NCBI GenBank assembly: GCA_963666115.2
Contig: CAXXET010000004.1
Span: 205,247-269,246, forward strand
Source of the DNA: Dehalococcoidia bacterium
GTDB taxonomy: Bacteria > Chloroflexota > Dehalococcoidia > UBA6926
DNA length: 64,000 nucleotides
Reading direction: 5' to 3'
Shown here: positions 1 to 64,000 of the stretch, in pieces
Layout of the letters: each line of letters starts with the position of its first letter
How positions within the stretch are numbered: the stretch's first letter is position 1
The notes under the pieces: model-generated
Seen by the model: only the letters and a program-made list of their open reading frames with translations
Database searches by the model: none
Told to the model about the DNA's origin: nothing
Program-made: the position numbers and the translations under genes

Positions 1-107
1 AGCGCAGCCGAAGAATCCAACCGCGAAATGATGCCTTAAACTCCCATGCCTACCGAATGTTCGCGTCGTGGCATTTATACAGACATTCGCGTCATGAACA
101 TCTGAGA

Positions 108-377
108 CTAGATCCTGTCCTCGTACATGTCTTCGCGCCGCATGCTCAGGTCTTTGGGCCACGACCCCGCACTATGAACAGGCCAAAACTCATCCAAATC
201 CAGCTTCCGCCTGCCCTTCTCCCCGTCCTGTTGCTCTCTATCCTGCACGGCCTGCCCAACCACCTCCGCCGACCGCACAACGACTTCGACAGTCTCCCCC
301 ACCGGAAGCCCCGCGTCCGCCACCTCGATCCTGCCCCCCGGCAAAACCTCCGCCGTCAAACGCAATTCCAGCGCCAT
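108..377 (-). CDS. AbrB/SpoVT-like antitoxin-type small protein (orphan, or partner of a gene beyond the window edge)
   Basis: ORF 108..419. The likely start is MALELRL (377), because codons 1-14 are encoded by a repeat copy (391..418). GRIEV...LPVGETVEVVV plus the C-terminal WPKDLSMRREDMYEDR resemble swapped-hairpin antitoxins that accompany PIN toxins. Confidence 0.5.
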   Translation of the reverse strand: MALELRLTAEVLPGGRIEVADAGLPVGETVEVVVRSAEVVGQAVQDREQQDGEKGRRKLDLDEFWPVHSAGSWPKDLSMRREDMYEDRI

Positions 378-390
378 ATCGAACAACCCT

Positions 391-418
391 CCGCCACCCA
401 TTCTAACGGGTATGGCCA
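391..418. repeat. Repeat family D, copy 1 (core ccacccattctaacgggtatggcca)
   Basis: The 25-nt core at 394..418 is identical to 1250..1274. Confidence 0.8.
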
Positions 419-419
419 T

Positions 420-863
420 TTAGCGTGGCACCGCCCACTCGCCAATCAAGTGGACGTTGCCTGCGCTTTCTGCTGCGCGGTGGAACCTCCGGTCCGCAGT
501 CCACAGTTCGCAGCCGAACTCTTCGGCCAGCGCCAGGTAATGGGCATCGTAGGATGCGCCCTGCTGGAGTTCGCTTGCCAACTCCAGGGCTCTTAAGTGA
601 AGCTGCGCCGACTGATACAGTTCAAGCGGTGGCCCAAGCAGCTGCGCCATCATGTGGTCGGTTTCGCTGAGCCTCAGTTGGCCGCGCACGACCCTCCTAT
701 GAAGTGTGTTGGTCACCTCAAACGGCATAAGATACGGGGCTGCAAGCCGTATATCCTGATCTTCCCAAGACCGGAGGAGCGCGTGGGCCTTGTCGGAGTC
801 TTCTTCCTCAATCAGCCACTTAACCGCCAAGCTCGCATCGACGACGACGACCCCGTTCATCAC
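420..863 (-). CDS. PIN-domain ribonuclease, VapC-type toxin
   Basis: The N-terminal VVVDASLAVKW, the internal acidic residues and the C-terminal LWTADRRF are typical PIN signatures. The start overlaps the stop of the upstream RHH gene (GTGATG at 858..863). Confidence 0.8.
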   Translation of the reverse strand: MMNGVVVVDASLAVKWLIEEEDSDKAHALLRSWEDQDIRLAAPYLMPFEVTNTLHRRVVRGQLRLSETDHMMAQLLGPPLELYQSAQLHLRALELASELQQGASYDAHYLALAEEFGCELWTADRRFHRAAESAGNVHLIGEWAVPR

Positions 864-1150
864 CAGTCCGCGCTCTCGGCCTCTCGGATCGCGCGGGCCT
901 CGTGGAGCAAATCGACGGAGTTTCCAGGGAGGGGCTTGCCGCCAAAGTACTTCTGCCGCAGTTCCGCGAACCGCACATGGGCGGGACGGTCGTCAATTTC
1001 GCCTTTCGCCTCGTCTTGCGCCAGGGCGTTGTCTATCGCGGCCTCGCAGTACTGGCGCATGCTGACGCCCTTACGCGTCGTAACGGCTTTCAGCCGCTGC
1101 TGGAACTCGGCGTCCACGTCCAGGGAGAGTCTCTTTTTCTTGGTGGTCAT
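860..1150 (-). CDS. Ribbon-helix-helix antitoxin (VapB-like)
   Basis: Start taken at MTTKKKRLSLDVDAEFQQRLKAVTTRKGVSMRQYCEAAI (ATG 1148..1150). The pattern is RHH/CopG-like. The gene is translationally coupled to the PIN gene. Confidence 0.65.
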   Translation of the reverse strand: MTTKKKRLSLDVDAEFQQRLKAVTTRKGVSMRQYCEAAIDNALAQDEAKGEIDDRPAHVRFAELRQKYFGGKPLPGNSVDLLHEARAIREAESADW

Positions 1151-1197
1151 CGTCTTTAGCGCTCCTATGTGGACAGTGTAGCAGGGTTTTACGGCTT

Positions 1198-1360
1198 CGC
1201 CCTTCGACGGGTGCCTGCCCTCCTGCCCGCCATCATGCACAACCATCCACCACCCATTCTAACGGGTATGGCCACTTCAAGGGGGGCTGACGGCGACACC
1301 CAAAACCTGTAGGGGCGGTTCGCGAACCGCCCCCCCGCTCGTCCTGAGCCTGTCGAAGGA
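1198..1360. repeat. Mosaic repeat cluster: half A + D (1247..1274) + C palindrome (1307..1336) + A (1337..1360)
   Basis: It contains cccttcgacgggtg, then the D core, then gtaggggcggttcgcgaaccgcccc, then cctgagcctgtcgaagg. Each module recurs elsewhere in the window. Confidence 0.8.
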
Positions 1361-1456
1361 TGCGGGGCGTGCGCGCGAAAGCGAGAACGTTTATCGTGAA
1401 TCACACACAACCGTCAACACGCCTGCCAGCATCGAGAATGGAGCGCGCCCCCTGCC

Positions 1457-2386
1457 ATGCCCCCAACCGCCCTGCCCGCCCCCCCGTCCCCCACGGCCCT
1501 CTTGCAGAAACTGCGCGACGGCGAGTTCGTCACGACGGTGGAGGTCCACCCGCCGCGCGGATTCGCCTTTGAGCGGACGCTGGAGAGCCTCAACAACCTT
1601 TTAAAGCGCGTTCGCGTCGATGCGTTCAACGCCACCGATGTTCCCCTCGCGCAGGCCCGCATGAGCGCAATCGCCCTCAGCGTCCTCCTCCAGCGCCAAA
1701 CCGGCGTCGAGGCAATCCTCCACACCGGCACCCGCAACCGCAACGTCCTCGCCCTCCACTCCGATCTCATCGGCGCCCACGCCCTCAACGTCCGCAACGT
1801 CTTCGTCTTCCACGGCGACAACCCCGCAATGGGCGACTACCCCCACGCCAGCAGCCTGTCCGACATCACGTCATCCCGCCTGATCAACATCCTGAGCCGC
1901 CTCAACGCGGGCGAGGAGGTCGCGGGACACACGCTGCCGGAGCCTGCCTCATTCGCCATCGCCTGCGCCCTCACCCCGAACACGCCCCGCGTGGACGATG
2001 AGCTTGCCAGCCTGAACCGCAAGATCGACGCGGGCGCGCACTACATCATCACCCAGACCGTCTTCGATGCCGGGCCCGTCCGCCGCTTCCATGACCTGCT
2101 CGGCGGCTTCCCGCTGCCCGTCGTCCTCAGCGTCCTGCCCCTGCAGAGCGCGCGCCACGCGGAGTTCCTCCACAACAATGTCCCCGGCATGATAATTCCC
2201 GAATCCGTCCGCCGGCGTCTGCACGGCGCGGGAGAGAACGGACGCGCGGAGGGCGCAGCCATCGCGCGGGAGCTGATCGAGGAAACGCGCGGCATGATCG
2301 CCGGCGTCTACATGGTGCCCTCGTTCGGACGCTACGACGTCGTCGCGGACGTCCTGGACGGCGATGCGCCGGTTACAGGTGCATGA
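1457..2386 (+). CDS. metF: Methylenetetrahydrofolate reductase family protein
   Basis: 309-aa ORF. The FVTTVEVHPPRG start and overall length and pattern match the MTHFR TIM-barrel family. Confidence 0.75.
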   Translation: MPPTALPAPPSPTALLQKLRDGEFVTTVEVHPPRGFAFERTLESLNNLLKRVRVDAFNATDVPLAQARMSAIALSVLLQRQTGVEAILHTGTRNRNVLALHSDLIGAHALNVRNVFVFHGDNPAMGDYPHASSLSDITSSRLINILSRLNAGEEVAGHTLPEPASFAIACALTPNTPRVDDELASLNRKIDAGAHYIITQTVFDAGPVRRFHDLLGGFPLPVVLSVLPLQSARHAEFLHNNVPGMIIPESVRRRLHGAGENGRAEGAAIARELIEETRGMIAGVYMVPSFGRYDVVADVLDGDAPVTGA

Positions 2387-2888
2387 GCGCGTGGATCGGA
2401 TAATCGCCCAGTTTGTCGCGCCCGTTGAGGTCCGTCAGTTCGATCAGGACCGTCGCCCCAACCGTCACCCCGCCCGCCTTGTGAACCAGGTCTTCCGCCG
2501 CCTTGAGCGTCCCGCCCGTCGCGAGCAGATCGTCAACCAGGACGACGCGCTGCCCCGGCTGGATGCCGTCCTCATGAATCTCGACCGCCGTTGATCCGTA
2601 CTCCAGCGCGTACTCCACGCTGATTGTCTTATGGGGCAGCTTGCCGACCTTGCGAACGGGCGTGAACGGCACGTCCAGCGCCCGCGCCATCGGCGCGCCG
2701 AACAGGTAGCCCCGCGCCTCAACGGCAACGATCACGTCCAGCGGCATCGTTCCCGCAGCCTGTGTCATGCTGTCGATGGCCCAGGCGAACGCATCCGGGT
2801 CATGGAGGAGCGGCGTGATGTCGCGGAACAGGATTCCCTCCTCGGGAAAATCCGGTACCTCGCGAATCAGGCGCTCATAGCTCGTCAT
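2373..2888 (-). CDS. apt: Adenine phosphoribosyltransferase
   Basis: 171 aa. IREVPDFPEEGILFRDITPLL and the PRPP-binding VVLVDDLLATGGT motif are present. Confidence 0.9.
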   Translation of the reverse strand: MTSYERLIREVPDFPEEGILFRDITPLLHDPDAFAWAIDSMTQAAGTMPLDVIVAVEARGYLFGAPMARALDVPFTPVRKVGKLPHKTISVEYALEYGSTAVEIHEDGIQPGQRVVLVDDLLATGGTLKAAEDLVHKAGGVTVGATVLIELTDLNGRDKLGDYPIHALMHL

Positions 2889-3017
2889 GCGTCCCCCCCT
2901 GTATCATCTATCCTGTCACGACTTGGATTCCGCTAACAAGGCTTAAAATCGCTTAAACTCCGATAACAACGTCTACAATGTGATTTTTGTAACAGCCAAG
3001 TGAGTGGGGGTGCGGCC

Positions 3018-4391
3018 ATGACACAGATAGCGCAAGACGACACGAAGTGGGCTGCGGCGGTGCTGGCAGCCGGCCGGGGGACGCGAATGCGCACAACCCT
3101 CCCAAAGCCCCTCCACCCCATAGCCGGCCTCCCCATCATCCGGCGAATCCTGGCCGCTGTTGCTGACGCGGGCATTGACGACACGACGATTGTTCGCGAT
3201 GCCTCCCCCGCCCTGCCCTCCGCTCTCGGCCTTATCCACCGCTACGTCACCCAGCCCGTGACCAACGGCACAGGAGGCGCATTAAAGGCGGTGCTAGCCG
3301 ACGCCAACCACGATTTCCGCTCTCTGCTCGTCCTTAACGCCGATTTGCCTCTGATTACTTCTGAATCCCTAACGATTCTCAAAAATGCTCATGAATCAGT
3401 CGACGCCGCCGCCGTCACATTCCTGACGACACAGACACCCCCAACCAACCAAACAGGCCGCGTCCTTCGAGGTCCGGACGGCGCGCCGCAGGACATCGTA
3501 GAACCCGCCGACCCCCGCCACGCGGACGCCCCGCCGGAGGCCAACGCGGGCGTCTACGCCCTGGACGCCGCATGGGCGCGAACAGCCGCCAACCGCCTCC
3601 CCCTCCATGAAAACGGCGAGTATTACATCACGGACCTCATCAAGCTCGCCGTAGCAGACGGACACGCCGTGCAGACACTCGCCATCGACACCGAAGAGGC
3701 CATCGGCGTGAACACCCTAATTGACCTCGCCCAGGCGGAACAGCTCGCGCGCCGCCGAACGCTGGAAAGGCTCATGCTCTCAGGCGTCATCATCCGCGAT
3801 CCGGCATCAACCTACATCGATGACACCGTAACCATCGCCCCGGACACCGTCATCCACCCGAATACGCACGTCTACGGCGCATCCGCCATTGCGGGAAGCT
3901 GCGAGATCGGGCCAGATTCGCGCGTGGTTGACTCGGTGATCGGAGAGCGGTGCGTCGTGCGGGGCTCGTGGCTGGACGGCGTGACAATCGAGGCGAGCGT
4001 GAGCGTCGGTCCGTTCGCTCGACTGCGCCCCGGAACCCACGTCGGCGCGGACGCCCATATTGGCAGCTTCGGGGAAATCAAGGAGAGCCGGATCGGCAGC
4101 CGCACAGCGATGGGTCATTTCGGCTACGTGGGCGACGCCAACATCGGCGAGGACGTGAACATCGGCGCGGGCGCGGTGACGTGCAATTTCGACGGCCAGG
4201 ACAAGCACAGGACGATAGTCGACAACGGTGCATTCATCGGGAGCGGGAGCATGTTGGTTGCGCCGGTGCAAATCGGGGCGCAGGCGTACACGGCGGCGGG
4301 GGCCGTCGTCACGCGCAACGTGGCAGAGGGAACAACGGTTGCGGGCGTTCCGGCGAAGGCGGTCAGGCGCCCTTCGACAAGCTCAGGGTGA
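3018..4391 (+). CDS. glmU: Bifunctional GlcNAc-1-phosphate uridyltransferase / glucosamine-1-phosphate acetyltransferase
   Basis: It has an LAAGRGTRM nucleotidyltransferase motif and C-terminal left-handed beta-helix hexapeptide repeats. ATG 3018 is preferred over GTG 3000 (GGGGGTG lies upstream). The last ~7 codons lie in repeat copy 4370..4396. Confidence 0.9.
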   Translation: MTQIAQDDTKWAAAVLAAGRGTRMRTTLPKPLHPIAGLPIIRRILAAVADAGIDDTTIVRDASPALPSALGLIHRYVTQPVTNGTGGALKAVLADANHDFRSLLVLNADLPLITSESLTILKNAHESVDAAAVTFLTTQTPPTNQTGRVLRGPDGAPQDIVEPADPRHADAPPEANAGVYALDAAWARTAANRLPLHENGEYYITDLIKLAVADGHAVQTLAIDTEEAIGVNTLIDLAQAEQLARRRTLERLMLSGVIIRDPASTYIDDTVTIAPDTVIHPNTHVYGASAIAGSCEIGPDSRVVDSVIGERCVVRGSWLDGVTIEASVSVGPFARLRPGTHVGADAHIGSFGEIKESRIGSRTAMGHFGYVGDANIGEDVNIGAGAVTCNFDGQDKHRTIVDNGAFIGSGSMLVAPVQIGAQAYTAAGAVVTRNVAEGTTVAGVPAKAVRRPSTSSG

Positions 4392-4396
4392 ACGGG
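4370..4396. repeat. Repeat family A copy (cccttcgacaagctcagggtgaacggg)
   Basis: Near-identical to 8500..8526 and 19578..19606. It overlaps the glmU stop codon. Confidence 0.8.
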
Positions 4397-5170
4397 TTAG
4401 GCGAGGAGGGTGATTAGGGCGCCGGCTGTTATGGCGATTCCGGCGGCGGCGACGAACGGGGCGAGGGTGACGCGGCTCGCCCATGCAAGGATGGCGCGGA
4501 TGACAACGGCGCCGACGGCCGCCGCCGTCACCACCGCGACAACAGCAGGCCAGCCGCCGATCGTGTCGGACGTGCTCGCCGCCAAAACCCCCGCCCCGAT
4601 GCTCGCCGGGATGCCCATGAGCACGCTGAGGACGACGGCCTCGCGGTGGCTGCAATCGCGCGCGAGGAGCACGGCGACGGTCAGCCCCGTGCGGCTGAGG
4701 CCGGGGATGACGGCCAGCGCCTGCGCGACACCGGCGATGACGGCATCCGCGAGAGTAACATCATCCCTGCCCCGTTCGCCCTCCCACAGTCCACAGCGGA
4801 TGATGAATGCGGTGGCAAGCATGGCCACCCCCACAACCAACATCGCCGCACCCCCCAAGAGATCGGCAAGCTCCCCCAACAAGAAATAGACCGGCACACC
4901 AACAACCGCAGTAACCGCCGTGCTTATCCCAAGGAACCGAAGGGGCGCGCCCATAGAATCGCGCATCACCGACGTGACCTCCCGCCTCATCGCGATGACC
5001 GCAGACAGCGCCGTCCCACCATGCAGCCACAACCCAATCGCGATAGCATCCGAGGGGGATGCCTCATCGATCCACGTCGCGGCAAGGGCGACAACGCCCT
5101 GCGAACTGACGGGAATCCACTCAGTGATTCCCTGGATGATGCCAAGAAGAAAGGCAGACGCGTTGGACAT
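4397..5170 (-). CDS. uppP: Undecaprenyl-diphosphate phosphatase
   Basis: 257-aa polytopic membrane protein with the GIIQGITEWIPVSSQG signature of BacA/UppP. Confidence 0.85.
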   Translation of the reverse strand: MSNASAFLLGIIQGITEWIPVSSQGVVALAATWIDEASPSDAIAIGLWLHGGTALSAVIAMRREVTSVMRDSMGAPLRFLGISTAVTAVVGVPVYFLLGELADLLGGAAMLVVGVAMLATAFIIRCGLWEGERGRDDVTLADAVIAGVAQALAVIPGLSRTGLTVAVLLARDCSHREAVVLSVLMGIPASIGAGVLAASTSDTIGGWPAVVAVVTAAAVGAVVIRAILAWASRVTLAPFVAAAGIAITAGALITLLA

Positions 5171-5243
5171 GTAGGCACTAGATGATTGTAGGAGGCTTGG
5201 TGAGCCTGTCCGGCATTACAGAGGCAGGCATTTGGCAGTTGGG

Positions 5244-6593
5244 CTAAGCCGTGTCTGGCGGAATTGGCGGTGCCCAAAGCCCCAGTTGGGCGTTCACAAG
5301 ACTATCGACAACTGTTTCGGAACCAAGCTCGCCTCTTGCAACAAGCAAGTGTTGGCGCAGGAGTTGATGCAGATCTACATAAACTGCTCCAGCAATCTCG
5401 GCAGCCTCTCTAACGTTGGAGTCCGGCTTAGGTCGGATGGCCGGGTCTAAATTGCGGTGCGGATTGGCAACCCACAGAGTCAGTTGCGGCGGATGGCCCT
5501 CCTCGCTGCTGTACCGATCGCGGTATTCCCTGATTTGGCGGGTGTCACTCGTCCTCGGACCATTCACATAACCCTTAACTTCGACTATAGCTTCCCAATT
5601 CGGAACTCCATTGTGCGTGAGCCGCAGGTCTTCACGTTTAGGTTTTCCCACTTTCAAGTCCGCATCCATGTCTCGGACATTGAAGCCAATGCCGGATAGA
5701 ATCTCATTGACTGCGGATGTCAGCGCCTCTCCGTCTTCCCAAAGAGCGCTCCGTATCCCTTGGTCAGCTCTTTGAGTTTCCGCAGCCAGCAAAGTTTCAA
5801 TCTCATCGCGTTCGGCAATCAGAGCGGCGATACTTGAATCGATGTCCATAATCCGGTTCGCAAGATTGTGTTCTTCTGGTGTGTGCAAGTCCACCTGCTT
5901 ACTGAGGCGAGGCGGCGTTTCAGGAACCCGGGTGGGGTCACTCTCATGTACATCTGCGAGGAATGCCCGAAACCATGCCGCGAGGCTGGAGACTGTTGGA
6001 AGTAGGAGCGCAACCGGTTGAGCCGAAATACCTGCCGGTGCGTCATTCCGCTTAGGTAATGCGATCCTCATTGCCACAGCGTTCCCAGAAGTTGTTATTA
6101 TCAGCGGGCTTGAAAGTTTCCTAGATGTCCTGATGATTCCCGGTGGTATGTTGGATGCCCTGAATTTGCTGACTAGCTCAGTAGCCAACTCGTTGTACGG
6201 ATCCGGGCATGAGTCACTAATTGACATCTCACGCTCTGTATTGCGTCCGAGAGAAGCCTGATGGTTCAGCTCGCTAAGTCCCGTGCTGTCTCGGTACTTG
6301 TCCTCCCAGGCGAAATTCCACCCTTCAACCGCCAGCATGCTGACACCTGGACTAACGTAACTCGTCTGCGATCTATCGGGCAACCGCAAGAAGTTCTTAA
6401 CTAACAACACGTCCGTCTCTTTCCAGCTATACTCACTCAGGTAGGCATCCAAGCTGGCTGCCCGCCGGGGCGTCCCACAGAGCGCCATGATCGACTCCCA
6501 TTCAGAGTCATCCAGCCCGATCACAGCTACTCTCGGCCGCTTTACTGTCGCCACAATGATTCTCCACTTTCTTTCGCTTACCCCACACGCCAC
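5244..6593 (-). CDS. Hypothetical protein with a coiled-coil segment and a C-terminal PD-(D/E)xK nuclease-like motif
   Basis: 449-aa ORF in an AT-richer patch. The C-terminal region ...GFNVRDMD...REDLRLTHNG..WEAIVEVKGY has the D...E-x-K arrangement of restriction-endonuclease-fold proteins. I recognise no family for the N-terminal 250 aa. An alternative GTG start at 6554 is preceded by AAGTGGAGA. Confidence 0.55.
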   Translation of the reverse strand: MACGVSERKWRIIVATVKRPRVAVIGLDDSEWESIMALCGTPRRAASLDAYLSEYSWKETDVLLVKNFLRLPDRSQTSYVSPGVSMLAVEGWNFAWEDKYRDSTGLSELNHQASLGRNTEREMSISDSCPDPYNELATELVSKFRASNIPPGIIRTSRKLSSPLIITTSGNAVAMRIALPKRNDAPAGISAQPVALLLPTVSSLAAWFRAFLADVHESDPTRVPETPPRLSKQVDLHTPEEHNLANRIMDIDSSIAALIAERDEIETLLAAETQRADQGIRSALWEDGEALTSAVNEILSGIGFNVRDMDADLKVGKPKREDLRLTHNGVPNWEAIVEVKGYVNGPRTSDTRQIREYRDRYSSEEGHPPQLTLWVANPHRNLDPAIRPKPDSNVREAAEIAGAVYVDLHQLLRQHLLVARGELGSETVVDSLVNAQLGLWAPPIPPDTA

Positions 6594-8388
6594 ATCAGCA
6601 TTTTACTCAATATTGGCCTTTGCCGCAGAAGGGGGGAGGGTTCTGGCGAATGGTGCTTCCGTCGCTTGCGCAGATCAAGATTCCCGTTTTCGCGGGAATG
6701 ATGGAGGAGGTTATGACCCTTCGACACACTCGGGGTGAAACGGGCGGCTAGAGGAGGGGGCTCGGAACGGCGAGATTGGGCACGCCGTTGCCGCGGCGCG
6801 CGGCGGAACGTGGGGGACTGGGAGAGGCCGAGCTGGGGGATGGCGGGGCCGTTGCCGTTCAGGATGTCCTCAACGGTGGCGATTTGGACGCGCGGGAATT
6901 GGCGATCCGGGAATGCCTCCGGCACGTAGAATCCGGCGGCGGTGGCTTCGTCGGTCATTGGCCTGGTGGGCGGCTCTAGGGTGATGAGCAGGCCCATCTC
7001 CGCGTTCTCACGCTCCATGTCGCCCTTGAGGGTGGCGATGACGTTGCGGCCAACCTGCCCGCTCTTGACCTGGACAATGACGGTTTTGGCCTTGCCGGAG
7101 TTATCGTCGAAGAAGTTGATGTAGCCGTCGACGCCGGAGTCTGCGCCCTTGCGCCGCTCATTTGCGGGACGCGCCCTCTACCAAGCCAAGCGCCCAATAC
7201 TCGAACTGGTAGCGGCCCGTGTTGCCGCCCTCAAGTGAGAGGGCGCGGGCGCTCTCCGTGTCTGCGGGCGAGCCAACGACCTCATAGTCGGACAGGTCAT
7301 CGCCGAACGAGTCGCGCAGGCGGCTCTTCATCAGGGATATGGCGAGATGGGTAACGTCGATGCCGATCCATTTGCGGTTGAGCCGCTCGGCGACAGCGAT
7401 GGCGGTGCCGCAGCCGCAGAACGGATCAAGGACAACATCGCCCTCGTTGCTGGACGCGGAGATGATGCGTTCAAGAAGAGCCTCGGGCTTTTGGGTGGGG
7501 TAGCCGAGGCGTTCTTTGGCTTGTGGATTAATCGGTGGAATGTCCGACCACAACTCATGCGCAGCTTGGCCGTCTAGCTCATCAAGAAACCGCTTCAGTT
7601 GCGGAATCCTACTACCAGTGTAGATGCGCCCTTCTTGCTCCAACTGAAGCATCCGCTCCTGAGTGAATCGCCATGGCTTGGTGATTCCGTGAAACTCATA
7701 CACAGGCCCTCGGCCTGCAGGCGGATTGAGGTTGTCCAACCTGAATTGGCGACCATCTTCGTCAGAGTGCCGGAACTTTGAGTTCACATACTCATCTGAG
7801 AATGGCACGCGTTGCTGGTTAAAGACGTGTTGGCTGCTGCGGCTGTAGTACAGGATCCTGTCGCTGACCCTGCCGAATCGCTTAGCATCCGCATGAAAAT
7901 TGAATCGCTTCCACGTAATCTCGTTGCGGAAATTATCTTGCCCGAAGACGGCGTCCATGAGGAGCTTGAGGTAGTGGGCTGGCGGTGGGGTCGCAGTGGA
8001 GGTAGATGCTGCCCGTCGGCTTGAGGACGCGGTGCAGCTCCACCATCCGCGGGGCCATCATGGTCAGGTAAGCCATCATGTCGTTCTGGCCGAGGAACGT
8101 CCGCATGGCCTGGAGCATGTCCGCGAGACGCTTGGGGCCGCTCGTGACGACCTGCTGGTAGGCCCATTCGGCCTCCGTGCTCCAGTGCCACGTGTCGTCG
8201 AATGCCTGGATTTGGGCGGCGGACTCGCTGCTGTCGTGCTCGCGGAAAAGGACGTTGTACGTCGCGTTGGAGTTGAACGGCGGATCGAGGTAGATGAGAT
8301 CGACGCTCTCATCGGGGACGTGCTCCCGCATGATGGGGAGGTTGTCTCCGAAGTGGAGGCGGTTGCGCCAATCGGTTGGGGTGGTCAT
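6578..8388 (-). pseudogene. N4/N6 DNA methyltransferase fused to a C-terminal Mrr-type restriction-endonuclease domain, interrupted by two +1 frameshifts
   Basis: Three consecutive minus-strand ORFs in different frames make up one gene. 7933..8388 carries DPPF and ...[10 protein letters not shown]. 7158..7958 carries MDAVFG..NEITWKR...DPFCGCGT. The open frame through 6578..7170 carries [18 protein letters not shown]...VQVKSG. The family-typical junctions LHCDPTAS|[12 protein letters not shown] and LVE|[10 protein letters not shown] are restored by deleting one base in CCC/GGG runs at about 7977..7979 and 7174..7176. Confidence 0.8.
6678..6744. repeat. Mosaic repeat: family B hairpin (6678..6704) + family A (6715..6744)
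   Basis: It contains agattcccgttttcgcgggaatgatgg and gacccttcgacacactcggggtgaaacggg. Confidence 0.75.
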
Positions 8389-8499
8389 GGGGTAATGATA
8401 ACGGGCTGAGAGACGGCGGCGCTATACGCCGTGACGGCCCCCGCCTACGCAGGGGAGTCGGAGGGGGCGGGGTATGATTGAAGGAGTCGGAGAGAGGTA

Positions 8500-8526
8500 C
8501 CCTTCGACAGGCTCAAGGTGAACGGG
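8500..8526. repeat. Repeat family A copy
   Basis: cccttcgacaggctcaaggtgaacggg, immediately upstream of glmS. Confidence 0.8.
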
Positions 8527-8533
8527 GGAGGTG

Positions 8534-10378
8534 ATGTGCGGGATTATGGGATATACCGGGGATCGGCAGGCGATGCCGATTGTTTTGGACGGGTTGTCCC
8601 GGATTGAGTACCGCGGGTATGACTCCGCAGGCATCGCGATTCTTGGGCCGTCCGGGGTGTTTGGGACGAATAAGGCTGTCGGCAAGCTGGATGCTTTGCG
8701 CGCCGATTTGGAGGGGTCGTTCGTCTCGGGGTCGCTCGGGCTGGGGCATACGCGATGGGCCACGCACGGCGCGCCCTCCCTGGCCAACGCACACCCGCAC
8801 ATGGACTGCACCGGACGGGTGGCCGTGGTGCAGAACGGGATCGTCGAGAATTACAGCGAGCTCGCAGCGCAACTCGTCTCGCGCGGGCACCGGTTCACGT
8901 CGCAGACGGACACGGAGGTGCTGCCGCACCTGATTGAGGAGGCACTGGATCGCGGCCTTGATCCCGTCGACGCGGTGAAGTCGATCATGCCGGACATGCA
9001 CGGGGCGCTGGTGTTCCTGGTGGCGTGCTCGCAGGAGCCTGAGACGCTGATTGCGGTGCGGGCGGGCAACGCGGGGGGGCTGGTGATCGGCGCGGGAGAG
9101 GGTGAGACGTACGCGGCGAGCGATCTGCCGGCGCTGGCGCCGCTGACGCGGCGGGCGATGCCGCTGAACAACGGCGAGATCGCGGTGCTGCGGCCGGGCG
9201 GGGCGGAGGTGTCCACGCTGAACGGGGAGCCGGTGGCGCGGGAGTTCACGGAGGTGACGCGGGACCCGCTGCGGGCGGCGAAAGGCATGTACAAGCACTT
9301 CATGCTGAAGGAGATCATGGAGCAGCCGCAGGCGCTGACGGACGCGCTGCGGGGTCGCATCGATTTGGGATCAGGGCGGCTTGAGCCGGACTACGGGCCG
9401 GGGCTGTCCGAGCGGCTGGCCAAGGCGCGGCGCATCATCCTGACGGGGTGCGGGTCAAGCTATCACGCGGCGCTCGTGGGTCGGCATTATTTTGAGACGC
9501 TCGCCGGGGTTCGCGTGGAGGCGGAAGTGGCCTCCGAACTGCGGCACCGCAACGCGCTCATCGGCGAGGGCGACCTTCTCATCGCGATCACGCAGTCGGG
9601 TGAGACGCTCGATACGCTCGCCGCGCTGGACTATGCGTCACAACGGGGCGCGGACTGCGTGGCGGTGACGAATGCGCTGGACAGCGAGGCAGCGCGAATC
9701 GCCTGCGAGACGATGGACATGCGGTCCGGGCTCGAGGTGGGGGTGGCGGCGACCAAGAGCTTTACGTCCGCGATCCTGTGCCTGTATCTGCTGGCCATCG
9801 ACGCGGCGGCAGGCCGCGGCGCAATGAGCGAGGATGAGGTGAGCCGCCATCTGCTTGACCTGGAGCGCCTGCCGGGAATCGTGAGCGAGATGCTGGAACG
9901 GGGAGACGTGATCCGGGCCGTCGCGGAACGGTTGACGGCGAATGAGAATTGCCTGTTGCTGGGGCGTGGGCCGCTCTACCCCATCGCGCTGGAGGGGGCG
10001 TTGAAGCTGAAGGAGGTCGCGTACATCCACGCGGAGGGCAGCGCGGGGGGCGAGATGAAGCACGGCCCAATCGCCTTGATTGACCAATCAATGCCGACAA
10101 TCGCGCTTGCCTGTGAGGGTGGTCTCCGTGACCGCATGGCCATCAACATCTCAGAGATCAAGGCCCGCGCCGGCCACGTGATCGGCCTGCTAACAGACGG
10201 CGACGATGAGCTTGAGGGCCAGGCGGACGAAGCAATCTTCACCCCCAAAACACCGGAGCACCTGGTTCCCATTGCGGCGACGGTGCCGCTACAAATGCTG
10301 GCCTACGAAATCGGCCTCCTCCGAGGCGCAGACATAGACCAACCGCGCAACCTCGCAAAGTCAGTAACGGTGGAATGA
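8534..10378 (+). CDS. glmS: Glutamine--fructose-6-phosphate aminotransferase (isomerizing)
   Basis: It starts MCGIMGY (N-terminal nucleophile Cys after Met), has two SIS domains and ends with the C-terminal ...KSVTVE. Confidence 0.95.
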   Translation: MCGIMGYTGDRQAMPIVLDGLSRIEYRGYDSAGIAILGPSGVFGTNKAVGKLDALRADLEGSFVSGSLGLGHTRWATHGAPSLANAHPHMDCTGRVAVVQNGIVENYSELAAQLVSRGHRFTSQTDTEVLPHLIEEALDRGLDPVDAVKSIMPDMHGALVFLVACSQEPETLIAVRAGNAGGLVIGAGEGETYAASDLPALAPLTRRAMPLNNGEIAVLRPGGAEVSTLNGEPVAREFTEVTRDPLRAAKGMYKHFMLKEIMEQPQALTDALRGRIDLGSGRLEPDYGPGLSERLAKARRIILTGCGSSYHAALVGRHYFETLAGVRVEAEVASELRHRNALIGEGDLLIAITQSGETLDTLAALDYASQRGADCVAVTNALDSEAARIACETMDMRSGLEVGVAATKSFTSAILCLYLLAIDAAAGRGAMSEDEVSRHLLDLERLPGIVSEMLERGDVIRAVAERLTANENCLLLGRGPLYPIALEGALKLKEVAYIHAEGSAGGEMKHGPIALIDQSMPTIALACEGGLRDRMAINISEIKARAGHVIGLLTDGDDELEGQADEAIFTPKTPEHLVPIAATVPLQMLAYEIGLLRGADIDQPRNLAKSVTVE

Positions 10379-10384
10379 GTCAAA

Positions 10385-10459
10385 TGGAGCGGGGGACGGG
10401 AATTGAACCCGCGACAACCTGCTTGGAAGGCAGGAGCTCTACCACTGAGCTACCCCCGC
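10385..10459 (-). tRNA. tRNA-Gly (anticodon TCC), CCA encoded
   Basis: The reverse complement folds as a cloverleaf. It has acceptor GCGGGGG/CCCCCGC, D stem GCTC/GAGC, anticodon stem CCTGC/GCAGG with loop CTTCCAA, T stem GCGGG/CCCGT and the T loop TTCAATT. Confidence 0.9.
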
Positions 10460-10485
10460 GTGCTTTCTATTGTATGTGTACGGGG

Positions 10486-11367
10486 TTACTCGCGCGGCCT
10501 GGAGCGGGGGCCGAAGGGCTCCGGCTGGAAGGGGCCGTCGCGGAGTTGGAGGAAGGCGCGCAGGCCGCCCTCCTTCTGCGCGTCCATCATGTCCTTCTTG
10601 AAGTCGGCGCGCTGCGAGCTCTGCACGTGGGCGGACAACTCATCGTTCAGCACGAGGGCGTTGCGGAGTCCCATCATCTCCAGCCCCATCGTCGCCACGT
10701 AGAGGTTGATCTTGACCGTCTCCGGAGAGACCAACGCGATGCGCTCCACCACGCGGAAGCAGTGCTCCAGCAGGTCATCGCCCGGCACCACCTCGTTCAC
10801 GAGGCCGATGCGGAGGGCTTCCTGGGCGTCAATGTGGTCGCCCGTCAGGCCATAGCGGAGGGCGTGCTTGTAGCCGGCGTTGAGCGTCCAGAAGAAGTTG
10901 GTGTTGGAAATCATGCGGATTTCGGGCTGGGCGAAGACTGCTTCCTCCGCCGCGTACGTCATGTGCGACGCCAGCGCGTACCACGATCCGCCGCCCATGC
11001 ACCAGCCGTTGACTGCCGCGATGACAGGCTTGGTCAGCTCCCAGATTTGCAGCAGCTTGGCCGTCTCGCCGCGTGAGCGGTCACGCCAATCATCCAGCAG
11101 CGCCGCCGCGCTCCACCCCTCCGGCATCCCATACGGCCACACCGTCTCGGGGCGGCCGCCGCCGATGTCGTAGCCGGAGGAGAACGCCCTGCCCGCGCCC
11201 GTCAGCACAATCGCCCGCACCTCGGGATCATTCTCCGCCTCGGTCAGCGCCTCGGACACGTCATGCTCCAGTTGGCGGCTGATGGCGTTCAGCGTTTCGG
11301 GCCGGTTCAGCGTGATCAACACGCCGTTGCGCTGCTTCTCATAGAGGACGGTTTCATAATTGGGCAT
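10486..11367 (-). CDS. Enoyl-CoA hydratase/isomerase (crotonase-fold) family protein, paralog 1 of 4
   Basis: 293 aa. It carries LITLNRPE..LNA, LTGAGRAFS.GYD and AAVNGWCMGGG. It is closely similar to 12270..13151, 13172..14062 and 14110..14988. Confidence 0.85.
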   Translation of the reverse strand: MPNYETVLYEKQRNGVLITLNRPETLNAISRQLEHDVSEALTEAENDPEVRAIVLTGAGRAFSSGYDIGGGRPETVWPYGMPEGWSAAALLDDWRDRSRGETAKLLQIWELTKPVIAAVNGWCMGGGSWYALASHMTYAAEEAVFAQPEIRMISNTNFFWTLNAGYKHALRYGLTGDHIDAQEALRIGLVNEVVPGDDLLEHCFRVVERIALVSPETVKINLYVATMGLEMMGLRNALVLNDELSAHVQSSQRADFKKDMMDAQKEGGLRAFLQLRDGPFQPEPFGPRSRPRE

Positions 11368-11433
11368 GGGTTTGCTCGCTTTCTTGTGTGGGGTCGCTGT
11401 GCATATGGTAGCAAAGGTGAGGGGGGGTGGGGT

Positions 11434-11462
11434 GACCCTTCGATTACGCTCAGGGTGACAGG
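11434..11462. repeat. Repeat family A copy (diverged)
   Basis: gacccttcgattacgctcagggtgacagg, between crotonase 1 and the isochorismatase gene. Confidence 0.65.
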
Positions 11463-11470
11463 AGGGTGGC

Positions 11471-12139
11471 TCAGGGTAAACGAGGGGCAGAGAGGGCGAG
11501 GGCTTCTATGATTTCGCCGGTGGCGGCAGTGCCGCCGAGGATTAGATCGATGATGCGGAGCGTCGGCCCCTGTAAATCAGGCGCCCACGACGCCGTGCCG
11601 TCTGCGGCGACGATCACGTCCAGGTCGCGCACGTTGGCGTCGAATGCCGTATGGAGAACGCAGGCGTAGGTGATTGTGCCTGCGAGGATGACGGTGCGAA
11701 TGCCGCGGCGGCGCAGCGCCGTCTCCAAATCGGTGCCAAAGAATGCGGAGAAGCTGCGCTTGGTGACAACGTATTCGCCGTCTTGCGGGACGAGGGCATC
11801 GTGGATTTCCGCGCCCCACGTGCCGGGCATGAGGGCCGGGCCGCCGGGCGCGTCCGCCACTGCCCCAAACGTCTGCGCCACCACTTTGTGGATCAGGTGG
11901 ACGGCGTCCGGTGAATCGTCACGCTCGATTCGCGTATGGACGATGAATAGGCCTGCCTGCCGCGCCGCCTCCAGCAGCGCCGCCATCGGCGGAATGCCGT
12001 CCGTCACCAGTTGGGGGTCAAGGCCGAGGGGTTCGACGCGGTCCGCGGCGCGGGCGTAGAAGCCGTCAGGGTGGCAGAAATCGTTCTGCATATCGACGAC
12101 GATGAGGGCGGCGGTTTGGGGGGTGATTTGGAGGTTCAT
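11471..12139 (-). CDS. Cysteine hydrolase / isochorismatase-family protein
   Basis: It has AALIVVDMQNDFCHPDG, a conserved K and the C-terminal ...GTITYACV catalytic-Cys region typical of the isochorismatase family. Confidence 0.8.
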   Translation of the reverse strand: MNLQITPQTAALIVVDMQNDFCHPDGFYARAADRVEPLGLDPQLVTDGIPPMAALLEAARQAGLFIVHTRIERDDSPDAVHLIHKVVAQTFGAVADAPGGPALMPGTWGAEIHDALVPQDGEYVVTKRSFSAFFGTDLETALRRRGIRTVILAGTITYACVLHTAFDANVRDLDVIVAADGTASWAPDLQGPTLRIIDLILGGTAATGEIIEALALSAPRLP

Positions 12140-12177
12140 GGGTTTGCATTACTTGATTGGGTTGCACAATGGGGTTT

Positions 12178-12240
12178 AGATTCCCGCTTTCGCGGGAATG
12201 ACGGAGGGGGATGTAGGGGCGGTTCGCGAACCGCCCCTAC
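12178..12240. repeat. Mosaic repeat: family B hairpin (12178..12204) + family C palindrome (12212..12240)
   Basis: It contains agattcccgctttcgcgggaatgacgg and tgtaggggcggttcgcgaaccgcccctac. Confidence 0.8.
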
Positions 12241-12269
12241 CGGTTTCCGAATCCGTGCCGCTTTGACGA

Positions 12270-13151
12270 CTAGCCGCCTCGCGCGGCGGCGGAGCGGGGG
12301 CCGAACGGCTCCGGCTGGAATGGGCCGTCTCGCTGCTGGAGGAACCCGCGCATCCCGCCTTCCTCGCGCGCCTGCTCCAGCGGGCGCATGACGTCCTCGC
12401 GCTTGGAGGCGTGGGCGAAGGCGGAAAGCTCGCCGTTGAGGATGAGCGCGTTGCGGAGGCCCATCATCTCCAGCCCCATCGTCGCCACGTACAGGTTGAT
12501 CTTCACCGTCTCCGGCGACACCAGCGCGATACGCTCGCCGATCTTGAAGCACTCCTCGATCAGGTCGTCCTGCGGAATGATCTGGTTGATGATCCCAATC
12601 CGCAGCGCCTCCTCGGCGTCGATGTGGTCGCCGGTGAGGCTGTAGCGCAGCGCGTGCTTGTAGCCCGCGTTGAGCGTCCAGATGAAGCTGGTGTTGGAGA
12701 TCATCCGAACCTCAGGCTGCGAGAAGACCGCGGCCTCAGAGGCGTAGGTCATGTGGGAGAACAGCGCGTACCACGACCCGCCGCCCATGCACCAGCCGTT
12801 GACCGCCGCGATGACCGGCTTGGTCAGCTCCCACAGGTGCATGAACCGGTCCGGCTTGTCGCGCGTCCGCCAGTCATCCAGCATCTGCGCGATGTTCGAG
12901 CCCTCCGGCAGGCCATACGGCCACACCGTCGGCGCGCGCCCCCCGGCAATGTCGTAGCCCGCCGAGAACGCCCGCCCCGCCCCGGTGAGGATGATGTACC
13001 GGACCTCGGGATCGGCCTCCGCCTCATCCAGCGCGACGTGCAGTTCGTCCTCCAGGTCACGGCTCAGCGCGTTCAGTGCCTCCGGACGGTTCAGCGTGAT
13101 CAGCACGCCTTTCCGCTGCTTGTCATACAGGATATTCTCATAGTCGGCCAT
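12270..13151 (-). CDS. Enoyl-CoA hydratase/isomerase family protein, paralog 2 of 4
   Basis: 293 aa, with the same motif set and the same C-terminal DGPFQPEPFGPRS tail as the other paralogs. Confidence 0.85.
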   Translation of the reverse strand: MADYENILYDKQRKGVLITLNRPEALNALSRDLEDELHVALDEAEADPEVRYIILTGAGRAFSAGYDIAGGRAPTVWPYGLPEGSNIAQMLDDWRTRDKPDRFMHLWELTKPVIAAVNGWCMGGGSWYALFSHMTYASEAAVFSQPEVRMISNTSFIWTLNAGYKHALRYSLTGDHIDAEEALRIGIINQIIPQDDLIEECFKIGERIALVSPETVKINLYVATMGLEMMGLRNALILNGELSAFAHASKREDVMRPLEQAREEGGMRGFLQQRDGPFQPEPFGPRSAAARGG

Positions 13152-13171
13152 TGCTTTCCTCCTTTTGCTGC

Positions 13172-14062
13172 TCAGTCTCGTATTTTGGAGCGCGGCCCGA
13201 ACGGTTCCGGTTGGAATGGGCCGTCGCGGGTGGTGAGGAACGACCTCAGCCCGCCCTGCTGCAAACCGTCGAACATGTCCTTGCGATAGTCCTCCCGTCC
13301 AGACGAATGCGCCAACGCGGACAATTCGCCGTTCAACTTGAGCGCGTTGGCCAGCCCCATCATCTCAAGCCCCATCGTCGCAACGTACAGGTTGATCTTC
13401 ACCGTCTCCGGCGACACCAGCGCGATGCGCTCAACCAGCTGGAACGCCTCGTCCAGCAAATCGTCATGCGGCACGATCTTGTTGACGATGCCGATTCGCA
13501 GCGCCTCCTCCGCGTCGATGTGGTCGCCCGTCAGCGAATACCGCAGCGCGTTCTTGTACCCTGCCGACAGCACCCAGAAGAAGCTGGTGTTGGAGATGTG
13601 GCGCACCTCCGGCTGGCCGAACACGGCCTGATCAGACGCAAGCGTCATGTGCGTGGCGGTGGCGTACCATGACGCGCCGCCCATGCACCAGCCGTTGATT
13701 GCGCCGATGACGGGTTTGGTCAACTCCCACATATGGAGGAGCTTGCGCACGCCGTCGTTGTCGTTCGTGCGCCAAGAGTCCAGTAGCTCCGCGACGTTCT
13801 GGCCGGGCGCGAGGCCGTACGGCCAGACGAACTCGCGCATCGGCGCGTCCGGCGCGCCCAGGTCGTAGCCGGCGGAGAACGCCCTGCCCGCTCCTGTGAG
13901 AACGACGGCGCGAACCTCCGGGTCGGCCTCCGCCTCATCAAGCGCCAGGTGCAGTTCGTCTTCCATCTGCGGACTGATCGCGTTCAGGGCTTCGGGGCGG
14001 TTAAGGGTGATCAGCGCTCCCTTGCGCTGCTTCTCATAGAGGACCTGTTCGTAGTTGGGCAC
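13172..14062 (-). CDS. Enoyl-CoA hydratase/isomerase family protein, paralog 3 of 4
   Basis: 296 aa, colinear with the other paralogs. Confidence 0.85.
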   Translation of the reverse strand: MPNYEQVLYEKQRKGALITLNRPEALNAISPQMEDELHLALDEAEADPEVRAVVLTGAGRAFSAGYDLGAPDAPMREFVWPYGLAPGQNVAELLDSWRTNDNDGVRKLLHMWELTKPVIGAINGWCMGGASWYATATHMTLASDQAVFGQPEVRHISNTSFFWVLSAGYKNALRYSLTGDHIDAEEALRIGIVNKIVPHDDLLDEAFQLVERIALVSPETVKINLYVATMGLEMMGLANALKLNGELSALAHSSGREDYRKDMFDGLQQGGLRSFLTTRDGPFQPEPFGPRSKIRD

Positions 14063-14109
14063 TTGCTCTCCTCTCTCTGTTTCTCTCGGTTGTTCGGTGT
14101 AAGGCAGCG

Positions 14110-14988
14110 CTACTCCCGCGGCCTCGACCGCGGCCCGAACGGCTCCGGCTGGAATGGCCCGTCCCGCGCCTCCAGGTAGCCCCGCAGGCCGCCCTTCTCC
14201 TGCGCCTCCACGAACGGGCGGCGGCCCTCTTCGCTCACGGACGTGTGCGCGTGCGCCGACAACTCCGCGTTCAGGTTAAGCGCGTTGTGCAATCCCATCA
14301 TTTCGAGGCCCATCGTCGCCACGTACAGGTTGATCTTCACCGTCTCCGGCGACACCAGCGCGATACGCTCAACGATCTTGAACGCCTCATCCAGCAGGTC
14401 ATCGGCGGGGACAATGGTGTTGACGATGCCGATGCGAAGAGCCTCTTCGGCGTCGATGTGGTCGCCTGTCAGCGCGTAGCGGAGGGCGTTCTTGTAGCCG
14501 GCGTTGAGCACCCAGAAGAAGCTGGTGTTGTCCATGTGGCGGACTTCCGGCTGCGCGAAGACGGCGTTGTCCGCCGCGAGGGTCATGTGGGCCGCGTTGG
14601 CGTACCAGGAGCCGCCGCCCATGCACCAGCCGTTCACCGCCGCGATGACCGGCTTGGTAAGCTCCCACAAGTGCAGGAAATAGCGCATGTTCTTGCGGTC
14701 CGACGTGCGCCAGTGATCGAGATGCGCCGCCACGCTCGTGTTCTTGGGCAGCGCGTACGGCCACTCAAACTCGGCCTCGCCGGAGATGTCATAGCCCGAT
14801 GAGAATGCCCTGCCCGCCCCGGTGAGGACGATGGCGCGAACCTCGGGATCGGCCTCCGCCTCGTCCAACGCTTCATGCAGCTCGCGCTCCAACTCCGGGC
14901 TGATGGCGTTGAGACGCTCCGGCCTATTGAGGGTTATCAGAACTCCCTTGCGCTGCTTTTCGTACAGGATGTTGTTGTAGTCGGCCAT
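14110..14988 (-). CDS. Enoyl-CoA hydratase/isomerase family protein, paralog 4 of 4
   Basis: 292 aa, colinear with the other paralogs. Confidence 0.85.
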   Translation of the reverse strand: MADYNNILYEKQRKGVLITLNRPERLNAISPELERELHEALDEAEADPEVRAIVLTGAGRAFSSGYDISGEAEFEWPYALPKNTSVAAHLDHWRTSDRKNMRYFLHLWELTKPVIAAVNGWCMGGGSWYANAAHMTLAADNAVFAQPEVRHMDNTSFFWVLNAGYKNALRYALTGDHIDAEEALRIGIVNTIVPADDLLDEAFKIVERIALVSPETVKINLYVATMGLEMMGLHNALNLNAELSAHAHTSVSEEGRRPFVEAQEKGGLRGYLEARDGPFQPEPFGPRSRPRE

Positions 14989-15143
14989 GAATCAGCCCTC
15001 CCCCGTTTATCCCTTATTGGCGCGCAGGCGTACCCCCGCACGCGGCGAGAATAGCATTGCGGGAATGGCAGGGGCAAGGCGGGAGGCACAAGCGCGTACA
15101 CTTGCAGTAGCGGATAGTTTCGGATGCGGCGGAGGAGATTCGG

Positions 15144-16166
15144 ATGCGCGTTACAGTTTTAGGCGGCGCGGGGTTTGTGGGGCGGCATCTTGTGGCGACG
15201 CTCGTCGCGGCGGGGCATGGGCCGATTCGCGTCCTGTCCCGTTCGCCGGAGAGGGTTTTCTCTGATGCGCAGCGTTCGCTGGCGGTTGGCTTTGAAGCGG
15301 TGGAGACACTGGCAAGCATCCGCAAGCTGACTCGCGATGACGTTGTCGCTGCGCGGGATCGGGCGGACCGGGGCGAGGCCGTGCTGCGTGAGTCCGTCGA
15401 GGTCATCACTAGCGACGCGCGCGATTGGGGCGCAGTCCGGGAGGCTGTCTCCGACGTGGACGCGGTCGTTCACGCGGTGGGCATCATCCGCGAGACGGAA
15501 GGGCGCTCCTTTGGGGACACGAACGTCGGCACAACACAATCCCTCATCGATGCGATGAAGGACGTCGGGACGAAGCGGCTGGTCTACGTAGGCATCCTGG
15601 GCGCGTCGGACGATCCGGAGATGCCCTACGGGCGGTCGCGCTGGCAGGCGGAGGCGGTGGTGACGAGCAGCGGGTTGGAGTGGACTGTCGTCAAGCCGTC
15701 GCTGGTGCTCGGGGTGTCGGACGCCGTCTCCCGCCGCACGGTCAAGCTGCTGCGGACGGGGCCGGTGGCGGTGCTGCCGTTCCCGGACGGGGGGCGCGCG
15801 CTGCTGCAGCCGATGTACGTGAGCGATCTTGCGGCTGTCCTGACGCTGTGCGTGACGGAGCCGGAGCGGGCGGGGCAGGTCTACGAGATCGGCGGGCCGG
15901 ATCAGATTGCGCTGGTGGACATTGCGCGGGCGTTCGCGGCTGAATTGGACATCAAGCGGGTCTACAGCATGCCGGTGCCGCGGTTCGCCGCACGGTTGGG
16001 GGCGGCAGTGATGGGGCGCGCGCTAAAAGACCCGCCGATCACTGCGGCGGAATTGAGCCAACTGCGTGTGGACAACGTGACGGCGCTTCATTCCGTTGGG
16101 CGGGATTTCGGGTTCGCGCCGCGCCGGTTCAGCGACTACGTGTCCTACATTAGGGACGTGAGCTAG
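15144..16166 (+). CDS. NAD(P)H-binding SDR-type protein (NmrA / NDUFA9-like)
   Basis: N-terminal Rossmann motif VLGGAGFVGRHL in a 340-aa extended/atypical SDR layout. Confidence 0.7.
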   Translation: MRVTVLGGAGFVGRHLVATLVAAGHGPIRVLSRSPERVFSDAQRSLAVGFEAVETLASIRKLTRDDVVAARDRADRGEAVLRESVEVITSDARDWGAVREAVSDVDAVVHAVGIIRETEGRSFGDTNVGTTQSLIDAMKDVGTKRLVYVGILGASDDPEMPYGRSRWQAEAVVTSSGLEWTVVKPSLVLGVSDAVSRRTVKLLRTGPVAVLPFPDGGRALLQPMYVSDLAAVLTLCVTEPERAGQVYEIGGPDQIALVDIARAFAAELDIKRVYSMPVPRFAARLGAAVMGRALKDPPITAAELSQLRVDNVTALHSVGRDFGFAPRRFSDYVSYIRDVS

Positions 16167-16462
16167 TTGTCGCGGGTTTTGGCGAGTTGGGCGATGAACT
16201 GCTCAATGGGGAACGCGGGGAGGGAGACGATCTGGACCGTGCCGCGCGCCCCCAGCTCCAGTGAAACGCGGGCTATCGTCTCGTTGTCCGGCGCCTCAAC
16301 GATGTTGACGAAATCGTAGTTGCCGAGCACGGCGTATTGGGCCGTGACCTTCGCGCCCCACGCCTCGATCTCCCGATTCACTTCCTGGATGCGCTCCGGG
16401 CGGTGCTTGACGGTCTTGCGTCCCTCATCCGTCAGCGTGCTGAGCAACACGTACGTCCCCAT
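16163..16462 (-). CDS. GYD-domain protein
   Basis: 99 aa. MGTYVLLSTLTDEGRKT...LGNYDFVNIVEAPD matches the GYD family pattern. Confidence 0.75.
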   Translation of the reverse strand: MGTYVLLSTLTDEGRKTVKHRPERIQEVNREIEAWGAKVTAQYAVLGNYDFVNIVEAPDNETIARVSLELGARGTVQIVSLPAFPIEQFIAQLAKTRDN

Positions 16463-16531
16463 CTAGTTGTCCTCCCTGCTGTGTCCTCGTAGGGGTCTCA
16501 CGTCAAAGCGTAGGTATGGGGGCGGGTTGTG

Positions 16532-17221
16532 TCAACGTAAAGTCATCATTTCTTCCAGGAAGGAGGCGGTCGCTTCGGCGAGGGCGGGGCGGCTTGTCTG
16601 CCATGCGCGGTCCGCGCCCTCAAGCGCCATCGCGGTCACGTCGCCACGTCCCATACCATCGACCCAGCCGCCCAGGTTCTCCGGCGTTGTGAGGCTGTCA
16701 TTGCCTCCTATCAGGAATCTCACGGGCACGCCTACTCCCGACAGCCCGTCCTCCGTCGGAATGCCGATCAGGGGAATATCCAGTATGGGCGATACCGCGA
16801 CGACGGCCCTCAACCCTTTCGGCGCGCTCGCCGCGACGTGCACTGCGATGCTCGCGCCGAACGAATAACCGACGACGGCCATACGGCGGTCGTCAACTCC
16901 CGGCCATTCCCGCAGCATGTCAAAGGCCGCCAGTGCATCCGCCCTCTGCCCTTCTCCTACGGCGTTCTCGCCCTGGGATTCGCCAACGCCCCGGTAGTTG
17001 AATCGGAACGACACGAACCCGCGCGTCGTCACCTCGCGGGTCAACGACTCGATAACCGGACTGAGCATCGTGCCGCCCAGGCGCGGCTCCGGCGAGCAAA
17101 ACACGACGCCGGGCAGGCCGCCGCTGCCACCTTCGGGAATCTCGTCGCTGGTCGGCTCAGCGATGATGCCCTCCAGCGTCAGGTCATCCGTCGAGAAGAA
17201 ATTGAGAGCCGTCTGCCGCAC
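16532..17221 (-). CDS. Alpha/beta hydrolase (dienelactone hydrolase-like)
   Basis: 229 aa with the nucleophile elbow GYSFGA. Confidence 0.65.
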   Translation of the reverse strand: MRQTALNFFSTDDLTLEGIIAEPTSDEIPEGGSGGLPGVVFCSPEPRLGGTMLSPVIESLTREVTTRGFVSFRFNYRGVGESQGENAVGEGQRADALAAFDMLREWPGVDDRRMAVVGYSFGASIAVHVAASAPKGLRAVVAVSPILDIPLIGIPTEDGLSGVGVPVRFLIGGNDSLTTPENLGGWVDGMGRGDVTAMALEGADRAWQTSRPALAEATASFLEEMMTLR

Positions 17222-17232
17222 GCCGGCGCGCC

Positions 17233-17988
17233 TCAGAGTCCGTAGGCGAGACGCTCGGCCAGGCTGGAAGGCAGGCCGGCGGCCCTGATGTGTTCCTGCG
17301 CCGATTCGACATCGTATTGGACGCGGAACTGCGTTAGTGTGCGCGCATCCGAATCGAGGATTGCATACGCGGCGCGGGGGTCACTGTCACGGGGCTGTCC
17401 CACGCTGCCGGGGTTGATGATGAGGCGCACGTCATCGGGCAGGCGGATGAGGGAGCCGTGGTTGAGGCGTCCAACGGCGTGAACGCGGGGCGGGGCGTCC
17501 GAGGTGACGTGGATTTCCTCAAAGATGAGAGGCAAGTGCGAGTGCCCTACGAGCAGGAACTGCGTCTCCAGGAGGGCGAATGAGGCGCGCGCGGCCTCTT
17601 CATGAATGAGGTATTCCCAGACGGGATCACGGAGCGAGCCGTGTGCCAACGTGAATTCGCCCTGGCTGACAACTCTCGGCAGGCCCTCGATGTACGCGCG
17701 ATTGTCCGCCGTCAACTGTTCGCCGTTCCATTCGCAAGCGATTGCCGCGTCCTCGTTGAACATGCCGAGATAGATGTCGCCGATTGAGCCGAGGTCGTGA
17801 TTGCCGGATACGCTCACGTGCTCGAAGCCGCGCAGGGTGTCCAGGCACTCATTGGGATGCGGGCCGTATCCGACGATATCCCCCAAAGACCAGATGTTGT
17901 CGACGGGCCCGCGCGCATTGGCGTCACGGAGGACGGCGTCAAACGCGACGATGTTCGAATGAATGTCCGAGATAATGAGAGTACGCAC
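17233..17988 (-). CDS. Metallophosphoesterase family protein
   Basis: ISDIHSN, GDIVGYGP, GNHD and GHSH metal-binding motifs occur in the canonical order. Confidence 0.8.
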   Translation of the reverse strand: MRTLIISDIHSNIVAFDAVLRDANARGPVDNIWSLGDIVGYGPHPNECLDTLRGFEHVSVSGNHDLGSIGDIYLGMFNEDAAIACEWNGEQLTADNRAYIEGLPRVVSQGEFTLAHGSLRDPVWEYLIHEEAARASFALLETQFLLVGHSHLPLIFEEIHVTSDAPPRVHAVGRLNHGSLIRLPDDVRLIINPGSVGQPRDSDPRAAYAILDSDARTLTQFRVQYDVESAQEHIRAAGLPSSLAERLAYGL

Positions 17989-18016
17989 GGCGCTGTGTTC
18001 CCACTGGTGAGGGTGA

Positions 18017-19459
18017 CTATATTGCCGACTGCGGAACGTACGTGTTTTGGCCGGCGGTGAGGTCTGCGAGGAAGTTGTCGGCCCACGCCTTGGCGGTGTT
18101 TTTGCGGACGCCTTCGTACAGGTTCTGCCAGCGCAACTGCCGTTCGCGATGACTCATGCCGAGAGCGGTGTGCATGGCCTCCGCAGTGCCCTCGATGTCA
18201 TAGGGATTGACGATCAGGGCTTCACGCATGGTTTCCGCCGCCCCGCAGAAACGGGACAGAACGAGGACTCCCGGGCTCGGCCCCTGCGACGCCACGAACT
18301 CCTTGGCAATGAGGTTCATGCCGTCGCGGAGGGGAGTCACGAGGCAGACGTCCGCCTCGCGGAAGAAGCGCGACAGTTCCTCCTGGCTGTAGGCGCGGTA
18401 GAGGTAGTGGACGGGCACCCAATCGGCCTCGGCAAACCGGCCGTTGATTCGACCGACGAGCCTGTCCACACGTTCGCGCTCCTCAACGTACTCCGGCACG
18501 CGGCTGCGGGAGGGCGCGGATATCTGGATCAACGTGACCTTGCCGCGGACAGCGGGATAGCGGTCCAACAGCGCTTCGAACGCCCTGAGCCGCTGGGGTA
18601 TTCCCTTGGAGTAATCGAGCCTGTCCACGCCAAGAACGACTCTCTTGCGCTCGACGGAGCGGCGCGGCAAGAGTCTCTGCAACAGGCCCCCGTCTTCCGT
18701 ATCGTCCGCTTCAGCCGTCCACCGGCGGAACTGCTCAGGGTCGGTGCCGATGGGGTAGACTCCCGCGCCAACCGTTCCGTGCTGCCCGCGAAACACGCCG
18801 GCGTCCACCGTCCCGCCAACCTCCACCTGGAGGGTATCGAGGAAGTTGTGGGCATAGCGGTTGGTGTGGAAGCCCACGAGGTCGTAGCCGACAAGTCCTT
18901 CAAGGATTTGCCTGGCCCACGGGAGGATGGAGAAGACCTCGGCGGCGGGAAACGGTGTGTGCAGGAAGAAGCCGATCTTGCCCTGCCACCCCATCCGCCG
19001 CAGTTCCGAACCCAGCGGGATGAGGTGATAGTCCTGCACCCAGACCACGTCGCCTCCACTAAGGAGGGGGTAGAGGCCCTCCGCGAAACGGCGGTTGACG
19101 CGCCGGTAGCCGCGGTAAGCGTCATGGCGGAGTTGGACGAAGTTGGGGAATGCGTGGAGCAGCGGCCACAGCGTCCGGTTGGCGAAGACCGAATAGAACA
19201 GGTTCACCTCGTCCGCAGTGAGGTTGAGCGCGCCAACGTCAATCGCGCCGCTGCGGGTTACTTCCGCTTCCCCGGCAAGGCGTCGCTCGGTGGTGGTTCC
19301 GCTCCATCCGAACCAGAGGCCGCCGTGCTGCTCCAGCGCAGCCTGGACGGCTGAGACAAGGCCGCCGACGGGCCGGTTTCGCTGGTCGCGGGAGGCATCC
19401 GGTAGCGTTGACGCGGGGAGGCGGTTGGACACGACGACAAGGCGCTGTATCTGTTGCAT
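18017..19459 (-). CDS. otsA: Alpha,alpha-trehalose-phosphate synthase (UDP-forming)
   Basis: GT20 signatures are present: VVVSNRLP, WVQDYHL and the C-terminal LVTPLRDGMNLIAKEF. The start is taken at MQQIQRL (ATG 19457..19459); the longer ORF reaches 19555. Confidence 0.9.
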   Translation of the reverse strand: MQQIQRLVVVSNRLPASTLPDASRDQRNRPVGGLVSAVQAALEQHGGLWFGWSGTTTERRLAGEAEVTRSGAIDVGALNLTADEVNLFYSVFANRTLWPLLHAFPNFVQLRHDAYRGYRRVNRRFAEGLYPLLSGGDVVWVQDYHLIPLGSELRRMGWQGKIGFFLHTPFPAAEVFSILPWARQILEGLVGYDLVGFHTNRYAHNFLDTLQVEVGGTVDAGVFRGQHGTVGAGVYPIGTDPEQFRRWTAEADDTEDGGLLQRLLPRRSVERKRVVLGVDRLDYSKGIPQRLRAFEALLDRYPAVRGKVTLIQISAPSRSRVPEYVEERERVDRLVGRINGRFAEADWVPVHYLYRAYSQEELSRFFREADVCLVTPLRDGMNLIAKEFVASQGPSPGVLVLSRFCGAAETMREALIVNPYDIEGTAEAMHTALGMSHRERQLRWQNLYEGVRKNTAKAWADNFLADLTAGQNTYVPQSAI

Positions 19460-19577
19460 CGCCTTGCCCCCTAGCCCCACCCGGAAGACCGGCCCAACGC
19501 CGCGATGTACCGCGCGGCGTGCTTTAAGGGTAGCCGTCGTGGAATACGGGGTCAAACGGGGGGGCTTTGGCGGGGTT

Positions 19578-19606
19578 CACCCTTCGACAGGCTCAGGGTG
19601 AACGGG
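19578..19606. repeat. Repeat family A copy
   Basis: cacccttcgacaggctcagggtgaacggg, in the divergent otsA/hydrolase intergenic region. Confidence 0.8.
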
Positions 19607-19679
19607 ATGGGCGTGCTACACTTTGGCATTGGGCGGGACGCAGATGCGGCGGAATGCTGCGCTTTACGGGGGAAGGGCT

Positions 19680-20480
19680 ATGCCGGAGAGCAAGTTTGTC
19701 GATATCCAAGGCCTCAAGATGCACTATCTTGAATGGGGCGACCCATCCAATCCCGATCTCCTCCTCGTGCATGGGTGGACGGGACTGGGGGCTTCGTGGG
19801 CAGCCGTTGCGGAGGCGTTCCAGGACCGGTATCACGTCATTGCGCCGGACAATCGTGGGCATGGGCAGACTGACAAGCCGGTGACGGGCTATATGCTGCG
19901 CGATTTTGCCACGGACATCGCGGAGTTGATCGACACCCTCGGTCTTGAAAAGCCCGCGTACGTCGGCCATTCCTGGGGCGGCAACATCGGCACGATCATG
20001 GCCTCCGATTTCGCGGACAAGATCTGCTGCGCGTTCCTTGAAGACCCCGTGTACTGGAAGATGGTGAACGTCCACGTGACCAGCCTTCAGCAGGCGCTTG
20101 CCCGCCACAACAGGCCGGAGGCGGATATCCGGGCCGAGGCCAAAGAGCAGGGCATGTCCGAACAAGAAGCCGATGAGCTTGTGTACCGCCACCATCACTT
20201 CTCGCCGCACGCGGTCACACGGCTGCTGACCGACAACCGCCAGTGGGCGTTCCGCTGCGAGGATCATATGCGCCGCATCGCCGTGCCCACTCTGGTGCTG
20301 GTGGCGGACATCAACGCGGGCGGCTACATGATGCCGGAGGAGCTTGAGTACTACCGCAGCATCGCCACGCCTGACCTGGACTTCCGACTGTGGCCGGACG
20401 TGGGGCACGGGATGCGCGCGGCACGCCCTGAGCAATACAACCAAGAGCTTGACGAGTTCCTCACGAGCTGCGGCGCTTGA
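19680..20480 (+). CDS. Alpha/beta hydrolase fold protein
   Basis: HGWTG oxyanion region and GHSWGG nucleophile elbow. The start is taken at MPESKFVDIQGLKMHY. Confidence 0.75.
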   Translation: MPESKFVDIQGLKMHYLEWGDPSNPDLLLVHGWTGLGASWAAVAEAFQDRYHVIAPDNRGHGQTDKPVTGYMLRDFATDIAELIDTLGLEKPAYVGHSWGGNIGTIMASDFADKICCAFLEDPVYWKMVNVHVTSLQQALARHNRPEADIRAEAKEQGMSEQEADELVYRHHHFSPHAVTRLLTDNRQWAFRCEDHMRRIAVPTLVLVADINAGGYMMPEELEYYRSIATPDLDFRLWPDVGHGMRAARPEQYNQELDEFLTSCGA

Positions 20481-21739
20481 GCAGCACGGCGCCATTTTCG
20501 ATAGCTGAGGACGAAACCGAAGCAACTTCGCGTTTCCGCACGTTCCGCTCGCTCCGCAACCCGGTCTTCCGCCGCCTCTGGATGGCGGGCTGGGTGTGGT
20601 ATGTGAACCGCATGATGGAGATGGCGGTTCTGTCATGGCTGGTGTTGGAACTGACAGACTCGCCAACACAGGTGGCGCTCGTCGGCGTGTTCCGCATGGC
20701 GCCCATGTTCATTCTCGGGCTGGTGGCGGGGAGCGTCTCAGACCGTTTCCCGCGCAAGTACGTGATGATCTCAACGCAGGTCGTCAACGTGGTGGTCGTT
20801 GGCGGGATGCTCGCCGTTCTCCTGGGCGGGGACGTCGAGCCGTGGCACGCATATCTCGCGACGTTTCTGACAGGCTCGGCCTGGGCAGTCGATTTCTCGG
20901 CGCGGCGCGCCTACTTTGCCGAGATATTCCGGGGCGACGCCCTTACGAACGCGATCTCACTGGATGTCGTCGCGTTGACGGGCAGCAGCATCGTCGGGCC
21001 GCTGTTCGCAGGGACGATCATCGAACTGGTCGACTTCTCGGGCTCGTATGCGCTGATGTTGGGACTGTACGCGGCGGCGGGCTGGGTGCTGTTCTTCATC
21101 CCGAAAACTGACTCGATGGGCGCGGAAAAGACGCCCGTGCTGCGGCACTTAAAGGAATCGGTGACGGCGCTGGCAACCAACAGGGCGCTCGTGGCCGCCC
21201 TGACCATCACGGTCAGCCTCAACTTCTTCGGATTCCCCTTCCTGACGATGGTGCCGGTGATCGGGCGCGACGTGCTGGGCGCGAATGCGTTTCTGTACGG
21301 GATATTGGCGGGCGCGGCGGGAATCGGCTCGCTGACGGGGGCGATCATCATCGCGTCGCGCCAGATACGGAGCCATGGGCAGGTCTATTCGCTTGGCTCA
21401 GCGTTCATGCTGGGGATGCTGGTGCTGTTCTCGCTTTCCGAGTGGTACGGGGTTTCCCTTGTTCTGCTGATGGTGGCGGGCCTGGGCATGGCCGGCTTTG
21501 CCACGATGCAGCCGACAATCGCCCTCCGTGCCGTCAGCCCTGAAATGCGAGGACGCGCCATGGGCGCAATCGCCCTCGGAATAGGCGCAAGCCCCCTGGG
21601 AATGCTAACGGTAGGCTGGCTGGCAGAACCCGACCTCCTCGGCCCTCAAATGGCCCTAGCAGTCCTAACAGGAACAGGCTTCGTCGTAGTAATGATTCTG
21701 CGCCTCCTACTGCCGGAACTACGGGCGCAGAGGGGTTAG
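20477..21739 (+). CDS. MFS transporter
   Basis: 420 aa with about 12 hydrophobic segments and a DRFPRK loop motif. The start overlaps the stop of the upstream gene. Confidence 0.8.
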   Translation: MSSTAPFSIAEDETEATSRFRTFRSLRNPVFRRLWMAGWVWYVNRMMEMAVLSWLVLELTDSPTQVALVGVFRMAPMFILGLVAGSVSDRFPRKYVMISTQVVNVVVVGGMLAVLLGGDVEPWHAYLATFLTGSAWAVDFSARRAYFAEIFRGDALTNAISLDVVALTGSSIVGPLFAGTIIELVDFSGSYALMLGLYAAAGWVLFFIPKTDSMGAEKTPVLRHLKESVTALATNRALVAALTITVSLNFFGFPFLTMVPVIGRDVLGANAFLYGILAGAAGIGSLTGAIIIASRQIRSHGQVYSLGSAFMLGMLVLFSLSEWYGVSLVLLMVAGLGMAGFATMQPTIALRAVSPEMRGRAMGAIALGIGASPLGMLTVGWLAEPDLLGPQMALAVLTGTGFVVVMILRLLLPELRAQRG

Positions 21740-22827
21740 CTTTCTCGCGCGCCTTCTTGGTCAAGGAGACTCTTCTTGCGTTCGGGGCCGAGGGCGTACC
21801 CGCCGAGTGTGCCGTCAGTTCGCACGACGCGGTGGCACGGAACGACGATGGGCGTTGGGTTTTTCGCGCAGGCGTTGGCGACGGCGCGCGTTGCGCTAGG
21901 CTCCCCAATCTCTTCCGCAACCTGCGAGTACGTGCGGGTTTCCCCGCGCGGAATGCGGCGGAGGGCTTCCCACACGCGGCGCTGGAAAGCCGTGCCGCGC
22001 ACGTCCAAGGGCAGATCGCCTGCCGTGTCCGGCGTCTCGCCGCAGACAATGTCGGCGACGACGGCGGCCCACGATGCAATGCGCCCCTCATCCCGCCTAA
22101 ACGAAGCATTCGGAAACTCCGATGCCAGCGTTGCCTCATGCGCCGCGTCATCATCGGCCAGCGAAATCCGACACACCCCCTTCTCCGTCCCCGCCACCAG
22201 CAGACGCCCAAGCGGACTGTCAACAATGGCATACGAAATAGAGACCCCTGCCCCGCCATTGCGGTACTGCCCCGGCGTCATGCCAAGGCGGGCGTCCGAG
22301 GATTCATAGAGCCTGCTGGGAGAGCCGAACCCGCTGTCATAGAGCGCGGACGTCACGTCATGGCCGTTGCGCGCGCCGTCCTTGAATCGCTCAAGCCGGC
22401 GCTGCTCCGCGTACTGGCGCGGGGTGATGCCAACGATCATCTTGAAGGAGCGGCGGAGGGTGTGGTCGGTGACGCCGACAATGCGGGCAAGCGCGGCAAC
22501 AGTTAGCGGCTGATCGGGCGGAGCGTCGATAAGTTCGCACGCCCGCGTGACCACGGCGACGGCGCGGGTATGGGGGCCGCCCTCATCAGGCCGGCAGCGT
22601 TTGCAGGGGCGGTAGCCGGCGGCGCGGGCCTCGGCTATCTCGTCAAAGAACTCGATGTTCTTGCGGAGGACGGGCGCTCCCCGACAGGTTGTAAGGCAAT
22701 AGACGCCCGTCGTCTTGACGCCAAACGTGAACGCGGTCTCATACGCGGGATCGTGGTTCTGGATGGCCTCCCAGCGTTCGTCCGCGAGCGCGTTCTGTGC
22801 TGTGTTGCGTTCGATTGTTGCTGTCAT
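21736..22827 (-). CDS. ada: Ada-type bifunctional regulator: Zn-binding methylphosphotriester domain + AraC HTH + O6-methylguanine-DNA methyltransferase
   Basis: The N-terminal Cys cluster (YCLTTCRG...CKRCRP), the AraC-type HTH region and the C-terminal PCHRVV alkyltransferase motif are all present. The start is taken at MTATIERN (ATG 22825..22827). Confidence 0.8.
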   Translation of the reverse strand: MTATIERNTAQNALADERWEAIQNHDPAYETAFTFGVKTTGVYCLTTCRGAPVLRKNIEFFDEIAEARAAGYRPCKRCRPDEGGPHTRAVAVVTRACELIDAPPDQPLTVAALARIVGVTDHTLRRSFKMIVGITPRQYAEQRRLERFKDGARNGHDVTSALYDSGFGSPSRLYESSDARLGMTPGQYRNGGAGVSISYAIVDSPLGRLLVAGTEKGVCRISLADDDAAHEATLASEFPNASFRRDEGRIASWAAVVADIVCGETPDTAGDLPLDVRGTAFQRRVWEALRRIPRGETRTYSQVAEEIGEPSATRAVANACAKNPTPIVVPCHRVVRTDGTLGGYALGPERKKSLLDQEGARES

Positions 22828-22921
22828 GTCCCCCGCCCCGTTGGCGTGTAGGTTTGGTTCAGGGGCATGATGGCAGGCGCTCAACCAGGCCGTCTATCCG
22901 ATTTCTCTGTGGAGGTCAGAC

Positions 22922-24460
22922 CTACCCCAAACTCTGGTAGTGGTACATCGGCTGCTCAGGCACACGCCAATCTGCGTAATACTCGCGCAAATACGGCTCC
23001 AGCCGCGCCGCGAGGCTTCGGCGGTTGGTAAGGTCATCAGGCGCGGGCGTGCCCAGTTCCTCGCGGACGGCCTCGATCACATCCTCTGCGGGAATCGTGA
23101 GGAGTTTGCGGTCCTGCAGAATGGTCTTGCCCTCGACGATCACGGTCTCAACGTCCGTGGCGCGGGCGCGTGAGACGAGGACATCCAGCACATCGAGGTT
23201 CTCGGCGACGTATGGCGTAGAAATCCGGTCCCAGTCGAGCAAAACCATGTCGGCGCGCTTGCCAACCTCAAGGGAGCCGATCAATTCCTCGCCGAACGTG
23301 GTCTCATACGCGCCGCCCAGCGTGGCCATGTGGAGAACCTGGTGGGACGTGAGGTGGGGCACGTCAAGGCCGGGGGGACGGTGCAGGCGCGTTGCGAGCG
23401 CCATTTCCTGGAAGTGGTCGTCATCATCGTTGATGGACGTGCTGTCCGTGCCGAGAGCGACGTGTACCCCCTGCCGGTGCATTTCAAGGACGGGCGCGAT
23501 GCCGCTGCGGAGCCGCAGGTTGGAACTCGGGTTGTGGCTGATGCTGGTCCCGGTTTCGGCGAGAATCGCGATGTCCTCAGACGTCAGCCAGACACAGTGG
23601 GCAAGGGATGTCCTGGGGCCGAGGAATCCAAGCTCGTTGAACCGCTGCACGGGAGTTTGGCCGTGGAGCCGCTCAGCGTAGAGCCTCTGGTAGTAGCTTT
23701 CGACGCAGTGGGTATGGAGGCCGACATTCGCGGCGCGGGCCAGGTCTGCGATTTGCGCCAGCGTGTCCTCATCCGCCCAGTGGTACGCCTGTGGGCTGTA
23801 GAGCAGCCGCACCATGTTGGTGGAATCGGCGGGGTAGTCGCGGATCAGGTCGGCGGTCATGGCCAGGTAGTCTTCAGTGGACAGGATGGAGCTGTCGATG
23901 ATGCCGCGGACGCCGCCGGCGAGGTCGTCCGGCATCTTGCTCAGGACATCCTCATCGTTGCCGTACACCAGGTAGCACTGGTTCTTGAACGCGAGGGAAA
24001 ACGCCGTCCGAACACCGGCCTGGGCAAAAGCGCGGAGGTTGGCCTGGGCCTCGTCCCAGACCATGCGGCGGGCCGTGGCGGACTGGTTGAACATGACGGT
24101 GGTGACGCCGGAGCGGACGAGGTTGAGGAGCGTGTAGAGCATCATGTTGAACGGCTCCACCGCGCGGCGCCCCCACGAGTGGTTGATCCACGTTTCAAGG
24201 CCGCCGTCCGGCTGGCCGAGCAGGAGTCCCGAGAGGCCCCGGCCATGGTGGTGGGCGTTGACCATGCCGGGCATGAGGAACTGGCGGCCGTTGCCGACGA
24301 CGTCCGCGTCCGGGTACCGGGAACGGAGGCCGTCGTAGGCGCCCACGGCGACAATCTCCCCATCCGTCTGCGCCACTGCGCCGTCTGTCAAAAGAACGCT
24401 GTCGCCGTCAAGATCGGCGCGGACGAGGACGTGCTTGCCGCGCGTGATGGTGGTTGTCAT
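22922..24460 (-). CDS. Amidohydrolase-superfamily deaminase/chlorohydrolase-like protein
   Basis: It has the metal-binding MVNAHHHG motif and later HC..L / GTDS motifs. The start is taken at MTTTITRGK (24460). Confidence 0.75.
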   Translation of the reverse strand: MTTTITRGKHVLVRADLDGDSVLLTDGAVAQTDGEIVAVGAYDGLRSRYPDADVVGNGRQFLMPGMVNAHHHGRGLSGLLLGQPDGGLETWINHSWGRRAVEPFNMMLYTLLNLVRSGVTTVMFNQSATARRMVWDEAQANLRAFAQAGVRTAFSLAFKNQCYLVYGNDEDVLSKMPDDLAGGVRGIIDSSILSTEDYLAMTADLIRDYPADSTNMVRLLYSPQAYHWADEDTLAQIADLARAANVGLHTHCVESYYQRLYAERLHGQTPVQRFNELGFLGPRTSLAHCVWLTSEDIAILAETGTSISHNPSSNLRLRSGIAPVLEMHRQGVHVALGTDSTSINDDDDHFQEMALATRLHRPPGLDVPHLTSHQVLHMATLGGAYETTFGEELIGSLEVGKRADMVLLDWDRISTPYVAENLDVLDVLVSRARATDVETVIVEGKTILQDRKLLTIPAEDVIEAVREELGTPAPDDLTNRRSLAARLEPYLREYYADWRVPEQPMYHYQSLG

Positions 24461-24488
24461 TTTCTCCTCCACTACCCGGCCGTCCGCG

Positions 24489-24944
24489 CTAGCGCCCGAT
24501 TGTGGCAACAAGCCGCACGAAATCGTGGCGTGTGATGATGCCGATGAGCTTGTCGTCGCGGACGACGGGAAGCCGCTTGAGCCGCCGCTGGTGCATGATG
24601 CGCACGACGTCTTCCACCGCCGTGCCCTCCCTGACGGTCACGACAGGCGTGGACATGACCTGCGAGACAAGCGTGTCGCCCATCGCCGCGTGGAGGTCGC
24701 CAATCTCATTTTGATTCCCCACAACGTGGCCGAAAAGCTCAAAAACCGTTCCGTGCATCCCGGGATCGCGGATGGGCTTCAGGAAGAAGTCCGAGTGGCT
24801 CATGATCCCAACGAGATGATCGCGGTCATTCACAACAGGCAGCGCGCTGATGTTGTGATCGAGCATGATATTGGCGGCATCCACAACCGTCGCGTCGGCC
24901 CGAACGGTGTAGACACGGGTTGACATGATTTCTGATGCGTCCAT
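24489..24944 (-). CDS. CBS domain pair protein
   Basis: Two CBS repeats are present (IM..RVYTV...A...M..H.ISALPVV ; VMSTPVVTV...RRLKRLPVV). Confidence 0.8.
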   Translation of the reverse strand: MDASEIMSTRVYTVRADATVVDAANIMLDHNISALPVVNDRDHLVGIMSHSDFFLKPIRDPGMHGTVFELFGHVVGNQNEIGDLHAAMGDTLVSQVMSTPVVTVREGTAVEDVVRIMHQRRLKRLPVVRDDKLIGIITRHDFVRLVATIGR

Positions 24945-25013
24945 TGCCCACTCCAGTCCCCATCCCCTGCCCTTGCCAGTCAATCATAGCGAATCAATCA
25001 GCGGCACGCCCAC

Positions 25014-25811
25014 CTATACACCGGCTATGTCGGTGAGAAACGCGGCGACATCAACAGGCGAATCCAGCCGGTACGCTGCCTCAGTATCGTGGTCAGGCCC
25101 GCCCACGAAGATTGAGAGGCCGCCTGAGACATTGACTTCCCGAAAGGCGTCTTCGTCCGTTGTGTCGTCGCCGACGTAGACGGGCAACCGCCGCGCCCCT
25201 GACGTTCGCTCCAGTGTTTCCAGGATGAAGCGCAGGGCCGCGCCCTTGTCGCGGGCGGCGGCCGGTCGGATATCAAGCACCTTCTTGCCCTGCACGACGA
25301 TGATCTTGCCATCAGCGACTGCGCCTGCGGTCGCGTCGCGGACAACCTGCTGCACCTGCGCCTCCAAATCCATCGGCGCCATGCGAAAGTGGACGCTCAA
25401 GCTCACGCCCTTGTCTTCGACGAACGCCCCGTCAATCTCACCGACTCCCCCCTCAAGCCCCCGCCGCAAGTCAGCCATGACCAGCCACGCCCGCTCAGCG
25501 ACACCATCCTCAATCGCCATGCCGGGCACGTCGATCTCCATTCCGTGATTGCCGGAATAGATCGCCCCTGGAATCCCTGCCCGCCCCCGAACGTCATCAA
25601 GCGCCCGCCCGCTCACAATTGCAACGTCGAATCTTGCCAACTCAGCAAGCCGCCCAAGCGCGTCCGCGCACGCCGGCAGTATGGAAGCGTCCTCCGGGCG
25701 GTCAAAGATTGGCGAAAGCGTCCCGTCAAAATCACACGCAATCAGCACGTGGCTGGCGGTCTGCAAACGGGTCTTCACCTCCGCCCAGTGCTCGAACAAC
25801 GGCTCTGCCAT
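25014..25811 (-). CDS. otsB: Trehalose-phosphatase
   Basis: It has the HAD motif I (IACDFDGTLSPI), a later GNHG and the C-terminal YVGDDTTDEDAF. Confidence 0.85.
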   Translation of the reverse strand: MAEPLFEHWAEVKTRLQTASHVLIACDFDGTLSPIFDRPEDASILPACADALGRLAELARFDVAIVSGRALDDVRGRAGIPGAIYSGNHGMEIDVPGMAIEDGVAERAWLVMADLRRGLEGGVGEIDGAFVEDKGVSLSVHFRMAPMDLEAQVQQVVRDATAGAVADGKIIVVQGKKVLDIRPAAARDKGAALRFILETLERTSGARRLPVYVGDDTTDEDAFREVNVSGGLSIFVGGPDHDTEAAYRLDSPVDVAAFLTDIAGV

Positions 25812-25833
25812 GCGCTTGATCCCGCCTGTCCGA

Positions 25834-27090
25834 CTAGGCAGGCCGCTCCGCCTCCGGCTCGCCCCCGTCCGCCGACGCCCCCCGCGCAGTATCCTGTTGC
25901 GCCTCCATCATCGCCCCGCGCAGACCCACGGATTCCGCCGGTTCGTCCCCCATGTACAGCGTCCGGTGCGGGAAGGGTATCTCAATGCCCTCCTCATCGA
26001 AGGCTTTCTTGATGCGAAGGCGGTACTCGCCGGACACCTCCCATTGGCGGATGGGCAAGACCTCGCCGAGAACCTTAATCTCGATGGCGGAGTCGCCGAA
26101 GCTGTCGATGCGCAGGGCCTTGATGGGCTCAAGGAAAACCGGCCCCCATTCCTCCTCGTCGGCCATCTCCTGCCCCACCCGGTTCAGCACGGCAAAGGCG
26201 TGCTCGATGTCGGTCTTGTACGCGACGCCGATGTTCATGTTCACGCGGGACATGTCCTTCGTGTAATTGGTGGTCGTGGTGATCGTGCCGTTGGGGATGG
26301 TGTGCTGCTTGTAGTCAAGGTCACGGAGAAGCGTGCGGCGGAGATTGATGTCCTCAACCAGTCCGGCGGTGCCCGCGATGCTGACGACATCGCCGATGCG
26401 GTATTGATTTTCGAGCGTGATGAATATCCCGCTGAGAACATCGCGAATCAGGTTCTGCACCGCAAAGCCGACACCGACGGCAATCGCGCCCGCGGCGACC
26501 AGGAGCGGAGCGAGGTCGACGCCGATCTGGCTGAGCGCGAGAAAGACGGTTAGCAGCACGATGGCGGCGCGGGCCGTTCCGACGACGACGTCTGAGAGCG
26601 TGTCAATGTTCTTTTGGATTTCTTCTTCAAGGGTGACGTTGGCGCGTGCCCGGATATTGGACTCGACAAGGCGCGGCACGCTGAACGTGACGATGCGCAT
26701 GGCGATGATGCCGCCGATGACGATGAGGATGACCGGGAGGGCGTTATCGACGGCGGTCTCCAGCGCCCACTGCCCCACCGCAGACATCGACCCCCTGGCG
26801 AGGGAGGAGTAGCCAAGCGCGAACGCAGCGGCTATCTCGATTGTGGCGATGACGATGATGAGCCATGCCGCCCGCACCACCATTGAACTCAGATCGGCTT
26901 GCAGCCACTCGAATCCGCCGGGGAATACCCGGTCAATGGACCGGAGCAATGCCCTGATGAGAGGAGGAAGCGCCAGCCAGACGGCCAGCATCAGGGCAAC
27001 CGCCCCGCCGCCCCAGACAGCGATGAATTGCAGGAACGGCCCGGGGTCGTCTATGACAGCCTGGAAGTCGGACAGAATCTCCTCAATCAC
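25834..27090 (-). CDS. Mechanosensitive ion channel (MscS family)
   Basis: It has N-terminal TM helices and then the MscS beta-domain signature IGDVVSIAGTAGLVEDINLRRTLLRDLD..HTIPNG. Confidence 0.85.
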   Translation of the reverse strand: MIEEILSDFQAVIDDPGPFLQFIAVWGGGAVALMLAVWLALPPLIRALLRSIDRVFPGGFEWLQADLSSMVVRAAWLIIVIATIEIAAAFALGYSSLARGSMSAVGQWALETAVDNALPVILIVIGGIIAMRIVTFSVPRLVESNIRARANVTLEEEIQKNIDTLSDVVVGTARAAIVLLTVFLALSQIGVDLAPLLVAAGAIAVGVGFAVQNLIRDVLSGIFITLENQYRIGDVVSIAGTAGLVEDINLRRTLLRDLDYKQHTIPNGTITTTTNYTKDMSRVNMNIGVAYKTDIEHAFAVLNRVGQEMADEEEWGPVFLEPIKALRIDSFGDSAIEIKVLGEVLPIRQWEVSGEYRLRIKKAFDEEGIEIPFPHRTLYMGDEPAESVGLRGAMMEAQQDTARGASADGGEPEAERPA

Positions 27091-27212
27091 CCGCGATGAT
27101 CCTCCTCACGCATCAATGTAAGTACCTTCAATGATAGACGCATGCGCTTGACGCCCCATTGCGCAGGGCACACGCTAGTCAAACACAGGGAGAAGAGGGG
27201 GCGCCACATACC

Positions 27213-28091
27213 ATGCGCATTGGTGTTGAACTCGCGGTCCGCACACCGGTCAACGAACTGGTGGACTATATCAAGAATTACGATTCCTACGGCTTTGAGC
27301 GGATCTGGGTGCCGGACGCGGCCTTCTCGCAATGGGAGGTGTGGACGACGGCGGCGCTGGCGGCGATGTACACGACCACGGCGCGCATCGGCGTCGGCGT
27401 AATGGCGCCGTACCACCGGAATCCGGCTGTCATTGCCCATGCCGCAGCAACGCTCGATCAGTTGTCCGGCGGGAGAGTTGACCTGTCGATTGGCCGGGGG
27501 TCGCGGCCGTATATCGCAAGCATCGACGCGGATCGGCCGGATGAGGCCGTGACGGAGGCGATCACGATCATCAACGGCCTGCTTTCGGGCGAGACGGTGA
27601 GCATGGAGGGGACGGCGTTCACGTTCAGGGATGTCTCACAGCGTGTTCAGCCGGTCCAGGACCACGTCTCAATCGCCATCGCGTCCATGAGCCGCTATTG
27701 GCTGGATATTGCGCGCGATACGGCGGACGGGGTTCACCTGTACACCAGCAACCCCACCCTGCTGGCCACGGCACAGGAGACGAAACGCGCAGCAAAGAAT
27801 CCCGATTTTGAGGTCACAACCACCCTGGGGTACGTGGAGCCGGAAGAGGTGCGCGAGTGGTGGGTCAACAACTTTGGCCGCAACTTCAACTTGCAGCAGT
27901 TGTGCGGTCGTGAGCCAAACACGGCGAGCTACGAGGATCTGGCCGCAGAGCTGGTCTTCACGGATGCCACAAGCCTGCGAGAGCACTTGCAGCGCATGGA
28001 ATCATTCGGCGTCGATGAACTGATGATTGCGTACCGCCGCGCAGAAGACCTGCCCGCTATCGCGGAGATGGTGGCAGCGGCGCGGGCGTAA
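27213..28091 (+). CDS. LLM-class (luciferase-like) flavin/F420-dependent oxidoreductase
   Basis: MRIGVEL start, ...FERIWVPD... and the GRVDLSIGRG motif. ATG 27213 follows GAGAAGAGGGGG. Confidence 0.75.
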   Translation: MRIGVELAVRTPVNELVDYIKNYDSYGFERIWVPDAAFSQWEVWTTAALAAMYTTTARIGVGVMAPYHRNPAVIAHAAATLDQLSGGRVDLSIGRGSRPYIASIDADRPDEAVTEAITIINGLLSGETVSMEGTAFTFRDVSQRVQPVQDHVSIAIASMSRYWLDIARDTADGVHLYTSNPTLLATAQETKRAAKNPDFEVTTTLGYVEPEEVREWWVNNFGRNFNLQQLCGREPNTASYEDLAAELVFTDATSLREHLQRMESFGVDELMIAYRRAEDLPAIAEMVAAARA

Positions 28092-28100
28092 GCGGGAAAC

Positions 28101-28853
28101 CTACTCCGAAACAGGCTCGCGTTCGGCGGTTGATTCACGCGTGAGGAGGCCGTCGCGGAGTTCGAGGATGCGGTCCGCCGCAGTCATGATTGCGCGGTCG
28201 TGTGTCGCGGCGATGATCAGGACTCTCTCCTCTTCGACCAGGCTCCTGAACAGCGAAAAGATGGTCTGGGCGGATACGGAATCGAGTTCGCCCGTCGGCT
28301 CATCGGCCATGAGGACGGAAGGGCGCGATGCGATAGCGCGGGCGATGCCGACGCGCTGCTGTTCGCCGCCGGAGAGTTCATAGGGGCGGTGCCGCATCCT
28401 GTGTACGAGGCCCACGCGATCCATCACTTCCCGGGCGCGCTCTTCACGGTCTCTGCGAGACCAGCCCGAGATTCGCAGCGGGAGTTCCACGTTTTCCGCC
28501 GCCGTCAGCAGCGGCATGAGCGAGGACGACTGAAACACGATGCCGACGTGCTGCCGCCGGAGCGCGGCGCGGCCTTCTTCCGAGAGTCCGTTCAAACGCT
28601 GTCCTGCCAGATACGCCTCCCCGGCGGTGGAGCGGTCAAGCCCGGCAAGGATGTTGAGGAGGGTGGTCTTGCCGGAGCCGGACCTGCCAATCAGGGCGAT
28701 GAACTCGCCTGCGGCTCCGCTCATGTCAACGCCGCGCAGGGCGTGCAGCCGTTCTGCGCCAAGCGTGTACACGCGCTCGACGCCTCGCGCCTCGGCAAGA
28801 ATCGGCGGCCCTGTGCCGTCGTGCGACGCGGTGGCCATGGCCCTAGAACTCAC
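28101..28853 (-). CDS. ABC transporter ATP-binding protein (MacB/LolD-type)
   Basis: Walker A GRSGSGKTT, signature LSGGEQQRV and Walker B LMADEPTGELD are present. Confidence 0.9.
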   Translation of the reverse strand: MSSRAMATASHDGTGPPILAEARGVERVYTLGAERLHALRGVDMSGAAGEFIALIGRSGSGKTTLLNILAGLDRSTAGEAYLAGQRLNGLSEEGRAALRRQHVGIVFQSSSLMPLLTAAENVELPLRISGWSRRDREERAREVMDRVGLVHRMRHRPYELSGGEQQRVGIARAIASRPSVLMADEPTGELDSVSAQTIFSLFRSLVEEERVLIIAATHDRAIMTAADRILELRDGLLTRESTAEREPVSE

Positions 28854-29781
28854 CGGAATCCGACGGGGTCACGACGACGCGATCGCCGTCAACAGTCACC
28901 ACCGCCCTCTCGCGCAGGCGAATACGGTCCATCAACTCGCGCGGAAGCTGTAGGCGCCCCATGCTGTCGACGAGAATATATTCGCGGGGCGGCTCCGATG
29001 CGCCGTCCTGTCCCGTCGGCCTGAAAGAATGCAGCGAGACGATCTCCGCGCTTGCGCGTCCGTCCCGGATGATGATGACGCGGTCGACGAAATTGGAAAT
29101 CTCCGGGTCGTGGCTCACGATCACAATCGTCGTCCCATAGCGGTCTCGCAAGGACTGGAAGAGATTCAAGACTGTTCGCGCCGTGTCCGTATCAAGTTCG
29201 CCCGTGGGCTCGTCCGCCAGGAGCAAGTCGGGCTGATTGGCGAGCGCGATGGCGATGGCCACGCGCTGCTGTTCGCCCCCGGACAACTCATTGGCGTGGT
29301 GCGCGGCCCGTTCGGCAAGGCCTACGGCGTCCAGGAGTTCCTCTGCCCGCGCGCGCCGCTCTGATCCGCGAACGTTGGCAAGGAGCATGGGAAGTTCCAC
29401 GTTTTCACGCGCTGTGAGATAGGGAACCAGGTTGCGCCCGGTCTGCTGCCAGACGAACCCGACTTCACGGAGACGGTACGACTCCACGGCGCGCCCCCGC
29501 ATGACGAGCAAGTCACGGTCTCCGACGCGAATATCGCCGGCGGAGGGGGTGTCATAGCCCGCGAGGATGTTGAGCAGCGTGGATTTGCCGCTGCCGCTCG
29601 CCCCGACGATAGCGACGATTTCGCCGCGCGCCGCCTGGAAATCGAGGCCGCGCAGGGCGACCACTTCAAGGTCTTGCGCCTTGTAGATCTTGAAAAGGTC
29701 TCTGCAGACGATGTGGACGTCGCGGGGACTGTTGTGGTTCGTCATTGCCATCAGTATGACTTGCCGCTCAGTCCTCGCCAA
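28843..29781 (-). CDS. ABC transporter ATP-binding protein with a C-terminal AbrB/SpoVT-like extension
   Basis: Walker A GASGSGKST, LSGGEQQRV and LLADEPTGELD are present. About 80 extra residues follow, ending LVDSMGRLQLPRELMDRIRLRERAVVTVDGDRVVV. The start could be 29781, 29751 or 29745. Confidence 0.85.
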   Translation of the reverse strand: MARTERQVILMAMTNHNSPRDVHIVCRDLFKIYKAQDLEVVALRGLDFQAARGEIVAIVGASGSGKSTLLNILAGYDTPSAGDIRVGDRDLLVMRGRAVESYRLREVGFVWQQTGRNLVPYLTARENVELPMLLANVRGSERRARAEELLDAVGLAERAAHHANELSGGEQQRVAIAIALANQPDLLLADEPTGELDTDTARTVLNLFQSLRDRYGTTIVIVSHDPEISNFVDRVIIIRDGRASAEIVSLHSFRPTGQDGASEPPREYILVDSMGRLQLPRELMDRIRLRERAVVTVDGDRVVVTPSDSGEF

Positions 29782-32700
29782 TGCGCAGGGTCTGGCCCAG
29801 GGCGAGCGTATTGTACATGCGGACGACGAATGCCGTGGCGGCGACGAATACGGCGGCCATGAGCGCGTAGACGATCCCGATGGAAACGGCGCTCGTCTCG
29901 ATGATGTAGGGCGGCAGCACGGCGACGCCGTCCTGCGTCCGGTCGAGGAACGGCATCAGCAGCGCGCCGGTCCTCTGGCCAAGCAGGAATCCCGCCCCGA
30001 TTCCGATGCCGACGACCAGCATGTGTTCAAACCAGACAACGGCGCGAATCTGCGGGCCGTTGAGTCCCATCGTGCGCAGCAGTGCGAACTGCCTGCCGCG
30101 CTCTCCAACCGTGAGGATGGAATGCGCCACGAAGCACGTGCCGCCGAGGAACAGAACCGCGCCGTAGGCCACCAGCAGCAGCGCGCCCCACCCTGCCGCG
30201 ACGAGCGGATCGGCCTGCGAGGCGGCGATCAGGTCCCTGCGGTCGATGATATTGTTGGCGCCGACGGATTCCATGATGCCCCGGAGCGCCTCGGTTCGCT
30301 CGTCGCCCGTCAACCCCTCGTCAAGCCGGTACCAGACCTCGTTGGCCTGCGTTTCCTGTCCCTGGCCGACGAGATTCTGGTGGCGCAGGAGGCCCTGTAT
30401 CTCCGTGATGACGTAGCCCGCGCCCTCGGTTAGGTTCATGGTGGGGAAGAAGTCAACGACATCAACGATTGTGCCGGGAACGCGCGCGCTGCCCACGCCG
30501 ATATCGAGGATATCGCCGACACGGAGGCCGGAGGAGCGCAGAATGCCGGGGCTGACCAGCATGGGCAACTGGTAAACCTGCGGGCCTGCGTAGAAGCCGC
30601 GCTGGACGAACGCCGTCGTCGCGCCCCAACTGAACAGGAGCGACGGGCCGCCGTCGCGCCCCGCGCCGCCAAGCAGTTGGAGAGAATCCGTCCGCGTGAG
30701 AGGCCCAATCTGTATGACGGCCAGGTCATCCCTGCCGGTGAACCGGCGGACGGAAACCGGCTCGGAACCCTCTGCGACCGTTCGCGTCATGATTTCGTCG
30801 ACGTAGAATGCGCCGCCGGACATGCCCTCCGAGCGGGAGCGCTGCACGATTTGGAGAGAGACGAGGGTAAAGGGAGCGGCGGGCTGAATCGTGGGAACGG
30901 AACGCCCCCACGAACGGCGGCGGATCGGCTCAAGGGCGGCCTCGCGGTAGCTCCAGTCCGTGCTCTCCAGTGCGCCCAGGAATATGGTGAAGAAACGGCC
31001 GTTGCCGTCTTCGATGGTGGCAGTCAGGTTGGAGAGAGGATCGGGCTGCTCGGCGCTCCGAACCCACAGTCCCATGTGGCGGGCGTCGTCGGGCAGCCGA
31101 ATGCCCCAATTCTCAATGGATTCACCACCGACGGCGTCCAGTGTTTCGTCGAGGGAGTTTGAGGCGAAATCGTCACGCCACCACGTCACGTTCTTGAGGG
31201 TTGGCGCGTCAACAGCCAGCGCCTCGAACCTGTCGGTGGATGACCCCGCAGCGAAGCCGGCGGAGGAGCGAAAGACGCGGGCGGCAGCGGCGACTCCATC
31301 CGGGGATTCGACGAGCGCTTGCATGTCCTGTGTCGGTCCCTGGCTGTTGGCGATGGCGGCGCCGACGATGCGGGCGTCCGCCCCGGCCTCGTACCGCGCG
31401 CGCTCCTCATAGCTGCGGTCGAGCGTTCCGCCGAAACTGGCCGCGAAAGCGCCGAGCCCTGCGGCTAGAACGAGAAGCAGTACCAAACGGGTAACGGACA
31501 GCGGATTGCGCCCAACCTGCCAGAGGCCGAGCGCGAGCCACGTTGGGGATACGGGGGCGGCGATGCGCGCGACGAGGCCGCCGATGAGCGGCAGCACCCG
31601 CAGCAGGAGCAGGCCGGCAGAGAGCAGGAACAGCGTGGGGATGAGCAGCAAAAACAGGTCCGCCCCCTGCTGGCCGGAGAGGGCGTCCGCGACCAACGAT
31701 CCTTGCTGGCCGAGCTGCCAGAGGAAGATGAGTCCTGCGACGGCAAGTCCCACGTCGAGGTAGTAACGCTGGACGAATCCGACCTGGTTGGGTCGGACGA
31801 TGAGGCGCCGTTCCTCAAGGAGGTTGCGGCGGGCGAGACGGAGGGTCGGGATGAGAAGGACGGCAAAGGCGAGCAGGCCCCCCACTCCCGCAAGGGCGAA
31901 CGCTAAGGGGGAGACAGAAACGCGCAGCGGACCGCCGTCGCCAAGCGCAGAGAATACGGGCAAGAATCCGATGCTCGCGATCAGTCCGGCCGCAATGAAC
32001 GGGGCGGCGACGGAGGCGGCGGCAGTGACCAGCAGCCCCTGGACGGCGTAAATCTGGAGCACCTGCGGGGTTCGCGCGCCGCGGCTGCGGAGGAGGGCAG
32101 CATCCGCGCGCTGCCTGTCCGTGACAAGTCCGGCAAGGAACACGATGGCGTACAGCACCATGGCCGTCACGAGGAAGAGCATGATGGCGATGGGCGCTTC
32201 GATGAAGCGGATGCGTGTGTCATAGGTATTCAGCACGTCATCGAGTTCGGTGGTCTGCCGGTAGCTGTCCACGGAGCCCCCGAGCCCGCCGTTGAGTCCG
32301 GCAATGGCTCTGGCAAACCGCTCAGAATCCGCGGCGCGGATGTCATACGGGCTTGTGTAGTAGCGCGAGTAAAAGGAGCCGTCCGCCTTGAGGAACAGCG
32401 AGCCGACAGTGTCAACAAGCGTCTCAGCGGGAACGATCACGGGCAGCGTGCTCAGGAGCGTTGGTTCTCGCACAAGCCGTTGGAGGGCAGGCGCGTCCCA
32501 GTAGTGGGAGTCAGGATCGACGGGAACGGCAAAGCCCGTGATCCGGACGTTGATCTTGCTCGTCTTGTCCTCCCAGAAGGGAACGAACGGCACGGTATCG
32601 CCGATCTCAAGGCCGAGATACTCCGCGCCCTGCCTCATGGCGACGGCCTCCACGGTCACGACGCCGTCAACCGTTTCGACCGCGCCCGGCTGCGCCATGC

Positions 32701-33127
32701 TCTCGATCAGCGCGAGGAGCTTCTGATTCGAATTGAGGACGTGGAACGTGGCACGCGGCGTGGTTTCGAGGTCGATTTCGTCTGAGCCGTCGGTTGGCAC
32801 GAGGAATGTTGAGGATCGGACAGTCAATACTTCACGCTCGGCCAGGCCGTCAAATGCAGACGTGACGCCGGAATGAACGCGGCGCGTTGCGCGTTCATAG
32901 ACCTCGCGGTCGATGCCCGATGTCTGGAAATGGACTTCGAGATCGAGGGATTCTTCATCAGCGTTCGTTATGGCGTGCTGGAGGCCAAGGTCGCGGAGCG
33001 CCTGGGTGTAGATGACGATGCTGGCCATGGTGGCCGCCGCGACAGTGGCGCCGATCAGCACGGGCAGCAAGAGGGGCGCGTACGTGCGCAGCCGGCGCAA
33101 GACGAGCGGCAAAAGCCTGATGCCCAC
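29768..33127 (-). CDS. Very large FtsX-family ABC transporter permease
   Basis: About 1120 aa with two FtsX-type TM bundles separated by long soluble regions. A GTG start at 33127, 1 nt after the upstream stop, is preferred over the overlapping ATG at 33205. Confidence 0.75.
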   Translation of the reverse strand: MGIRLLPLVLRRLRTYAPLLLPVLIGATVAAATMASIVIYTQALRDLGLQHAITNADEESLDLEVHFQTSGIDREVYERATRRVHSGVTSAFDGLAEREVLTVRSSTFLVPTDGSDEIDLETTPRATFHVLNSNQKLLALIESMAQPGAVETVDGVVTVEAVAMRQGAEYLGLEIGDTVPFVPFWEDKTSKINVRITGFAVPVDPDSHYWDAPALQRLVREPTLLSTLPVIVPAETLVDTVGSLFLKADGSFYSRYYTSPYDIRAADSERFARAIAGLNGGLGGSVDSYRQTTELDDVLNTYDTRIRFIEAPIAIMLFLVTAMVLYAIVFLAGLVTDRQRADAALLRSRGARTPQVLQIYAVQGLLVTAAASVAAPFIAAGLIASIGFLPVFSALGDGGPLRVSVSPLAFALAGVGGLLAFAVLLIPTLRLARRNLLEERRLIVRPNQVGFVQRYYLDVGLAVAGLIFLWQLGQQGSLVADALSGQQGADLFLLLIPTLFLLSAGLLLLRVLPLIGGLVARIAAPVSPTWLALGLWQVGRNPLSVTRLVLLLVLAAGLGAFAASFGGTLDRSYEERARYEAGADARIVGAAIANSQGPTQDMQALVESPDGVAAAARVFRSSAGFAAGSSTDRFEALAVDAPTLKNVTWWRDDFASNSLDETLDAVGGESIENWGIRLPDDARHMGLWVRSAEQPDPLSNLTATIEDGNGRFFTIFLGALESTDWSYREAALEPIRRRSWGRSVPTIQPAAPFTLVSLQIVQRSRSEGMSGGAFYVDEIMTRTVAEGSEPVSVRRFTGRDDLAVIQIGPLTRTDSLQLLGGAGRDGGPSLLFSWGATTAFVQRGFYAGPQVYQLPMLVSPGILRSSGLRVGDILDIGVGSARVPGTIVDVVDFFPTMNLTEGAGYVITEIQGLLRHQNLVGQGQETQANEVWYRLDEGLTGDERTEALRGIMESVGANNIIDRRDLIAASQADPLVAAGWGALLLVAYGAVLFLGGTCFVAHSILTVGERGRQFALLRTMGLNGPQIRAVVWFEHMLVVGIGIGAGFLLGQRTGALLMPFLDRTQDGVAVLPPYIIETSAVSIGIVYALMAAVFVAATAFVVRMYNTLALGQTLRIGED

Positions 33128-33128
33128 G

Positions 33129-36100
33129 CTACGCCTCCGCCCCGCGCAGAACCCACGCGACGGGCTGGGACACGTATGCCCGCCACAGGGTGGCGGCCAG
33201 GCCAAGGCCGGTGGCGCATATCAGCCCAATCACCAGCCCCGCCACCTGCCAGTCCGGCGACAGGATCAGGCTCGGCACAGGTTCGGTTCCGGCGAGACCC
33301 TGGAATCGCGGCACGAGAATCCAACTGAGGTAGCCGCCAGCGGCAATTGCGCCCGCTCCGGCCGGCAGCGCTATCGACACGTATTCAACAGCGAAAGACA
33401 CCAGCGCGGTGACACGGGCCACGCCAAGCGCGCGCAGTACGGCGTTCTCTCGCGCGCGGTCAGAGGCTGCGCCTGCGGCATGAGCCGCGACGCCAACGGC
33501 CAACGCGCCGATGCCCCCGATCAGGGCAATCAGTGTCATGCCGCGCCACCCGGCGGACGCGAGCGGGCTTTGCTGTGTCTCTTCCTGGATGGCGATGCGG
33601 TCCACGACTTCGCCGGAGTACCTTTCATCGTTCACGATTGCATCCAAGATAGCCGTTCTTTCGTCAGGCGCGGCGGGCAGAGAGAGAAAGACGCGGTTCG
33701 GCCAGAGCTTCTTGGTGACGCTGACTGCGTTGACGTGGTCAATGAGCGACTGGCCGTTGGCGACAAGGAAGCCTGCCGAGCCGGGCTCAATTGTGGGGAA
33801 TGCCGCAAGCGAGCCGACGATGCGGATGGGAACGAGCCGGTCTGCCACGTGCACCGCCGCCAGGCTTCCCACCTGCCAGCCGCGATTCAGCAGGAGATCG
33901 TCGGAGGCGAGCATTGGTATGGAGGATGCGCCGGGGGAGATGTAGATGCCGCGCACGCCGTCGCGCGTATCACGACCCCATGCGAACTTGAGCGTGCCTT
34001 GCCGTTGGCCTGTGGATGAGCCGGCCTCGATAACGTCGCGGCGTTCTCCGGTCAGCAGGATCGGCAGCCAATCGGCGGCCTCGTCAAAGTCCTCCACCGG
34101 CGTCTGGATGCCTGCGGCATTGATGGCGACAAAGTCGTCAAGCTCAAAGCTGCCGGGCGTCCCGTTCGCGCCTTCGACAGGTTCGTAGATCATGATGCTG
34201 TTGAGGGTGTAGGGGCCGGGGGGAGGCGGTTGGCTGCCGCGGGAAAGCCGCGTTTCAAGGAACCGCCAGCCCGAAAAGTCCAGCGCGCCGAGGCTGTACG
34301 TGTCCGGTCTCCCGAGCCCATCAATGATCTGGAGCCACAGGAAACGGTTGGCCTGCGCGCGTTCGGGGTTCACCCAGATGCCCACGCGCTGCGTTCCGTC
34401 CGGGATGACGCGCGGAGGCGCGAGTGATTCGTTCGTGATCGCAAGCTCAATGAGAAGCTGCTCCATGGGCACGTCTGCGTAATCGTCCCGGAATTCCAGC
34501 AGTCCGCCGATCGTGGACGGATCGACACCAATAAGCGGGACCAGCGTGCCTACCTGGATGGAGCCGAGACCCGCCTGGCTGGAGTACGCGGCAGAGGCGT
34601 CGCGGACACCGTCAAGCGCCCGATACGTCGCCGTCACCTCGTCGAATGACTTGCCGTCGAACGCCCGGTGGCGGTCGATGCGAACGTCGACGCCCGCCTG
34701 GAATGTCGCCTGGTCTGCCGCAGCCCTGTCCAACGTGCCGCCAAATGTAGCGACAAAGACTCCGAGGACGCCGAAGAGGAGCAAGAGGCCGGCGAGGGCC
34801 GCCGCAGGCGTGGAGGCGCGGTTGACGCGCTCCAACGCCACGTCAACCGGCAAACGTCCGAGGGCGCGGGCAACGGCGGCGGCAATCCGTATCCCGAACG
34901 GCAGCAGGCGGTAGAGGAGCAGCAGCGCGGCGAGCGTCATGGCAATGGGCACGATGAGCACTGTGCGGTCAAGCTGCGCCGTGCCGTCCGTTTGCGCGAC
35001 GGCGACGCCCTCCTCGACGCCTCGAATCTCCACCTGCCAGAGGATTGCGGCGGCGATTACGAGGAGAACGACATCAAGGTGCAGGCGGCGGAACCAGGGA
35101 AGATTTGTTGGCCGCGACCGCTCGCTCTGGAGCGTTGAGACGGGGACGCGGGAAGCGCCAATCACCGGTATGGCCATGACGGCAATCGTGAGGGCGACGC
35201 CCGCGGCGAGCCACGGCAGAATGGGAACAATTGGGGCGGGCGTAAGACTCGCACCGTCGAGGGCAGTTTTCCACGCTCCAAGCTCACCGAGTCCACGAAT
35301 TGCCCCGTAGGAAATAAGGGGCGCGAGGGCTGCGGAAACTATCGTTGCGCCGAAAGCCCACGCCAAAATCAGCGCGACGGTTCTCCCTCCTCCCGCTCCC
35401 CTGCTCCGCAGCAGGCCGACAATTCCCTCCGTCGTCCGCCCAACAGTGAAAGCAATCATCGTCAGCGCGTAGAGCAGGATTGCAGCGACGATAACGAGAA
35501 CAATAACGAGGGGCATCCGGTTGCGGGCGACCTCATCCCGGAAATCGGGCAGGCTGTTCGCGAGCAACGATATGAAGAGGCTGCGCGGCGCCTCCGCGGT
35601 GATTCGCCCTTGCAGGCTCGCCACAGCCGCGTCGGCATCGGCAAGCCCCATGTCGAGCAGACGGTCAGGGTTGACGTAGAGGGTGTCCGAGATGCTGCCG
35701 AGTAGGGAAGGCGTCTCCGCGCCGATACGGTCAACAAGGGTCTGTTCAGGCAGGAACAGGCTGACCATCCACAGGCCGGCATCGTTTCGCTCCGCGTCTA
35801 GCCGCGCGTAAAACAGTCCGCCAACCTGGAACCAGTAGCGTTCTTCGGGATCGACCGGTTCCACGATGCCCACGAGGACAGCGTCATGAGGCGTGGCGGG
35901 CGGGGGGAGGCGGGTGTTGAGGCGGAATTGCTGGTCGATTTGGAATCCGGTCTTCTCTGCGGCAGCCCTGCCAAGCATGACTTCAATGGGGCCGCTTGAG
36001 ACGAACTGCGCCCGCCGGCCCTCGACAATCTGAACTTTCTCGTCAAAACCCGAGCGGGACGTCAGCGTCGCGATTACGTCCGGTTCGTCCGTTCCGGTCA

Positions 36101-36425
36101 ACGCCGTGCGAATGGAATAAGCGGTTGAATAGACCCCGCGCCGATCCAGCGCGTCGCCAAGCGTGTCCTCGGCGGCGGCGAGTATGACCTGCCGGGCGGC
36201 GTTGTATTGCTCCGGCTCGAACGACGAGTAGCTTGTGGAGACGAGGACATCCAGGTTCCTGGAGTTGCGTTCAAGGTAATCCTGGAAAGCAAGGCGCTCC
36301 ACGGTGCTGAGATAAAGAGGGCCGAGAACGGAAAGGGTAATCGTCAGCAGGATTCCAAGGGATGCCACGAGCGCCAGCGCCCTCTTGCCCCTCGTCTGTC
36401 TCCACGCCAGCCGCCATGGCGACAC
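33129..36425 (-). CDS. Very large FtsX-family ABC transporter permease
   Basis: 1098 aa. It has a canonical FtsX N-terminus (WRLAWRQTRGKRALAL), two TM bundles and large extracytoplasmic segments. Confidence 0.8.
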   Translation of the reverse strand: MSPWRLAWRQTRGKRALALVASLGILLTITLSVLGPLYLSTVERLAFQDYLERNSRNLDVLVSTSYSSFEPEQYNAARQVILAAAEDTLGDALDRRGVYSTAYSIRTALTGTDEPDVIATLTSRSGFDEKVQIVEGRRAQFVSSGPIEVMLGRAAAEKTGFQIDQQFRLNTRLPPPATPHDAVLVGIVEPVDPEERYWFQVGGLFYARLDAERNDAGLWMVSLFLPEQTLVDRIGAETPSLLGSISDTLYVNPDRLLDMGLADADAAVASLQGRITAEAPRSLFISLLANSLPDFRDEVARNRMPLVIVLVIVAAILLYALTMIAFTVGRTTEGIVGLLRSRGAGGGRTVALILAWAFGATIVSAALAPLISYGAIRGLGELGAWKTALDGASLTPAPIVPILPWLAAGVALTIAVMAIPVIGASRVPVSTLQSERSRPTNLPWFRRLHLDVVLLVIAAAILWQVEIRGVEEGVAVAQTDGTAQLDRTVLIVPIAMTLAALLLLYRLLPFGIRIAAAVARALGRLPVDVALERVNRASTPAAALAGLLLLFGVLGVFVATFGGTLDRAAADQATFQAGVDVRIDRHRAFDGKSFDEVTATYRALDGVRDASAAYSSQAGLGSIQVGTLVPLIGVDPSTIGGLLEFRDDYADVPMEQLLIELAITNESLAPPRVIPDGTQRVGIWVNPERAQANRFLWLQIIDGLGRPDTYSLGALDFSGWRFLETRLSRGSQPPPPGPYTLNSIMIYEPVEGANGTPGSFELDDFVAINAAGIQTPVEDFDEAADWLPILLTGERRDVIEAGSSTGQRQGTLKFAWGRDTRDGVRGIYISPGASSIPMLASDDLLLNRGWQVGSLAAVHVADRLVPIRIVGSLAAFPTIEPGSAGFLVANGQSLIDHVNAVSVTKKLWPNRVFLSLPAAPDERTAILDAIVNDERYSGEVVDRIAIQEETQQSPLASAGWRGMTLIALIGGIGALAVGVAAHAAGAASDRARENAVLRALGVARVTALVSFAVEYVSIALPAGAGAIAAGGYLSWILVPRFQGLAGTEPVPSLILSPDWQVAGLVIGLICATGLGLAATLWRAYVSQPVAWVLRGAEA

Positions 36426-36491
36426 GCGCCAACCCCTCCCCTCGATTCCCGATTCAGCGAATTATACTTGTTTACGGGGGAAGTGGGGCTA

Positions 36492-37259
36492 ATGGGGCCA
36501 TTCATCGATTCACACACGCACATCGACCAGCACGATCCGGACGAATTGCCCGGTATCGTGGCGCGCGCCCAGGACGCCGGCGTTGAAGCGATCATCGCGG
36601 CGGGCGTGACAATCGAGTCGTCCGAGCGGTGTGTGCAGTTGGCGCGGGAGTATCCGGACGTCGTGTGGGCGGGCGTCGGCGTCCACCCGATGGACATCTC
36701 CGGCCCGCTTTCGGACGGGGACGTCGACCGCCTGCGTGAACTGGCGCGGATGCCGGGCGTCGTCTGCATCAGCGAGACCGGGCTTGACTGGGAGCCGGGG
36801 AGGCCGGACAGGGCGGCGCAGGAACAGGCTTTCCGTGCACAACTGCGGCTTGCGGTTGAGCTGGATCTGCCCGTGATTTTTCACAACCGTGAGGCGGGCA
36901 TGGAGCCGCTGGGGGTCATCCGAGAGGAGGTAGGCGATAAGGTTCCTGCCGTGGCGCACTATTTCCAGGGGCCGCTCGACTACGCTCTCGCCTGCCTCGA
37001 CCAGGGCGTCTATCTGTCGTTGGCCAAGCCGCTGCTGAGGCTGCCGGACTTGCAGGACATCGTTGCGAAACATGCGCCTTTGGAGTCCATCGTCCTCGAA
37101 ACGGACTCCTACCCGCAGCCTTGGAAGAAGCATCGGAGGAACTGGACAGAGCCGCGCGACGTGCCGACCGTTGCGGCAAAGGTGGCGGAACTCAAGGGCA
37201 TCACCGTTCAGGAAGTCGCCGAGTCAACGACGGCCAATATGCGCCGCATCATTTCCTAA
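36492..37259 (+). CDS. TatD-family metal-dependent hydrolase
   Basis: MGPFIDSHTHID start, later GVHP and ETD motifs. The longer ORF from 36207 runs antisense through the permease gene. Confidence 0.8.
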   Translation: MGPFIDSHTHIDQHDPDELPGIVARAQDAGVEAIIAAGVTIESSERCVQLAREYPDVVWAGVGVHPMDISGPLSDGDVDRLRELARMPGVVCISETGLDWEPGRPDRAAQEQAFRAQLRLAVELDLPVIFHNREAGMEPLGVIREEVGDKVPAVAHYFQGPLDYALACLDQGVYLSLAKPLLRLPDLQDIVAKHAPLESIVLETDSYPQPWKKHRRNWTEPRDVPTVAAKVAELKGITVQEVAESTTANMRRIIS

Positions 37260-38554
37260 ACCCCCACTGCCGCGTCCCGCTCGCCGCTCTCCGATTCCGA
37301 ACCCAGCAGCTGGTCCGGCATGGCAGTGCTGCGAAGCGACCGGAATATGAGGAGGATGACGATGACCAAAACGAGGGTGATTGCGCCCATGATCGCCGTG
37401 GCGGTCGGCGCCCCCCACTCCTCCGCCAGCCTGCCAATCATCGTGATCCCCACAGGCGAGGCTCCCCACGTCGTCGTGCGGATTGCGGACAGCCGCCCTC
37501 GCATGGAATCGCTGATGAGGAGTTGCGCCCGCGCGGTGGTGGCCACGAGGCAGGACTGGAAGCCGAGACCGGCGAGATAGGCAAAGAGCAGGCTCAACGT
37601 CAGTATCTCGGAGAAGCTGAAAGCAATGAGGGCGAGCGAGAAGCCGATCCCGCCGAACACAATTAGGTTGCGGATGGCGCGGGGGCTGCTAAACGTTGCG
37701 AGGACAATGGACCCGGTCATGGAGCCTGCCCCCGCCGCCGCGCCGAGATCACCCGCCGCCGTCGCGCCCTGGTTGAGGACGTCACGCGCGAAGACGACAA
37801 GCTGGGTCTGGTAGGGCGAACCAAAGATGATCGCAGCGCCCGCAACCGTCATCAGGCCGAGGATGACCTTGTGGCGCCAAATGAAGAGGGCGCCTTCAAC
37901 CGTGTCCTTCCAGACGATCGCCAGTGTCTTGTTTCCCTCGCGCGAGCCCTGGCGGATGTCGACGGGCAGGAGGAAGAAGATGGACACGATTGAGAGGCCG
38001 GCGGCAGCGCCGAATGCCGCCGCCCCGCCGAATTCGTCAAAGATGCGCCCGCCAATGAAGCTGCCGACGAGCATCCCGCCGCTGAACATGATGGAGGACA
38101 GCGCGATGCCGTTGGCCATGTTGTCGCGGCTCACGAGGTTCGGCACCACGGCCATACGCGACGGGAGAGCAACGGCGAATGCGATGCCAGCGATTACGCT
38201 CAGCACGAAGATGCTCCATAGCTCTATTTGGTCGATGGCAAGCAGGACGACGAATCCCAGCAAAGCGAGGATCGTTATTATCTCCGTGACAATGAGTATC
38301 CACTTGCGGCTGAACCGGTCTGCCAGGACGCCGCCGAAGAGGGAAATCAATGACGGCAGCTCGCCCGCAGTCCAGGCGGCGGCGACAAGTTCCGGGGAGT
38401 CTGTCATTTCAAGCACGACCCACCCCCGGAAGAGAAGGAGCATCATGTGGGACATGATCGCGGCGACGGACGACAGCCAGAACAGGGTATAGTCGCCTGA
38501 CCGGAAGGATCGCAGCGGGCCGCGGCCAAAGAGGGCTTGCAACAAGAAGACCAT
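37256..38554 (-). CDS. MFS transporter
   Basis: 432 aa with about 12 TM segments and a GVLADRFSRK loop motif. Confidence 0.8.
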   Translation of the reverse strand: MVFLLQALFGRGPLRSFRSGDYTLFWLSSVAAIMSHMMLLLFRGWVVLEMTDSPELVAAAWTAGELPSLISLFGGVLADRFSRKWILIVTEIITILALLGFVVLLAIDQIELWSIFVLSVIAGIAFAVALPSRMAVVPNLVSRDNMANGIALSSIMFSGGMLVGSFIGGRIFDEFGGAAAFGAAAGLSIVSIFFLLPVDIRQGSREGNKTLAIVWKDTVEGALFIWRHKVILGLMTVAGAAIIFGSPYQTQLVVFARDVLNQGATAAGDLGAAAGAGSMTGSIVLATFSSPRAIRNLIVFGGIGFSLALIAFSFSEILTLSLLFAYLAGLGFQSCLVATTARAQLLISDSMRGRLSAIRTTTWGASPVGITMIGRLAEEWGAPTATAIMGAITLVLVIVILLIFRSLRSTAMPDQLLGSESESGERDAAVGV

Positions 38555-38614
38555 TACACCCTCTACAATACGGCATGATAGAGGGGTGGACGGCAGGGAG
38601 GCTGAAAGGAGCGG

Positions 38615-39412
38615 ATGGCAATGACAGGTTCATCGGATGTTGTCCTGTACGAGAAGCGGGATCGAATCGCGTACGTGACGTTGAATCGACCGGAGGCGAT
38701 GAACGCGCTGAACTCAGCGGTGGGGGCGCGGCTCTATGAAATCTGGAGCGATTTCCGCGACGATGACGACCTGCTCGTCGCGATTATCACGGGAGAGGGC
38801 GGACGGGCGTTTTCCGCCGGCGCAGACCTGAAAGAGGTGAGCGGCAGGCAGGCTGAGGGGAAATCTCAATTCGAGGAGCGGGGGCCCGGCTCTCGATTCA
38901 TTCCCGATCTCAATGTCTGGAAGCCGATCATCGCGGCCATTGACGGCTATTGCGTGGCAGGCGGCCTGGAACTGGCGATGCAATGCGATATCCGCCTCGC
39001 AACGGAGAAGTCGCAGTTCGGCCTGCCGGAGCCGCGCTGGAGCATCATGCCCGCCTACGGCCTGCACCACATGATGCGGATGGTTCCAACAGGCGACGCG
39101 CTGCGGATGATGCTCACGGGCAGCCGCATCACGTCCGATAACGCGCTGCGGATCGGCCTCATCCAGGAGGTGCATCCGGACCGCGACGCGCTGATGGAGG
39201 CGGCCCAGGGAATCGCGGAAGAGGTCAAGCTCTGCGCGCCGATGGCCGTGCAGGCGATCAAGCAGATCGCGTACGTTGGCCGCAGTATGGCGCCGGAGTA
39301 CTCATACCGGTTCGCGCAGGAGTTGAGCGCGAAGGTGCTGGGCAGCGAGGACGCGGCGGTTGGGCCTGCGGCGTTCGCGGAGCGGCGCACGCCGGAGTGG
39401 AAGGGGCGGTAG
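38615..39412 (+). CDS. Enoyl-CoA hydratase/isomerase family protein
   Basis: YVTLNRPEAMNAL, GEGGRAFSAGADL and DGYCVAGGLELA are present. Confidence 0.85.
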   Translation: MAMTGSSDVVLYEKRDRIAYVTLNRPEAMNALNSAVGARLYEIWSDFRDDDDLLVAIITGEGGRAFSAGADLKEVSGRQAEGKSQFEERGPGSRFIPDLNVWKPIIAAIDGYCVAGGLELAMQCDIRLATEKSQFGLPEPRWSIMPAYGLHHMMRMVPTGDALRMMLTGSRITSDNALRIGLIQEVHPDRDALMEAAQGIAEEVKLCAPMAVQAIKQIAYVGRSMAPEYSYRFAQELSAKVLGSEDAAVGPAAFAERRTPEWKGR

Positions 39413-39414
39413 CC

Positions 39415-40725
39415 CTAACCGGTTCGGCGCGAGGGGTGGGATTCCGGCAGGAGGATGCCGATTAGTCCTACTGTGACTGAGACGGGCAGGACGATGAAGA
39501 GGGCTGTTGCGAGCGAGCCTGTCCCCTCTTGCAGCACGCCCGCAAGAATCGGGCCGATGGTGGAGCCGAGAGGGGTGATCGTCCGGATAAGCCCAACCGC
39601 CACCGCAACTTCGCGCGGGCGGAACTGCATGTCGAACGGCACTGTCATGATCATCGGCACCACCGAGGACGTCATCATCCCTTGCAAGACCAGGAACGGC
39701 AACAGCGCCAGCGTCCATGAATCGCCCGACAGGAAACTATCGGGCAGCCACGCTATCAGGGGGTTGTCGGGGCCCATTGACAGGATGGTCAGGTAGAGGA
39801 CGGGCATGATGAATCCCTGGATGAAGATGAACGGCTTTCGCCGCCGCACCCAGTTGGATAACGGCCCGACGCTGAGCGAGCCAATCGTGCCGCCGATTGG
39901 GAACGCGGAGAACAGCAGGCCCACCGTGATCAGCGACAGCCCATGCTCCTCCTGCGCAAACGTCGGGAAGAACGTCACGAACGTCGCCCACGCCATCGCG
40001 CCGCCGAACTGTGTTGAGGCAATGACGAAGAGAATTGGATGCCGCTTGAGCACGCCCGCCGGGCCGCCCGGCGTCCCGTCGGCCCGCAGCGCGGCGGGCG
40101 GCATCTCCGTTGCCGAAGATTGGTACGGACGCTCGCGCCCAACGATGAACCACACGATTGCGACGCCGGCATAGACGACAGCAAGAAGCAGGTGGATACC
40201 CCGCCACCCGCCAACGTGGGGCATGAGTATCGGCACAAGCCCGATGGCGGCCAATTGGCCGATTCCGAAACTCGCGACCGTAATGGAATTGAGCGTGGCG
40301 ATGCGCGGTCCGCTGAACCACTGCTGGATCAACATCACCTCCGCCTGCGTCCTGGACACAAGCGCGTACATGAACATCAGCCTCGCCGCCAGCAGTATCC
40401 AGTAGTTCGGCGCGATGCCCTGCAAGACCGCGGTAATCGTCATGCCGATAAGCGCCAGCAAGGTCACGAGGCGCGGGCTGAACCGCGACATCCAGATCGC
40501 GGACGGCAGGGAGAGGGTGGTCAGCGCGACGAAGAATGCAGACCCCAGGTAGCCCTCCTCGACGGGCGTGATGTTGAACTCTTCGCGGATCTCCGGCAGG
40601 GTCAGCCCGATCAGGAAGATCATCACCGTGGACGTGCCGTCCACCGCCCACAGGGCGGACATGACGACCCACCCGGTGCGACGGGTGTAAGCCGGAGACT
40701 GTGCGGCGGCCCCGAGGCCGCTCAT
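39415..40725 (-). CDS. MFS transporter
   Basis: 436 aa polytopic membrane protein with MFS-like topology. Confidence 0.75.
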   Translation of the reverse strand: MSGLGAAAQSPAYTRRTGWVVMSALWAVDGTSTVMIFLIGLTLPEIREEFNITPVEEGYLGSAFFVALTTLSLPSAIWMSRFSPRLVTLLALIGMTITAVLQGIAPNYWILLAARLMFMYALVSRTQAEVMLIQQWFSGPRIATLNSITVASFGIGQLAAIGLVPILMPHVGGWRGIHLLLAVVYAGVAIVWFIVGRERPYQSSATEMPPAALRADGTPGGPAGVLKRHPILFVIASTQFGGAMAWATFVTFFPTFAQEEHGLSLITVGLLFSAFPIGGTIGSLSVGPLSNWVRRRKPFIFIQGFIMPVLYLTILSMGPDNPLIAWLPDSFLSGDSWTLALLPFLVLQGMMTSSVVPMIMTVPFDMQFRPREVAVAVGLIRTITPLGSTIGPILAGVLQEGTGSLATALFIVLPVSVTVGLIGILLPESHPSRRTG

Positions 40726-40732
40726 CGATGAA

Positions 40733-41167
40733 TCACGCAGGCTTGAACTTCACCAGCGTCCACTCGGGCGTGATGTCGTCATACACCGCGACGACGGGCA
40801 TGTTCACCTCAACGTCGTGCGGCTCAATGCCGATCACGTTGGAGATCATCCGCGCCCCCTCGTCCAATTGGATGATCGCGTACACATACGGCACGTCCTC
40901 GTTGAACCGCGGATCATTCGGCTGGTAGACGATGGTAAAGGCGTGGACGCGCCCGCGCCCAGAAACCGGCGCCCATTCAAGGTCGTCGGACAGGCAGGCG
41001 GGGCAAAGCTCGCGCGGGTAGAAGAAGAACCTGTCGCACATGCGGCATCGTTGGATCACCAGCTCGTGCCGCTTCGTCGCCTCCCAGAACGGCTTGGTGA
41101 AGTCCCCCAGCGTTGTGCCGTGCAACCCACCCGGAATCGGCAGCGGCTTTGTATACTCAGTCGTCAT
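40733..41167 (-). CDS. Zn-ribbon/OB-fold protein (DUF35 family), thiolase partner
   Basis: CRMCDRFFFYPRELCPAC zinc ribbon followed by an OB-fold region. It lies adjacent to the thiolase-like gene, as is usual for this family. Confidence 0.8.
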   Translation of the reverse strand: MTTEYTKPLPIPGGLHGTTLGDFTKPFWEATKRHELVIQRCRMCDRFFFYPRELCPACLSDDLEWAPVSGRGRVHAFTIVYQPNDPRFNEDVPYVYAIIQLDEGARMISNVIGIEPHDVEVNMPVVAVYDDITPEWTLVKFKPA

Positions 41168-41233
41168 CGTTTCATCCTAGAGCGCGGCCTCGGACCCGAG
41201 GACCAGGGTGGCCATACTGGACACCGTGCCGCC

Positions 41234-42334
41234 TCAACCGTTCACCAAACACAGGTCGTTCCGCTCAACCTGCCGAACGCCGCCCCGCCCCATGATCTGC
41301 CGCGTCGCCTCGATCACGTGGCGGAACCCGCCCGCGTCGCCGGGCTGCCCGCATGAGAGCTGGCCGCCGTCCGTGTTGATCGGAAACTCGCCCTTGTACG
41401 TCGTATCCGTTGACGCGAAGAACGGGCCGATGTCGCCCTTGGGCACAAGCCCCGCGTCCTCAAGGCACACGGCATGAAGGATGGTGTAGCAATCGTAGAA
41501 CTGCGCGAACTCGATGTCGGACGGCCCGTACCCCGCCATGCCGAGCGCGATGGGCGCGGAGCGCGTCACCACCGAGCGCGTTAGTCGTTCCCGCTGCCAA
41601 CCCGACAGCGGGTCGCACGCGATGCCCGCGCCCAGGATGTACACAGGCTTGTTCTTGAGCGATTTCGCTCTCTCGGCGGACGTGAGAATGATGGCCGACC
41701 CGCCCGCGCACGGCATCACGGACTCCAGCAGCCGGATCGGATAGTTGATATACCGCGAATTGAGCACGTCCTCGATGGTCAGCGGCTGCCCGCGAAACAC
41801 CGCGTTCTCATTCTCCAGCGCGTTGAAGCGTTGGTTCACGGAGATATTGGCCAACTGCTCCTGCGTGGTGCCGTATTCGGCCATGTGGCGGGAGTACATG
41901 AGGCCGTAGCCGGTGTTCGCCGCGACGGCGGGGCCGTAAGGGTCTTCAAATTCGGTTCGCAGCCCCGGCGTGGCAGGACTGCCCCACGGGCTGCCCGCCT
42001 GCCGCGCCTCCGACAGCGTGACGAGGACGGTGGTGGCGAGCCCCGAGTAGATGGCCATCGCCGCGACGGACGTCGCCGTTGCCCCGCTCGCGCCCATCGT
42101 GCTGACGCCGGTTACGAAGTTGGGGTTGAGGCCCATGTATTCGCCGATGGGAGCGGGATAGAAGCTGCCGCCCTCAACGACGAGCCCGTCGATTTCCTCC
42201 TTGCGGATGCCCGCGTCGACAATCGCGTCGCGCGTCGCCTCCGCCATCAGCCCCAGGGCGGTGCGCCCCTCATAGGTGCGGCGCGTCGGCATCTCCGCGA
42301 AGCCCACAATCGCCGCTGCGCCTCGCATCGTCAT
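41234..42334 (-). CDS. Thiolase-like protein (SCP-x / lipid-transfer type)
   Basis: 366 aa with AAIVGFAEMP at the N-terminus, a thiolase-fold pattern and pairing with DUF35. Confidence 0.8.
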   Translation of the reverse strand: MTMRGAAAIVGFAEMPTRRTYEGRTALGLMAEATRDAIVDAGIRKEEIDGLVVEGGSFYPAPIGEYMGLNPNFVTGVSTMGASGATATSVAAMAIYSGLATTVLVTLSEARQAGSPWGSPATPGLRTEFEDPYGPAVAANTGYGLMYSRHMAEYGTTQEQLANISVNQRFNALENENAVFRGQPLTIEDVLNSRYINYPIRLLESVMPCAGGSAIILTSAERAKSLKNKPVYILGAGIACDPLSGWQRERLTRSVVTRSAPIALGMAGYGPSDIEFAQFYDCYTILHAVCLEDAGLVPKGDIGPFFASTDTTYKGEFPINTDGGQLSCGQPGDAGGFRHVIEATRQIMGRGGVRQVERNDLCLVNG

Positions 42335-42443
42335 GACTCACCCCCAATCCACATGATACTCACCATGCGCGTTGATGAGACTAGAGTTTACACTGAATAG
42401 GGATGCTTGTGCGCCCACATTTCTGTTCACCCGGGTGAGGGAC

Positions 42444-44156
42444 ATGACTCCGTCTGCCGAATTCGTTGACCTGATCCAGATTCTCGGTGTCGCCACCGTT
42501 GCGGCCGTTGCCGCGACGCTGCTGCGACAGCCGATTGTCGTCGCGTTTATCTTTGTCGGCGTCTTCGTCGGCCCGGCCGGCATCGACATGGTGCCTGCGG
42601 ATTCTGAGTTCGTTGACCTGTTCGGGCGCGTGGGAATTGCACTGCTGCTCTTCGTCGTCGGCCTGAAGCTCGATCCCGCGCTCATCCGCACAGCCGGTTT
42701 CGTTGCCGTCGTCTCCGGCCTTGGACAAGTGATCATCACGACCATCATCGGTTTCCTGATTACGTTCATCTTTGGGGTCGATCTCCTGTCGGCGCTTTAC
42801 ATCTCGCTTGCGCTAACGTTCTCGAGCACAGTCATCATCGTGAAGGTTCTCTCCGACCGGCGCGAGATCGACTCACTCCATGGGCGCATCGCGCTCGGCA
42901 TCCTGATCGTGCAGGACATTGTCGTCATCGTTGCCCTCACCCTGCTGTCCGGCCTCGAAGGGGCGGAGAGCGCCGAGTCGACCCTCCAGCAGTTGGGGCT
43001 GAGCGTGCTGCGCGGGGCGGCGCTTGTCGCAGCCATGATCATCATGGCGCGATTCCTTCTCCCGCTCATCGAGCCGCGCCTGCTCACAACGCCTGAAGTG
43101 CTGGTTCTGGGCGGCATCGCGTGGGCCGTGCTCATGGCGGCAGGCGCAACGTGGGCGGGATTCAGCCCAGAGATGGGCGCGTTCGTCGCAGGCATCGTGC
43201 TAGCGACCAAGAGGCCGCGCCAACTGGTGGCCGCCCGCCTCACCACCGTTCGAGACTTCCTCCTGCTCTTCTTCTTCGTGAGCCTGGGAGTTCACCTACA
43301 CCTTTCCGATTTGCAGGACCAACTCCTGGGCGCGATTGGGCTTTCACTCTTCGTGCTGGTGGGCAACCCGCTTATCGTCATGGGCATCGCCATTGCAATG
43401 GGTTTCCGCGCCCGCACGGGCCTAGTTGCCGGAATGGCGCTCGCCCAGATCAGCGAATTCTCCTTCATCCTGATGGCGCTGGGGTTGGATCTGGGCCACG
43501 TGGACGAATCCAGCCTTGCCCTCGTCACGCTGGTCGGGCTGATCACGTTCGCCGCGTCCACGTACATGATCACGTACGCCAACCAGATATACAGGTTCTT
43601 GCAGCCCGTGATGAGCAAAATCGAACGCCCCGTCGCGCATCGGGAAGATGAAATCATCGATGAGGCGGATCAGCCCGTCCAGGTTCTTGTTTTCGGAACG
43701 GGGAGGCTGGGCACCGTCATCCTCTCGCGGCTGCGCGAGATTGGCGTTGAGGCGATGGGCGTCGATTTCGACCCCGTCGCCGTGCGGCGTCTACAGGAAC
43801 TCGGATTCCACATGAGATTCGCGGATGTTGAAGCCCCGGAATTCCTGCAAGGGCTGCCCCTGTCGTCGGCGCAGATGGCGGTGTCAACTATTCGCGCGCC
43901 CGATATCGAGGTGGGACTCGTCGAGGCGCTGCGGGACAACAACTTCCGCCGCCCCGTCCTCCTGACCAGCCAATCGGCCGCGACGGCCCATCGCCTTGAA
44001 GACCTGGGCGCGACGCTTGTGCTGCTGCCGTTTGAAGCCGCGGGCGAGCGGGCATCGGAGATGATCGAGGAAACGCTGCGCGATCCGACGTACCTGGAAC
44101 GCGCCCGCTCCAGCCCGCGCGCTCCGGTGGAGGATGAGTCGCTGGAGGAGCAGTAG
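42444..44156 (+). CDS. Cation:proton antiporter (Kef-type) with a C-terminal RCK/TrkA-N domain
   Basis: It has an Na+/H+ exchanger-family TM domain and then the Rossmann motif VLVFGTGRLG. The start is taken at MTPSAEF (42444). Confidence 0.8.
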   Translation: MTPSAEFVDLIQILGVATVAAVAATLLRQPIVVAFIFVGVFVGPAGIDMVPADSEFVDLFGRVGIALLLFVVGLKLDPALIRTAGFVAVVSGLGQVIITTIIGFLITFIFGVDLLSALYISLALTFSSTVIIVKVLSDRREIDSLHGRIALGILIVQDIVVIVALTLLSGLEGAESAESTLQQLGLSVLRGAALVAAMIIMARFLLPLIEPRLLTTPEVLVLGGIAWAVLMAAGATWAGFSPEMGAFVAGIVLATKRPRQLVAARLTTVRDFLLLFFFVSLGVHLHLSDLQDQLLGAIGLSLFVLVGNPLIVMGIAIAMGFRARTGLVAGMALAQISEFSFILMALGLDLGHVDESSLALVTLVGLITFAASTYMITYANQIYRFLQPVMSKIERPVAHREDEIIDEADQPVQVLVFGTGRLGTVILSRLREIGVEAMGVDFDPVAVRRLQELGFHMRFADVEAPEFLQGLPLSSAQMAVSTIRAPDIEVGLVEALRDNNFRRPVLLTSQSAATAHRLEDLGATLVLLPFEAAGERASEMIEETLRDPTYLERARSSPRAPVEDESLEEQ

Positions 44157-44352
44157 CTGCCGTCTAGTCGATGACGCCGATGCGCGGGCGCAGGCCGCGC
44201 TCCCGGCGTGTCAGCCGGAATCCGGCGCGGGACTCCGTTCGGTCGCGCTGTTTCGCGGCATCCGCCCACCCCTCATGGGCGAGGAGGCGTTCCTTGACGG
44301 CCAGCCCGCCGCCGAATCCGGTAAGGGCGCCGTCCGCGCCCACGACGCGATG

Positions 44353-44766
44353 TCAAGGGACGACGACGCCGAGCGGGTTGGCGCCAACCGCCTGCCCGAT
44401 GGCGCGCGCCGCCTTTGGCCTGCCGATGGCGTGCGCCACGTCACCGTATGTCCACACCTTGCCGGCGGGAATCTCGGTGAGGGTCTGCCAAACGGCGCGC
44501 TGGAAGTCCGTTCCGCCGTCCATGTCCAGCGGGCCCGAGAGATCCATCTCCTCCCCGTTCGTGTAGCGCGCCAGCGCGTCCGCCCAGTGGTTGAGAACCT
44601 CATTGGCAGGATCGTCATGGAGGAGGCCGGGGATGTCCGCGCGCTCCTGCTCGATGAGCGCCCGATCATCATGCGGCCCCAGGACGGCTTTCAGACCCTT
44701 TGGCGAGGCGATAAGGCCGAGGAATCCGAGCGGCGTCGAAATAACCCTGTGACCGTTAGCGTGCAT
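44353..44766 (-). CDS. ogt: Methylated-DNA--protein-cysteine methyltransferase (Ogt/MGMT), reading frame stopped by TGA at the catalytic-Cys codon
   Basis: It has the N-terminal domain, then FQRAVWQTLTEIPAGKVWTYGDVA...RAIGQAVGANPLGVVVP followed by TGA. The same frame continues [17 protein letters not shown]...LAHEG to a TAG at 44164. See the finding at 44164..44766. Confidence 0.8.
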   Translation of the reverse strand: MHANGHRVISTPLGFLGLIASPKGLKAVLGPHDDRALIEQERADIPGLLHDDPANEVLNHWADALARYTNGEEMDLSGPLDMDGGTDFQRAVWQTLTEIPAGKVWTYGDVAHAIGRPKAARAIGQAVGANPLGVVVP

Positions 44767-47104
44767 CTGCGGTTCTCCTTCTCACCCTGGCGCGTCCCCT
44801 CGGCACGAATCTCAGCAGCGTCAACGCCAGCAGGCCGAATACGATCGCGCGCCATGAGAACGGCCTGTCCGGCGCGGCGTCCTTATCAGGACCATACAGG
44901 ACATGGTCGTACCATTGCACCACGCCGTACAGCGCCCACGTTGCGCGAGGCCATGCGGCGGACAGGCGGCTGATGTACTCCGCCGGCGTCTCATCGGGCC
45001 TGGTCTTGACCCCCGCCAGCCGTCCAAGCCGGACGGTTCGCGCGTATGCCCGCCCGGCGGTGCGCGGCCGCGCCAATGCCTGCCACCAGAAGAACACGAG
45101 GATTGAGAGGCCAACGACGCCAAGAATTGCGCCCGCTCCGTACCAGACCCTCGGATCGATCCCCACGTCCGGCAAAATCCCGGCGCCGGCATCGTCAAAC
45201 TCCTGGTCGGCGGCGTCGAGGAAGCTGTCCTCCTGCAGCAGGTCTGCTTCCTCAAATGCGAACGCGCCGAGATCGCCCGCAAGCTCAAGGTCAACGTCGG
45301 GAACGAGCGCGGAGAACGTCCCCGTTGGCCCGCCGGGCGCGTCCGGCTCAACGTTCGGCGTCGGCTCAAACGGAATCCACCCGTACCCGGGGAAATAGGC
45401 TTCCGCCCACGAATGGAGATCGGTCTCGCGAACGACGAACGCGCCCAACTCGTCGTTGTACTCGCCGGGCAGATAGCCGACTGCCAGCCGGGCGGGGACC
45501 CCCACCGCGCGCAGCATCACCGTCATGGCGGAACCGAAGTACTCGCTGTAGCCTGCCTTTTCGCGGAAGAGGAAGTGTTCAAGGCCGTCAACGCCCGGGG
45601 GCGGGGCGTTGATGTTTTGGGAGTATTCGAGCTTGCGCAAGTATTCACGGATGGTGACGGCCTTGAGGTACGGCGTATCGGCGTCTTCGGCCCAGGTTTC
45701 CGCCAACTTGCGGACGCTCGGCGGCAAGTCGTCCGGCAACTGCAGATACCTCTCTGCCACCCAGTTTTTGTATTGGGGAGTGAGCGTGGTGATGTCCTCG
45801 ACCGTTACCTGCGGGACGTAGGTTTGGACGGTATACCGCTGGTTGGGCTGCAACACGTCCGGGCTTTCCAGCTTGACCAGCCGATGGCCCTCATCGACGT
45901 CAATGTTGGTGAATTGGGCCTCGACGGGCAGGGTTGTGCGGAGAGGGGTGGCGGCGGTAAAGACGGTGGTCGCGGGGGCCTTGAGTTCAAAGGTCACGTT
46001 CCGAACACACTCCGGGCAGTTCGTGTAGCTGCTCCCCGCAATGTCCTCCAGTCCTCGCCGCTCATCGACGACCATCGGGCTGTTGCTCCAACCCCAGCCC
46101 GCGTAGCGGTCATAGGTCCGCGCGCGCCAGTACAGCCGCTCATCGCTCTCGACATGCATCAAAATATCGGAGGGGAGGTTGATGTTGCCCCTGAACGGCA
46201 GCTCATCCGTGAAGCCGGACAGCCCCATCGACCGGCGCGCGGGCAGCGAGGCGAAGATGCGCGTGAACGTGCCTTCGGCGTTGCCGATGGGAGACCGCAC
46301 TTCCGCCCAAAATGAGCGGACGACGCGCGGGCCTGAGCCAAGCGACGGCGTCACTGTCACGACGAGGAACACGATCAGCGCAAACCAGATGCCGGCGTGC
46401 ATGACGTGGGCAGGCAGCCAGGACCCCTGCGCGGCTGTCTGCTCATCCCATTTGCGGCTGCGTTCAAGATGGACGAGGCGGACGATGAGCAGGGCGGAGG
46501 CGAGCAGGAACGCCATGAAGAACGGGAGGGAGCTTGGCGGCAGGTAGGTCAGGTTGGTGACGATGGCGAACCCTGCCGGCAGCGTGGCCCAGATGTTGCG
46601 CAGCCGCAGCGTCAGGTAGACAGTCACGTAGGCAACGGCCCATGCGCCCAGCAGGAGCAGGAAGACGAACGTCAGCCTGTCCGTGCTTGCGCCGCCCTCC
46701 AACAACGCCTGCGCCCACAGCGTCATGCGGTAGACCGCGCTCAGCGCCCTGCCCTCCAGACTAGCCCCGGCCACGACCGTCAGCGTTTGCGCGAACGCCT
46801 GCGCCAGCGCGATGAACAGGGCAACCGCGTGCTGGACGACATGACTGCGGCGATGCTTCGCGTTGATCAGCCCCGCCGCGCCCCCGATGAGCACCGCAAA
46901 CGCCACCCCCGGAATCACGGGAACCCAGTGGGCATCCTCAACGCTCCAAACAACGATCGCGGCGACCATAAACGCCAAGCCAACCGTCAGCCATCCCGTG
47001 TCCGGGTACGCCGCCGCCCGATGCCACGAGCGCGTCAGCCACGGCGGCACGTCGACGGGCTGGGCGGGCGGCATCCGCTGCTCTGCCGTGCTCACGCTCC
47101 CCAC
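44756..47104 (-). CDS. Transglutaminase-like membrane protein (TgpA-type)
   Basis: It has multiple N-terminal TM helices and the transglutaminase core region GYSEYFGSAMTVMLRAVGVPARLAVGY...DLHSWAEAYFPGYGWIPFEPT. It is the last gene of a MoxR-DUF58 operon. Confidence 0.8.
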   Translation of the reverse strand: MGSVSTAEQRMPPAQPVDVPPWLTRSWHRAAAYPDTGWLTVGLAFMVAAIVVWSVEDAHWVPVIPGVAFAVLIGGAAGLINAKHRRSHVVQHAVALFIALAQAFAQTLTVVAGASLEGRALSAVYRMTLWAQALLEGGASTDRLTFVFLLLLGAWAVAYVTVYLTLRLRNIWATLPAGFAIVTNLTYLPPSSLPFFMAFLLASALLIVRLVHLERSRKWDEQTAAQGSWLPAHVMHAGIWFALIVFLVVTVTPSLGSGPRVVRSFWAEVRSPIGNAEGTFTRIFASLPARRSMGLSGFTDELPFRGNINLPSDILMHVESDERLYWRARTYDRYAGWGWSNSPMVVDERRGLEDIAGSSYTNCPECVRNVTFELKAPATTVFTAATPLRTTLPVEAQFTNIDVDEGHRLVKLESPDVLQPNQRYTVQTYVPQVTVEDITTLTPQYKNWVAERYLQLPDDLPPSVRKLAETWAEDADTPYLKAVTIREYLRKLEYSQNINAPPPGVDGLEHFLFREKAGYSEYFGSAMTVMLRAVGVPARLAVGYLPGEYNDELGAFVVRETDLHSWAEAYFPGYGWIPFEPTPNVEPDAPGGPTGTFSALVPDVDLELAGDLGAFAFEEADLLQEDSFLDAADQEFDDAGAGILPDVGIDPRVWYGAGAILGVVGLSILVFFWWQALARPRTAGRAYARTVRLGRLAGVKTRPDETPAEYISRLSAAWPRATWALYGVVQWYDHVLYGPDKDAAPDRPFSWRAIVFGLLALTLLRFVPRGRARVRRRTADAR

Positions 47105-48348
47105 CTCTCGGGCCGCGTGAAGCTGCGGCGGTTGCCCGGCTGCATGGCAATCGGGCCCAGCGCGTTGAAGCTCAGGGCGCGCCCGATGTCATCGCCGAGC
47201 CGCACGATATACGCCGCGACGCCCATCGAATACAGGCTCGCAAGTTCGGCGGAGTGGTCGCCGGACGCGCCGAAACTCGTCGGCTCCAGCAGGATGACCG
47301 CCCCGGGCGAGTTCCGCTCTTGCAGGATGGACGCGGCGGCGATGGCGTCTTGCACAGACGGGGTGATGGCGATGACGCCGGTTCGACGGCTGAATTGCGC
47401 CTCGTGGATGCCGAGCAGTTCACCCAGGCTGACCCTGCCCTCCGCCCGGCACAGCGCTAACGCTTCCAGGATGCGCCACAGGTGCTTGTCGCCGGTTCCG
47501 TTGGGGATGGTGTATTCGGAATCGCCGATGGCGGAGAAGCCCACGCCGTTGTCGAACTCCAGCAGGTAGCGCGCGATGGAGGCGGCAACCGTGACGCTAA
47601 CCTCTTCCGTGCCGCTCAGGCCCTCGCCCACCTGCACAGCCGCGTTGAGGTCGAGGAGTATCGAGAGATCGGACTGCACCTCCGTCTCGAACTCCTTGAC
47701 CATGAGGCGGTTGAGCTTCGCGCTGCTCTTCCAATGGATGCGGTTGAGGCTGTCGCCAACGGTGTAGCGTCGAACGGATACGACGTTGGGCGTGAACTGG
47801 GACGTTGCGCGGTAGTCCGGCGCGTCGCCCGTCTCCTCCGCGCTGGAGATCACGAAGTCGTCAAGCGGGAACGGGGCCGGATAGACGACCAGTTCGCGCC
47901 GCTCGCCGATGACTCGCGTCGTCTCGAAAAGGCCGAACGGGTCGGACGCCGTGACGCGCAGCGGCCCCCAGTGAAAGCGGCCGCGCTTGTCCGCGCGCGT
48001 TCCCAGTTTCGTCCAGTTGCGCGAGCCGCGCGTGGGCACGCCCATGACCTCGGACGCAAGCGCAGGAACGTCGCCGATGTCCTCGATATGCAGCCAGGGG
48101 CGCGGCAGGAGGGAGGTATTTTCCAGCCACACGGACTCCTCCACGCGCTCCCCCACCTGCGCCAGCGACGGCTGATCGTCCGCGCCCGCGCTGATTCCGC
48201 GCAGGCTCAGCTTCGTCCACAGCCACGCCAGGATGAACACGGCGATGACGGCGCTGAGCAGATAGGACATGACGTAGAATCCCGACCCAAGGGTCAGGAA
48301 GAGCGCCATCAGGATCAGCGCGCCCAGATAGACGCGGCGACTCCGCAC
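47092..48348 (-). CDS. DUF58 domain protein
   Basis: VRRYTVGDSLNRIHWKSSAKLNRLMVKEFE signature, with the usual position downstream of MoxR. Confidence 0.85.
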   Translation of the reverse strand: MRSRRVYLGALILMALFLTLGSGFYVMSYLLSAVIAVFILAWLWTKLSLRGISAGADDQPSLAQVGERVEESVWLENTSLLPRPWLHIEDIGDVPALASEVMGVPTRGSRNWTKLGTRADKRGRFHWGPLRVTASDPFGLFETTRVIGERRELVVYPAPFPLDDFVISSAEETGDAPDYRATSQFTPNVVSVRRYTVGDSLNRIHWKSSAKLNRLMVKEFETEVQSDLSILLDLNAAVQVGEGLSGTEEVSVTVAASIARYLLEFDNGVGFSAIGDSEYTIPNGTGDKHLWRILEALALCRAEGRVSLGELLGIHEAQFSRRTGVIAITPSVQDAIAAASILQERNSPGAVILLEPTSFGASGDHSAELASLYSMGVAAYIVRLGDDIGRALSFNALGPIAMQPGNRRSFTRPERWGA

Positions 48349-48357
48349 GCTGCCCCC

Positions 48358-49332
48358 TCAGTTCCGCAGCCACCCTCGCGGCACGGCTCCCGGCACAGGC
48401 ACGCGCTCCAGCACCTGCGCCAGCACGTCGTCGGTCGTGACGCCCTGCATCCGCGCGTTCGGGTTGAGGATGATGCGATGCCCCAGGATCGGGCCGACCA
48501 GCCGCTTGATGTCGTCCGGGAGCACGTAATCACGGCCGTCCATCACCGCGCGGGCCTGCCCCCCGCGAAAGAGTGTCAGCGCCCCCCGCGGCGATGCACC
48601 CACGTAGACGGAGCCGTGCTCGCGCGTGCCGTCCACGATGTCCACGATGTACCGCTTGATCAAATCGTCCACGTACACCTGCCGCACCGCCTGTTGGAGG
48701 TCCAGCGCCTCCTCCGTCGACGTGACCGGCTCGATGGAGTCTATCGGGTGTTCGAGGCGCGTTCGATCCATGATTTCCATTTCGGAATCGATCGTCGGAT
48801 AACCCAGCGAGAGGCGCAGGAAAAAGCGGTCGCGCTGCGCTTCCGGCAGCAGGAACGTCCCCTCATGCTCCAGCGGGTTCTGCGTGGCGATCACGTGGAA
48901 CGGCTGCGGCAGCGGGTGCGTCACGCCATCCACCGTCACCTGCCCCTCCTCCATCGCCTCCAGCAGCGCGGATTGGGTCTTCGGCGTGCCGCGGTTGATC
49001 TCATCGGCAAGGAGGACGTGCGCGAGAACGGGGCCTGCGCGGAACTCAAACTCGCCGGTGCGCTGGTTGTAGAGGTTGACGCCAATGACGTCCGTGGGCA
49101 GCAGATCGGGGGTGAACTGGACGCGCTTGAATGACGCGCCGAGGGAGACGGCAACGCTGCGGGCCAGCATCGTCTTGCCGACGCCAGGCACGTCCTCGAT
49201 CAGGAAGTGGCCGCCGCCCAACACGGCCGTCAGCGCAAGCTCCGCCGCCGCGCGCTTGCCCACGATGACCCGTTCGACGTTTTCCAACGTCTTGTCCACA
49301 ACCTCGCGCGCGCGGTCAACCGTCGCTGCCAC
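48358..49332 (-). CDS. MoxR-family AAA+ ATPase
   Basis: HFLIEDVPGVGKT Walker A, LLADEINR Walker B and ATQNP sensor motifs are present. Confidence 0.9.
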   Translation of the reverse strand: MAATVDRAREVVDKTLENVERVIVGKRAAAELALTAVLGGGHFLIEDVPGVGKTMLARSVAVSLGASFKRVQFTPDLLPTDVIGVNLYNQRTGEFEFRAGPVLAHVLLADEINRGTPKTQSALLEAMEEGQVTVDGVTHPLPQPFHVIATQNPLEHEGTFLLPEAQRDRFFLRLSLGYPTIDSEMEIMDRTRLEHPIDSIEPVTSTEEALDLQQAVRQVYVDDLIKRYIVDIVDGTREHGSVYVGASPRGALTLFRGGQARAVMDGRDYVLPDDIKRLVGPILGHRIILNPNARMQGVTTDDVLAQVLERVPVPGAVPRGWLRN

Positions 49333-49391
49333 TATCTACCCCCCGGCCCGCCGACTGCCCTACAATCAACCGACAATACCACAGCGAGCCA

Positions 49392-50087
49392 ATGAGCACC
49401 CACGATTCACACCCCAACAACCACCTGACCGCCTGCATTGTGGCGGGAGGCGACGTTACGCCCGGCGAGCGCGTCATGGCGGTGCTGCGGGAGAGCGGCA
49501 TCATCATCGCCGCCGATCGCGGGCTGAATACGTGCCTGGAGCTGGGCGTCACGCCGACGCTGTGCATCGGGGATTTCGATTCCGCGTCAGAGGATGCCAT
49601 TCGGACGGCGCGTGAGCGTGGGTGGGTATTGCTGGAGTACCCATCGGAGAAGGCAGCGACGGACGGGGAACTGGCGCTGGATGAGGCAATCGCGAGGGGC
49701 GCGACGAAGATTCGGATACTGGGCGCGTTGACCGGTTCGGATCGGATGGATCACGGGGCGGCGAACCTGCTGTTGTTGGCGCGGCCGGATTTAAGGGGAA
49801 TCGACATCCGGCTGATGGATGAGAACCGGGAGGCGTTCGTTCTTGGGAAGGGCGAATCGGCGTCCGTCTCAGGCCAGCGCGGGGATTACGTGACGCTGCT
49901 GCCGCTCTCGGAGACGGGCGCGACGGTGACGACGTGGGGGCTGAAGTACGATCTGCTCGGCATCACGCTCCAGTACGGCGCGACGCGCGGGGTCAGCAAT
50001 GAGCTGGTGTGGGCGGATGCGAATATCACGGTGGAGGAGGGGCGGGCGCTGGCGGTGCAGGAGCGGGTGCTGCAAACGGGAATCTAA
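49392..50087 (+). CDS. Thiamine pyrophosphokinase
   Basis: 231 aa. ...IIAADRGLN...CIGDFDS... and the C-terminal thiamine-binding beta domain pattern are present. Confidence 0.75.
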   Translation: MSTHDSHPNNHLTACIVAGGDVTPGERVMAVLRESGIIIAADRGLNTCLELGVTPTLCIGDFDSASEDAIRTARERGWVLLEYPSEKAATDGELALDEAIARGATKIRILGALTGSDRMDHGAANLLLLARPDLRGIDIRLMDENREAFVLGKGESASVSGQRGDYVTLLPLSETGATVTTWGLKYDLLGITLQYGATRGVSNELVWADANITVEEGRALAVQERVLQTGI

Positions 50088-50097
50088 CGGTTCCGGG

Positions 50098-50301
50098 TTA
50101 TGCGCGGGGCGTAGCGGTCGGGGCCGTGTCCTGCGGGTGGCGCTGTGCCGGTTTGTCGCCTTGCAGGCCAGCGAGCCAATCCTGAACCGTGCGCCCTTCC
50201 AGGCTACGCAGATGCGCCCCGAGTCGACGGATATCGTACCCGTGCTCGCGGGCGATCTCGTCCTTAACTCTCCAGAGTTCTTCGATGATTTCATCAGCCA
50301 T
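50098..50301 (-). CDS. Small hypothetical protein (TA-associated type)
   Basis: 67 aa: MADEIIEELWRVKDEIAREHGYDIRRLGAHLRSLE.... Its ATG overlaps the stop of a 34-codon upstream ORF (ATGGCTGA). Confidence 0.5.
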   Translation of the reverse strand: MADEIIEELWRVKDEIAREHGYDIRRLGAHLRSLEGRTVQDWLAGLQGDKPAQRHPQDTAPTATPRA

Positions 50302-50398
50302 CGGCGATCTCTCCCATCAATTCCCTTGGCAATCGCGCCGTTAAATAGGAAACGACCGACGTTTCGATGTAGACCGTGCCTGCACTTTCAGGTGTCAT
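50294..50398 (-). CDS. 34-codon ORF resembling the N-terminus of a PIN-domain protein (possible gene remnant)
   Basis: My own translation gives MTPESAGTVYIETSVVSYLTARLPRELMGEIADG. The segment VYIETSVVSYLTAR resembles the first strand and acidic residue of a PIN subfamily. The ORF is too short for the supplied ORF track. Confidence 0.25.
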   Translation of the reverse strand: MTPESAGTVYIETSVVSYLTARLPRELMGEIADG

Positions 50399-50551
50399 CA
50401 ACCTGCGGCTCGAATATTGCCTTTATTCCCGTTGCTGCTCTCCCATGCTATTTCGCTCCGCCATTATAGTAGGGCGTCGCACTGACTGGTGGGCGGCGGG
50501 ACGCGGTGGGGATTCTTCGTCCTGGTGGTATAGTGCTTGTAGGAGAAACCG

Positions 50552-50941
50552 ATGACTGCTGTTGAGTCCGATGCCGCGCACATATTCGCAGATGCCCGCT
50601 TCATGCGGGACGCCGCGCTTGAGCGCATGGCCGCGGGAGACATCAGGGACGCGGCTGAGAAGGCGTGGTGCGCCACCATGCGCGCAGCGGAGGCCCTCGT
50701 GCTTGCCCGGACAGGCGAGGAGCCCCGGACATCCACAGTCGCAAATCGAAGGCTGCGGGCCATTGCCGCCGAAGACGGTTCCGTTCGGAACCTTGCACAC
50801 CTTTACTCCTACCGTCAGGACGTCCTGCACGGCGAGTGCTTCTACCACGAATACTGCCAGCCTGAGGTGACGGAGCAACTCATCAACGAGACATTGGACT
50901 ACATACAGGACGCTGAGCGGTTGGCTTCGCCCTCCTCGTAG
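50552..50941 (+). CDS. HEPN-superfamily protein (PaREP1-like) with an Rx4H motif
   Basis: 129 aa, predicted all-helical. It has AAEKAWCATMRAAEAL and YSYRQDVLHGE (R-x4-H). Confidence 0.55.
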   Translation: MTAVESDAAHIFADARFMRDAALERMAAGDIRDAAEKAWCATMRAAEALVLARTGEEPRTSTVANRRLRAIAAEDGSVRNLAHLYSYRQDVLHGECFYHEYCQPEVTEQLINETLDYIQDAERLASPSS

Positions 50942-50947
50942 GGAAGT

Positions 50948-50973
50948 CCCGTTCACCCTGAGCCTGTCGAGGA
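50948..50973. repeat. Repeat family A copy (inverted orientation)
   Basis: cccgttcaccctgagcctgtcgagga, between the HEPN gene and the 70-aa ORF. Confidence 0.75.
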
Positions 50974-50980
50974 GACGGAC

Positions 50981-51193
50981 ATGCCAACCGCAGTTGAGGT
51001 TCAGAAGGCGATAACCGACCTTCCAAAGGCGGAGTATGACAAGCTGATCCATTGGCTCCAGGACTATGACTGGGACGTGTGGGACCGGGAGCTTGAAGAG
51101 GACGCAGAGGCCGGGAGGCTGAGGTTGGTGGCGGGCAAGGCCCTTGACAACCGTGCCGCTTATCGCAATCCTGATGGAAAGGTTCCTCCCTGA
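50981..51193 (+). CDS. Small antitoxin-like protein
   Basis: 70 aa. ...LPKAEYDKLIHWLQDYDWDVWDRELEEDAEAGRL resembles small addiction-module components. It lies 40 nt downstream of the HEPN gene. Confidence 0.45.
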   Translation: MPTAVEVQKAITDLPKAEYDKLIHWLQDYDWDVWDRELEEDAEAGRLRLVAGKALDNRAAYRNPDGKVPP

Positions 51194-51257
51194 TGACAAG
51201 AGCCCAAGGGGCTCTCTCCGGAAACGGAGTAGTCGGGGAGGTCATTTTTAATCGCGC

Positions 51258-51920
51258 TCAGTAGTAGCGCCGTGTACCGTCGCGGAAGATGTCAGACTCG
51301 GTGCGGATGGCGGAATTGATCCGGTTGTAGGCAGTCTCGTCTCCTCTCTCGTGCTTGCGGAAGACAGCCCAGCAACAGTAGTCGGCAATTTGGAGGCCAT
51401 AATGGGAGCGCGAATCATGGTGCGCTATGCGATAGCGCGTTCCTTCCGGCAACATGTTTGCCAAGGTGACCTTAATCGCCTTTTCGACGGCCCGGCGCCT
51501 CTTCTGCACGGGAAGACTGTCAGTAATAATGATGACCTCATCGGTGTCAGGATGCGATGACCTTGCGAGCAAGTCCCCAAGCAAATGCCCCAGCATCTGC
51601 GGGTAAAAGCGCCCATCGGCTCTGAGAGCCGGCTCTGTCTTGCTCTTCTCCACAATGACGCTGTCCACGTGTATGCCAGCCAAGCCGTTTGAGATGATGT
51701 CAAACACGTGCCCACGCACACGAGGGTTGTCCTCTGAACAGTGAAAGTACTCCTGTTCCACACCTTGCTCAAGAAGATCATACTTGTACGAATCGAGCGT
51801 CTCATTCAATCGAAATGGCCTCCGCATGCTGACACCGGTTAGCGCGAAGAAGCGTGTGCCGCTCACGCTAAAGTCCAGATTGCCGGATTCGTCAAGGAAT
51901 ACGTACAGCGCCTCGTTCAA
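51258..51920 (-). CDS. DUF3800 domain protein
   Basis: The N-terminal YVFLDESGNLDFS is characteristic of DUF3800. It lies in an AT-richer segment. Confidence 0.7.
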   Translation of the reverse strand: MNEALYVFLDESGNLDFSVSGTRFFALTGVSMRRPFRLNETLDSYKYDLLEQGVEQEYFHCSEDNPRVRGHVFDIISNGLAGIHVDSVIVEKSKTEPALRADGRFYPQMLGHLLGDLLARSSHPDTDEVIIITDSLPVQKRRRAVEKAIKVTLANMLPEGTRYRIAHHDSRSHYGLQIADYCCWAVFRKHERGDETAYNRINSAIRTESDIFRDGTRRYY

Positions 51921-52006
51921 GAGATTGCCGCCCCCTCAGCCGCCCAATTGCCGCATGGTTCACCCGCTTCCTGGGCGAGTATAGCAATCCCCAGCCCTCA
52001 GCCCCC

Positions 52007-52076
52007 CGCTCACCCTGAGCCTGTCGAAGGGCGAACCCGCCCGCACCGTCTTTCCCGCGAACGCGGGAATCCAGCC
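52007..52076. repeat. Mosaic repeat: family A (inverted, 52007..52032) + family B hairpin (52051..52076)
   Basis: It contains cgctcaccctgagcctgtcgaagggc and tttcccgcgaacgcgggaatccagcc. Confidence 0.75.
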
Positions 52077-52152
52077 CCCGCCCTCTCATTCCGGCGAAAG
52101 ACCACAGAGGGCGACGATTTGACACATCTGCTCTACAGACAGCATAGTACAC

Positions 52153-52350
52153 ATGAGCGCAGTACTTCGGAAGCCTTACGGAGGTTCGGAAATGATGGTG
52201 GGAATGATGGTCTCGCTGGGAATTCTTGGCCTGGGGTTGCTCCTAATCCTCGTCGGACTCAACAGCCCCCTCTCGCTAATTCAGGTTGGTATCGGCATCT
52301 TCTTGGCAGTGCTTGGAGCAGCGGGATTTCTCTTATCGCTGAAGAGATAA
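52153..52350 (+). CDS. Small two-TM membrane protein (hypothetical)
   Basis: 65 aa with two hydrophobic helices. No homology recognised. Confidence 0.3.
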   Translation: MSAVLRKPYGGSEMMVGMMVSLGILGLGLLLILVGLNSPLSLIQVGIGIFLAVLGAAGFLLSLKR

Positions 52351-52390
52351 TATGCCAGCCGCCAGCTATATGTTCCAATCCCGTCCCCGT

Positions 52391-52417
52391 CATTCCCGTG
52401 ACAACGGGAATCCAGCC
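52391..52417. repeat. Repeat family B copy
   Basis: cattcccgtgacaacgggaatccagcc shares the gggaatccagcc end with 52065..52076. Confidence 0.65.
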
Positions 52418-52591
52418 CGGCTCCCGTCCACGCAGGGCGAGCCACAATTCCCTCCTCCATTTCAGCGCGGTGGGCCACAATGGTGTCACGCTTGCAAACG
52501 CAGAACGTCGGAGCTATCATATGCTTTCTAGGACGACTACATCGGGGTTTCCACCCGTGGTCAAATCGACGCCGCAACGGCAAGGGGGGCA

Positions 52592-52903
52592 GTGATGATT
52601 ATTGTGCACTTAGCGATTCTGGCGCTGGGAGCCGTACTTGGCTTCCGAGCGCACTTGCTGGCAGCAGTGCTGTCGGCGGCATACATCATGATGTGGTACG
52701 TTGCGATTGAGCCGTGGATCCAAGGGCTTGGCGGTAACACGGTATCACTTGTGTCATTGCTATTGGCCGTACCTACCGCCTTGCTGGCAGTCCTAACCGT
52801 CGTCGCGTGGTGGCTGGCCGCAGGCATCATAGTGGGGTTCGCGCTAAGGTGCCTTACAGTTGGCACGCTCCACCTTCTGGGAAACCTCGGAGGTGGGCGC
52901 TAA
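52592..52903 (+). CDS. Small multi-TM membrane protein (hypothetical)
   Basis: 103 aa with 3-4 hydrophobic helices. No homology recognised. Confidence 0.3.
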   Translation: MMIIVHLAILALGAVLGFRAHLLAAVLSAAYIMMWYVAIEPWIQGLGGNTVSLVSLLLAVPTALLAVLTVVAWWLAAGIIVGFALRCLTVGTLHLLGNLGGGR

Positions 52904-52963
52904 GGCTGGTGGGCTAAACTTCCTGAACCGGAAGTTGCTTCTTTGGGGTAACCTGCCGTCCCC

Positions 52964-55900
52964 CTACCCCCGCCCACCTCTGGTGCCTGCGCGCGTGTGG
53001 CGGAACTCCACCCGTTCAATCAGGAGCGACCGTATCTCATCAAGTTTGTCCGCAAAGCCGAATTGCTTGCCGACGATTTCGTCAATGCGGAGATGGTGCT
53101 CAGTTTTTAGCTCCTCTGTGACGGGCAATGGCGATCTGTCCGCGACGCTCTTGAACAGGGCACGCGCCTCATCGCCAAAGTCGAAATCAAAGTGGACAGG
53201 AAAGGGCTTCATGTCCGTGGCCTCCGCCTTCAGCAACCCACCTCCCAAGTTGGCCCTACCCGTGAGCTCTCTGTAGAGCCAGGCAAATGACGAGTTCATG
53301 TAGAGCCACAGGCAGTAATGCAGATCGGATTCCCAACGCCCGTCAGGCAAGTAAAGCTCTACACCACTGAATGAAAAGGCTTTGCTCTGGTTTAGGGCGC
53401 AGTAATGTCTGGTGCCGATGCCTCTAGGCATCAGGAGCGCCGGAACTTTGGAAAGCCGCGAATCGGACACATCATCTTTACGGACGTGCGCGTCCGGCTC
53501 ATTGCAGCCAAACTCTGGCACGTCCACCACAACACCAATTGTGGCACCAGCTACATTGTGCAACTTCTTTGAGACATTGATGCCTTGCCCAAACTCAATG
53601 GTTGGCTTCTGCGGGCGTTTTTCTGAAACGGATACGTCAGCCAAGATAGCCCGGAACCAGTCGGGCATCGCAAAAAGGTGACCCCACTTCATGCCCGAGG
53701 TTATATCGATTGACCGCGTATCGGTCTGTGCCATGCTCTCATTGACGACGTGATAGTCAATCGGCGTGTCCCTGTAGTTGCCGAAGGTGCAGACTATGGC
53801 GTTGATGTTGGGCCCGGATGCGTCAGAGAAGAACCGTGCCGAAGTATCAACGATGCTGCGGAAGGAGAATCGCCCCTTTGTGAACTTCTGGAATACCTGA
53901 CCATAATCCGAGGTAAGCCAACCGTTCTGAGTTACGAACGAAGCCGTTCCGTGATTCGCCAAGAGTTTCGCCGCTCGCGCGAAGAAATAGATGAGGAGGT
54001 CACTGCCCCCAGCCACTGTCTCGCCCCAGTCCTTTTGTACAACACTCCTGTAACTCTCTTTGGCGTCCTGTGCAAACAAGCTATTGCGTGCTTCAAGGTA
54101 CGGCGGGTTCGCGATCACGATGTCAAAGCCGTCGCGGACTCCGAACATGAACTCCGGATCGAACCAGTCTGCCGCGTCCTGTGAGTCGGCCAGCACGCTC
54201 TGCTCCATCGGGTCCCAGTTAGCAATCTTCGATGCGCCGTCCGTTGGGAAGTCCGCCTGCATCAGGTATTGGGCAAGCAGGCCGCGGAGACGGCGATCCT
54301 CGTCGCGCAGCCGGCGCTTCTCCTGTCGCGCCGCGCCTGCGTGGAAGAATCGTTCCCGGTTGTCCAGGAGTTGCTGCTGCGTGCGGCGGACGTTCTCATC
54401 CTGGTCGCCGAACGAAAGCTGCTCGGGGCGGTCTAGGCCCAGCAGCGTATCCGCCGTGACGAACCGCGTTTCAAGGTTTGGCAGTGGGCGGATGCCGAAG
54501 TTGTCCGCCGGATCATCATTGGAGTCCTGCTCGATAGCGAGGGAGATGAAGAAGCGCAGCTTGGCGATTTCCCCCGCGTTTGGGTCGATGTCAACGCCGT
54601 AGATGCTGTTCTGGATCAGGTAGAGTTTGCGCCCAAAGTTGGACTCCTTGTACCGTTCGAACGTCCCGCTAATCTGATTCAGCGCGGCGTCCCTGTCCTG
54701 TATCTCGGATATCCAGAAGGCTTGGTCGGCCCGCGCGGACGCGATTTCACGCTGCGTTTGCTCCCATAGGGCATTGTCCGGATCCAAGCGGCGCAAAGCC
54801 AGGGTGAGCTTATGGAGGACGCCCATGGGGAACGCGCCCGAACCGACGGCGGGATCGAGAACGCGCAGGGCCGCAATTGCGCGGACAATGCGCTCTTTCT
54901 CCGCGTCCTCAAACAACTCCCCGCCTTGCGCGTAATCGAACAGGAAGTGAAGCCGCTCCGCCCACCAGTCGTTCGGATCACCGTCCGGCGCGAGCTTGGT
55001 GAGCAGGGCGGCGACGAGGGCCTCATCCGCCATGTAATCGACGACGGGGCGGGGCGTGTAGTAGGAGCCGGCCTGCTTGCGGGCACTCTCGCCGGTCTCC
55101 GCGTTGATGGACGCCAGCAGGTTCTCAAACACTTTGCCCAACAACTCCGGGTCTAGCGCGACCTCCATATCCGTCGGTGTATTCTCCTCGACGGTGAACT
55201 TGTAGTGGTTGAAGAGCGTGATCAGCCCCTTGTCATCAAAGAAGAGGCGGTTGGGCCATGAAAGTTTGCCGTGCTCATCCGTGCCCTTTCTGAGCATGTT
55301 GTCGCTGAAGTAGTCGATGCGGTAGCCGCCGTCTCCGGCCGCCTCAAAGCTGTCCAGGCAGTCGAACAAGCCGCCGTTGATGAACGGCGTCCGGTCGAAT
55401 AGCGCCCGCAGACGCGTCGGATCCGCCATCTCTTTCTCATAGCGGTACAGCGAGGTCAGGCGATGGGTCTTGTTCGCGCGGCTGCTAAAGCCGCGGTCAG
55501 CGATGCCCGTGTTCAGCGTGGCGAAGAACAGGTTCTGCAGGACGGCGCGATAGTACGAATCGCCCTCAGCGGCGTCATAGCTCTTGAGCAGGTCCTTGAT
55601 CTGGTTCTCGATGAACAGGTCCTCCGCGACGAGGCGCTTTTCCTTGATGAACCACACGAAGAGGAGGCGTGTGATGAGTCGCAGAGTGTGCCGCTCTTTC
55701 GGCTGCTCTCTCGGCACCCCCACCGGGAACTTTGCCTCATCGATAGCGCGGTCGAACCACGCTTTGAGTTCGCTGTAGAACTTCCTGTTCAACTCCTCCG
55801 TGTCCAACTCGTCAAGCCACGCCGCAAGCAGGCCCTCAAAGTTGGGTTGCTTGCGCTCCTTATCCATCCAGTCCAGGCGCTTATCAAGCGATAGTTCGCT

Positions 55901-56509
55901 GATGATGTCCACGTGGGCGCGATGGGGCTTCACCGGATCAATCTCGCGGATTAGGGAGACTGCGCCCAGGACGTCTCGATCCGGGTTCCGTATGTTGGGG
56001 CGGCGGTGGACGAATGAGACGGTGAGGTGGCCCGTCGCTGTCCGGAAGAGGACGACGGCGGGGATGGCGGGGAAGCGGCGGTTGACCTCCCGCGTCATGG
56101 CGGCGTAGGCGCCCCGGCGGTATTCGTCGCTCGTGAGTTCCGCAGCGACGAAGAGGAAGCTGCGTATCGAGTTGACGTCAAAGGCTGCGCCGTCCGAGAG
56201 TTTGAGACGCTGCTGCCCGCGCTCCGCGTTGATCTCCGCATCCGTGAGTTGGAAGAGCACGTGGAGGGATGAGGCATTGTTGCGCAAGAGGGTTTCATCC
56301 GCCGTCGGCGGCGTATCGGGCGGGAAGGGTTTGCCATCCGGCTTGAGGCGAGGATACGCGGACAGGAACGCGCCCAGATCGCCCGTCTGACCCGGCGGCG
56401 TCCGGTCGCTCTTGTAGCCGAGCGTGTCCAGGAGCGCCGCCGCGCCATCGGCAAAAATCACCCTGCGATGCGTCGCGGAGCGCGTTTTGGATGGGCTGCC
56501 TCGCGGCAA
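52964..56509 (-). CDS. Eco57I / type IIG-family N6-adenine DNA methyltransferase with its own target-recognition region
   Basis: 1181 aa. It has GSYYTPRPVVDYM, motif I VLDPAVGSGAFP and motif IV FDIVIANPPY, followed by about 450 aa of TRD-like sequence. The N-terminal part has the LITRLLFVWFIKEKRL region common to type IIG/PglX-like enzymes. Confidence 0.85.
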   Translation of the reverse strand: MPRGSPSKTRSATHRRVIFADGAAALLDTLGYKSDRTPPGQTGDLGAFLSAYPRLKPDGKPFPPDTPPTADETLLRNNASSLHVLFQLTDAEINAERGQQRLKLSDGAAFDVNSIRSFLFVAAELTSDEYRRGAYAAMTREVNRRFPAIPAVVLFRTATGHLTVSFVHRRPNIRNPDRDVLGAVSLIREIDPVKPHRAHVDIISELSLDKRLDWMDKERKQPNFEGLLAAWLDELDTEELNRKFYSELKAWFDRAIDEAKFPVGVPREQPKERHTLRLITRLLFVWFIKEKRLVAEDLFIENQIKDLLKSYDAAEGDSYYRAVLQNLFFATLNTGIADRGFSSRANKTHRLTSLYRYEKEMADPTRLRALFDRTPFINGGLFDCLDSFEAAGDGGYRIDYFSDNMLRKGTDEHGKLSWPNRLFFDDKGLITLFNHYKFTVEENTPTDMEVALDPELLGKVFENLLASINAETGESARKQAGSYYTPRPVVDYMADEALVAALLTKLAPDGDPNDWWAERLHFLFDYAQGGELFEDAEKERIVRAIAALRVLDPAVGSGAFPMGVLHKLTLALRRLDPDNALWEQTQREIASARADQAFWISEIQDRDAALNQISGTFERYKESNFGRKLYLIQNSIYGVDIDPNAGEIAKLRFFISLAIEQDSNDDPADNFGIRPLPNLETRFVTADTLLGLDRPEQLSFGDQDENVRRTQQQLLDNRERFFHAGAARQEKRRLRDEDRRLRGLLAQYLMQADFPTDGASKIANWDPMEQSVLADSQDAADWFDPEFMFGVRDGFDIVIANPPYLEARNSLFAQDAKESYRSVVQKDWGETVAGGSDLLIYFFARAAKLLANHGTASFVTQNGWLTSDYGQVFQKFTKGRFSFRSIVDTSARFFSDASGPNINAIVCTFGNYRDTPIDYHVVNESMAQTDTRSIDITSGMKWGHLFAMPDWFRAILADVSVSEKRPQKPTIEFGQGINVSKKLHNVAGATIGVVVDVPEFGCNEPDAHVRKDDVSDSRLSKVPALLMPRGIGTRHYCALNQSKAFSFSGVELYLPDGRWESDLHYCLWLYMNSSFAWLYRELTGRANLGGGLLKAEATDMKPFPVHFDFDFGDEARALFKSVADRSPLPVTEELKTEHHLRIDEIVGKQFGFADKLDEIRSLLIERVEFRHTRAGTRGGRG

Positions 56510-56515
56510 CCGTGT

Positions 56516-59500
56516 CTACTTGATTACCAGCCATGTGACAAGCTCGAAGTCTTCCTGTGTGGCGGGCGTTTCGCCGGCCCTGGGCAGGGTGAAGCCCCTG
56601 CCGCCTGTGCTGAGGCCCTGGGCGACGGCGGTTGCGCTGCTCTGCCGGATGTGGGCGATGACGGCTTCCACGAGGTCATTGTAGTGCGACATGTCCTGGC
56701 CCTGCTGCGTTTCGCGCGTGAACTCGTCAGAGAGCGCCGTGATGGGATCGGTCTTGCCGGCGGTCGCCGCGTCAAAGGCCTCCAGCGCCTGCCGCGCGTT
56801 GGCGCACCCGAACCGGATCGTGCCGTTGTCGCCGATGTAGACGAGGTAATAGGGGTGGACGGGGCTTGCGGGGCGTGAGCCGGGCGCGGGCCTGCCGGCG
56901 TTGCGCTGCTTGAGGAGGAAGATGACGCCGGGGCCGTGGGCGTCTTTGGGCGGTTCCGGGGTGACGGCGTACGCGCCGAACGGCATGTTTTCCAGCATGT
57001 CACGGTTCTTTTCCAGGAACTTCCGGAGTTGGACGAGGAAGTAGTCCATTGAGAAATCGCTCAGCACGACGCCGTCGCCCAGGTCGTCAATGTCCAGGAT
57101 TTCGTCGCGCATTCGCCGCAGCTGCTCATCGCGGAACGTCAACTCCATCTGCGCGCCCTCCGCGAGCCCGGCTTCGGTGAAGAGTTCCTCGCCGCCGCCG
57201 GTGGTGTCCACGAGGGCCATGCGGGCCATGACGCGGTTCTCCAGGTCAAGGTATTCCTGCATATTCGGCGTGGGCCAGTAGTTGATCATCCTGACGGAGG
57301 CGCTGCGGCTGCCGATGCGGTCAATGCGGCCAAAGCGCTGGATGAGGCGGACGGGGTTCCAGTGGATGTCATAGTTGACGACGGTATCGCAGTCCTGGAG
57401 GTTCTGGCCTTCCGAGATGCAGTCCGTGGCGATGAGGATATCGATGTCCTGCGCGATCGTGCCGTCGTCACGGCGGTTGCGGGCGACGGGCGCGAAGTCC
57501 GTGAGAATCTCCTGAAAGCGAGTTTCGTACCGCCCGCCGGCGTCCGACGGGGGCGCGGTGTCCCGCGTTTCGTCGCCGGCGACCATGGCCATGCGGACGC
57601 CGCGCGCCTCGGCCTCTTGCCGGAGGTTTTCGTAGAGGTAGAGGGCGGTGTCTTTAAAGGTGGTGAAGGCGAGCAGTTTGCGGTTCTCCTTACCGTCGTT
57701 GTCCGTGGTGGGTGATTCGATGCGCCGGCGGATTTGCGCCTGCAGGTCCTGGAGCTTGCCGTCGCGTTCGGGGGTGATGGCGGCGACGCGCTCACGGACG
57801 GCGTCCAACGTTTCACGATCACGCATGATATCCGCCCGCCAGCGGTCACGGTCAAGCTCATCAAGTCGGTATGGGCGGCGGGCGTGGTTGATGAGGAAGT
57901 CATCGTCGTCGCCGACGTCTTCTTCGTCCGGGGTTTCACCGGCGAGTTCCGCAGTGTTCTCAAAGCGGTCCATGCGCTCCAGCAGGTTGTCCATCTTGGC
58001 GATGGTGCGCTCCAGGGTGAGGGCGAGGGAGTGGGGTGAGCTTTCGAGGCGTTTGAGGAAGTTGACGCGGAGCATGGCGACCAGGTAGTGCTCGCGGTCA
58101 CGCTGGTTGAAGTTGAATTTCGATTTCTCATCCTCCAGCTGCTGCCGGCGGTTCGGGTCATGGAGGTACGCGGACGGCTGGTAGATGGAGAGGGCGAATT
58201 GGCCGATGCGGTCTGAGAGGTCTTTGTAGGAGACGGGCTGTTGGGTGTCCGCCTCCGGGTAGGCATTGACGGGTTTTTCATGTGTGGGGAACTGCCCGAT
58301 GCGCTCCATCTCTTCGGCGTAGGACTGCTGGATTTGGCGGCGGGAGCGGGCGATGGAGACGGTACTGAGCAGGCGCTGGAACTCCGGCCCGAACTTTGCC
58401 ATGAGCCCCGATTTGTCGCGGCGGACGCCGGCCTTCTTCGAGTCCTCCTCCCACGACTTGAACTCGGCCTGGGCAGCGGCCATCACCGTGTTGAGGTTGG
58501 CGATGCTTTCCGTTTCCAGGAAATGGTCGGCACGCCCCTGCGTCATCAAGTGGATCTGGTTGCGAAGATCGATGAGCGACGTGTTGACGGGGGTGGCGGA
58601 CAGCATGAGAACCTGCGTCTGCGCCCCGTCTTTGATGATCTCCTCGAAGAGTTTCTTGTAACGCTTGCCGCCGTCGTTGCGGAAGTTGTGGGACTCGTCG
58701 ATGACGACGAGGTCGTATGCACCCCAGTTGAAATCGCCGAGATCGATGTTGCCGGACCTGCCGCCATCACGGGACAGGTCTGTGTGGGCGAGCACGGTGT
58801 AGCCGAACTGATCATCCCGGAAGGGGTTGTTGAGGCGGTTGTTGTACCGGGGATAGAGCGCCCAGTTTTCCCTGAGCTTGTTGGGACAGAGGACGAGGAC
58901 GCTCTTGTTGCGGAGTTCGTAGTACTTGATAACGGCGAGGGCGGTGTACGTTTTGCCAAGGCCGACGCTGTCCGCGAGGATGCAGCCGTTGTTCCGCTGA
59001 AGTTGGCGGATAATGCTGCGCGCGCCTTCACGCTGGAATTCGTAGAGGTCCTGCCAGATGCGCTTTTCAGAGAGGCGGGTCTGCCGCGCGGCGTCCGCTT
59101 CCCTTTCCATGTCCGCGATCCTGTCCTTGAACATCTCGTACAGCGTCTTGAAGTACACGATCTCCGGGGAGTAGTCGCGGCTGATGCGGCCCAGCGCGTC
59201 CAGCACCTCCTGCTTGACGTCGTAGGTGCGCGCCTCGTCGTTCCAGAGGTTGTCGAACCACTCGCGCAGTTCGTCGCGGAGGGCGGGATCGGGCATATCG
59301 ACGTTGATTTCCAGGTTGGGGCGGGCGCTGCCACCCAGGCCGCTCCTGGTGAAGTTGGAACTGCCAACGATGGCGGCGTCATCCGTGATATACATCTTGC
59401 CGTGCAGGAAGTTGGCCTGGCGGATGGAGCGGATGTCCACCGCGCCGGCGGCGACCCATTCCGCGCAGCGGCGGGCCAATTCCTTTTGATGGAGGATTTG

Positions 59501-59764
59501 GGTGGGCGCCAAGCCGCTGTCGGTCAGCCTGAAGTTCCGCCCCTCCGTCCGGCCGGGGTCCACGTCTTCGATGGACGTGGGATCGCCGAAGAGGAATCGC
59601 GTTTGGCCGACGTTGGCGAGCAGGTCAGCCAGCAATTCATAGCCGTAGATGCTGAAGTAGGCGGAGACGACGTCAAAGTTCGCCGCCGCGTCAAGATGGG
59701 TTCGCAGGCGATCCACCACGCGGCGGTCGGGGGTGTTATCCAGCAGGTAGTTGGGGTTGGACAC
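56516..59764 (-). CDS. PLD-family nuclease domain fused to an SNF2-family helicase
   Basis: 1082 aa. It has a single HKD motif [20 protein letters not shown] (His121), then SNF2 motifs ADSVGLGKT and [11 protein letters not shown], and helicase-C ...[36 protein letters not shown]. It lies 6 nt upstream of the methyltransferase gene. Confidence 0.85.
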   Translation of the reverse strand: [1082 protein letters not shown]

Positions 59765-59793
59765 GCTTTGGGTTCCTCTTGCGCCGGAGAGGG

Positions 59794-60873
59794 TTACTCA
59801 AGCCAGTTTAGCAGGCGGGTTTGGGGCCAATCTATTGTGATTTGGGTGGTTGTGTTTGGGTGGGGGCGTGTGGTGGCGGTTGTGATGGGGGCGCGGGCGT
59901 GGAGGGTTTCGCCTTGGACGTCCAGCGTTACGTCGTACATGCCGCCCTGGAGGGTTACTTCGACGATTGTTGCCGATAGCGCGGGGGGGTCATCGTTGGC
60001 GGCGGTGTGGGTGTCGGGCTGGTGGAGGGTTGCGGCCTCCGGGGGGATTAGGGCTGTGCATTGGGGGGTGGCGGGGATTTCTGCGGGGCGCCAGACGCCA
60101 AGGGCGCAGCGGGCTTCGTTCGTGCCGTCCTCGCGGGTTGAGAGTTCGCAGGGGAAGAGGTTTTCGTGGCCGAGGAATCTTGCGACGAAGGGGGTGGCGG
60201 GGTTGAGCCAGACTTCTTCCGGGGGGCCGTGCTGGACGGCTTTGCCTTGCTCCAAGACGAGGATGTCGTCGGCGACGGCGAATGCTTCATCGTGGTCGTG
60301 GGTGACGTAGATGAGGGTCACGCCCTCGTGGTCGCGGATATGGCGGACCTCCTGCGCCAGCTCCTCGCGGAGGCGGCGGTCTAGCGCGCCGAGCGGCTCA
60401 TCGAGCATCAGGAGGCGGGGACGGGGGGCCAAGGAGCGGGCAAGGGCGACGCGCTGCTGCTCACCGCCAGAAATGGCATCGACGGAGCGGCCGGCAAGCG
60501 GCGCAATTCGCATCAGTTCCAGCAGCTCATCGACGCGTCGTTCGATTTGCCCGGCCTCCCATCGTTGGCTGCGCAGGCCGAACGCGATGTTGTCGCGGAC
60601 GTTGAGGTGCGGGAAGAGGGCGAGGTCCTGGTGCATGAGGCCGAAGCCGCGGCGATGAGGCGGGATGCCGTTCAGCGATTCGCCGTTCATGGCGGCCTCC
60701 CCGCCGTCAGGGGTTTCAAGCCCGGCGATGAGGCGGAGGAGGGTGCTTTTGCCGCAGCCGCTGGGGCCGAGGACTGCGAGAGATTTGCCTTCGTCCAGGT
60801 TGAAGGAGACATCCGCCAGGGCGAGAGAGGCGCCGGCGTCATAACTCTTGGTGAGGGCGGTTATTTGCAGCAC
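59794..60873 (-). CDS. thiQ: ABC importer ATP-binding protein (FbpC/PotA/ThiQ-like, with a C-terminal regulatory domain)
   Basis: Walker A GPSGCGKST, LSGGEQQRVALAR and LMLDEPLGALD are present. The symbol rests only on the TPP riboswitch that heads the operon. Confidence 0.8.
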   Translation of the reverse strand: MLQITALTKSYDAGASLALADVSFNLDEGKSLAVLGPSGCGKSTLLRLIAGLETPDGGEAAMNGESLNGIPPHRRGFGLMHQDLALFPHLNVRDNIAFGLRSQRWEAGQIERRVDELLELMRIAPLAGRSVDAISGGEQQRVALARSLAPRPRLLMLDEPLGALDRRLREELAQEVRHIRDHEGVTLIYVTHDHDEAFAVADDILVLEQGKAVQHGPPEEVWLNPATPFVARFLGHENLFPCELSTREDGTNEARCALGVWRPAEIPATPQCTALIPPEAATLHQPDTHTAANDDPPALSATIVEVTLQGGMYDVTLDVQGETLHARAPITTATTRPHPNTTTQITIDWPQTRLLNWLE

Positions 60874-60909
60874 GTGGGCTCCTGGTAATGAGTTTTTGGA
60901 TTCTTCGCT

Positions 60910-60946
60910 GCGCTCAGAATGACATGTGGGGCGCTCAGAATGACAT
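60910..60946. repeat. Two direct copies of gcgctcagaatgacat (period 21 nt)
   Basis: The copies are at 60910..60925 and 60931..60946, in the 77-nt spacer between the ABC ATPase and permease genes. They are related to the ..cgctcagggtgaca.. arm of family A. Confidence 0.7.
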
Positions 60947-60950
60947 TTCT

Positions 60951-62615
60951 CTAGAACTCTCCCCAGCCTCGGTAGCGGGCGCGCTCGATTAGGAAGAATC
61001 CGGCGCCGGCGACCACCATCAGCACTGTGCTCATGGCGAGGGCGCTGGCGAGATTGGCCGCTCCCGGACGCGTCAGGTAATTCAGGATGGCGACGGGCAT
61101 GGTGGTGTATTCGGGGCGATTCAGGAGGAGGGTCGCGCCGAACTCGCCGAGGGAGACGGCGAAGGCGAAGACGCTTGCGACGAGGATGGCGCGGGACAGG
61201 ATGGGGAGGTCAACGCGGGCGGCGGCGGCGAGAGGGCTTGCGCCAAGCATCCACGCGGCCTCACGCAGATGGGGGCGGATGGCTCGCATCGTCGACAACA
61301 CCACCCGTATGACGAACGGGTACGCGATGAGGGTGTGGGCGAGGATGATGGGGACGACCGTGGTTCGCACGTCGAACGCGCCGATCCTCAGGCTGAGCAG
61401 GTAGCCGAGGCCGAGCGTGACGGCGGAGACGCCGAGCGGCAGCATGTACAGGGCGTCCAGCGGGTTGCGCCACCACGCGCGGGGGTTTCTCAAGCCGTAC
61501 GCGGCAAGGACGCCGAGCGGGACGGCGAGAACGACGGTCACGGCGGCAAACGCAAGCGAGTTCCTTATAGCGTTGACCGGCGAGATGTAGAAATACTCGT
61601 TGCGGTCGTTGGACATGATGGCCGTGTAGCCGTCCAGCCCAAGCCCGTCCGGCGTGATGAATGAGCGCAGGAGCAGGGCGAGCGGCGGCGACAGGACGAG
61701 GAACACGGAGGCCAGCGCGCCAAGCCGGATGATGTAGTCCGCCGGGGAACGGCTCGCGGACGCAGTTGCGCCCTGGGCGCGGAGTCGAATGCGGGTCACA
61801 GCCGCCGACTGGAGCTTGACGTACGCCCACAACATGCCGAACGTCGCAATGAGTTGGGTGAGGGCGAGGGCGGCGGCAATGTGGGGCCTGAACAGCTTTG
61901 TCATGAGTGTGTAGATTTCCACTTCCAGCGTTGCGTGCTCAGGCGCGCCGAGGATCAGGATGATACCAAAGCTCGTGAAGGTGAACAGGAAGATGAGCGC
62001 GGATGCGGCCGCCACCGCAGGCAGCAAAAGCGGCAGTGTCACGGTGAAAAAAACGCGGCGGGGCGACGCGCCCAACATGGCGGCGGCCTCCTGCACCGCC
62101 GGATCCATGTTCGCCCAGAACGTGGAGAGGAGGCGCACGACGATGGCGTACTCATAGACCACGTGGGCGATGAGGATAATCGCGAACGTGTTAAGGAGGT
62201 TGACGGGAGGCGCGTCGAATCCGAACAGGCCCGTCAGCGCGTCGTTGAGCAGGCCCGACGGGCCGAGGAGGGAGAGCAAACCAAGCGCCATGACGATGGG
62301 GGGGAGGATGAACGGAATGGTGATCGCGGCAAGGAGCGCGCTCCGGCCCCGGAACCGGTGGCGCGCGAAGACGTAGGCGGACGGCAGGCCGAAAGCGAGA
62401 GCGAGGACGGTCGATAGAGCCGCCTGCCCTACCGTAAAGGCGAAGCGGCCCCGGAGGTAGGGATCGCTCGCGGCGTCGACGAACGGCGCGAGTATGCCCT
62501 GCCCGTCCCACCCGAGGCCGACACGCATGACGCTGACAAGCGGCCACGCGAACGCCACCAGCAGGAATCCCAGGGGCAGGCCAATCCGCGCAATGCGCCA
62601 CACGCCCGCCATCAT
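60951..62615 (-). CDS. thiP: Two-domain ABC importer permease (ThiP/FbpB-like)
   Basis: About 555 aa with a duplicated MalFG-type permease domain. The start is taken at MMAGVW (62615); the ORF is open to 62648 and overlaps the binding-protein gene. Confidence 0.8.
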   Translation of the reverse strand: MMAGVWRIARIGLPLGFLLVAFAWPLVSVMRVGLGWDGQGILAPFVDAASDPYLRGRFAFTVGQAALSTVLALAFGLPSAYVFARHRFRGRSALLAAITIPFILPPIVMALGLLSLLGPSGLLNDALTGLFGFDAPPVNLLNTFAIILIAHVVYEYAIVVRLLSTFWANMDPAVQEAAAMLGASPRRVFFTVTLPLLLPAVAAASALIFLFTFTSFGIILILGAPEHATLEVEIYTLMTKLFRPHIAAALALTQLIATFGMLWAYVKLQSAAVTRIRLRAQGATASASRSPADYIIRLGALASVFLVLSPPLALLLRSFITPDGLGLDGYTAIMSNDRNEYFYISPVNAIRNSLAFAAVTVVLAVPLGVLAAYGLRNPRAWWRNPLDALYMLPLGVSAVTLGLGYLLSLRIGAFDVRTTVVPIILAHTLIAYPFVIRVVLSTMRAIRPHLREAAWMLGASPLAAAARVDLPILSRAILVASVFAFAVSLGEFGATLLLNRPEYTTMPVAILNYLTRPGAANLASALAMSTVLMVVAGAGFFLIERARYRGWGEF

Positions 62616-62623
62616 GTGGCCGC

Positions 62624-63691
62624 CTATCCGCGCATTAGCGCAGTCCATTCATCGATCCAGCGTTCACGCCCCTCCGCAATCGTCCTTGGGCTAAGCTGCG
62701 CCGGGTCATCGGGGATAGGAGCGAAGTCGAATACGTCCGGCAATTCCGCCTGCTCGTTCACCGGATAGACCCACATCAGGGTGGGAAAGTGCTCCTGGAA
62801 CCGGCGGTCCATCATGAAGTCCACGAATTGCTGCGCGAGCTCCTCGTTGCGGACGCCCTCCAGGATGCCGATGCCCTCGATCTGCATGAACGCGGAGTTG
62901 TCGCCCAACACGTTGGCCGTTGGCGGCTCCGTCAGCGCGCCCTCCGAGTAAAACACCTCTGCCGCCGGGCTGCTCGTATAGCTGACGACGATGGGACGGT
63001 CGCCCTCATACAACGAAAAGGCCGTGTAATAGGCATCCGTCCATCCGTCCGTGACGAGAACCTCGTTGTCATGCAGGTCCGTCCAGTAGTCCTGCCACGT
63101 ATAGTCCCCGTCCTCGCCAAATGCGGCGACAGTCGCAAGCAGGAACGCAAGGCCGGGCGATGACGTGGCGGGATTCTGCACGACGGTCAGGCCACTGTAG
63201 GTTTCCTCGGTCAGGGAGCCCAAATCCGTTGGCGGGGCGACGCCGTTCTCCTCGAACCACGCGATGTCGTAGTTCAGGGCGACGAAGCCAAAGTCGACGG
63301 GCATGACGTGGTTGGAGGAGTCAAGACGGTATTTGCCGGGCACCTTTTCAAGCATCGGCGACTCATACTCGATGAATATCTCCTCGTCCAACGCCCTGCC
63401 AAGGAATGTGTTGTCGATGCCGTAGAGCAGGTCCGCAATCGGCGCGTCCTTGGCCAGGATGGCCTTGGTGAGGGCCTCGCCGGCATCGCCGGACTTGAGG
63501 ATTGTGATTGTGGCGTCATGCTCAGCTTCGAACTCCGCGATGACATCTTCACCGACATTGAAGCTGTCGTGCGACATTATGATCAGGTCACGCGGCGGCG
63601 GTTCCGTGTTGATGCTGACATTGAAGTTGTCACAGGCCGCGGCCGCCGCCGCCAGCATGATGATGAGTGCGATTGCCATTACACGATCCAT
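62624..63691 (-). CDS. thiB: Thiamine/iron-type ABC substrate-binding lipoprotein
   Basis: It has a signal peptide with the lipobox AAAAC and a periplasmic binding-protein fold pattern. It is immediately preceded by a TPP riboswitch. Confidence 0.8.
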   Translation of the reverse strand: MDRVMAIALIIMLAAAAAACDNFNVSINTEPPPRDLIIMSHDSFNVGEDVIAEFEAEHDATITILKSGDAGEALTKAILAKDAPIADLLYGIDNTFLGRALDEEIFIEYESPMLEKVPGKYRLDSSNHVMPVDFGFVALNYDIAWFEENGVAPPTDLGSLTEETYSGLTVVQNPATSSPGLAFLLATVAAFGEDGDYTWQDYWTDLHDNEVLVTDGWTDAYYTAFSLYEGDRPIVVSYTSSPAAEVFYSEGALTEPPTANVLGDNSAFMQIEGIGILEGVRNEELAQQFVDFMMDRRFQEHFPTLMWVYPVNEQAELPDVFDFAPIPDDPAQLSPRTIAEGRERWIDEWTALMRG

Positions 63692-63712
63692 GATTTGCCC
63701 TCCATGACCCTC

Positions 63713-63747
63713 ATCAAAAAAACAAAGCCGCTGAACATGTCAGCGGC
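63713..63747 (-). terminator. Intrinsic terminator / riboswitch expression platform
   Basis: On the minus strand, the hairpin GCCGCUGACAUGUUCAGCGGC (63727..63747) is followed by UUUGUUUUUUU. It lies between the aptamer and the SD/ATG of the binding-protein gene. Confidence 0.75.
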
Positions 63748-63789
63748 GCTCATTGCAATCCGGAAACGCCGGGGCGTTTCCGCAGCCTC

Positions 63790-63875
63790 TTCCCTCCGCT
63801 GGCATTACCCAGCTCAGGTTCCGACGGTCGCCCCGATTCATGTGTCGGGGCCTCTCAGCCGGGCTCACCCAGCTC
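63790..63875 (-). promoter_or_regulatory. TPP (THI-box) riboswitch aptamer
   Basis: The minus strand reads GGGUGAGCCCGGCUGAGAGGCCCCGACACAUGAAUCGGGGCGACCGUCGGAACCUGAGCUGGGUAAUGCCAGCGGAGGGAAG. It contains the conserved CUGAGA and ACCUGA..CUGG.UAAUGCCAGCG blocks. Confidence 0.85.
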
Positions 63876-64000
63876 CCGCAAGACCCTATTCAGTTGTTAC
63901 TGGCGACCAGTTTACCTGCCAAGGCGCGCACTGTCCATCAACCCTGACGCGCCATTCGTTCGCCAAATCGTTAGAATATGTCGCAATGGACGGAACGCGC

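Follow-up and report, generated by a model that had tools for sequence, protein, structure and literature searches.

A probable selenocysteine codon at the active site of an Ogt/MGMT alkyltransferase gene in Dehalococcoidia

What is a TGA codon doing exactly at the catalytic-cysteine position of a DNA alkyltransferase? In the 64,000-nucleotide stretch of Dehalococcoidia DNA analysed here (the window), a minus-strand reading frame opens with an ATG (44766..44764), reads ...AIGQAVGANPLGVVVP, and then meets a TGA as codon 138 (44355..44353), past which the frame stays open for 62 codons up to a TAG (44166..44164). The original prediction saw in this either a selenocysteine (Sec) codon or a very recent nonsense mutation. 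On re-reading the sequence, its placing of the TGA at the Cys codon of the P-C-H-R-V signature proved exact, and the coordinates hold for its intact continuation, which stops 7 nt from the stop of a convergent Na+/H+ exchanger gene (42372..44156). Here we put at roughly 0.88 the probability that this is a functional O6-alkylguanine-DNA alkyltransferase (Ogt/MGMT) gene with selenocysteine as its catalytic residue, a reading that draws on comparison with relatives of the gene.

The features of the locus are collected in Table 1. The first 11 nt of ogt are shared with the 3′ end of the gene before it, and the MoxR, DUF58 and transglutaminase block and ogt are probably one operon. The order MoxR–DUF58–transglutaminase is common to all Sec-type loci and to the Cys-type locus L055. 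One gene of the clade (L054) is six codons longer at its 3′ end than the others.

Table 1. Features of the alkyltransferase locus and of a second alkyltransferase gene, in positions of the window.
Feature	Position	Strand	Remarks
Sec-type ogt/MGMT, complete CDS	44164..44766	minus	200 sense codons including UGA-138, then TAG (translation)
In-frame TGA, codon 138	44353..44355	minus	catalytic Cys position of P-C-H-R-V; putative Sec codon
Pro codon before UGA	44356..44358	minus	CCT in 21/21 genes (context CCU-UGA-C)
Frozen synonymous stretch, codons +4..+8	44321..44343	minus	GTG GGC GCG GAC GGC, plus possible GU/AC stem extension
Apical SECIS-like hairpin	44325..44341	minus	GGGCGC-GGACG-GCGCCC; 6 bp, perfect; starts 11 nt past TGA
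Basic C-terminal tail	44167..44268	minus	about 35 aa beyond usual Ogt end; kept in Sec-type genes and syntenic Cys-type orthologues
True stop TAG of full-length protein	44164..44166	minus	same position in 20/21 clade genes
Shine-Dalgarno AAGGAG	44775..44780	minus	8 nt before ATG, within 3′ end of upstream transglutaminase-like gene
Upstream block: MoxR AAA ATPase, DUF58, TgpA-like transglutaminase	44756..49332	minus	Pfam matches
Cys-type Ada, second alkyltransferase of the window	21736..22884	minus	intact PCHRV

The read-through translation, with Cys put at position 138, scores 115.8 bits against the NCBIfam model TIGR00589 (ogt; cutoff 46.4), and PF01035 is annotated (precomputed) in all relatives. 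The P, H, R and V of the signature are present and invariant, the nucleophile position being the UGA codon. Y107, R121, N130, H139, R140 and E159 are all intact, the first three of them invariant among 38 aligned relatives; the corresponding Tyr, Arg finger, Asn hinge and Glu of human AGT are Y114, R128, N137 and E172 (in part from PMC4150793). An AF2 model of the Cys-type orthologue P0032, which is 57% identical to the window protein, has a mean pLDDT of 92.5; its top Foldseek matches are Mycobacterium tuberculosis OGT and E. coli Ada-C (E about 2e-13), with TM-scores (Foldseek, normalised to target) of 0.81–0.85 against known structures. By way of this model, the two-domain MGMT fold is predicted for the family of the window protein. 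With the Cys-type structures of M. tuberculosis OGT (4BHB), E. coli Ada-C (1SFE) and human AGT (1EH6) it would share this fold, the helix-turn-helix, the Arg finger and the Asn hinge, as well as the residues that flank the nucleophile in PCHRV. Unlike all three, it has UGA as the nucleophile codon and a basic C-terminal extension of 35 residues, part of which forms helix at high pLDDT in the P0032 model and which has a dN/dS of 0.078.

We compared the gene with its counterparts in 20 retrieved species-representative Dehalococcoidia genomes, which with the window make 21 genes, related loci being taken from the best 80 matches. In all 20 relatives the same 603-nt gene has TGA at the Cys position followed by an intact 62-codon continuation, which includes ...RPR.G.ID, and by the hairpin discussed below. 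The protein database holds 39 clusters (90% identity level) that are 94–58% identical, and in every one the protein breaks off at residue 137/138, just short of the Cys position; among the database proteins more than 59% identical to the window protein, none is of the Cys type. Matches with 68–69% coverage and lengths of 164–173 aa were considered as further truncated forms and rejected, since they are ordinary Cys-type proteins. Downstream of the TGA, dN/dS is 0.077 at a dS of about 0.72, the value for the N-terminal part being 0.12; these ratios show strong purifying selection on the downstream part at the level of the protein.

The half of the original prediction that supposed a recent nonsense mutation is thereby refuted. 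More broadly, a pseudogene, or a mistake of base calling or assembly in this record, is an extremely improbable explanation: far from being unique to this assembly, with TGC or TGT in its close relatives, the TGA recurs in 20 independently assembled species genomes and in the 39 protein clusters, and no decay is seen downstream of it. Such a loss might have been covered by the Cys-type Ada encoded in the window (NCBIfam Ada, 367 bits, cutoff 345; PCHR from residue 349). This second alkyltransferase domain had been correctly recognized, but the suggestion that it makes loss of ogt tolerable is needless since ogt has not been lost.

The clade instead forms one side of a Sec/Cys pair, with TGA in its members against TGY in 95 other MGMT genes. 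Three sister genomes (L055–L057), which share the synteny of MoxR, DUF58, transglutaminase, ogt and antiporter with the Sec-type loci, have TGT or TGC at position 138, and the stretch that corresponds to the hairpin varies in sequence among them.

The hairpin itself is as first described, a perfect GC stem of 6 bp placed 11 nt 3′ of the TGA. In the minimal fdhF element, too, 11 nt separate the UGA from the foot of the stem. Between UGA and loop there are 17 nt here. The MFE of −12.5 kcal/mol becomes −13.7 when two more nucleotides are included at either end (z = −2.8 to −2.9 relative to shuffled sequences); the fold energy of the whole region is not unusual for its GC content (z = −0.4). [quoted passage not shown] All four constraints hold here (loop GGACG of 5 nt, stem of 6 bp, spacing of 17 nt, −12.5 kcal/mol). 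The objection that the loop lacks the usual G-U does not stand, as the published model wants G followed by G or U, and GGACG fits. Like the E. coli fdhF-type SECIS and the bSECIS consensus, the element is a hairpin inside the coding sequence just past the UGA, with a small apical loop that starts with G-G/U. It differs from the fdhF type in having GGACG rather than GGUC as its loop, no bulged U and an all G-C stem, and binding by SelB is putative.

The bSECIS model is loose, its energy limit being passed also by 12% of Cys-type genes, and the stronger evidence lies in frozen synonymous sites. Codons +4 to +8, which make up most of the hairpin, are identical in 21 of 21 genes while neighbouring codons vary freely. 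Among 99 degenerate columns with an invariant amino acid, only eight use a single codon in all 21 genes, and five of these eight are the contiguous codons +4 to +8; codon +9 changes from GCC to GCT only, which retains a G-U pair. RNAalifold puts the hairpin at the apex of an extended helix whose eight pairs all form in every clade gene (20 distinct sequences), the sole change being G-C to G-U in three of them. There are no compensatory double changes in the hairpin among the 21 clade genes; covariation is not measurable because the hairpin sequence does not vary, so the structural evidence rests on conservation. The same 23 nt in 95 Cys-type MGMT genes have a median MFE of −4.7, with one gene as stable and four reaching −10; strong hairpins at this spot in a few Cys-type genes, L095 and L056 among them, are there by chance. 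One such hairpin is thus uncommon but not decisive, whereas its presence together with the frozen synonymous sites in 21 of 21 TGA-type orthologues is decisive. The pattern of codon use shows that the hairpin is under RNA-level selection. With the Sec/Cys pair and the conservation of the UGA across species, this bSECIS-fitting, constrained hairpin supports the selenocysteine half of the original prediction.

A mutually exclusive hairpin (CGYGUY-GUG-GGCGCG, 99% paired, 3 nt after the UGA) was considered and rejected as the SECIS. It is weaker (−6.9), its 9-nt spacing lies outside the model, and it leaves the freezing of codons +7 to +9 unexplained. The Pro codon just before the UGA is also invariant in the clade; another Pro codon of the same gene varies there among CCG, CCA and CCT, and Cys-type relatives have CCA, CCC or CCT before the Cys.

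Could the UGA nonetheless be mainly a true stop? The main product would then be a 137-residue N-terminal fragment with the helix-turn-helix, extended by rare near-cognate read-through (Trp/Cys), and the downstream part and hairpin would have a role in regulation or in the stability of the mRNA. In bacteria UGA is recoded only in part, with a figure of 30–40% given for E. coli in one source (PMC4513850), so that a truncated product is probably made beside the full-length one; the CCU-UGA-C context is also invariant. We nevertheless regard this as very unlikely, as the low dN/dS over the 62 downstream codons shows that the peptide is selected as protein, and H139, R140, E159 and the C-terminal helix that the fold requires are all encoded past the UGA. 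Trp or another residue as nucleophile would leave the enzyme inactive, and the geometry of the hairpin is that of a SECIS.

Another reading, for which we see an even smaller chance, is a split gene with two products, one of 137 aa that begins at ATG 44766 and one of 59 aa that begins at GTG 44343, which assemble into a nucleophile-free DNA-damage sensor of the ATL type. An open reading frame with a GTG start does exist (44343..44164), and the Cys-lacking ATL proteins are a known branch of the family, present among the structural matches and with the same DNA-binding domain as the window protein. There is no Shine-Dalgarno sequence before this GTG, however, and the H-R-V codons that lie between TGA and GTG are conserved as protein in the same frame. 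The break also falls exactly on the Cys codon, always as TGA and never as TAA or TAG, in the clade and among the matches listed. Known ATLs, moreover, have the Cys replaced by another residue within a single chain. They use a sense codon for the non-nucleophilic residue and are without the N-terminal domain, whereas the window gene has a putatively recoded stop and retains that domain.

If the UGA is read as Sec, the reassignment is not global. TGA is the stop of glmU, glmS and a metF-like gene, as originally pointed out for these three, and of the roughly 50 coding-like ORFs of the window it ends about 14 in all. No second selenoprotein gene came to light in the 64 kb: coding frames interrupted by TGA were sought twice in the window and once in the 20 flanking loci, and all proved to be adjacent same-frame gene pairs (e.g. 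MoxR and DUF58). Neither selA, selB, selD nor a tRNA-Sec gene is present in the window or in the loci of about 12 kb from the 20 relatives; this search covered about 3% of a genome of about 1.9 Mb, and the absence of sel genes there therefore says little either way. In the window, ARAGORN and Rfam gave only a tRNA-Gly and a TPP riboswitch, with no tRNA-Sec, and Pfam and NCBIfam searches of its coding-like ORFs (every one of 200 aa or more and the majority of the shorter ones) gave no Sec-related family. Two ORFs are about as long as SelA and SelB, but the one of 463 aa is GlmU and the one of 615 aa GlmS. When E. coli SelA, SelB and SelD (approximate queries) were compared by tblastn with the window and with all the loci retrieved, there was no match in the clade; one SelA match adjoins a deltaproteobacterial Sec-MGMT (locus L344).

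Sec-containing MGMT is already known, as a selenoprotein family catalogued since 2005, and the present case leaves what is known of recoding unchanged. The original prediction had mentioned such homologues from marine metagenomes, and rightly so: the family, defined as a PF01035 protein with U at the Cys position of PCHRV (PMC1287953 and reviews), is listed for Carboxydothermus, GOS and Olavius symbionts. Carboxydothermus hydrogenoformans CHY0809 (ABB14497.1, 2005), compared here by its description, resembles the window gene in PF01035, in a UGA at the catalytic Cys of PCHRV and in a stem-loop right after the UGA, and its family was likewise predicted by Sec/Cys homology; the window gene differs in its lineage, Dehalococcoidia, and in the extra basic C-terminal tail. 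In BSepDB, MAGs of Dehalococcoidia rank with the bacteria richest in selenoproteins, and our literature search on selenoproteins in sponge Chloroflexota found nothing relevant. In a pattern scan of species genomes, 117 of the 120 matches listed are genuine TGA-type MGMT genes, so that at least 117 species genomes carry the same TGA, in more taxa than in older surveys, which gave one to two sequences each. Those among the matches listed come from Nitrospinota, Nitrospirota, Planctomycetota, Desulfobacterota, Bacillota and others, have their hairpins at the same site, and belong to taxa rich in selenoproteins, one being a Nitrospinota MAG credited with 54 selenoprotein genes. The best bSECIS-type hairpins have a median energy of −7.5 in these TGA-type genes as compared with −2.8 in Cys-type genes (p = 8e-9).

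This recurrence of TGA-type MGMT in many known Sec users, among the matches listed, also bears on whether the recoded UGA could be read as Cys. A tRNA of the tRNA-ReC (selC*) type, acting through SECIS and SelB, would make the product an ordinary Cys-Ogt. A 2026 survey reports that tRNA-ReC decodes UGA as Cys given a downstream SECIS, its authors hold that this limits any purely bioinformatic Sec call, and the conserved UGA, the hairpin and the translated downstream part would fit insertion of Cys equally well. Besides the recurrence in Sec users, two points leave this reading only a slim chance. In that survey tRNA-ReC accompanied canonical tRNA-Sec and occurred in only about 2% of Sec-type genomes without the UXXU motif, and, with TGT and TGC one mutation away, there is no evident reason to keep a TGA and a hairpin for Cys across 21 species.

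With Sec as the preferred reading, we asked where the Sec state came from. The nearest relatives outside the clade are the syntenic Cys-type Dehalococcoidia genes (53–58% identity, bit scores 179–201), while other Sec-type lineages among the matches listed reach at most 46% identity over comparable length, with a best bit score of 130. Because the nearest relatives are Cys-type and syntenic and the other listed Sec-type lineages are more distant, the Sec state was most likely acquired independently and in place, when TGY became TGA in a Cys-type orthologue. Judged by these sequence relationships, the gene looks to belong to the Sec-type MGMT family by shared feature and not by a single origin or common descent of the Sec state. 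A more speculative and rather doubtful possibility is that MGMT is a hot spot at which selenoproteins have arisen again and again, with a ready-made hairpin and an origin by a single change. The near-palindromic, G/C-rich codons for V-G/A-x-x-G-x-L, the conserved peptide that directly follows the active site, may already form, in some Cys-type genes, a suitably spaced SECIS-like hairpin. In that case one substitution, from TGY to TGA, would yield a working Sec gene in any Sec-competent lineage, and the Dehalococcoidia clade, whose Cys-type positional orthologue survives, would be a clean case of such a change in place.

How such a gene might work can be proposed by analogy. As in characterised bacterial selenoprotein mRNAs, with the ribosome at UGA-138 the hairpin 11 nt downstream would sit just outside the mRNA channel, where it would bind SelB-GTP carrying Sec-tRNA(Sec), outcompeting RF2; Sec would be inserted and translation would run on for 62 codons to the TAG. 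The conserved CCU-UGA-C context may weaken termination. By analogy with the family and with engineered human AGT, the protein would then flip out O6-alkylguanine and take the alkyl group irreversibly onto the selenolate, so that one Sec residue would be spent per repair. Human AGT C145U, with Sec at position 145, is active and protects E. coli from MNNG. It has Sec at the same residue of the same motif, and the N137/H146/E172 network of hAGT corresponds to N130/H139/E159 here; C145U was made by a SECIS-free UAG/EF-Tu route, whereas the window gene is natural and has UGA and a downstream hairpin.

MGMT acts in a single turnover, and the usual rationale for Sec, faster catalytic turnover, is therefore inapplicable; long retention of Sec would point to another benefit. 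Candidates are a nucleophile that is already deprotonated, independently of activation through the Asn, or resistance to oxidative or nitrosative inactivation. A natural selenoenzyme spent by each reaction, whose positional orthologue in sister genomes is Cys-type and whose own genome also encodes a Cys-type Ada, would offer a clean natural system for asking what Sec provides beyond catalytic rate and how a SECIS arises within a constrained coding sequence. Public gene calls end the gene at residue 137 in every member found, and none of the 39 clusters is named, so that a probable DNA-repair function has been missed in the whole clade.

Re-reading the ogt gene, which encodes an O6-alkylguanine-DNA alkyltransferase (Ogt/MGMT), bore out every coordinate and sequence statement of the original prediction: an in-frame TGA occupies the codon of the catalytic cysteine (codon 138) in the P-C-H-R-V signature, and the downstream frame is intact. 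The part before the TGA comprises 137 residues ending in ...GANPLGVVVP, and 7 nt separate the TAG from the stop of a convergent Na+/H+ exchanger gene. Translated with Cys at the TGA, the read-through product has 200 residues and reaches 115.8 bits with the NCBIfam model TIGR00589 (ogt; cutoff 46.4); among solved structures, those of M. tuberculosis OGT and E. coli Ada-C are closest to it. As also predicted, TGA is an ordinary stop elsewhere in the window, ending glmU, glmS and a metF-like gene, and ~14 of the ~50 coding-like ORFs.

Features of the window (coordinates in window numbering; aa, amino acids)
Feature	Position	Strand	Remarks
ogt ORF	ATG at 44766, TGA 44355..44353	minus	AAGGAG upstream of start
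ogt continuation, same frame	62 codons past TGA to TAG 44166..44164	minus	
Hairpin GGGCGC-GGACG-GCGCCC	44341..44325	minus	starts 11 nt after TGA; MFE -12.5 kcal/mol
Basic C-terminal tail of Ogt	44164..44268	minus	~35 residues
MoxR AAA ATPase, DUF58, TgpA-like transglutaminase	44756..49332	minus	upstream of ogt
N6/N4 (CcrM-like) DNA methyltransferase	7158..8388	minus	overlapping ORFs 7933..8388 and 7158..7958
Enoyl-CoA hydratase/crotonase paralogues	10486..14988	minus	three in tandem (12270..14988)
Enoyl-CoA hydratase/crotonase paralogue	38615..39412	plus	
FtsX-type permease and ABC ATPase genes	28101..36425	minus	permeases of 1145 and 1098 aa
Thiamin pyrophosphokinase	49392..50087		
Defence-like island	51258..59764		includes DUF3800 protein
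Eco57I-type methyltransferase	52964..56509		in island; 1181 aa
PLD nuclease + SNF2 helicase protein	56516..59764		in island; 1082 aa
Solute-binding protein	62624..63691		ABC transporter operon
TPP riboswitch	63773..63889	minus	58 bits

The basic tail, which typical Ogt proteins lack, is common to the TGA-bearing (Sec-type) genes and their syntenic Cys-type orthologues (loci L035-L057) and is under purifying selection; an AF2 model of the Cys-type orthologue (P0032) predicts it to be partly helical with high confidence, and it may provide an extra DNA contact. The transglutaminase gene overlaps the start of ogt by 11 nt, and the MoxR-DUF58-transglutaminase block, which probably forms an operon with ogt, is kept at all Sec-type loci and at several Cys-type Dehalococcoidia loci.

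The original prediction allowed for a very recent nonsense mutation, a reading that conservation of the TGA rules out. Searching protein clusters (90% identity) with the read-through translation gave 39 matches at 94% to 58% identity, every one 137-138 residues long and ending in ..VP; full-length Cys-type relatives appeared only at <=59% identity. When one genome per species was scanned with an alignment, 20 Dehalococcoidia MAGs were recovered, including several closed chromosomes of ~1.9 Mb, and all 20 carry the TGA followed by the same 62-codon continuation, with an identical stop position except in L054 (6 codons longer). Across the 21 genes of this clade, dN/dS (Nei-Gojobori) is 0.12 before the TGA and 0.077 after it, the latter at a dS of ~0.72, and the downstream part is thus translated and selected. 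Public gene calls of every clade member (clusters P0001-P0056 and P0142) end at residue 137 and are unnamed: annotation systematically cuts short this probable selenoprotein throughout the clade.

At the catalytic codon, TGT or TGC is found in the next relatives (L055-L057), whose gene order is that of the clade (MoxR ATPase, DUF58, TgpA-like transglutaminase, ogt, convergent antiporter), making their ogt genes positional orthologues. The window protein is 53-58% identical to these (179-201 bits) and reaches at most 130 bits with Sec-type MGMT from other lineages among the matches listed. Being nearer to its syntenic Cys-type counterparts, it acquired its TGA by a switch from TGY in place.

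The 6-bp GC hairpin has the sequence and position originally predicted. Bacterial SECIS (bSECIS) constraints are a loop of 3-9 nt starting with G then G/U, a stem of 4-16 bp, a UGA-to-loop distance of 16-37 nt and an MFE <= -7.5 (PMC13188914); the window hairpin lies within all four limits (loop GGACG, 6 bp, 17 nt, -12.5). Selection acts on this hairpin at the RNA level. Across the 21 genes, 99 codon columns hold an invariant degenerate amino acid and only 8 of them use a single codon throughout; five of the 8 are contiguous (codons +4 to +8 downstream of the UGA, GTG GGC GCG GAC GGC), covering the 5' arm and loop together with most of the 3' arm, and another is the Pro codon preceding the UGA, always CCT. 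Given the per-column frequency of 8/99, the probability of five such columns in a row is ~3e-6 per position and ~3e-4 over the gene; the synonymous entropy of flanking codons is ~1 bit. The sole variation at codon +9, GCC to GCT, turns a G-C pair into G-U, and no covariation was seen in the hairpin among the 21 genes, as no position varies otherwise. Among 95 Cys-type genes the corresponding 23 nt have a median MFE of -4.7, and only one gene matches the window hairpin in stability. In the RNAalifold structure the window hairpin caps what may be a longer stem with many G-U pairs. A competing conserved hairpin, 3 nt past the UGA, is weaker (-6.9), too near the UGA, and leaves the frozen GAC GGC GCC codons unexplained.

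The candidate selenocysteine of the original prediction is thus strengthened by the conserved TGA and 62-codon continuation, a hairpin within bSECIS limits and frozen synonymous sites, and we put the probability that this is a functional Ogt with Sec inserted at codon 138 by the ordinary SelB- and SECIS-dependent route at about 0.88. By analogy with characterised systems, SelB and the SECIS would direct Sec into Ogt at UGA-138, and the selenolate would serve as a single-use alkyl acceptor; in a suicide enzyme, faster turnover cannot be the reason for Sec. The purely computational evidence is equally open to tRNA-ReC putting Cys at UGA-138 through the same SECIS, which we regard as very improbable. 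Neither tRNA-Sec, SelA, SelB or SelD nor a second selenoprotein gene was found in the 64 kb or the fetched flanks (~3% of the genome). In the BSepDB paper, Dehalococcoidia MAGs that carry 46-49 selenoprotein genes are named among the bacteria richest in them. A human AGT carrying Sec at residue 145 works in vivo and withstands the N137A substitution, which the Cys form does not (PMC4150793).

The window protein belongs to a catalogued selenoprotein family: a Sec-containing MGMT with a stem-loop past the UGA was reported in 2005 from Carboxydothermus hydrogenoformans (CHY0809; PMC1287953), and reviews of 2022 and 2026 include Sec-MGMT, neither mentioning Chloroflexi or Dehalococcoidia. Earlier surveys count one in GOS data, in agreement with the marine metagenomic homologues mentioned in the original prediction, and two in Olavius symbiont data. 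Scanning species genomes with the degenerate pattern N-P-x4-[VI]-P-TGA-H-R-[VI] gave at least 120 matches, and 117 of the 120 listed prove to be true PF01035 genes in which the Cys codon is TGA and the frame continues intact. Among the matches listed, they occur in the present clade, one other Dehalococcoidia MAG, Nitrospirota, Nitrospinota (including a MAG given 54 selenoprotein genes in the BSepDB paper), Planctomycetota, many Desulfobacterota, Tissierellaceae, Gudongella, other Bacillota, Fusobacteriaceae, Sumerlaeota, Myxococcota and Tectomicrobia. In the 105 listed genes outside the clade, the best bSECIS-allowed hairpin has a median of -7.5, against -2.8 for Cys-type genes (Mann-Whitney p = 8e-9), and is 18-22 nt from the UGA; the loops include GGU, GGUC and GGGC.

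In some Cys-type MGMT genes, too, the SECIS position is occupied by a strong hairpin (L056, around 1722-1790, -11.1 kcal/mol; L095, -14.9 kcal/mol); these hairpins could be latent SECIS elements or could be left over from an earlier Sec state. Because such hairpins are present in a few Cys-type genes, the sequence encoding the residues past the active site of MGMT seems prone to form a SECIS, and this may be why Cys was converted to Sec in so many lineages. Desulfobacterota encode a distinct short PF01035 protein (~110 aa) whose Cys codon is TGA (YKEIAHAL..NPYAPEVP-U-HRVVATSGRIGGF..; L239, L254, L256, L260, L266, L275, L278 and ~25 more loci), twice in OY762721.1; its gene contains the small hairpin AUCC-GGUC-GGAU, with the same loop as the E. 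coli fdhF SECIS.

Elsewhere in the window, the overlapping CcrM-like ORFs encode the N- and C-terminal halves of one methyltransferase, perhaps because the gene is frameshifted or split. There are five enoyl-CoA hydratase paralogues, and the two very large FtsX-type permease genes adjoin two ABC ATPase genes. The TPP riboswitch, scoring above the Rfam gathering score, precedes an ABC transporter operon for a solute-binding protein, a permease and an ATPase.

What the first reader, a model, noticed from the sequence alone, without database searches (positions are those of the whole stretch)
52964..59764. Two-gene PLD-nuclease/SNF2-helicase + Eco57I-type methyltransferase module: looks like a pared-down or unclassified modification-based defence system
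The 1082-aa protein fuses a single-HKD PLD nuclease domain ([20 protein letters not shown]) to a complete SNF2 helicase. Six nucleotides downstream starts a 1181-aa N6-adenine methyltransferase (VLDPAVGSGAFP, NPPY) with its own TRD-like C-terminal region and no recognisable nuclease motif. Functionally this gives a specificity/modification subunit plus a translocase-nuclease, as in Type I/ISP/III logic but with different parts. The parts match DrmD (SNF2), DrmC (PLD) and DrmMI (adenine methylase) of class 1 DISARM, and are reminiscent of helicase-methylase (Hma-like) systems. However, the defining DrmA/DrmB (DUF1998) genes or an extra ATPase are absent. The neighbours are only DUF3800 and small membrane ORFs on one side and a housekeeping transporter on the other. 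It may therefore be an autonomous minimal system that current classifiers would miss or leave unassigned.
Basis: partly seen in the sequence, partly recalled or inferred. Interest (0 to 1): 0.65.

Follow-up and report, generated by a model that had tools for sequence, protein, structure and literature searches.

The report
Two-gene helicase-nuclease plus methylase restriction module
This is a widespread but unnamed two-gene bacterial defence module, in which a DNA methylase marks the cell's own DNA and carries a small docking domain (DUF4391) that probably recruits a partner motor-nuclease to cut unmarked foreign DNA.

Summary
On the minus strand, 56516-59764 encodes a 1082-aa protein with one HKD (PLD) nuclease domain fused to a complete SNF2 ATPase. 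52964-56509 encodes an Eco57I-type N6-adenine methyltransferase (MT) with a variable C-terminal target-recognition region.

The pair is a conserved, self-contained unit. The MT lies directly downstream of the helicase in 60 of 63 helicase-seeded loci from many phyla. The helicase lies upstream in 4 of 4 MT-seeded loci. No third gene is conserved, and DrmA/DrmB are absent, so this is not a truncated DISARM.

The new finding is that the MT's N-terminal ~220 residues are a DUF4391-like domain, not a recognisable nuclease. In a sister clade of HKD-SNF2 helicases, a free-standing DUF4391 gene always follows the helicase, ahead of a canonical Type III mod/res pair. HKD-SNF2 plus DUF4391 is therefore the deep conserved dyad, and here DUF4391 is fused to the methylase.

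Best reading: an ATP-dependent restriction-modification system with Type III/ISP-like logic, built from different parts. The MT supplies specificity and self-marking, DUF4391 docks the motor, and the single-HKD nuclease cuts after dimerising.

No experiment supports this. It is a new variant of a known kind.

The parts
56516..59764 (-). Gene 1: HKD(PLD)-SNF2 motor-nuclease, 1082 aa, GTG start with an AAGAGGA ribosome-binding site upstream
   Evidence: ORF; Pfam; PADLOC C3a139 HKD+Snf2 1.9e-100; start context
59165..59764 (-). N-terminal PLD-fold nuclease domain (aa 1-200) with a single HKD motif at 59348-59407 (H121, K123, GSSNFT)
   Evidence: PLDc_2 and RE_NgoFVII PLD hits; H121/G122/K123 and S136/N137/F138/T139 invariant in 48 relatives, and conserved in about 97% or more of 78
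58565..59056 (-). SNF2 ATPase lobe 1 (aa 237-400): Walker A GLGKT 58949-58963, DESH 58688-58699, SATP 58589-58600
   Evidence: Pfam SNF2-rel_dom/ResIII; motifs invariant
57698..58564 (-). Helical insertion between the two ATPase lobes (aa 401-689)
   Evidence: AF2 secondary structure
57215..57697 (-). SNF2 ATPase lobe 2 (aa 690-850): motif V [12 protein letters not shown] 57392-57427, motif [12 protein letters not shown] 57311-57340
   Evidence: Helicase_C 2.7e-13; invariant; Foldseek hits to SNF2 remodellers, RapA, ZorD and SauUSI
56519..57214 (-). C-terminal region of the helicase (aa 851-1082), conserved, function unknown
   Evidence: Conserved in the family; low model confidence at aa 843-908
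52964..56509 (-). Gene 2: DUF4391-like domain + helical region + gamma-class N6-adenine methyltransferase + target-recognition region. 1181 aa from TTG, or 1165 aa from the GTG at 56461
   Evidence: ORF; Pfam Eco57I 5.8e-27; AF2 pLDDT 78 / pTM 0.73; Foldseek BrxX/PglX, CamA, BpuSI, MmeI, M.TaqI
55805..56461 (-). N-terminal DUF4391-like domain (aa 17-235), the proposed docking domain for the HKD-SNF2 partner. Includes the decayed '(D/E)-L-(K/R)' strand (ELT here, 56132-56158) and the conserved PHRAH motif at 55913-55927
   Evidence: 13 of 21 homolog N-terminal domains hit PF14335, best 6.7e-6; hhalign against free-standing DUF4391 gives prob 89.8%, E 1.8e-6; no invariant acidic residue; always N-terminal in 644 clusters
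55100..55804 (-). Helical spacer region (aa 236-470)
   Evidence: AF2 secondary structure; conserved
53810..55099 (-). Methyltransferase catalytic core (aa 471-900): motif X GSYYTP 55052-55069, motif I VLDPAVGSGAFP 54827-54862, motif IV NPPY 54098-54109
   Evidence: Pfam; invariant motifs
52967..53809 (-). C-terminal variable target-recognition region (aa 901-1181); lowest G+C of the locus
   Evidence: Mean pairwise identity 25% against 44% for the core; TaqI_C specificity domain in homologs; G+C 0.565 at 52-54 kb against about 0.64 elsewhere

Best explanation
This is a self-contained, two-gene, ATP-dependent restriction-modification system. It has no name in the defence libraries I could query.

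Gene 2 (MT) binds a specific DNA sequence through its variable C-terminal recognition region. It methylates an adenine (m6A) there, which marks host DNA as self. Its N-terminal DUF4391-like domain is not a nuclease. It is the adaptor that docks or activates gene 1.

Gene 1 is an SNF2-type double-stranded-DNA translocase carrying one half of a PLD nuclease active site. When the MT finds an unmethylated site, the motor is loaded and reels DNA using ATP. Cleavage happens only when two HKD domains come together, through dimerisation or convergence of two complexes, to form one complete active site.

Shown here: the domain content, the invariance of the catalytic motifs, the obligate gene pairing, and the DUF4391 homology with its obligate link to HKD-SNF2 helicases.

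Inferred: physical docking through DUF4391, translocation, the two-site or dimer requirement, and the defence phenotype.
For: (1) Catalytic residues of all three activities are invariant or nearly so across phyla: HKD H121/K123 and GSSNFT, Walker A, DESH, motifs V and VI, and MT motifs X, I and NPPY.

(2) The pairing is obligate. The MT is directly downstream in 60 of 63 helicase-seeded loci with at least 3 kb of downstream sequence. The genes abut or overlap by my ORF calls in most of these. No third conserved gene appears among 969 neighbouring ORFs. The helicase is upstream in 4 of 4 MT-seeded loci.

(3) The MT's N-terminal domain is DUF4391-like and has no invariant acidic residue.

(4) In 7 of 7 plasmid loci from bacteria and archaea, a sister-clade HKD-SNF2 helicase is followed by a free-standing DUF4391 gene.

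(5) Seeding from DUF4391 gives the reciprocal result: HKD-SNF2 is directly upstream in 54 of 58 metagenome loci and absent in none. The two helicase clades separate cleanly, 38 of 38. This is a gene-fusion ('Rosetta stone') argument for a physical link between DUF4391 and the helicase.

(6) Helicase divergence tracks the MT N-terminal domain best (rho 0.55) and the recognition region least (rho 0.14).

(7) The whole MT folds like PglX/BrxX, MmeI, BpuSI, CamA and M.TaqI.

(8) The helicase model matches SNF2 motors and SauUSI, a solved PLD-nuclease + SF2-helicase restriction enzyme.

(9) Toxin-antitoxin, DUF1016, AlbA_2 and Fic genes are inserted within or beside the pair, and integrases and TIR proteins lie nearby. 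This is what is seen in restriction and defence islands.

(10) Published notes record the same pairing next to programmed inversions of the specificity region (PMC9881135) and next to Type III CRISPR loci (PMC6546367).
Against: - There is no experimental, methylome or expression evidence for this family or this locus. The public runs that hold the locus are low-coverage sponge and marine metagenome contigs.
- The window's own N-terminal domain does not reach PF14335 by itself. The link rests on 13 of 21 homologs and a profile-profile probability of 89.8%.
- No solved DUF4391 structure exists, and I could not model the domain alone.
- The sister cassette already carries a complete Type III Res nuclease-helicase. 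There the HKD-SNF2/DUF4391 pair may therefore have a role other than primary restriction, and that role could carry over to this locus.
- The helicase model is of modest quality (pTM 0.40).
- The mirror correlation differences are modest and the pairs are not independent.
Confidence: 0.62

Rival explanations
1. The MT is an ordinary single-chain Type IIG/IIL restriction-modification enzyme that cuts DNA with its own N-terminal nuclease. The HKD-SNF2 protein is an accessory or a second, independent defence gene.
For: The best PADLOC match of the MT is REase_MTase_IIG at 5.6e-62. Its fold is similar to BpuSI and MmeI. A '(D/E)-L-(K/R)' triplet resembling the ExK of PD-(D/E)XK nucleases is present in a majority of homolog N-terminal domains. 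Milman et al. describe such proteins as homologs of the Type IIG enzyme Cj0031.
Against: The triplet is not conserved. It reads ELT in the window and HLK, QLK, KLK, RLR or TLQ in others, and no acidic residue is invariant in the domain. The domain matches DUF4391, not any nuclease family. The MT is almost never found without the helicase (60 of 63 and 4 of 4). Many pairs abut or overlap by my ORF calls, which suggests translational coupling.
Confidence: 0.12
2. This is a BREX-like or remodelling-type exclusion system. The PglX-like MT marks self DNA, and the SNF2 motor blocks phage replication, or strips proteins from unmethylated DNA, without cutting. The HKD domain binds DNA rather than hydrolysing it.
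For: The closest solved fold for the whole MT is BrxX/PglX. NCBIfam gives weak hits to PglX models. BREX types 2, 3 and 6 use SF2 helicases, and BREX does not obviously degrade DNA (PMC12839542).
Against: PglZ, BrxC and the other BREX core genes are absent from the window and from 80 related loci. The HKD catalytic His, Lys and the GSSNFT segment are invariant, which is expected for an active nuclease. PglX model scores are far below their cut-offs, 44 bits against 500.
Confidence: 0.1
3. This is a decayed remnant of class 1 DISARM that has lost drmA, drmB and a separate drmC.
For: It has the same three domain types, SNF2, PLD and an N6A methylase. It gives partial hits to the DrmD, DrmMI and DrmC models.
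Against: No DrmA or DUF1998 gene is conserved near any of the 80 relatives. The DrmD score is 146 bits against a cut-off of 610, and the DrmC score is 17 against 133. The two-gene form is intact and under purifying selection in hundreds of species from many phyla. A remnant would not look like this.
Confidence: 0.03
4. This is not a defence system. It would instead be an epigenetic or phase-variable regulator, or a DNA-repair or recombination module that uses site-specific methylation.
For: Programmed inversions of the specificity region have been reported in such genes. Phase-variable methylases can act as regulators.
Against: A conserved nuclease and motor partner is not needed for regulation. 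The patchy distribution across phyla, the differing genomic positions among close relatives, and the neighbouring TA, integrase and TIR genes fit a mobile defence gene pair.
Confidence: 0.05

Closest known systems
HKD-SNF2 + DUF4391 + Type III mod/res cassette (unnamed; on many plasmids, e.g. Acinetobacter sp. NEB149 pMsp65, Desulforapulum pHRM2a, Methanomethylovorans pMETHO01)
   Same: It has a homologous HKD-SNF2 helicase (35-37% identity over the full length, same PADLOC model C3a139) and a homologous DUF4391 domain in the gene immediately after the helicase.
   Different: There DUF4391 is a free-standing ~225-270-aa protein. The methylase is a canonical Type III Mod, and a canonical Type III Res is also present. 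Here DUF4391 is fused to an Eco57I/IIG-type methylase and there is no Res. The helicases form separate clades.
Type III restriction-modification (Mod + Res, e.g. EcoP15I)
   Same: The logic is the same: two genes, a methylase that carries specificity plus an SF2 ATPase-nuclease. One strand of an asymmetric site is expected to be methylated, and cleavage is expected to need cooperation of two enzymes (established knowledge of Type III).
   Different: The methylase is gamma-class Eco57I type rather than beta-class Mod. The motor is SNF2 rather than Res. The nuclease is an N-terminal HKD rather than a C-terminal PD-(D/E)XK. The gene order is reversed.
Type ISP enzymes (LlaGI, LlaBIII)
   Same: The same four functions are present: nuclease, SF2 translocase, gamma N6A methylase and recognition domain. 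Cleavage there follows collision of two translocating enzymes (established knowledge).
   Different: Type ISP enzymes are one polypeptide with an Mrr/PD-(D/E)XK nuclease. Here the functions are split over two proteins, with an HKD nuclease and a DUF4391 connector.
Type IIG/IIL enzymes (MmeI, BpuSI, Eco57I, Cj0031)
   Same: The MT has the helical region, methylase core and recognition region of this group. Its best PADLOC hit is IIG, and Foldseek matches 3s1s and 5hr4.
   Different: The N-terminal PD-(D/E)XK nuclease is replaced by, or decayed into, a DUF4391-like domain with no invariant catalytic residues. An ATP-dependent partner is obligatory.
BREX methyltransferase PglX/BrxX
   Same: It is the top structural match over about 1030-1100 aligned columns (9ewz, 8zek, 8q56). 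It belongs to the same Eco57I-type family.
   Different: There are no PglZ, BrxC, BrxA, BrxB or BrxL genes. NCBIfam PglX scores are about ten-fold below the cut-off.
Class 1 DISARM (DrmA, DrmB, DrmC, DrmD, DrmMI)
   Same: SNF2, PLD and N6A-methylase domain types are all present.
   Different: DrmA and DrmB (DUF1998) are absent. The PLD is fused to the SNF2. Both proteins fail the DISARM equivalog models.
Hma (HmaA SNF2-nuclease, HmaB methylase, HmaC ATPase)
   Same: It has an SNF2 motor fused to a nuclease next to a methylase, and protection against T4 has been shown experimentally (PMC11232893).
   Different: The HmaA nuclease is a C-terminal PD-(D/E)XK nickase, and a third ATPase gene is required by definition. 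The HmaA model matches only the helicase lobe 2 region (1.2e-19).
SauUSI (Type IV) and CglI/NgoAVII (ATP-dependent Type II)
   Same: These have a PLD-family nuclease working with an SF2 ATPase. SauUSI (7clg) is a Foldseek hit for the helicase model. From established knowledge, single-HKD nucleases such as Nuc and BfiI form their active site by dimerisation.
   Different: SauUSI targets modified DNA and has no methylase partner. CglI/NgoAVII use a separate PLD-B3 R protein and a C5-type system (from memory, not tested here).
Type-2 'BREX-related' (BR) systems of Aravind and co-workers
   Same: They have an HKD-endoDNase fused N-terminally to a Swi2/Snf2 helicase as the proposed effector, with an N6-methylase for self-marking (PMC12839542).
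   Different: BR systems are defined by a DUF499 ATPase, a DUF1156 methylase and DUF3780. None of these is here.

Membership tests
HKD-SNF2 helicase family (PADLOC PDLC01075 'C3a139'; CDD PLDc_N_Snf2_like) | N-terminal single-HKD PLD domain fused to a complete SNF2 ATPase, matching the family model over most of its length | tested here: met
   E 1.9e-100, protein aa 127-1045 against model positions 126-925 of 948. HKD and ATPase motifs are invariant.
HKD-SNF2 / DUF4391 dyad | A DUF4391 domain encoded immediately downstream of the helicase | tested here: met
   The MT aa 17-235 is DUF4391-like: 13 of 21 homolog domains hit PF14335, and hhalign gives prob 89.8%, E 1.8e-6. The window's own copy alone is below the Pfam detection level.
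Class 1 DISARM | DrmA helicase and DrmB (DUF1998) present | tested here: not met
   Neither is among the window's neighbours. No conserved third gene was found in 80 related loci.
Class 1 DISARM | The SNF2 protein is a DrmD equivalog, and the PLD protein is a DrmC equivalog | tested here: not met
   NF038317 scores 146 bits against a cut-off of 610. NF038319 scores 17 against 133.
Type IIG restriction-modification | Methyltransferase and target-recognition domain in one chain | tested here: met
   Eco57I domain, NPPY motif, and a variable C-terminal region with TaqI_C in homologs. PADLOC IIG model at 5.6e-62.
Type IIG restriction-modification | A catalytically competent endonuclease domain in the same chain | tested here: not met
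   No nuclease family hit. No invariant acidic residue in the N-terminal domain. The ExK-like triplet is decayed, reading ELT in the window. A biochemical test was not possible.
Type III restriction-modification | Beta-class Mod methylase plus a Res subunit (SF2 helicase with a C-terminal PD-(D/E)XK nuclease) | tested here: not met
   No MTase_III or REase_III model is among the 25 best PADLOC hits listed for either protein (52 families matched each). The sister cassette's genes match these models at 5e-170 and E=0.
Type ISP restriction-modification | Nuclease, helicase, methylase and recognition domain in one polypeptide | tested here: not met
   There are two separate ORFs with a stop codon between them.
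BREX | PglZ and BrxC present alongside PglX | tested here: not met
   Both are absent from the window's flanks and from related loci. PglX models score 44 bits or less against cut-offs of 400-900.
Hma | HmaA, HmaB and the HmaC ATPase | tested here: not met
   No third ATPase is conserved. An AAA_15-type gene follows the MT in only 11 of 80 loci and not in the window. HmaA gives a partial hit at 1.2e-19.
Type-2 BR (BREX-related) systems | DUF499 ATPase, DUF1156 methylase and DUF3780 | tested here: not met
   None was detected in the window or in the related loci examined with Pfam.
Any restriction-modification system | Sequence-specific methylation in vivo and restriction of unmethylated DNA | not testable with these tools
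   This needs methylome data and a phage or plasmid challenge. The public runs holding the locus are metagenome contigs only.

The most novel reading that the evidence does not exclude
HKD-SNF2 plus DUF4391 is a portable 'restriction motor' that plugs onto different methyltransferases. It attaches by fusion to a Type IIG/PglX-like methylase here, and in trans next to Type III Mod in the sister clade. The fused form would then be a distinct, still unnamed type of ATP-dependent restriction-modification system. DUF4391 would be the adaptor that couples target recognition to a PLD nuclease, which fires only on dimerisation of two motors.
Probability: 0.35. Interest if true: 0.75.

Novelty: new variant of a known kind. 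Interest (0 to 1): 0.6.

Why it matters
This is a widespread gene pair. It occurs in at least 593 species-level genomes in the first 600 matches, and the MT's N-terminal domain alone defines 644 clusters at 50% identity. NCBI annotation names the two proteins only 'helicase-related protein' and 'Eco57I methylase domain protein'.

If the model holds, it adds a restriction-modification architecture that the Type I-IV scheme does not cover. It gives DUF4391 its first functional hypothesis, as an adaptor between a methylase and an HKD-SNF2 motor. It also explains why many proteins that score as Type IIG enzymes may have no nuclease of their own, which would affect methylome and REBASE-style annotation and counts of defence systems. 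Finally, it shows a route by which single-chain Type IIG/IIL enzymes, BREX PglX and ATP-dependent systems are connected through domain swapping.

Tried and rejected
- Truncated DISARM, BREX, Hma or BR system: rejected on model cut-offs and neighbourhood surveys.
- Nuclease in the MT's N-terminal domain: a profile search of the PDB found only a marginal hit (E 1.4, 7dn8) and no nuclease family. The ExK-like triplet is not conserved.
- Solved structure for DUF4391: none found.
The window's domain alone was used instead.
- The last homolog search, seeded with the Acinetobacter DUF4391: returned only sequences more than 93% identical. Diversity was obtained instead from plasmid records and a metagenome scan.
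- The first metagenome scan with the 7-sequence DUF4391 alignment failed for lack of a conserved stretch.
- Looking up the window's own protein in the contig index found nothing.
- Public reads: only low-coverage sponge and marine metagenome contigs mixed with paralogs. No run could be identified as RNA, and they were not useful for expression or island boundaries.
- No tRNA, integrase or flanking direct repeat marks the island in the window.
- The promoter and terminator scan gave nothing above background on the minus strand.
- Literature: no paper in the searchable library names or tests this pair.

Full report

Yes. Both ORFs are on the minus strand at exactly the stated coordinates: 56516-59764 (1082 aa) and 52964-56509 (1181 aa). 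The quoted motifs each occur once.

Pfam finds PLDc_2 (aa 93-174), SNF2-rel_dom/ResIII (aa 240-393) and Helicase_C (aa 771-818) in the first protein. It finds the Eco57I methylase domain (aa 634-893) in the second.

The six-nucleotide spacing assumes the TTG start. The database copy of the protein (P0121, 1165 aa) starts at the GTG at 56461, 54 nt after the helicase stop. By my own ORF calls, the two genes abut or overlap slightly in most relatives, so operonic coupling is the rule either way. The helicase GTG is preceded by AAGAGGA.

**2. The helicase-nuclease**

- Across 78 relatives from many phyla, the HKD motif (H121, G122, K123), the GSSNFT segment, Walker A (GLGKT), DESH, SATP, motif V and motif VI are conserved in about 97% or more of sequences. 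They are strictly invariant in a second set of 48.
- H-x-K occurs three times (aa 92, 121, 495), but only H121/K123 are conserved. The protein therefore carries half of a PLD active site. From established knowledge of Nuc, BfiI and related enzymes, such proteins must pair to cut.
- The AF2 model is of moderate quality (pLDDT 70, pTM 0.40). It matches SNF2 remodellers, Mot1, RapA, Hef, ZorD and the PLD-nuclease/SF2-helicase restriction enzyme SauUSI.
- In PADLOC the best model by far is 'C3a139 HKD+Snf2' (1.9e-100). DrmD models reach only 2.6e-36 and cover parts of the protein.
- NCBIfam DrmD scores 146 bits against a cut-off of 610.
- C3a139 comes from a survey of genes lying near Type III CRISPR loci (PMC6546367).

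**3. The methyltransferase**

- Motifs X (GSYYTP), I (DPAVGSGAF) and IV (NPPY) occur in that order and are invariant. This makes it a gamma-class N6-adenine enzyme.
- The AF2 model is good (pLDDT 78, pTM 0.73). Over nearly its full length it matches BREX BrxX/PglX. It also matches CamA, the Type IIG enzyme BpuSI, the Type IIL enzyme MmeI, M.BseCI and M.TaqI.
- The last ~280 residues are the least conserved part, with mean pairwise identity of 25% against 44% for the core. In homologs this region carries the TaqI_C specificity domain. It is a target-recognition region.

**4. The N-terminal domain of the methyltransferase**

In Type IIG/IIL enzymes this position holds a PD-(D/E)XK nuclease. Here residues 17-235 form an alpha/beta domain with a clear conservation pattern: LGYxSxRT, LFQLTD, SFLF, TRExN, RR, DVL and PHRAH. 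No acidic residue is invariant. A '(D/E)-L-(K/R)' triplet is present only in a majority of homologs, and it reads ELT in the window.

- Scanned one by one, 13 of 21 diverse homolog domains hit Pfam DUF4391 (PF14335), best 6.7e-6. The window's own copy does not.
- A profile-profile comparison with seven free-standing DUF4391 proteins gives probability 89.8% and E 1.8e-6 over 141 columns.
- One homolog in the database is pre-annotated with PF14335.
- A search of 1.84 billion representatives with the window's domain finds 644 clusters (439 at E<=1e-10). In every hit listed the domain sits at residues ~20-230 of the protein. The full-length proteins are 1000-1680 aa.

**5. Is the pair a unit?**

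They come from Chloroflexota, Alpha-, Beta-, Gamma- and Deltaproteobacteria, Cyanobacteria, Gemmatimonadota, Verrucomicrobiota, Bacteroidota, Acidobacteriota, Planctomycetota, Nitrospirota and others.
- In the 80 loci fetched, an MT homolog lies downstream on the same strand in 60 of the 63 that have at least 3 kb of sequence there.
- The three exceptions are a lone helicase (L078), a locus with a DUF4011 helicase instead (L038), and L006, which has no MT downstream. In one further locus the MT is broken into fragments (L043).
- Clustering all 969 neighbouring ORFs gives only two families present in most loci, the helicase and the MT.
- Loci seeded from the MT side show the helicase upstream in 4 of 4 cases. 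Three further loci seeded from helicase proteins P0002 and P0110 show the pair too; two of the three are near-identical contig copies.
- Occasional extra genes sit between or after the two. These are VapC/PIN with an antitoxin, DUF1016/YhcG, Schlafen-AlbA_2, HigBA-like pairs, Fic, an AAA_15 ATPase (11 loci), tyrosine recombinases (6 loci) and TIR-TPR proteins. From general knowledge, this is typical of restriction operons and defence islands.
- Close relatives carry the pair at unrelated genomic positions.

The pair is autonomous.

**6. The sister cassette and the fusion argument**

More distant helicase relatives (35-37% identity, full length) occur on 183 plasmids of bacteria and archaea. 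Seven were inspected, from Acinetobacter, Enterobacter, Acetobacter, Methanomethylovorans, Desulforapulum, Mycolicibacterium and Bacillus.

- In all seven the helicase is followed at once by a free-standing DUF4391 gene and then a site-specific methyltransferase. In five of the seven a DEAD/DEAH or Type III R helicase gene follows that.
- In the Acinetobacter cassette, the one scanned, the last two genes are canonical Type III Mod and Res (PADLOC 5e-170 and E=0). Its helicase matches C3a139 end to end.
- Starting instead from DUF4391, 80 metagenome loci show the HKD-SNF2 helicase directly upstream in 54 of 58 with enough sequence. In the other four it is nearby, and it is never absent. Mod is downstream in 57 of 59.
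- In a neighbour-joining tree, the 38 helicases of this cassette form one clade, separate from 36 helicases of the fused type.

So DUF4391 is the constant companion of HKD-SNF2 helicases. It is a separate protein in one clade and the N-terminus of the methylase in the other. This is the classical gene-fusion signature of two proteins that work in physical contact.

Helicase divergence also tracks the MT's N-terminal domain best (Spearman 0.55). The helical region follows at 0.50, the core at 0.41 and the recognition region at 0.14. This last line of evidence is weak because the pairs are not independent.

**7. How it most likely works**

- The MT reads a short DNA sequence with its recognition region and methylates an adenine. 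This is inferred from the motifs and the fold.
- DUF4391 holds or activates the HKD-SNF2 protein. This is inferred from the fusion argument.
- On unmethylated sites the SNF2 motor translocates double-stranded DNA with ATP. This is inferred from the family.
- Two HKD domains must then meet to form one active site and cut. This is inferred from the single HKD motif and from precedents such as Nuc and BfiI. SauUSI is the nearest architectural precedent, a PLD nuclease fused to an SF2 helicase.

This is the logic of Type III and Type ISP enzymes, built from different parts. If methylation is on one strand only, as in MmeI, PglX and Type ISP enzymes, a two-site or two-motor requirement would also protect freshly replicated host DNA. 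None of these steps has been tested.

The main caveat is the sister cassette. It already has a full Type III Res, so the HKD-SNF2/DUF4391 pair may do something other than primary cutting there.

**8. What is known**

In the searchable literature I found no paper that names or tests this pair.

- Milman et al. 2023 list, in a table of programmed-inversion loci, 'Type II restriction-modification CDS, homologous to Cj0031' with an adjacent CDS carrying a phospholipase D (cd09178) and an SNF helicase domain (PMC9881135).
- Shah et al. 2018 list C3a139 near Type III CRISPR loci.
- The Aravind group's BREX survey describes HKD-Swi2/Snf2 helicases as effectors of 'Type-2 BR' systems. These have a different methylase (DUF1156) and also DUF499 and DUF3780, none of which occur here (PMC12839542).
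- Hma shows experimentally that an SNF2-nuclease fusion beside a methylase can protect against T4 (PMC11232893).
- DUF4391 appears in only two papers, in neither title nor abstract.

**9. Context in the window**

- The pair sits between an ABC-transporter operon (59794-63691) and a ~2.8-kb stretch holding DUF3800, a PaREP1-family ORF, small ORFs and short repeats. Beyond that lie thiamine pyrophosphokinase and a MoxR-DUF58-transglutaminase operon.
- G+C drops from about 0.64 to 0.565-0.589 over 50-54 kb. That stretch includes the recognition region of the MT.
- No tRNA, integrase or flanking repeat marks an island boundary.
- The public runs holding the sequence are sponge and marine metagenomes, so the host is probably a sponge-associated bacterium. 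Its closest helicase relatives are annotated as Chloroflexota or Dehalococcoidia.

**10. Verdict**

It is a new variant of ATP-dependent restriction-modification. The added, testable point is that DUF4391 is the link between the methylase and the motor-nuclease.

Noticed in passing
window 51258-51920 (-): A DUF3800 protein lies 1 kb downstream of the MT. It hits the PADLOC model 'DUF3800_VII' (2.3e-8), but no reverse transcriptase is nearby. A 77%-identical copy lies about 4 kb downstream of the MT in the closest related locus (L083). That is higher than the 65% identity between the helicases. A contig in metagenome run X3 joins 51249 to 51891, so a strain variant lacks the gene.
   Followed up: partly
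window 50552-50941 (+) and 50981-51193 (+): A PaREP1-family ORF (PF05942, 2.4e-5) is followed by a 70-aa ORF with no family match. This may be a small two-gene cassette in the same low-G+C stretch.
   Followed up: no
window 50948-50970 / 52005-52027 and 52046-52077 / 52387-52418: Two short intergenic repeat families are present. The second contains a GC-rich palindrome. Contig depth over 51736-52669 is 200-530 in sponge metagenome runs, against about 5-50 nearby, so these repeats are highly multicopy in that community.
   Followed up: partly
L052:13254-18068, L054, L041, L077, L066 (MT homologs of 1437-1604 aa): A ~250-aa IS200-like Y1 transposase domain (PF01797, 4e-7; HUH motif HVHVIV) is inserted in frame between methylase motifs X and I. 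It sits at the same site in Nostocales, Chloroflexales and Verrucomicrobiota, with 42-53% identity between phyla. In Nostocales it is flanked by tandem peptide repeats. This looks like a conserved domain insertion rather than a disrupting insertion element.
   Followed up: partly
L081-L082, L086-L090 and L091-L170: A four- or five-gene cassette is widespread on plasmids of bacteria and archaea and in metagenomes. It consists of a small HTH gene, an HKD-SNF2 helicase, DUF4391, Type III Mod and Type III Res. Why a complete Type III system keeps a second motor-nuclease is unexplained.
   Followed up: partly
L018, L023, L031, L048, L071, L077 (between helicase and MT); L033, L051, L056, L063, L070, L072; L171: Toxin-antitoxin genes (VapC/PIN, HigBA-like) or a DUF1016/YhcG PDDEXK gene are inserted between the two genes of the pair. 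The same kinds of insertion are seen inside Type I restriction operons.
   Followed up: partly
L043:14196-19149: In a Planctomycetia genome the MT is broken into at least five fragments while the helicase ORF is intact. This is a decaying copy.
   Followed up: no
window 52670-54537 in run X3: A related strain in a marine metagenome covers the helicase at about 8-11x, but has almost no contigs over the MT recognition region. This fits a different specificity allele, but the coverage is too low to be sure.
   Followed up: no
window 44756-49332 (-): A MoxR AAA ATPase, DUF58 and transglutaminase-like (TgpA) operon lies here. It appears to be ordinary housekeeping context.
   Followed up: no
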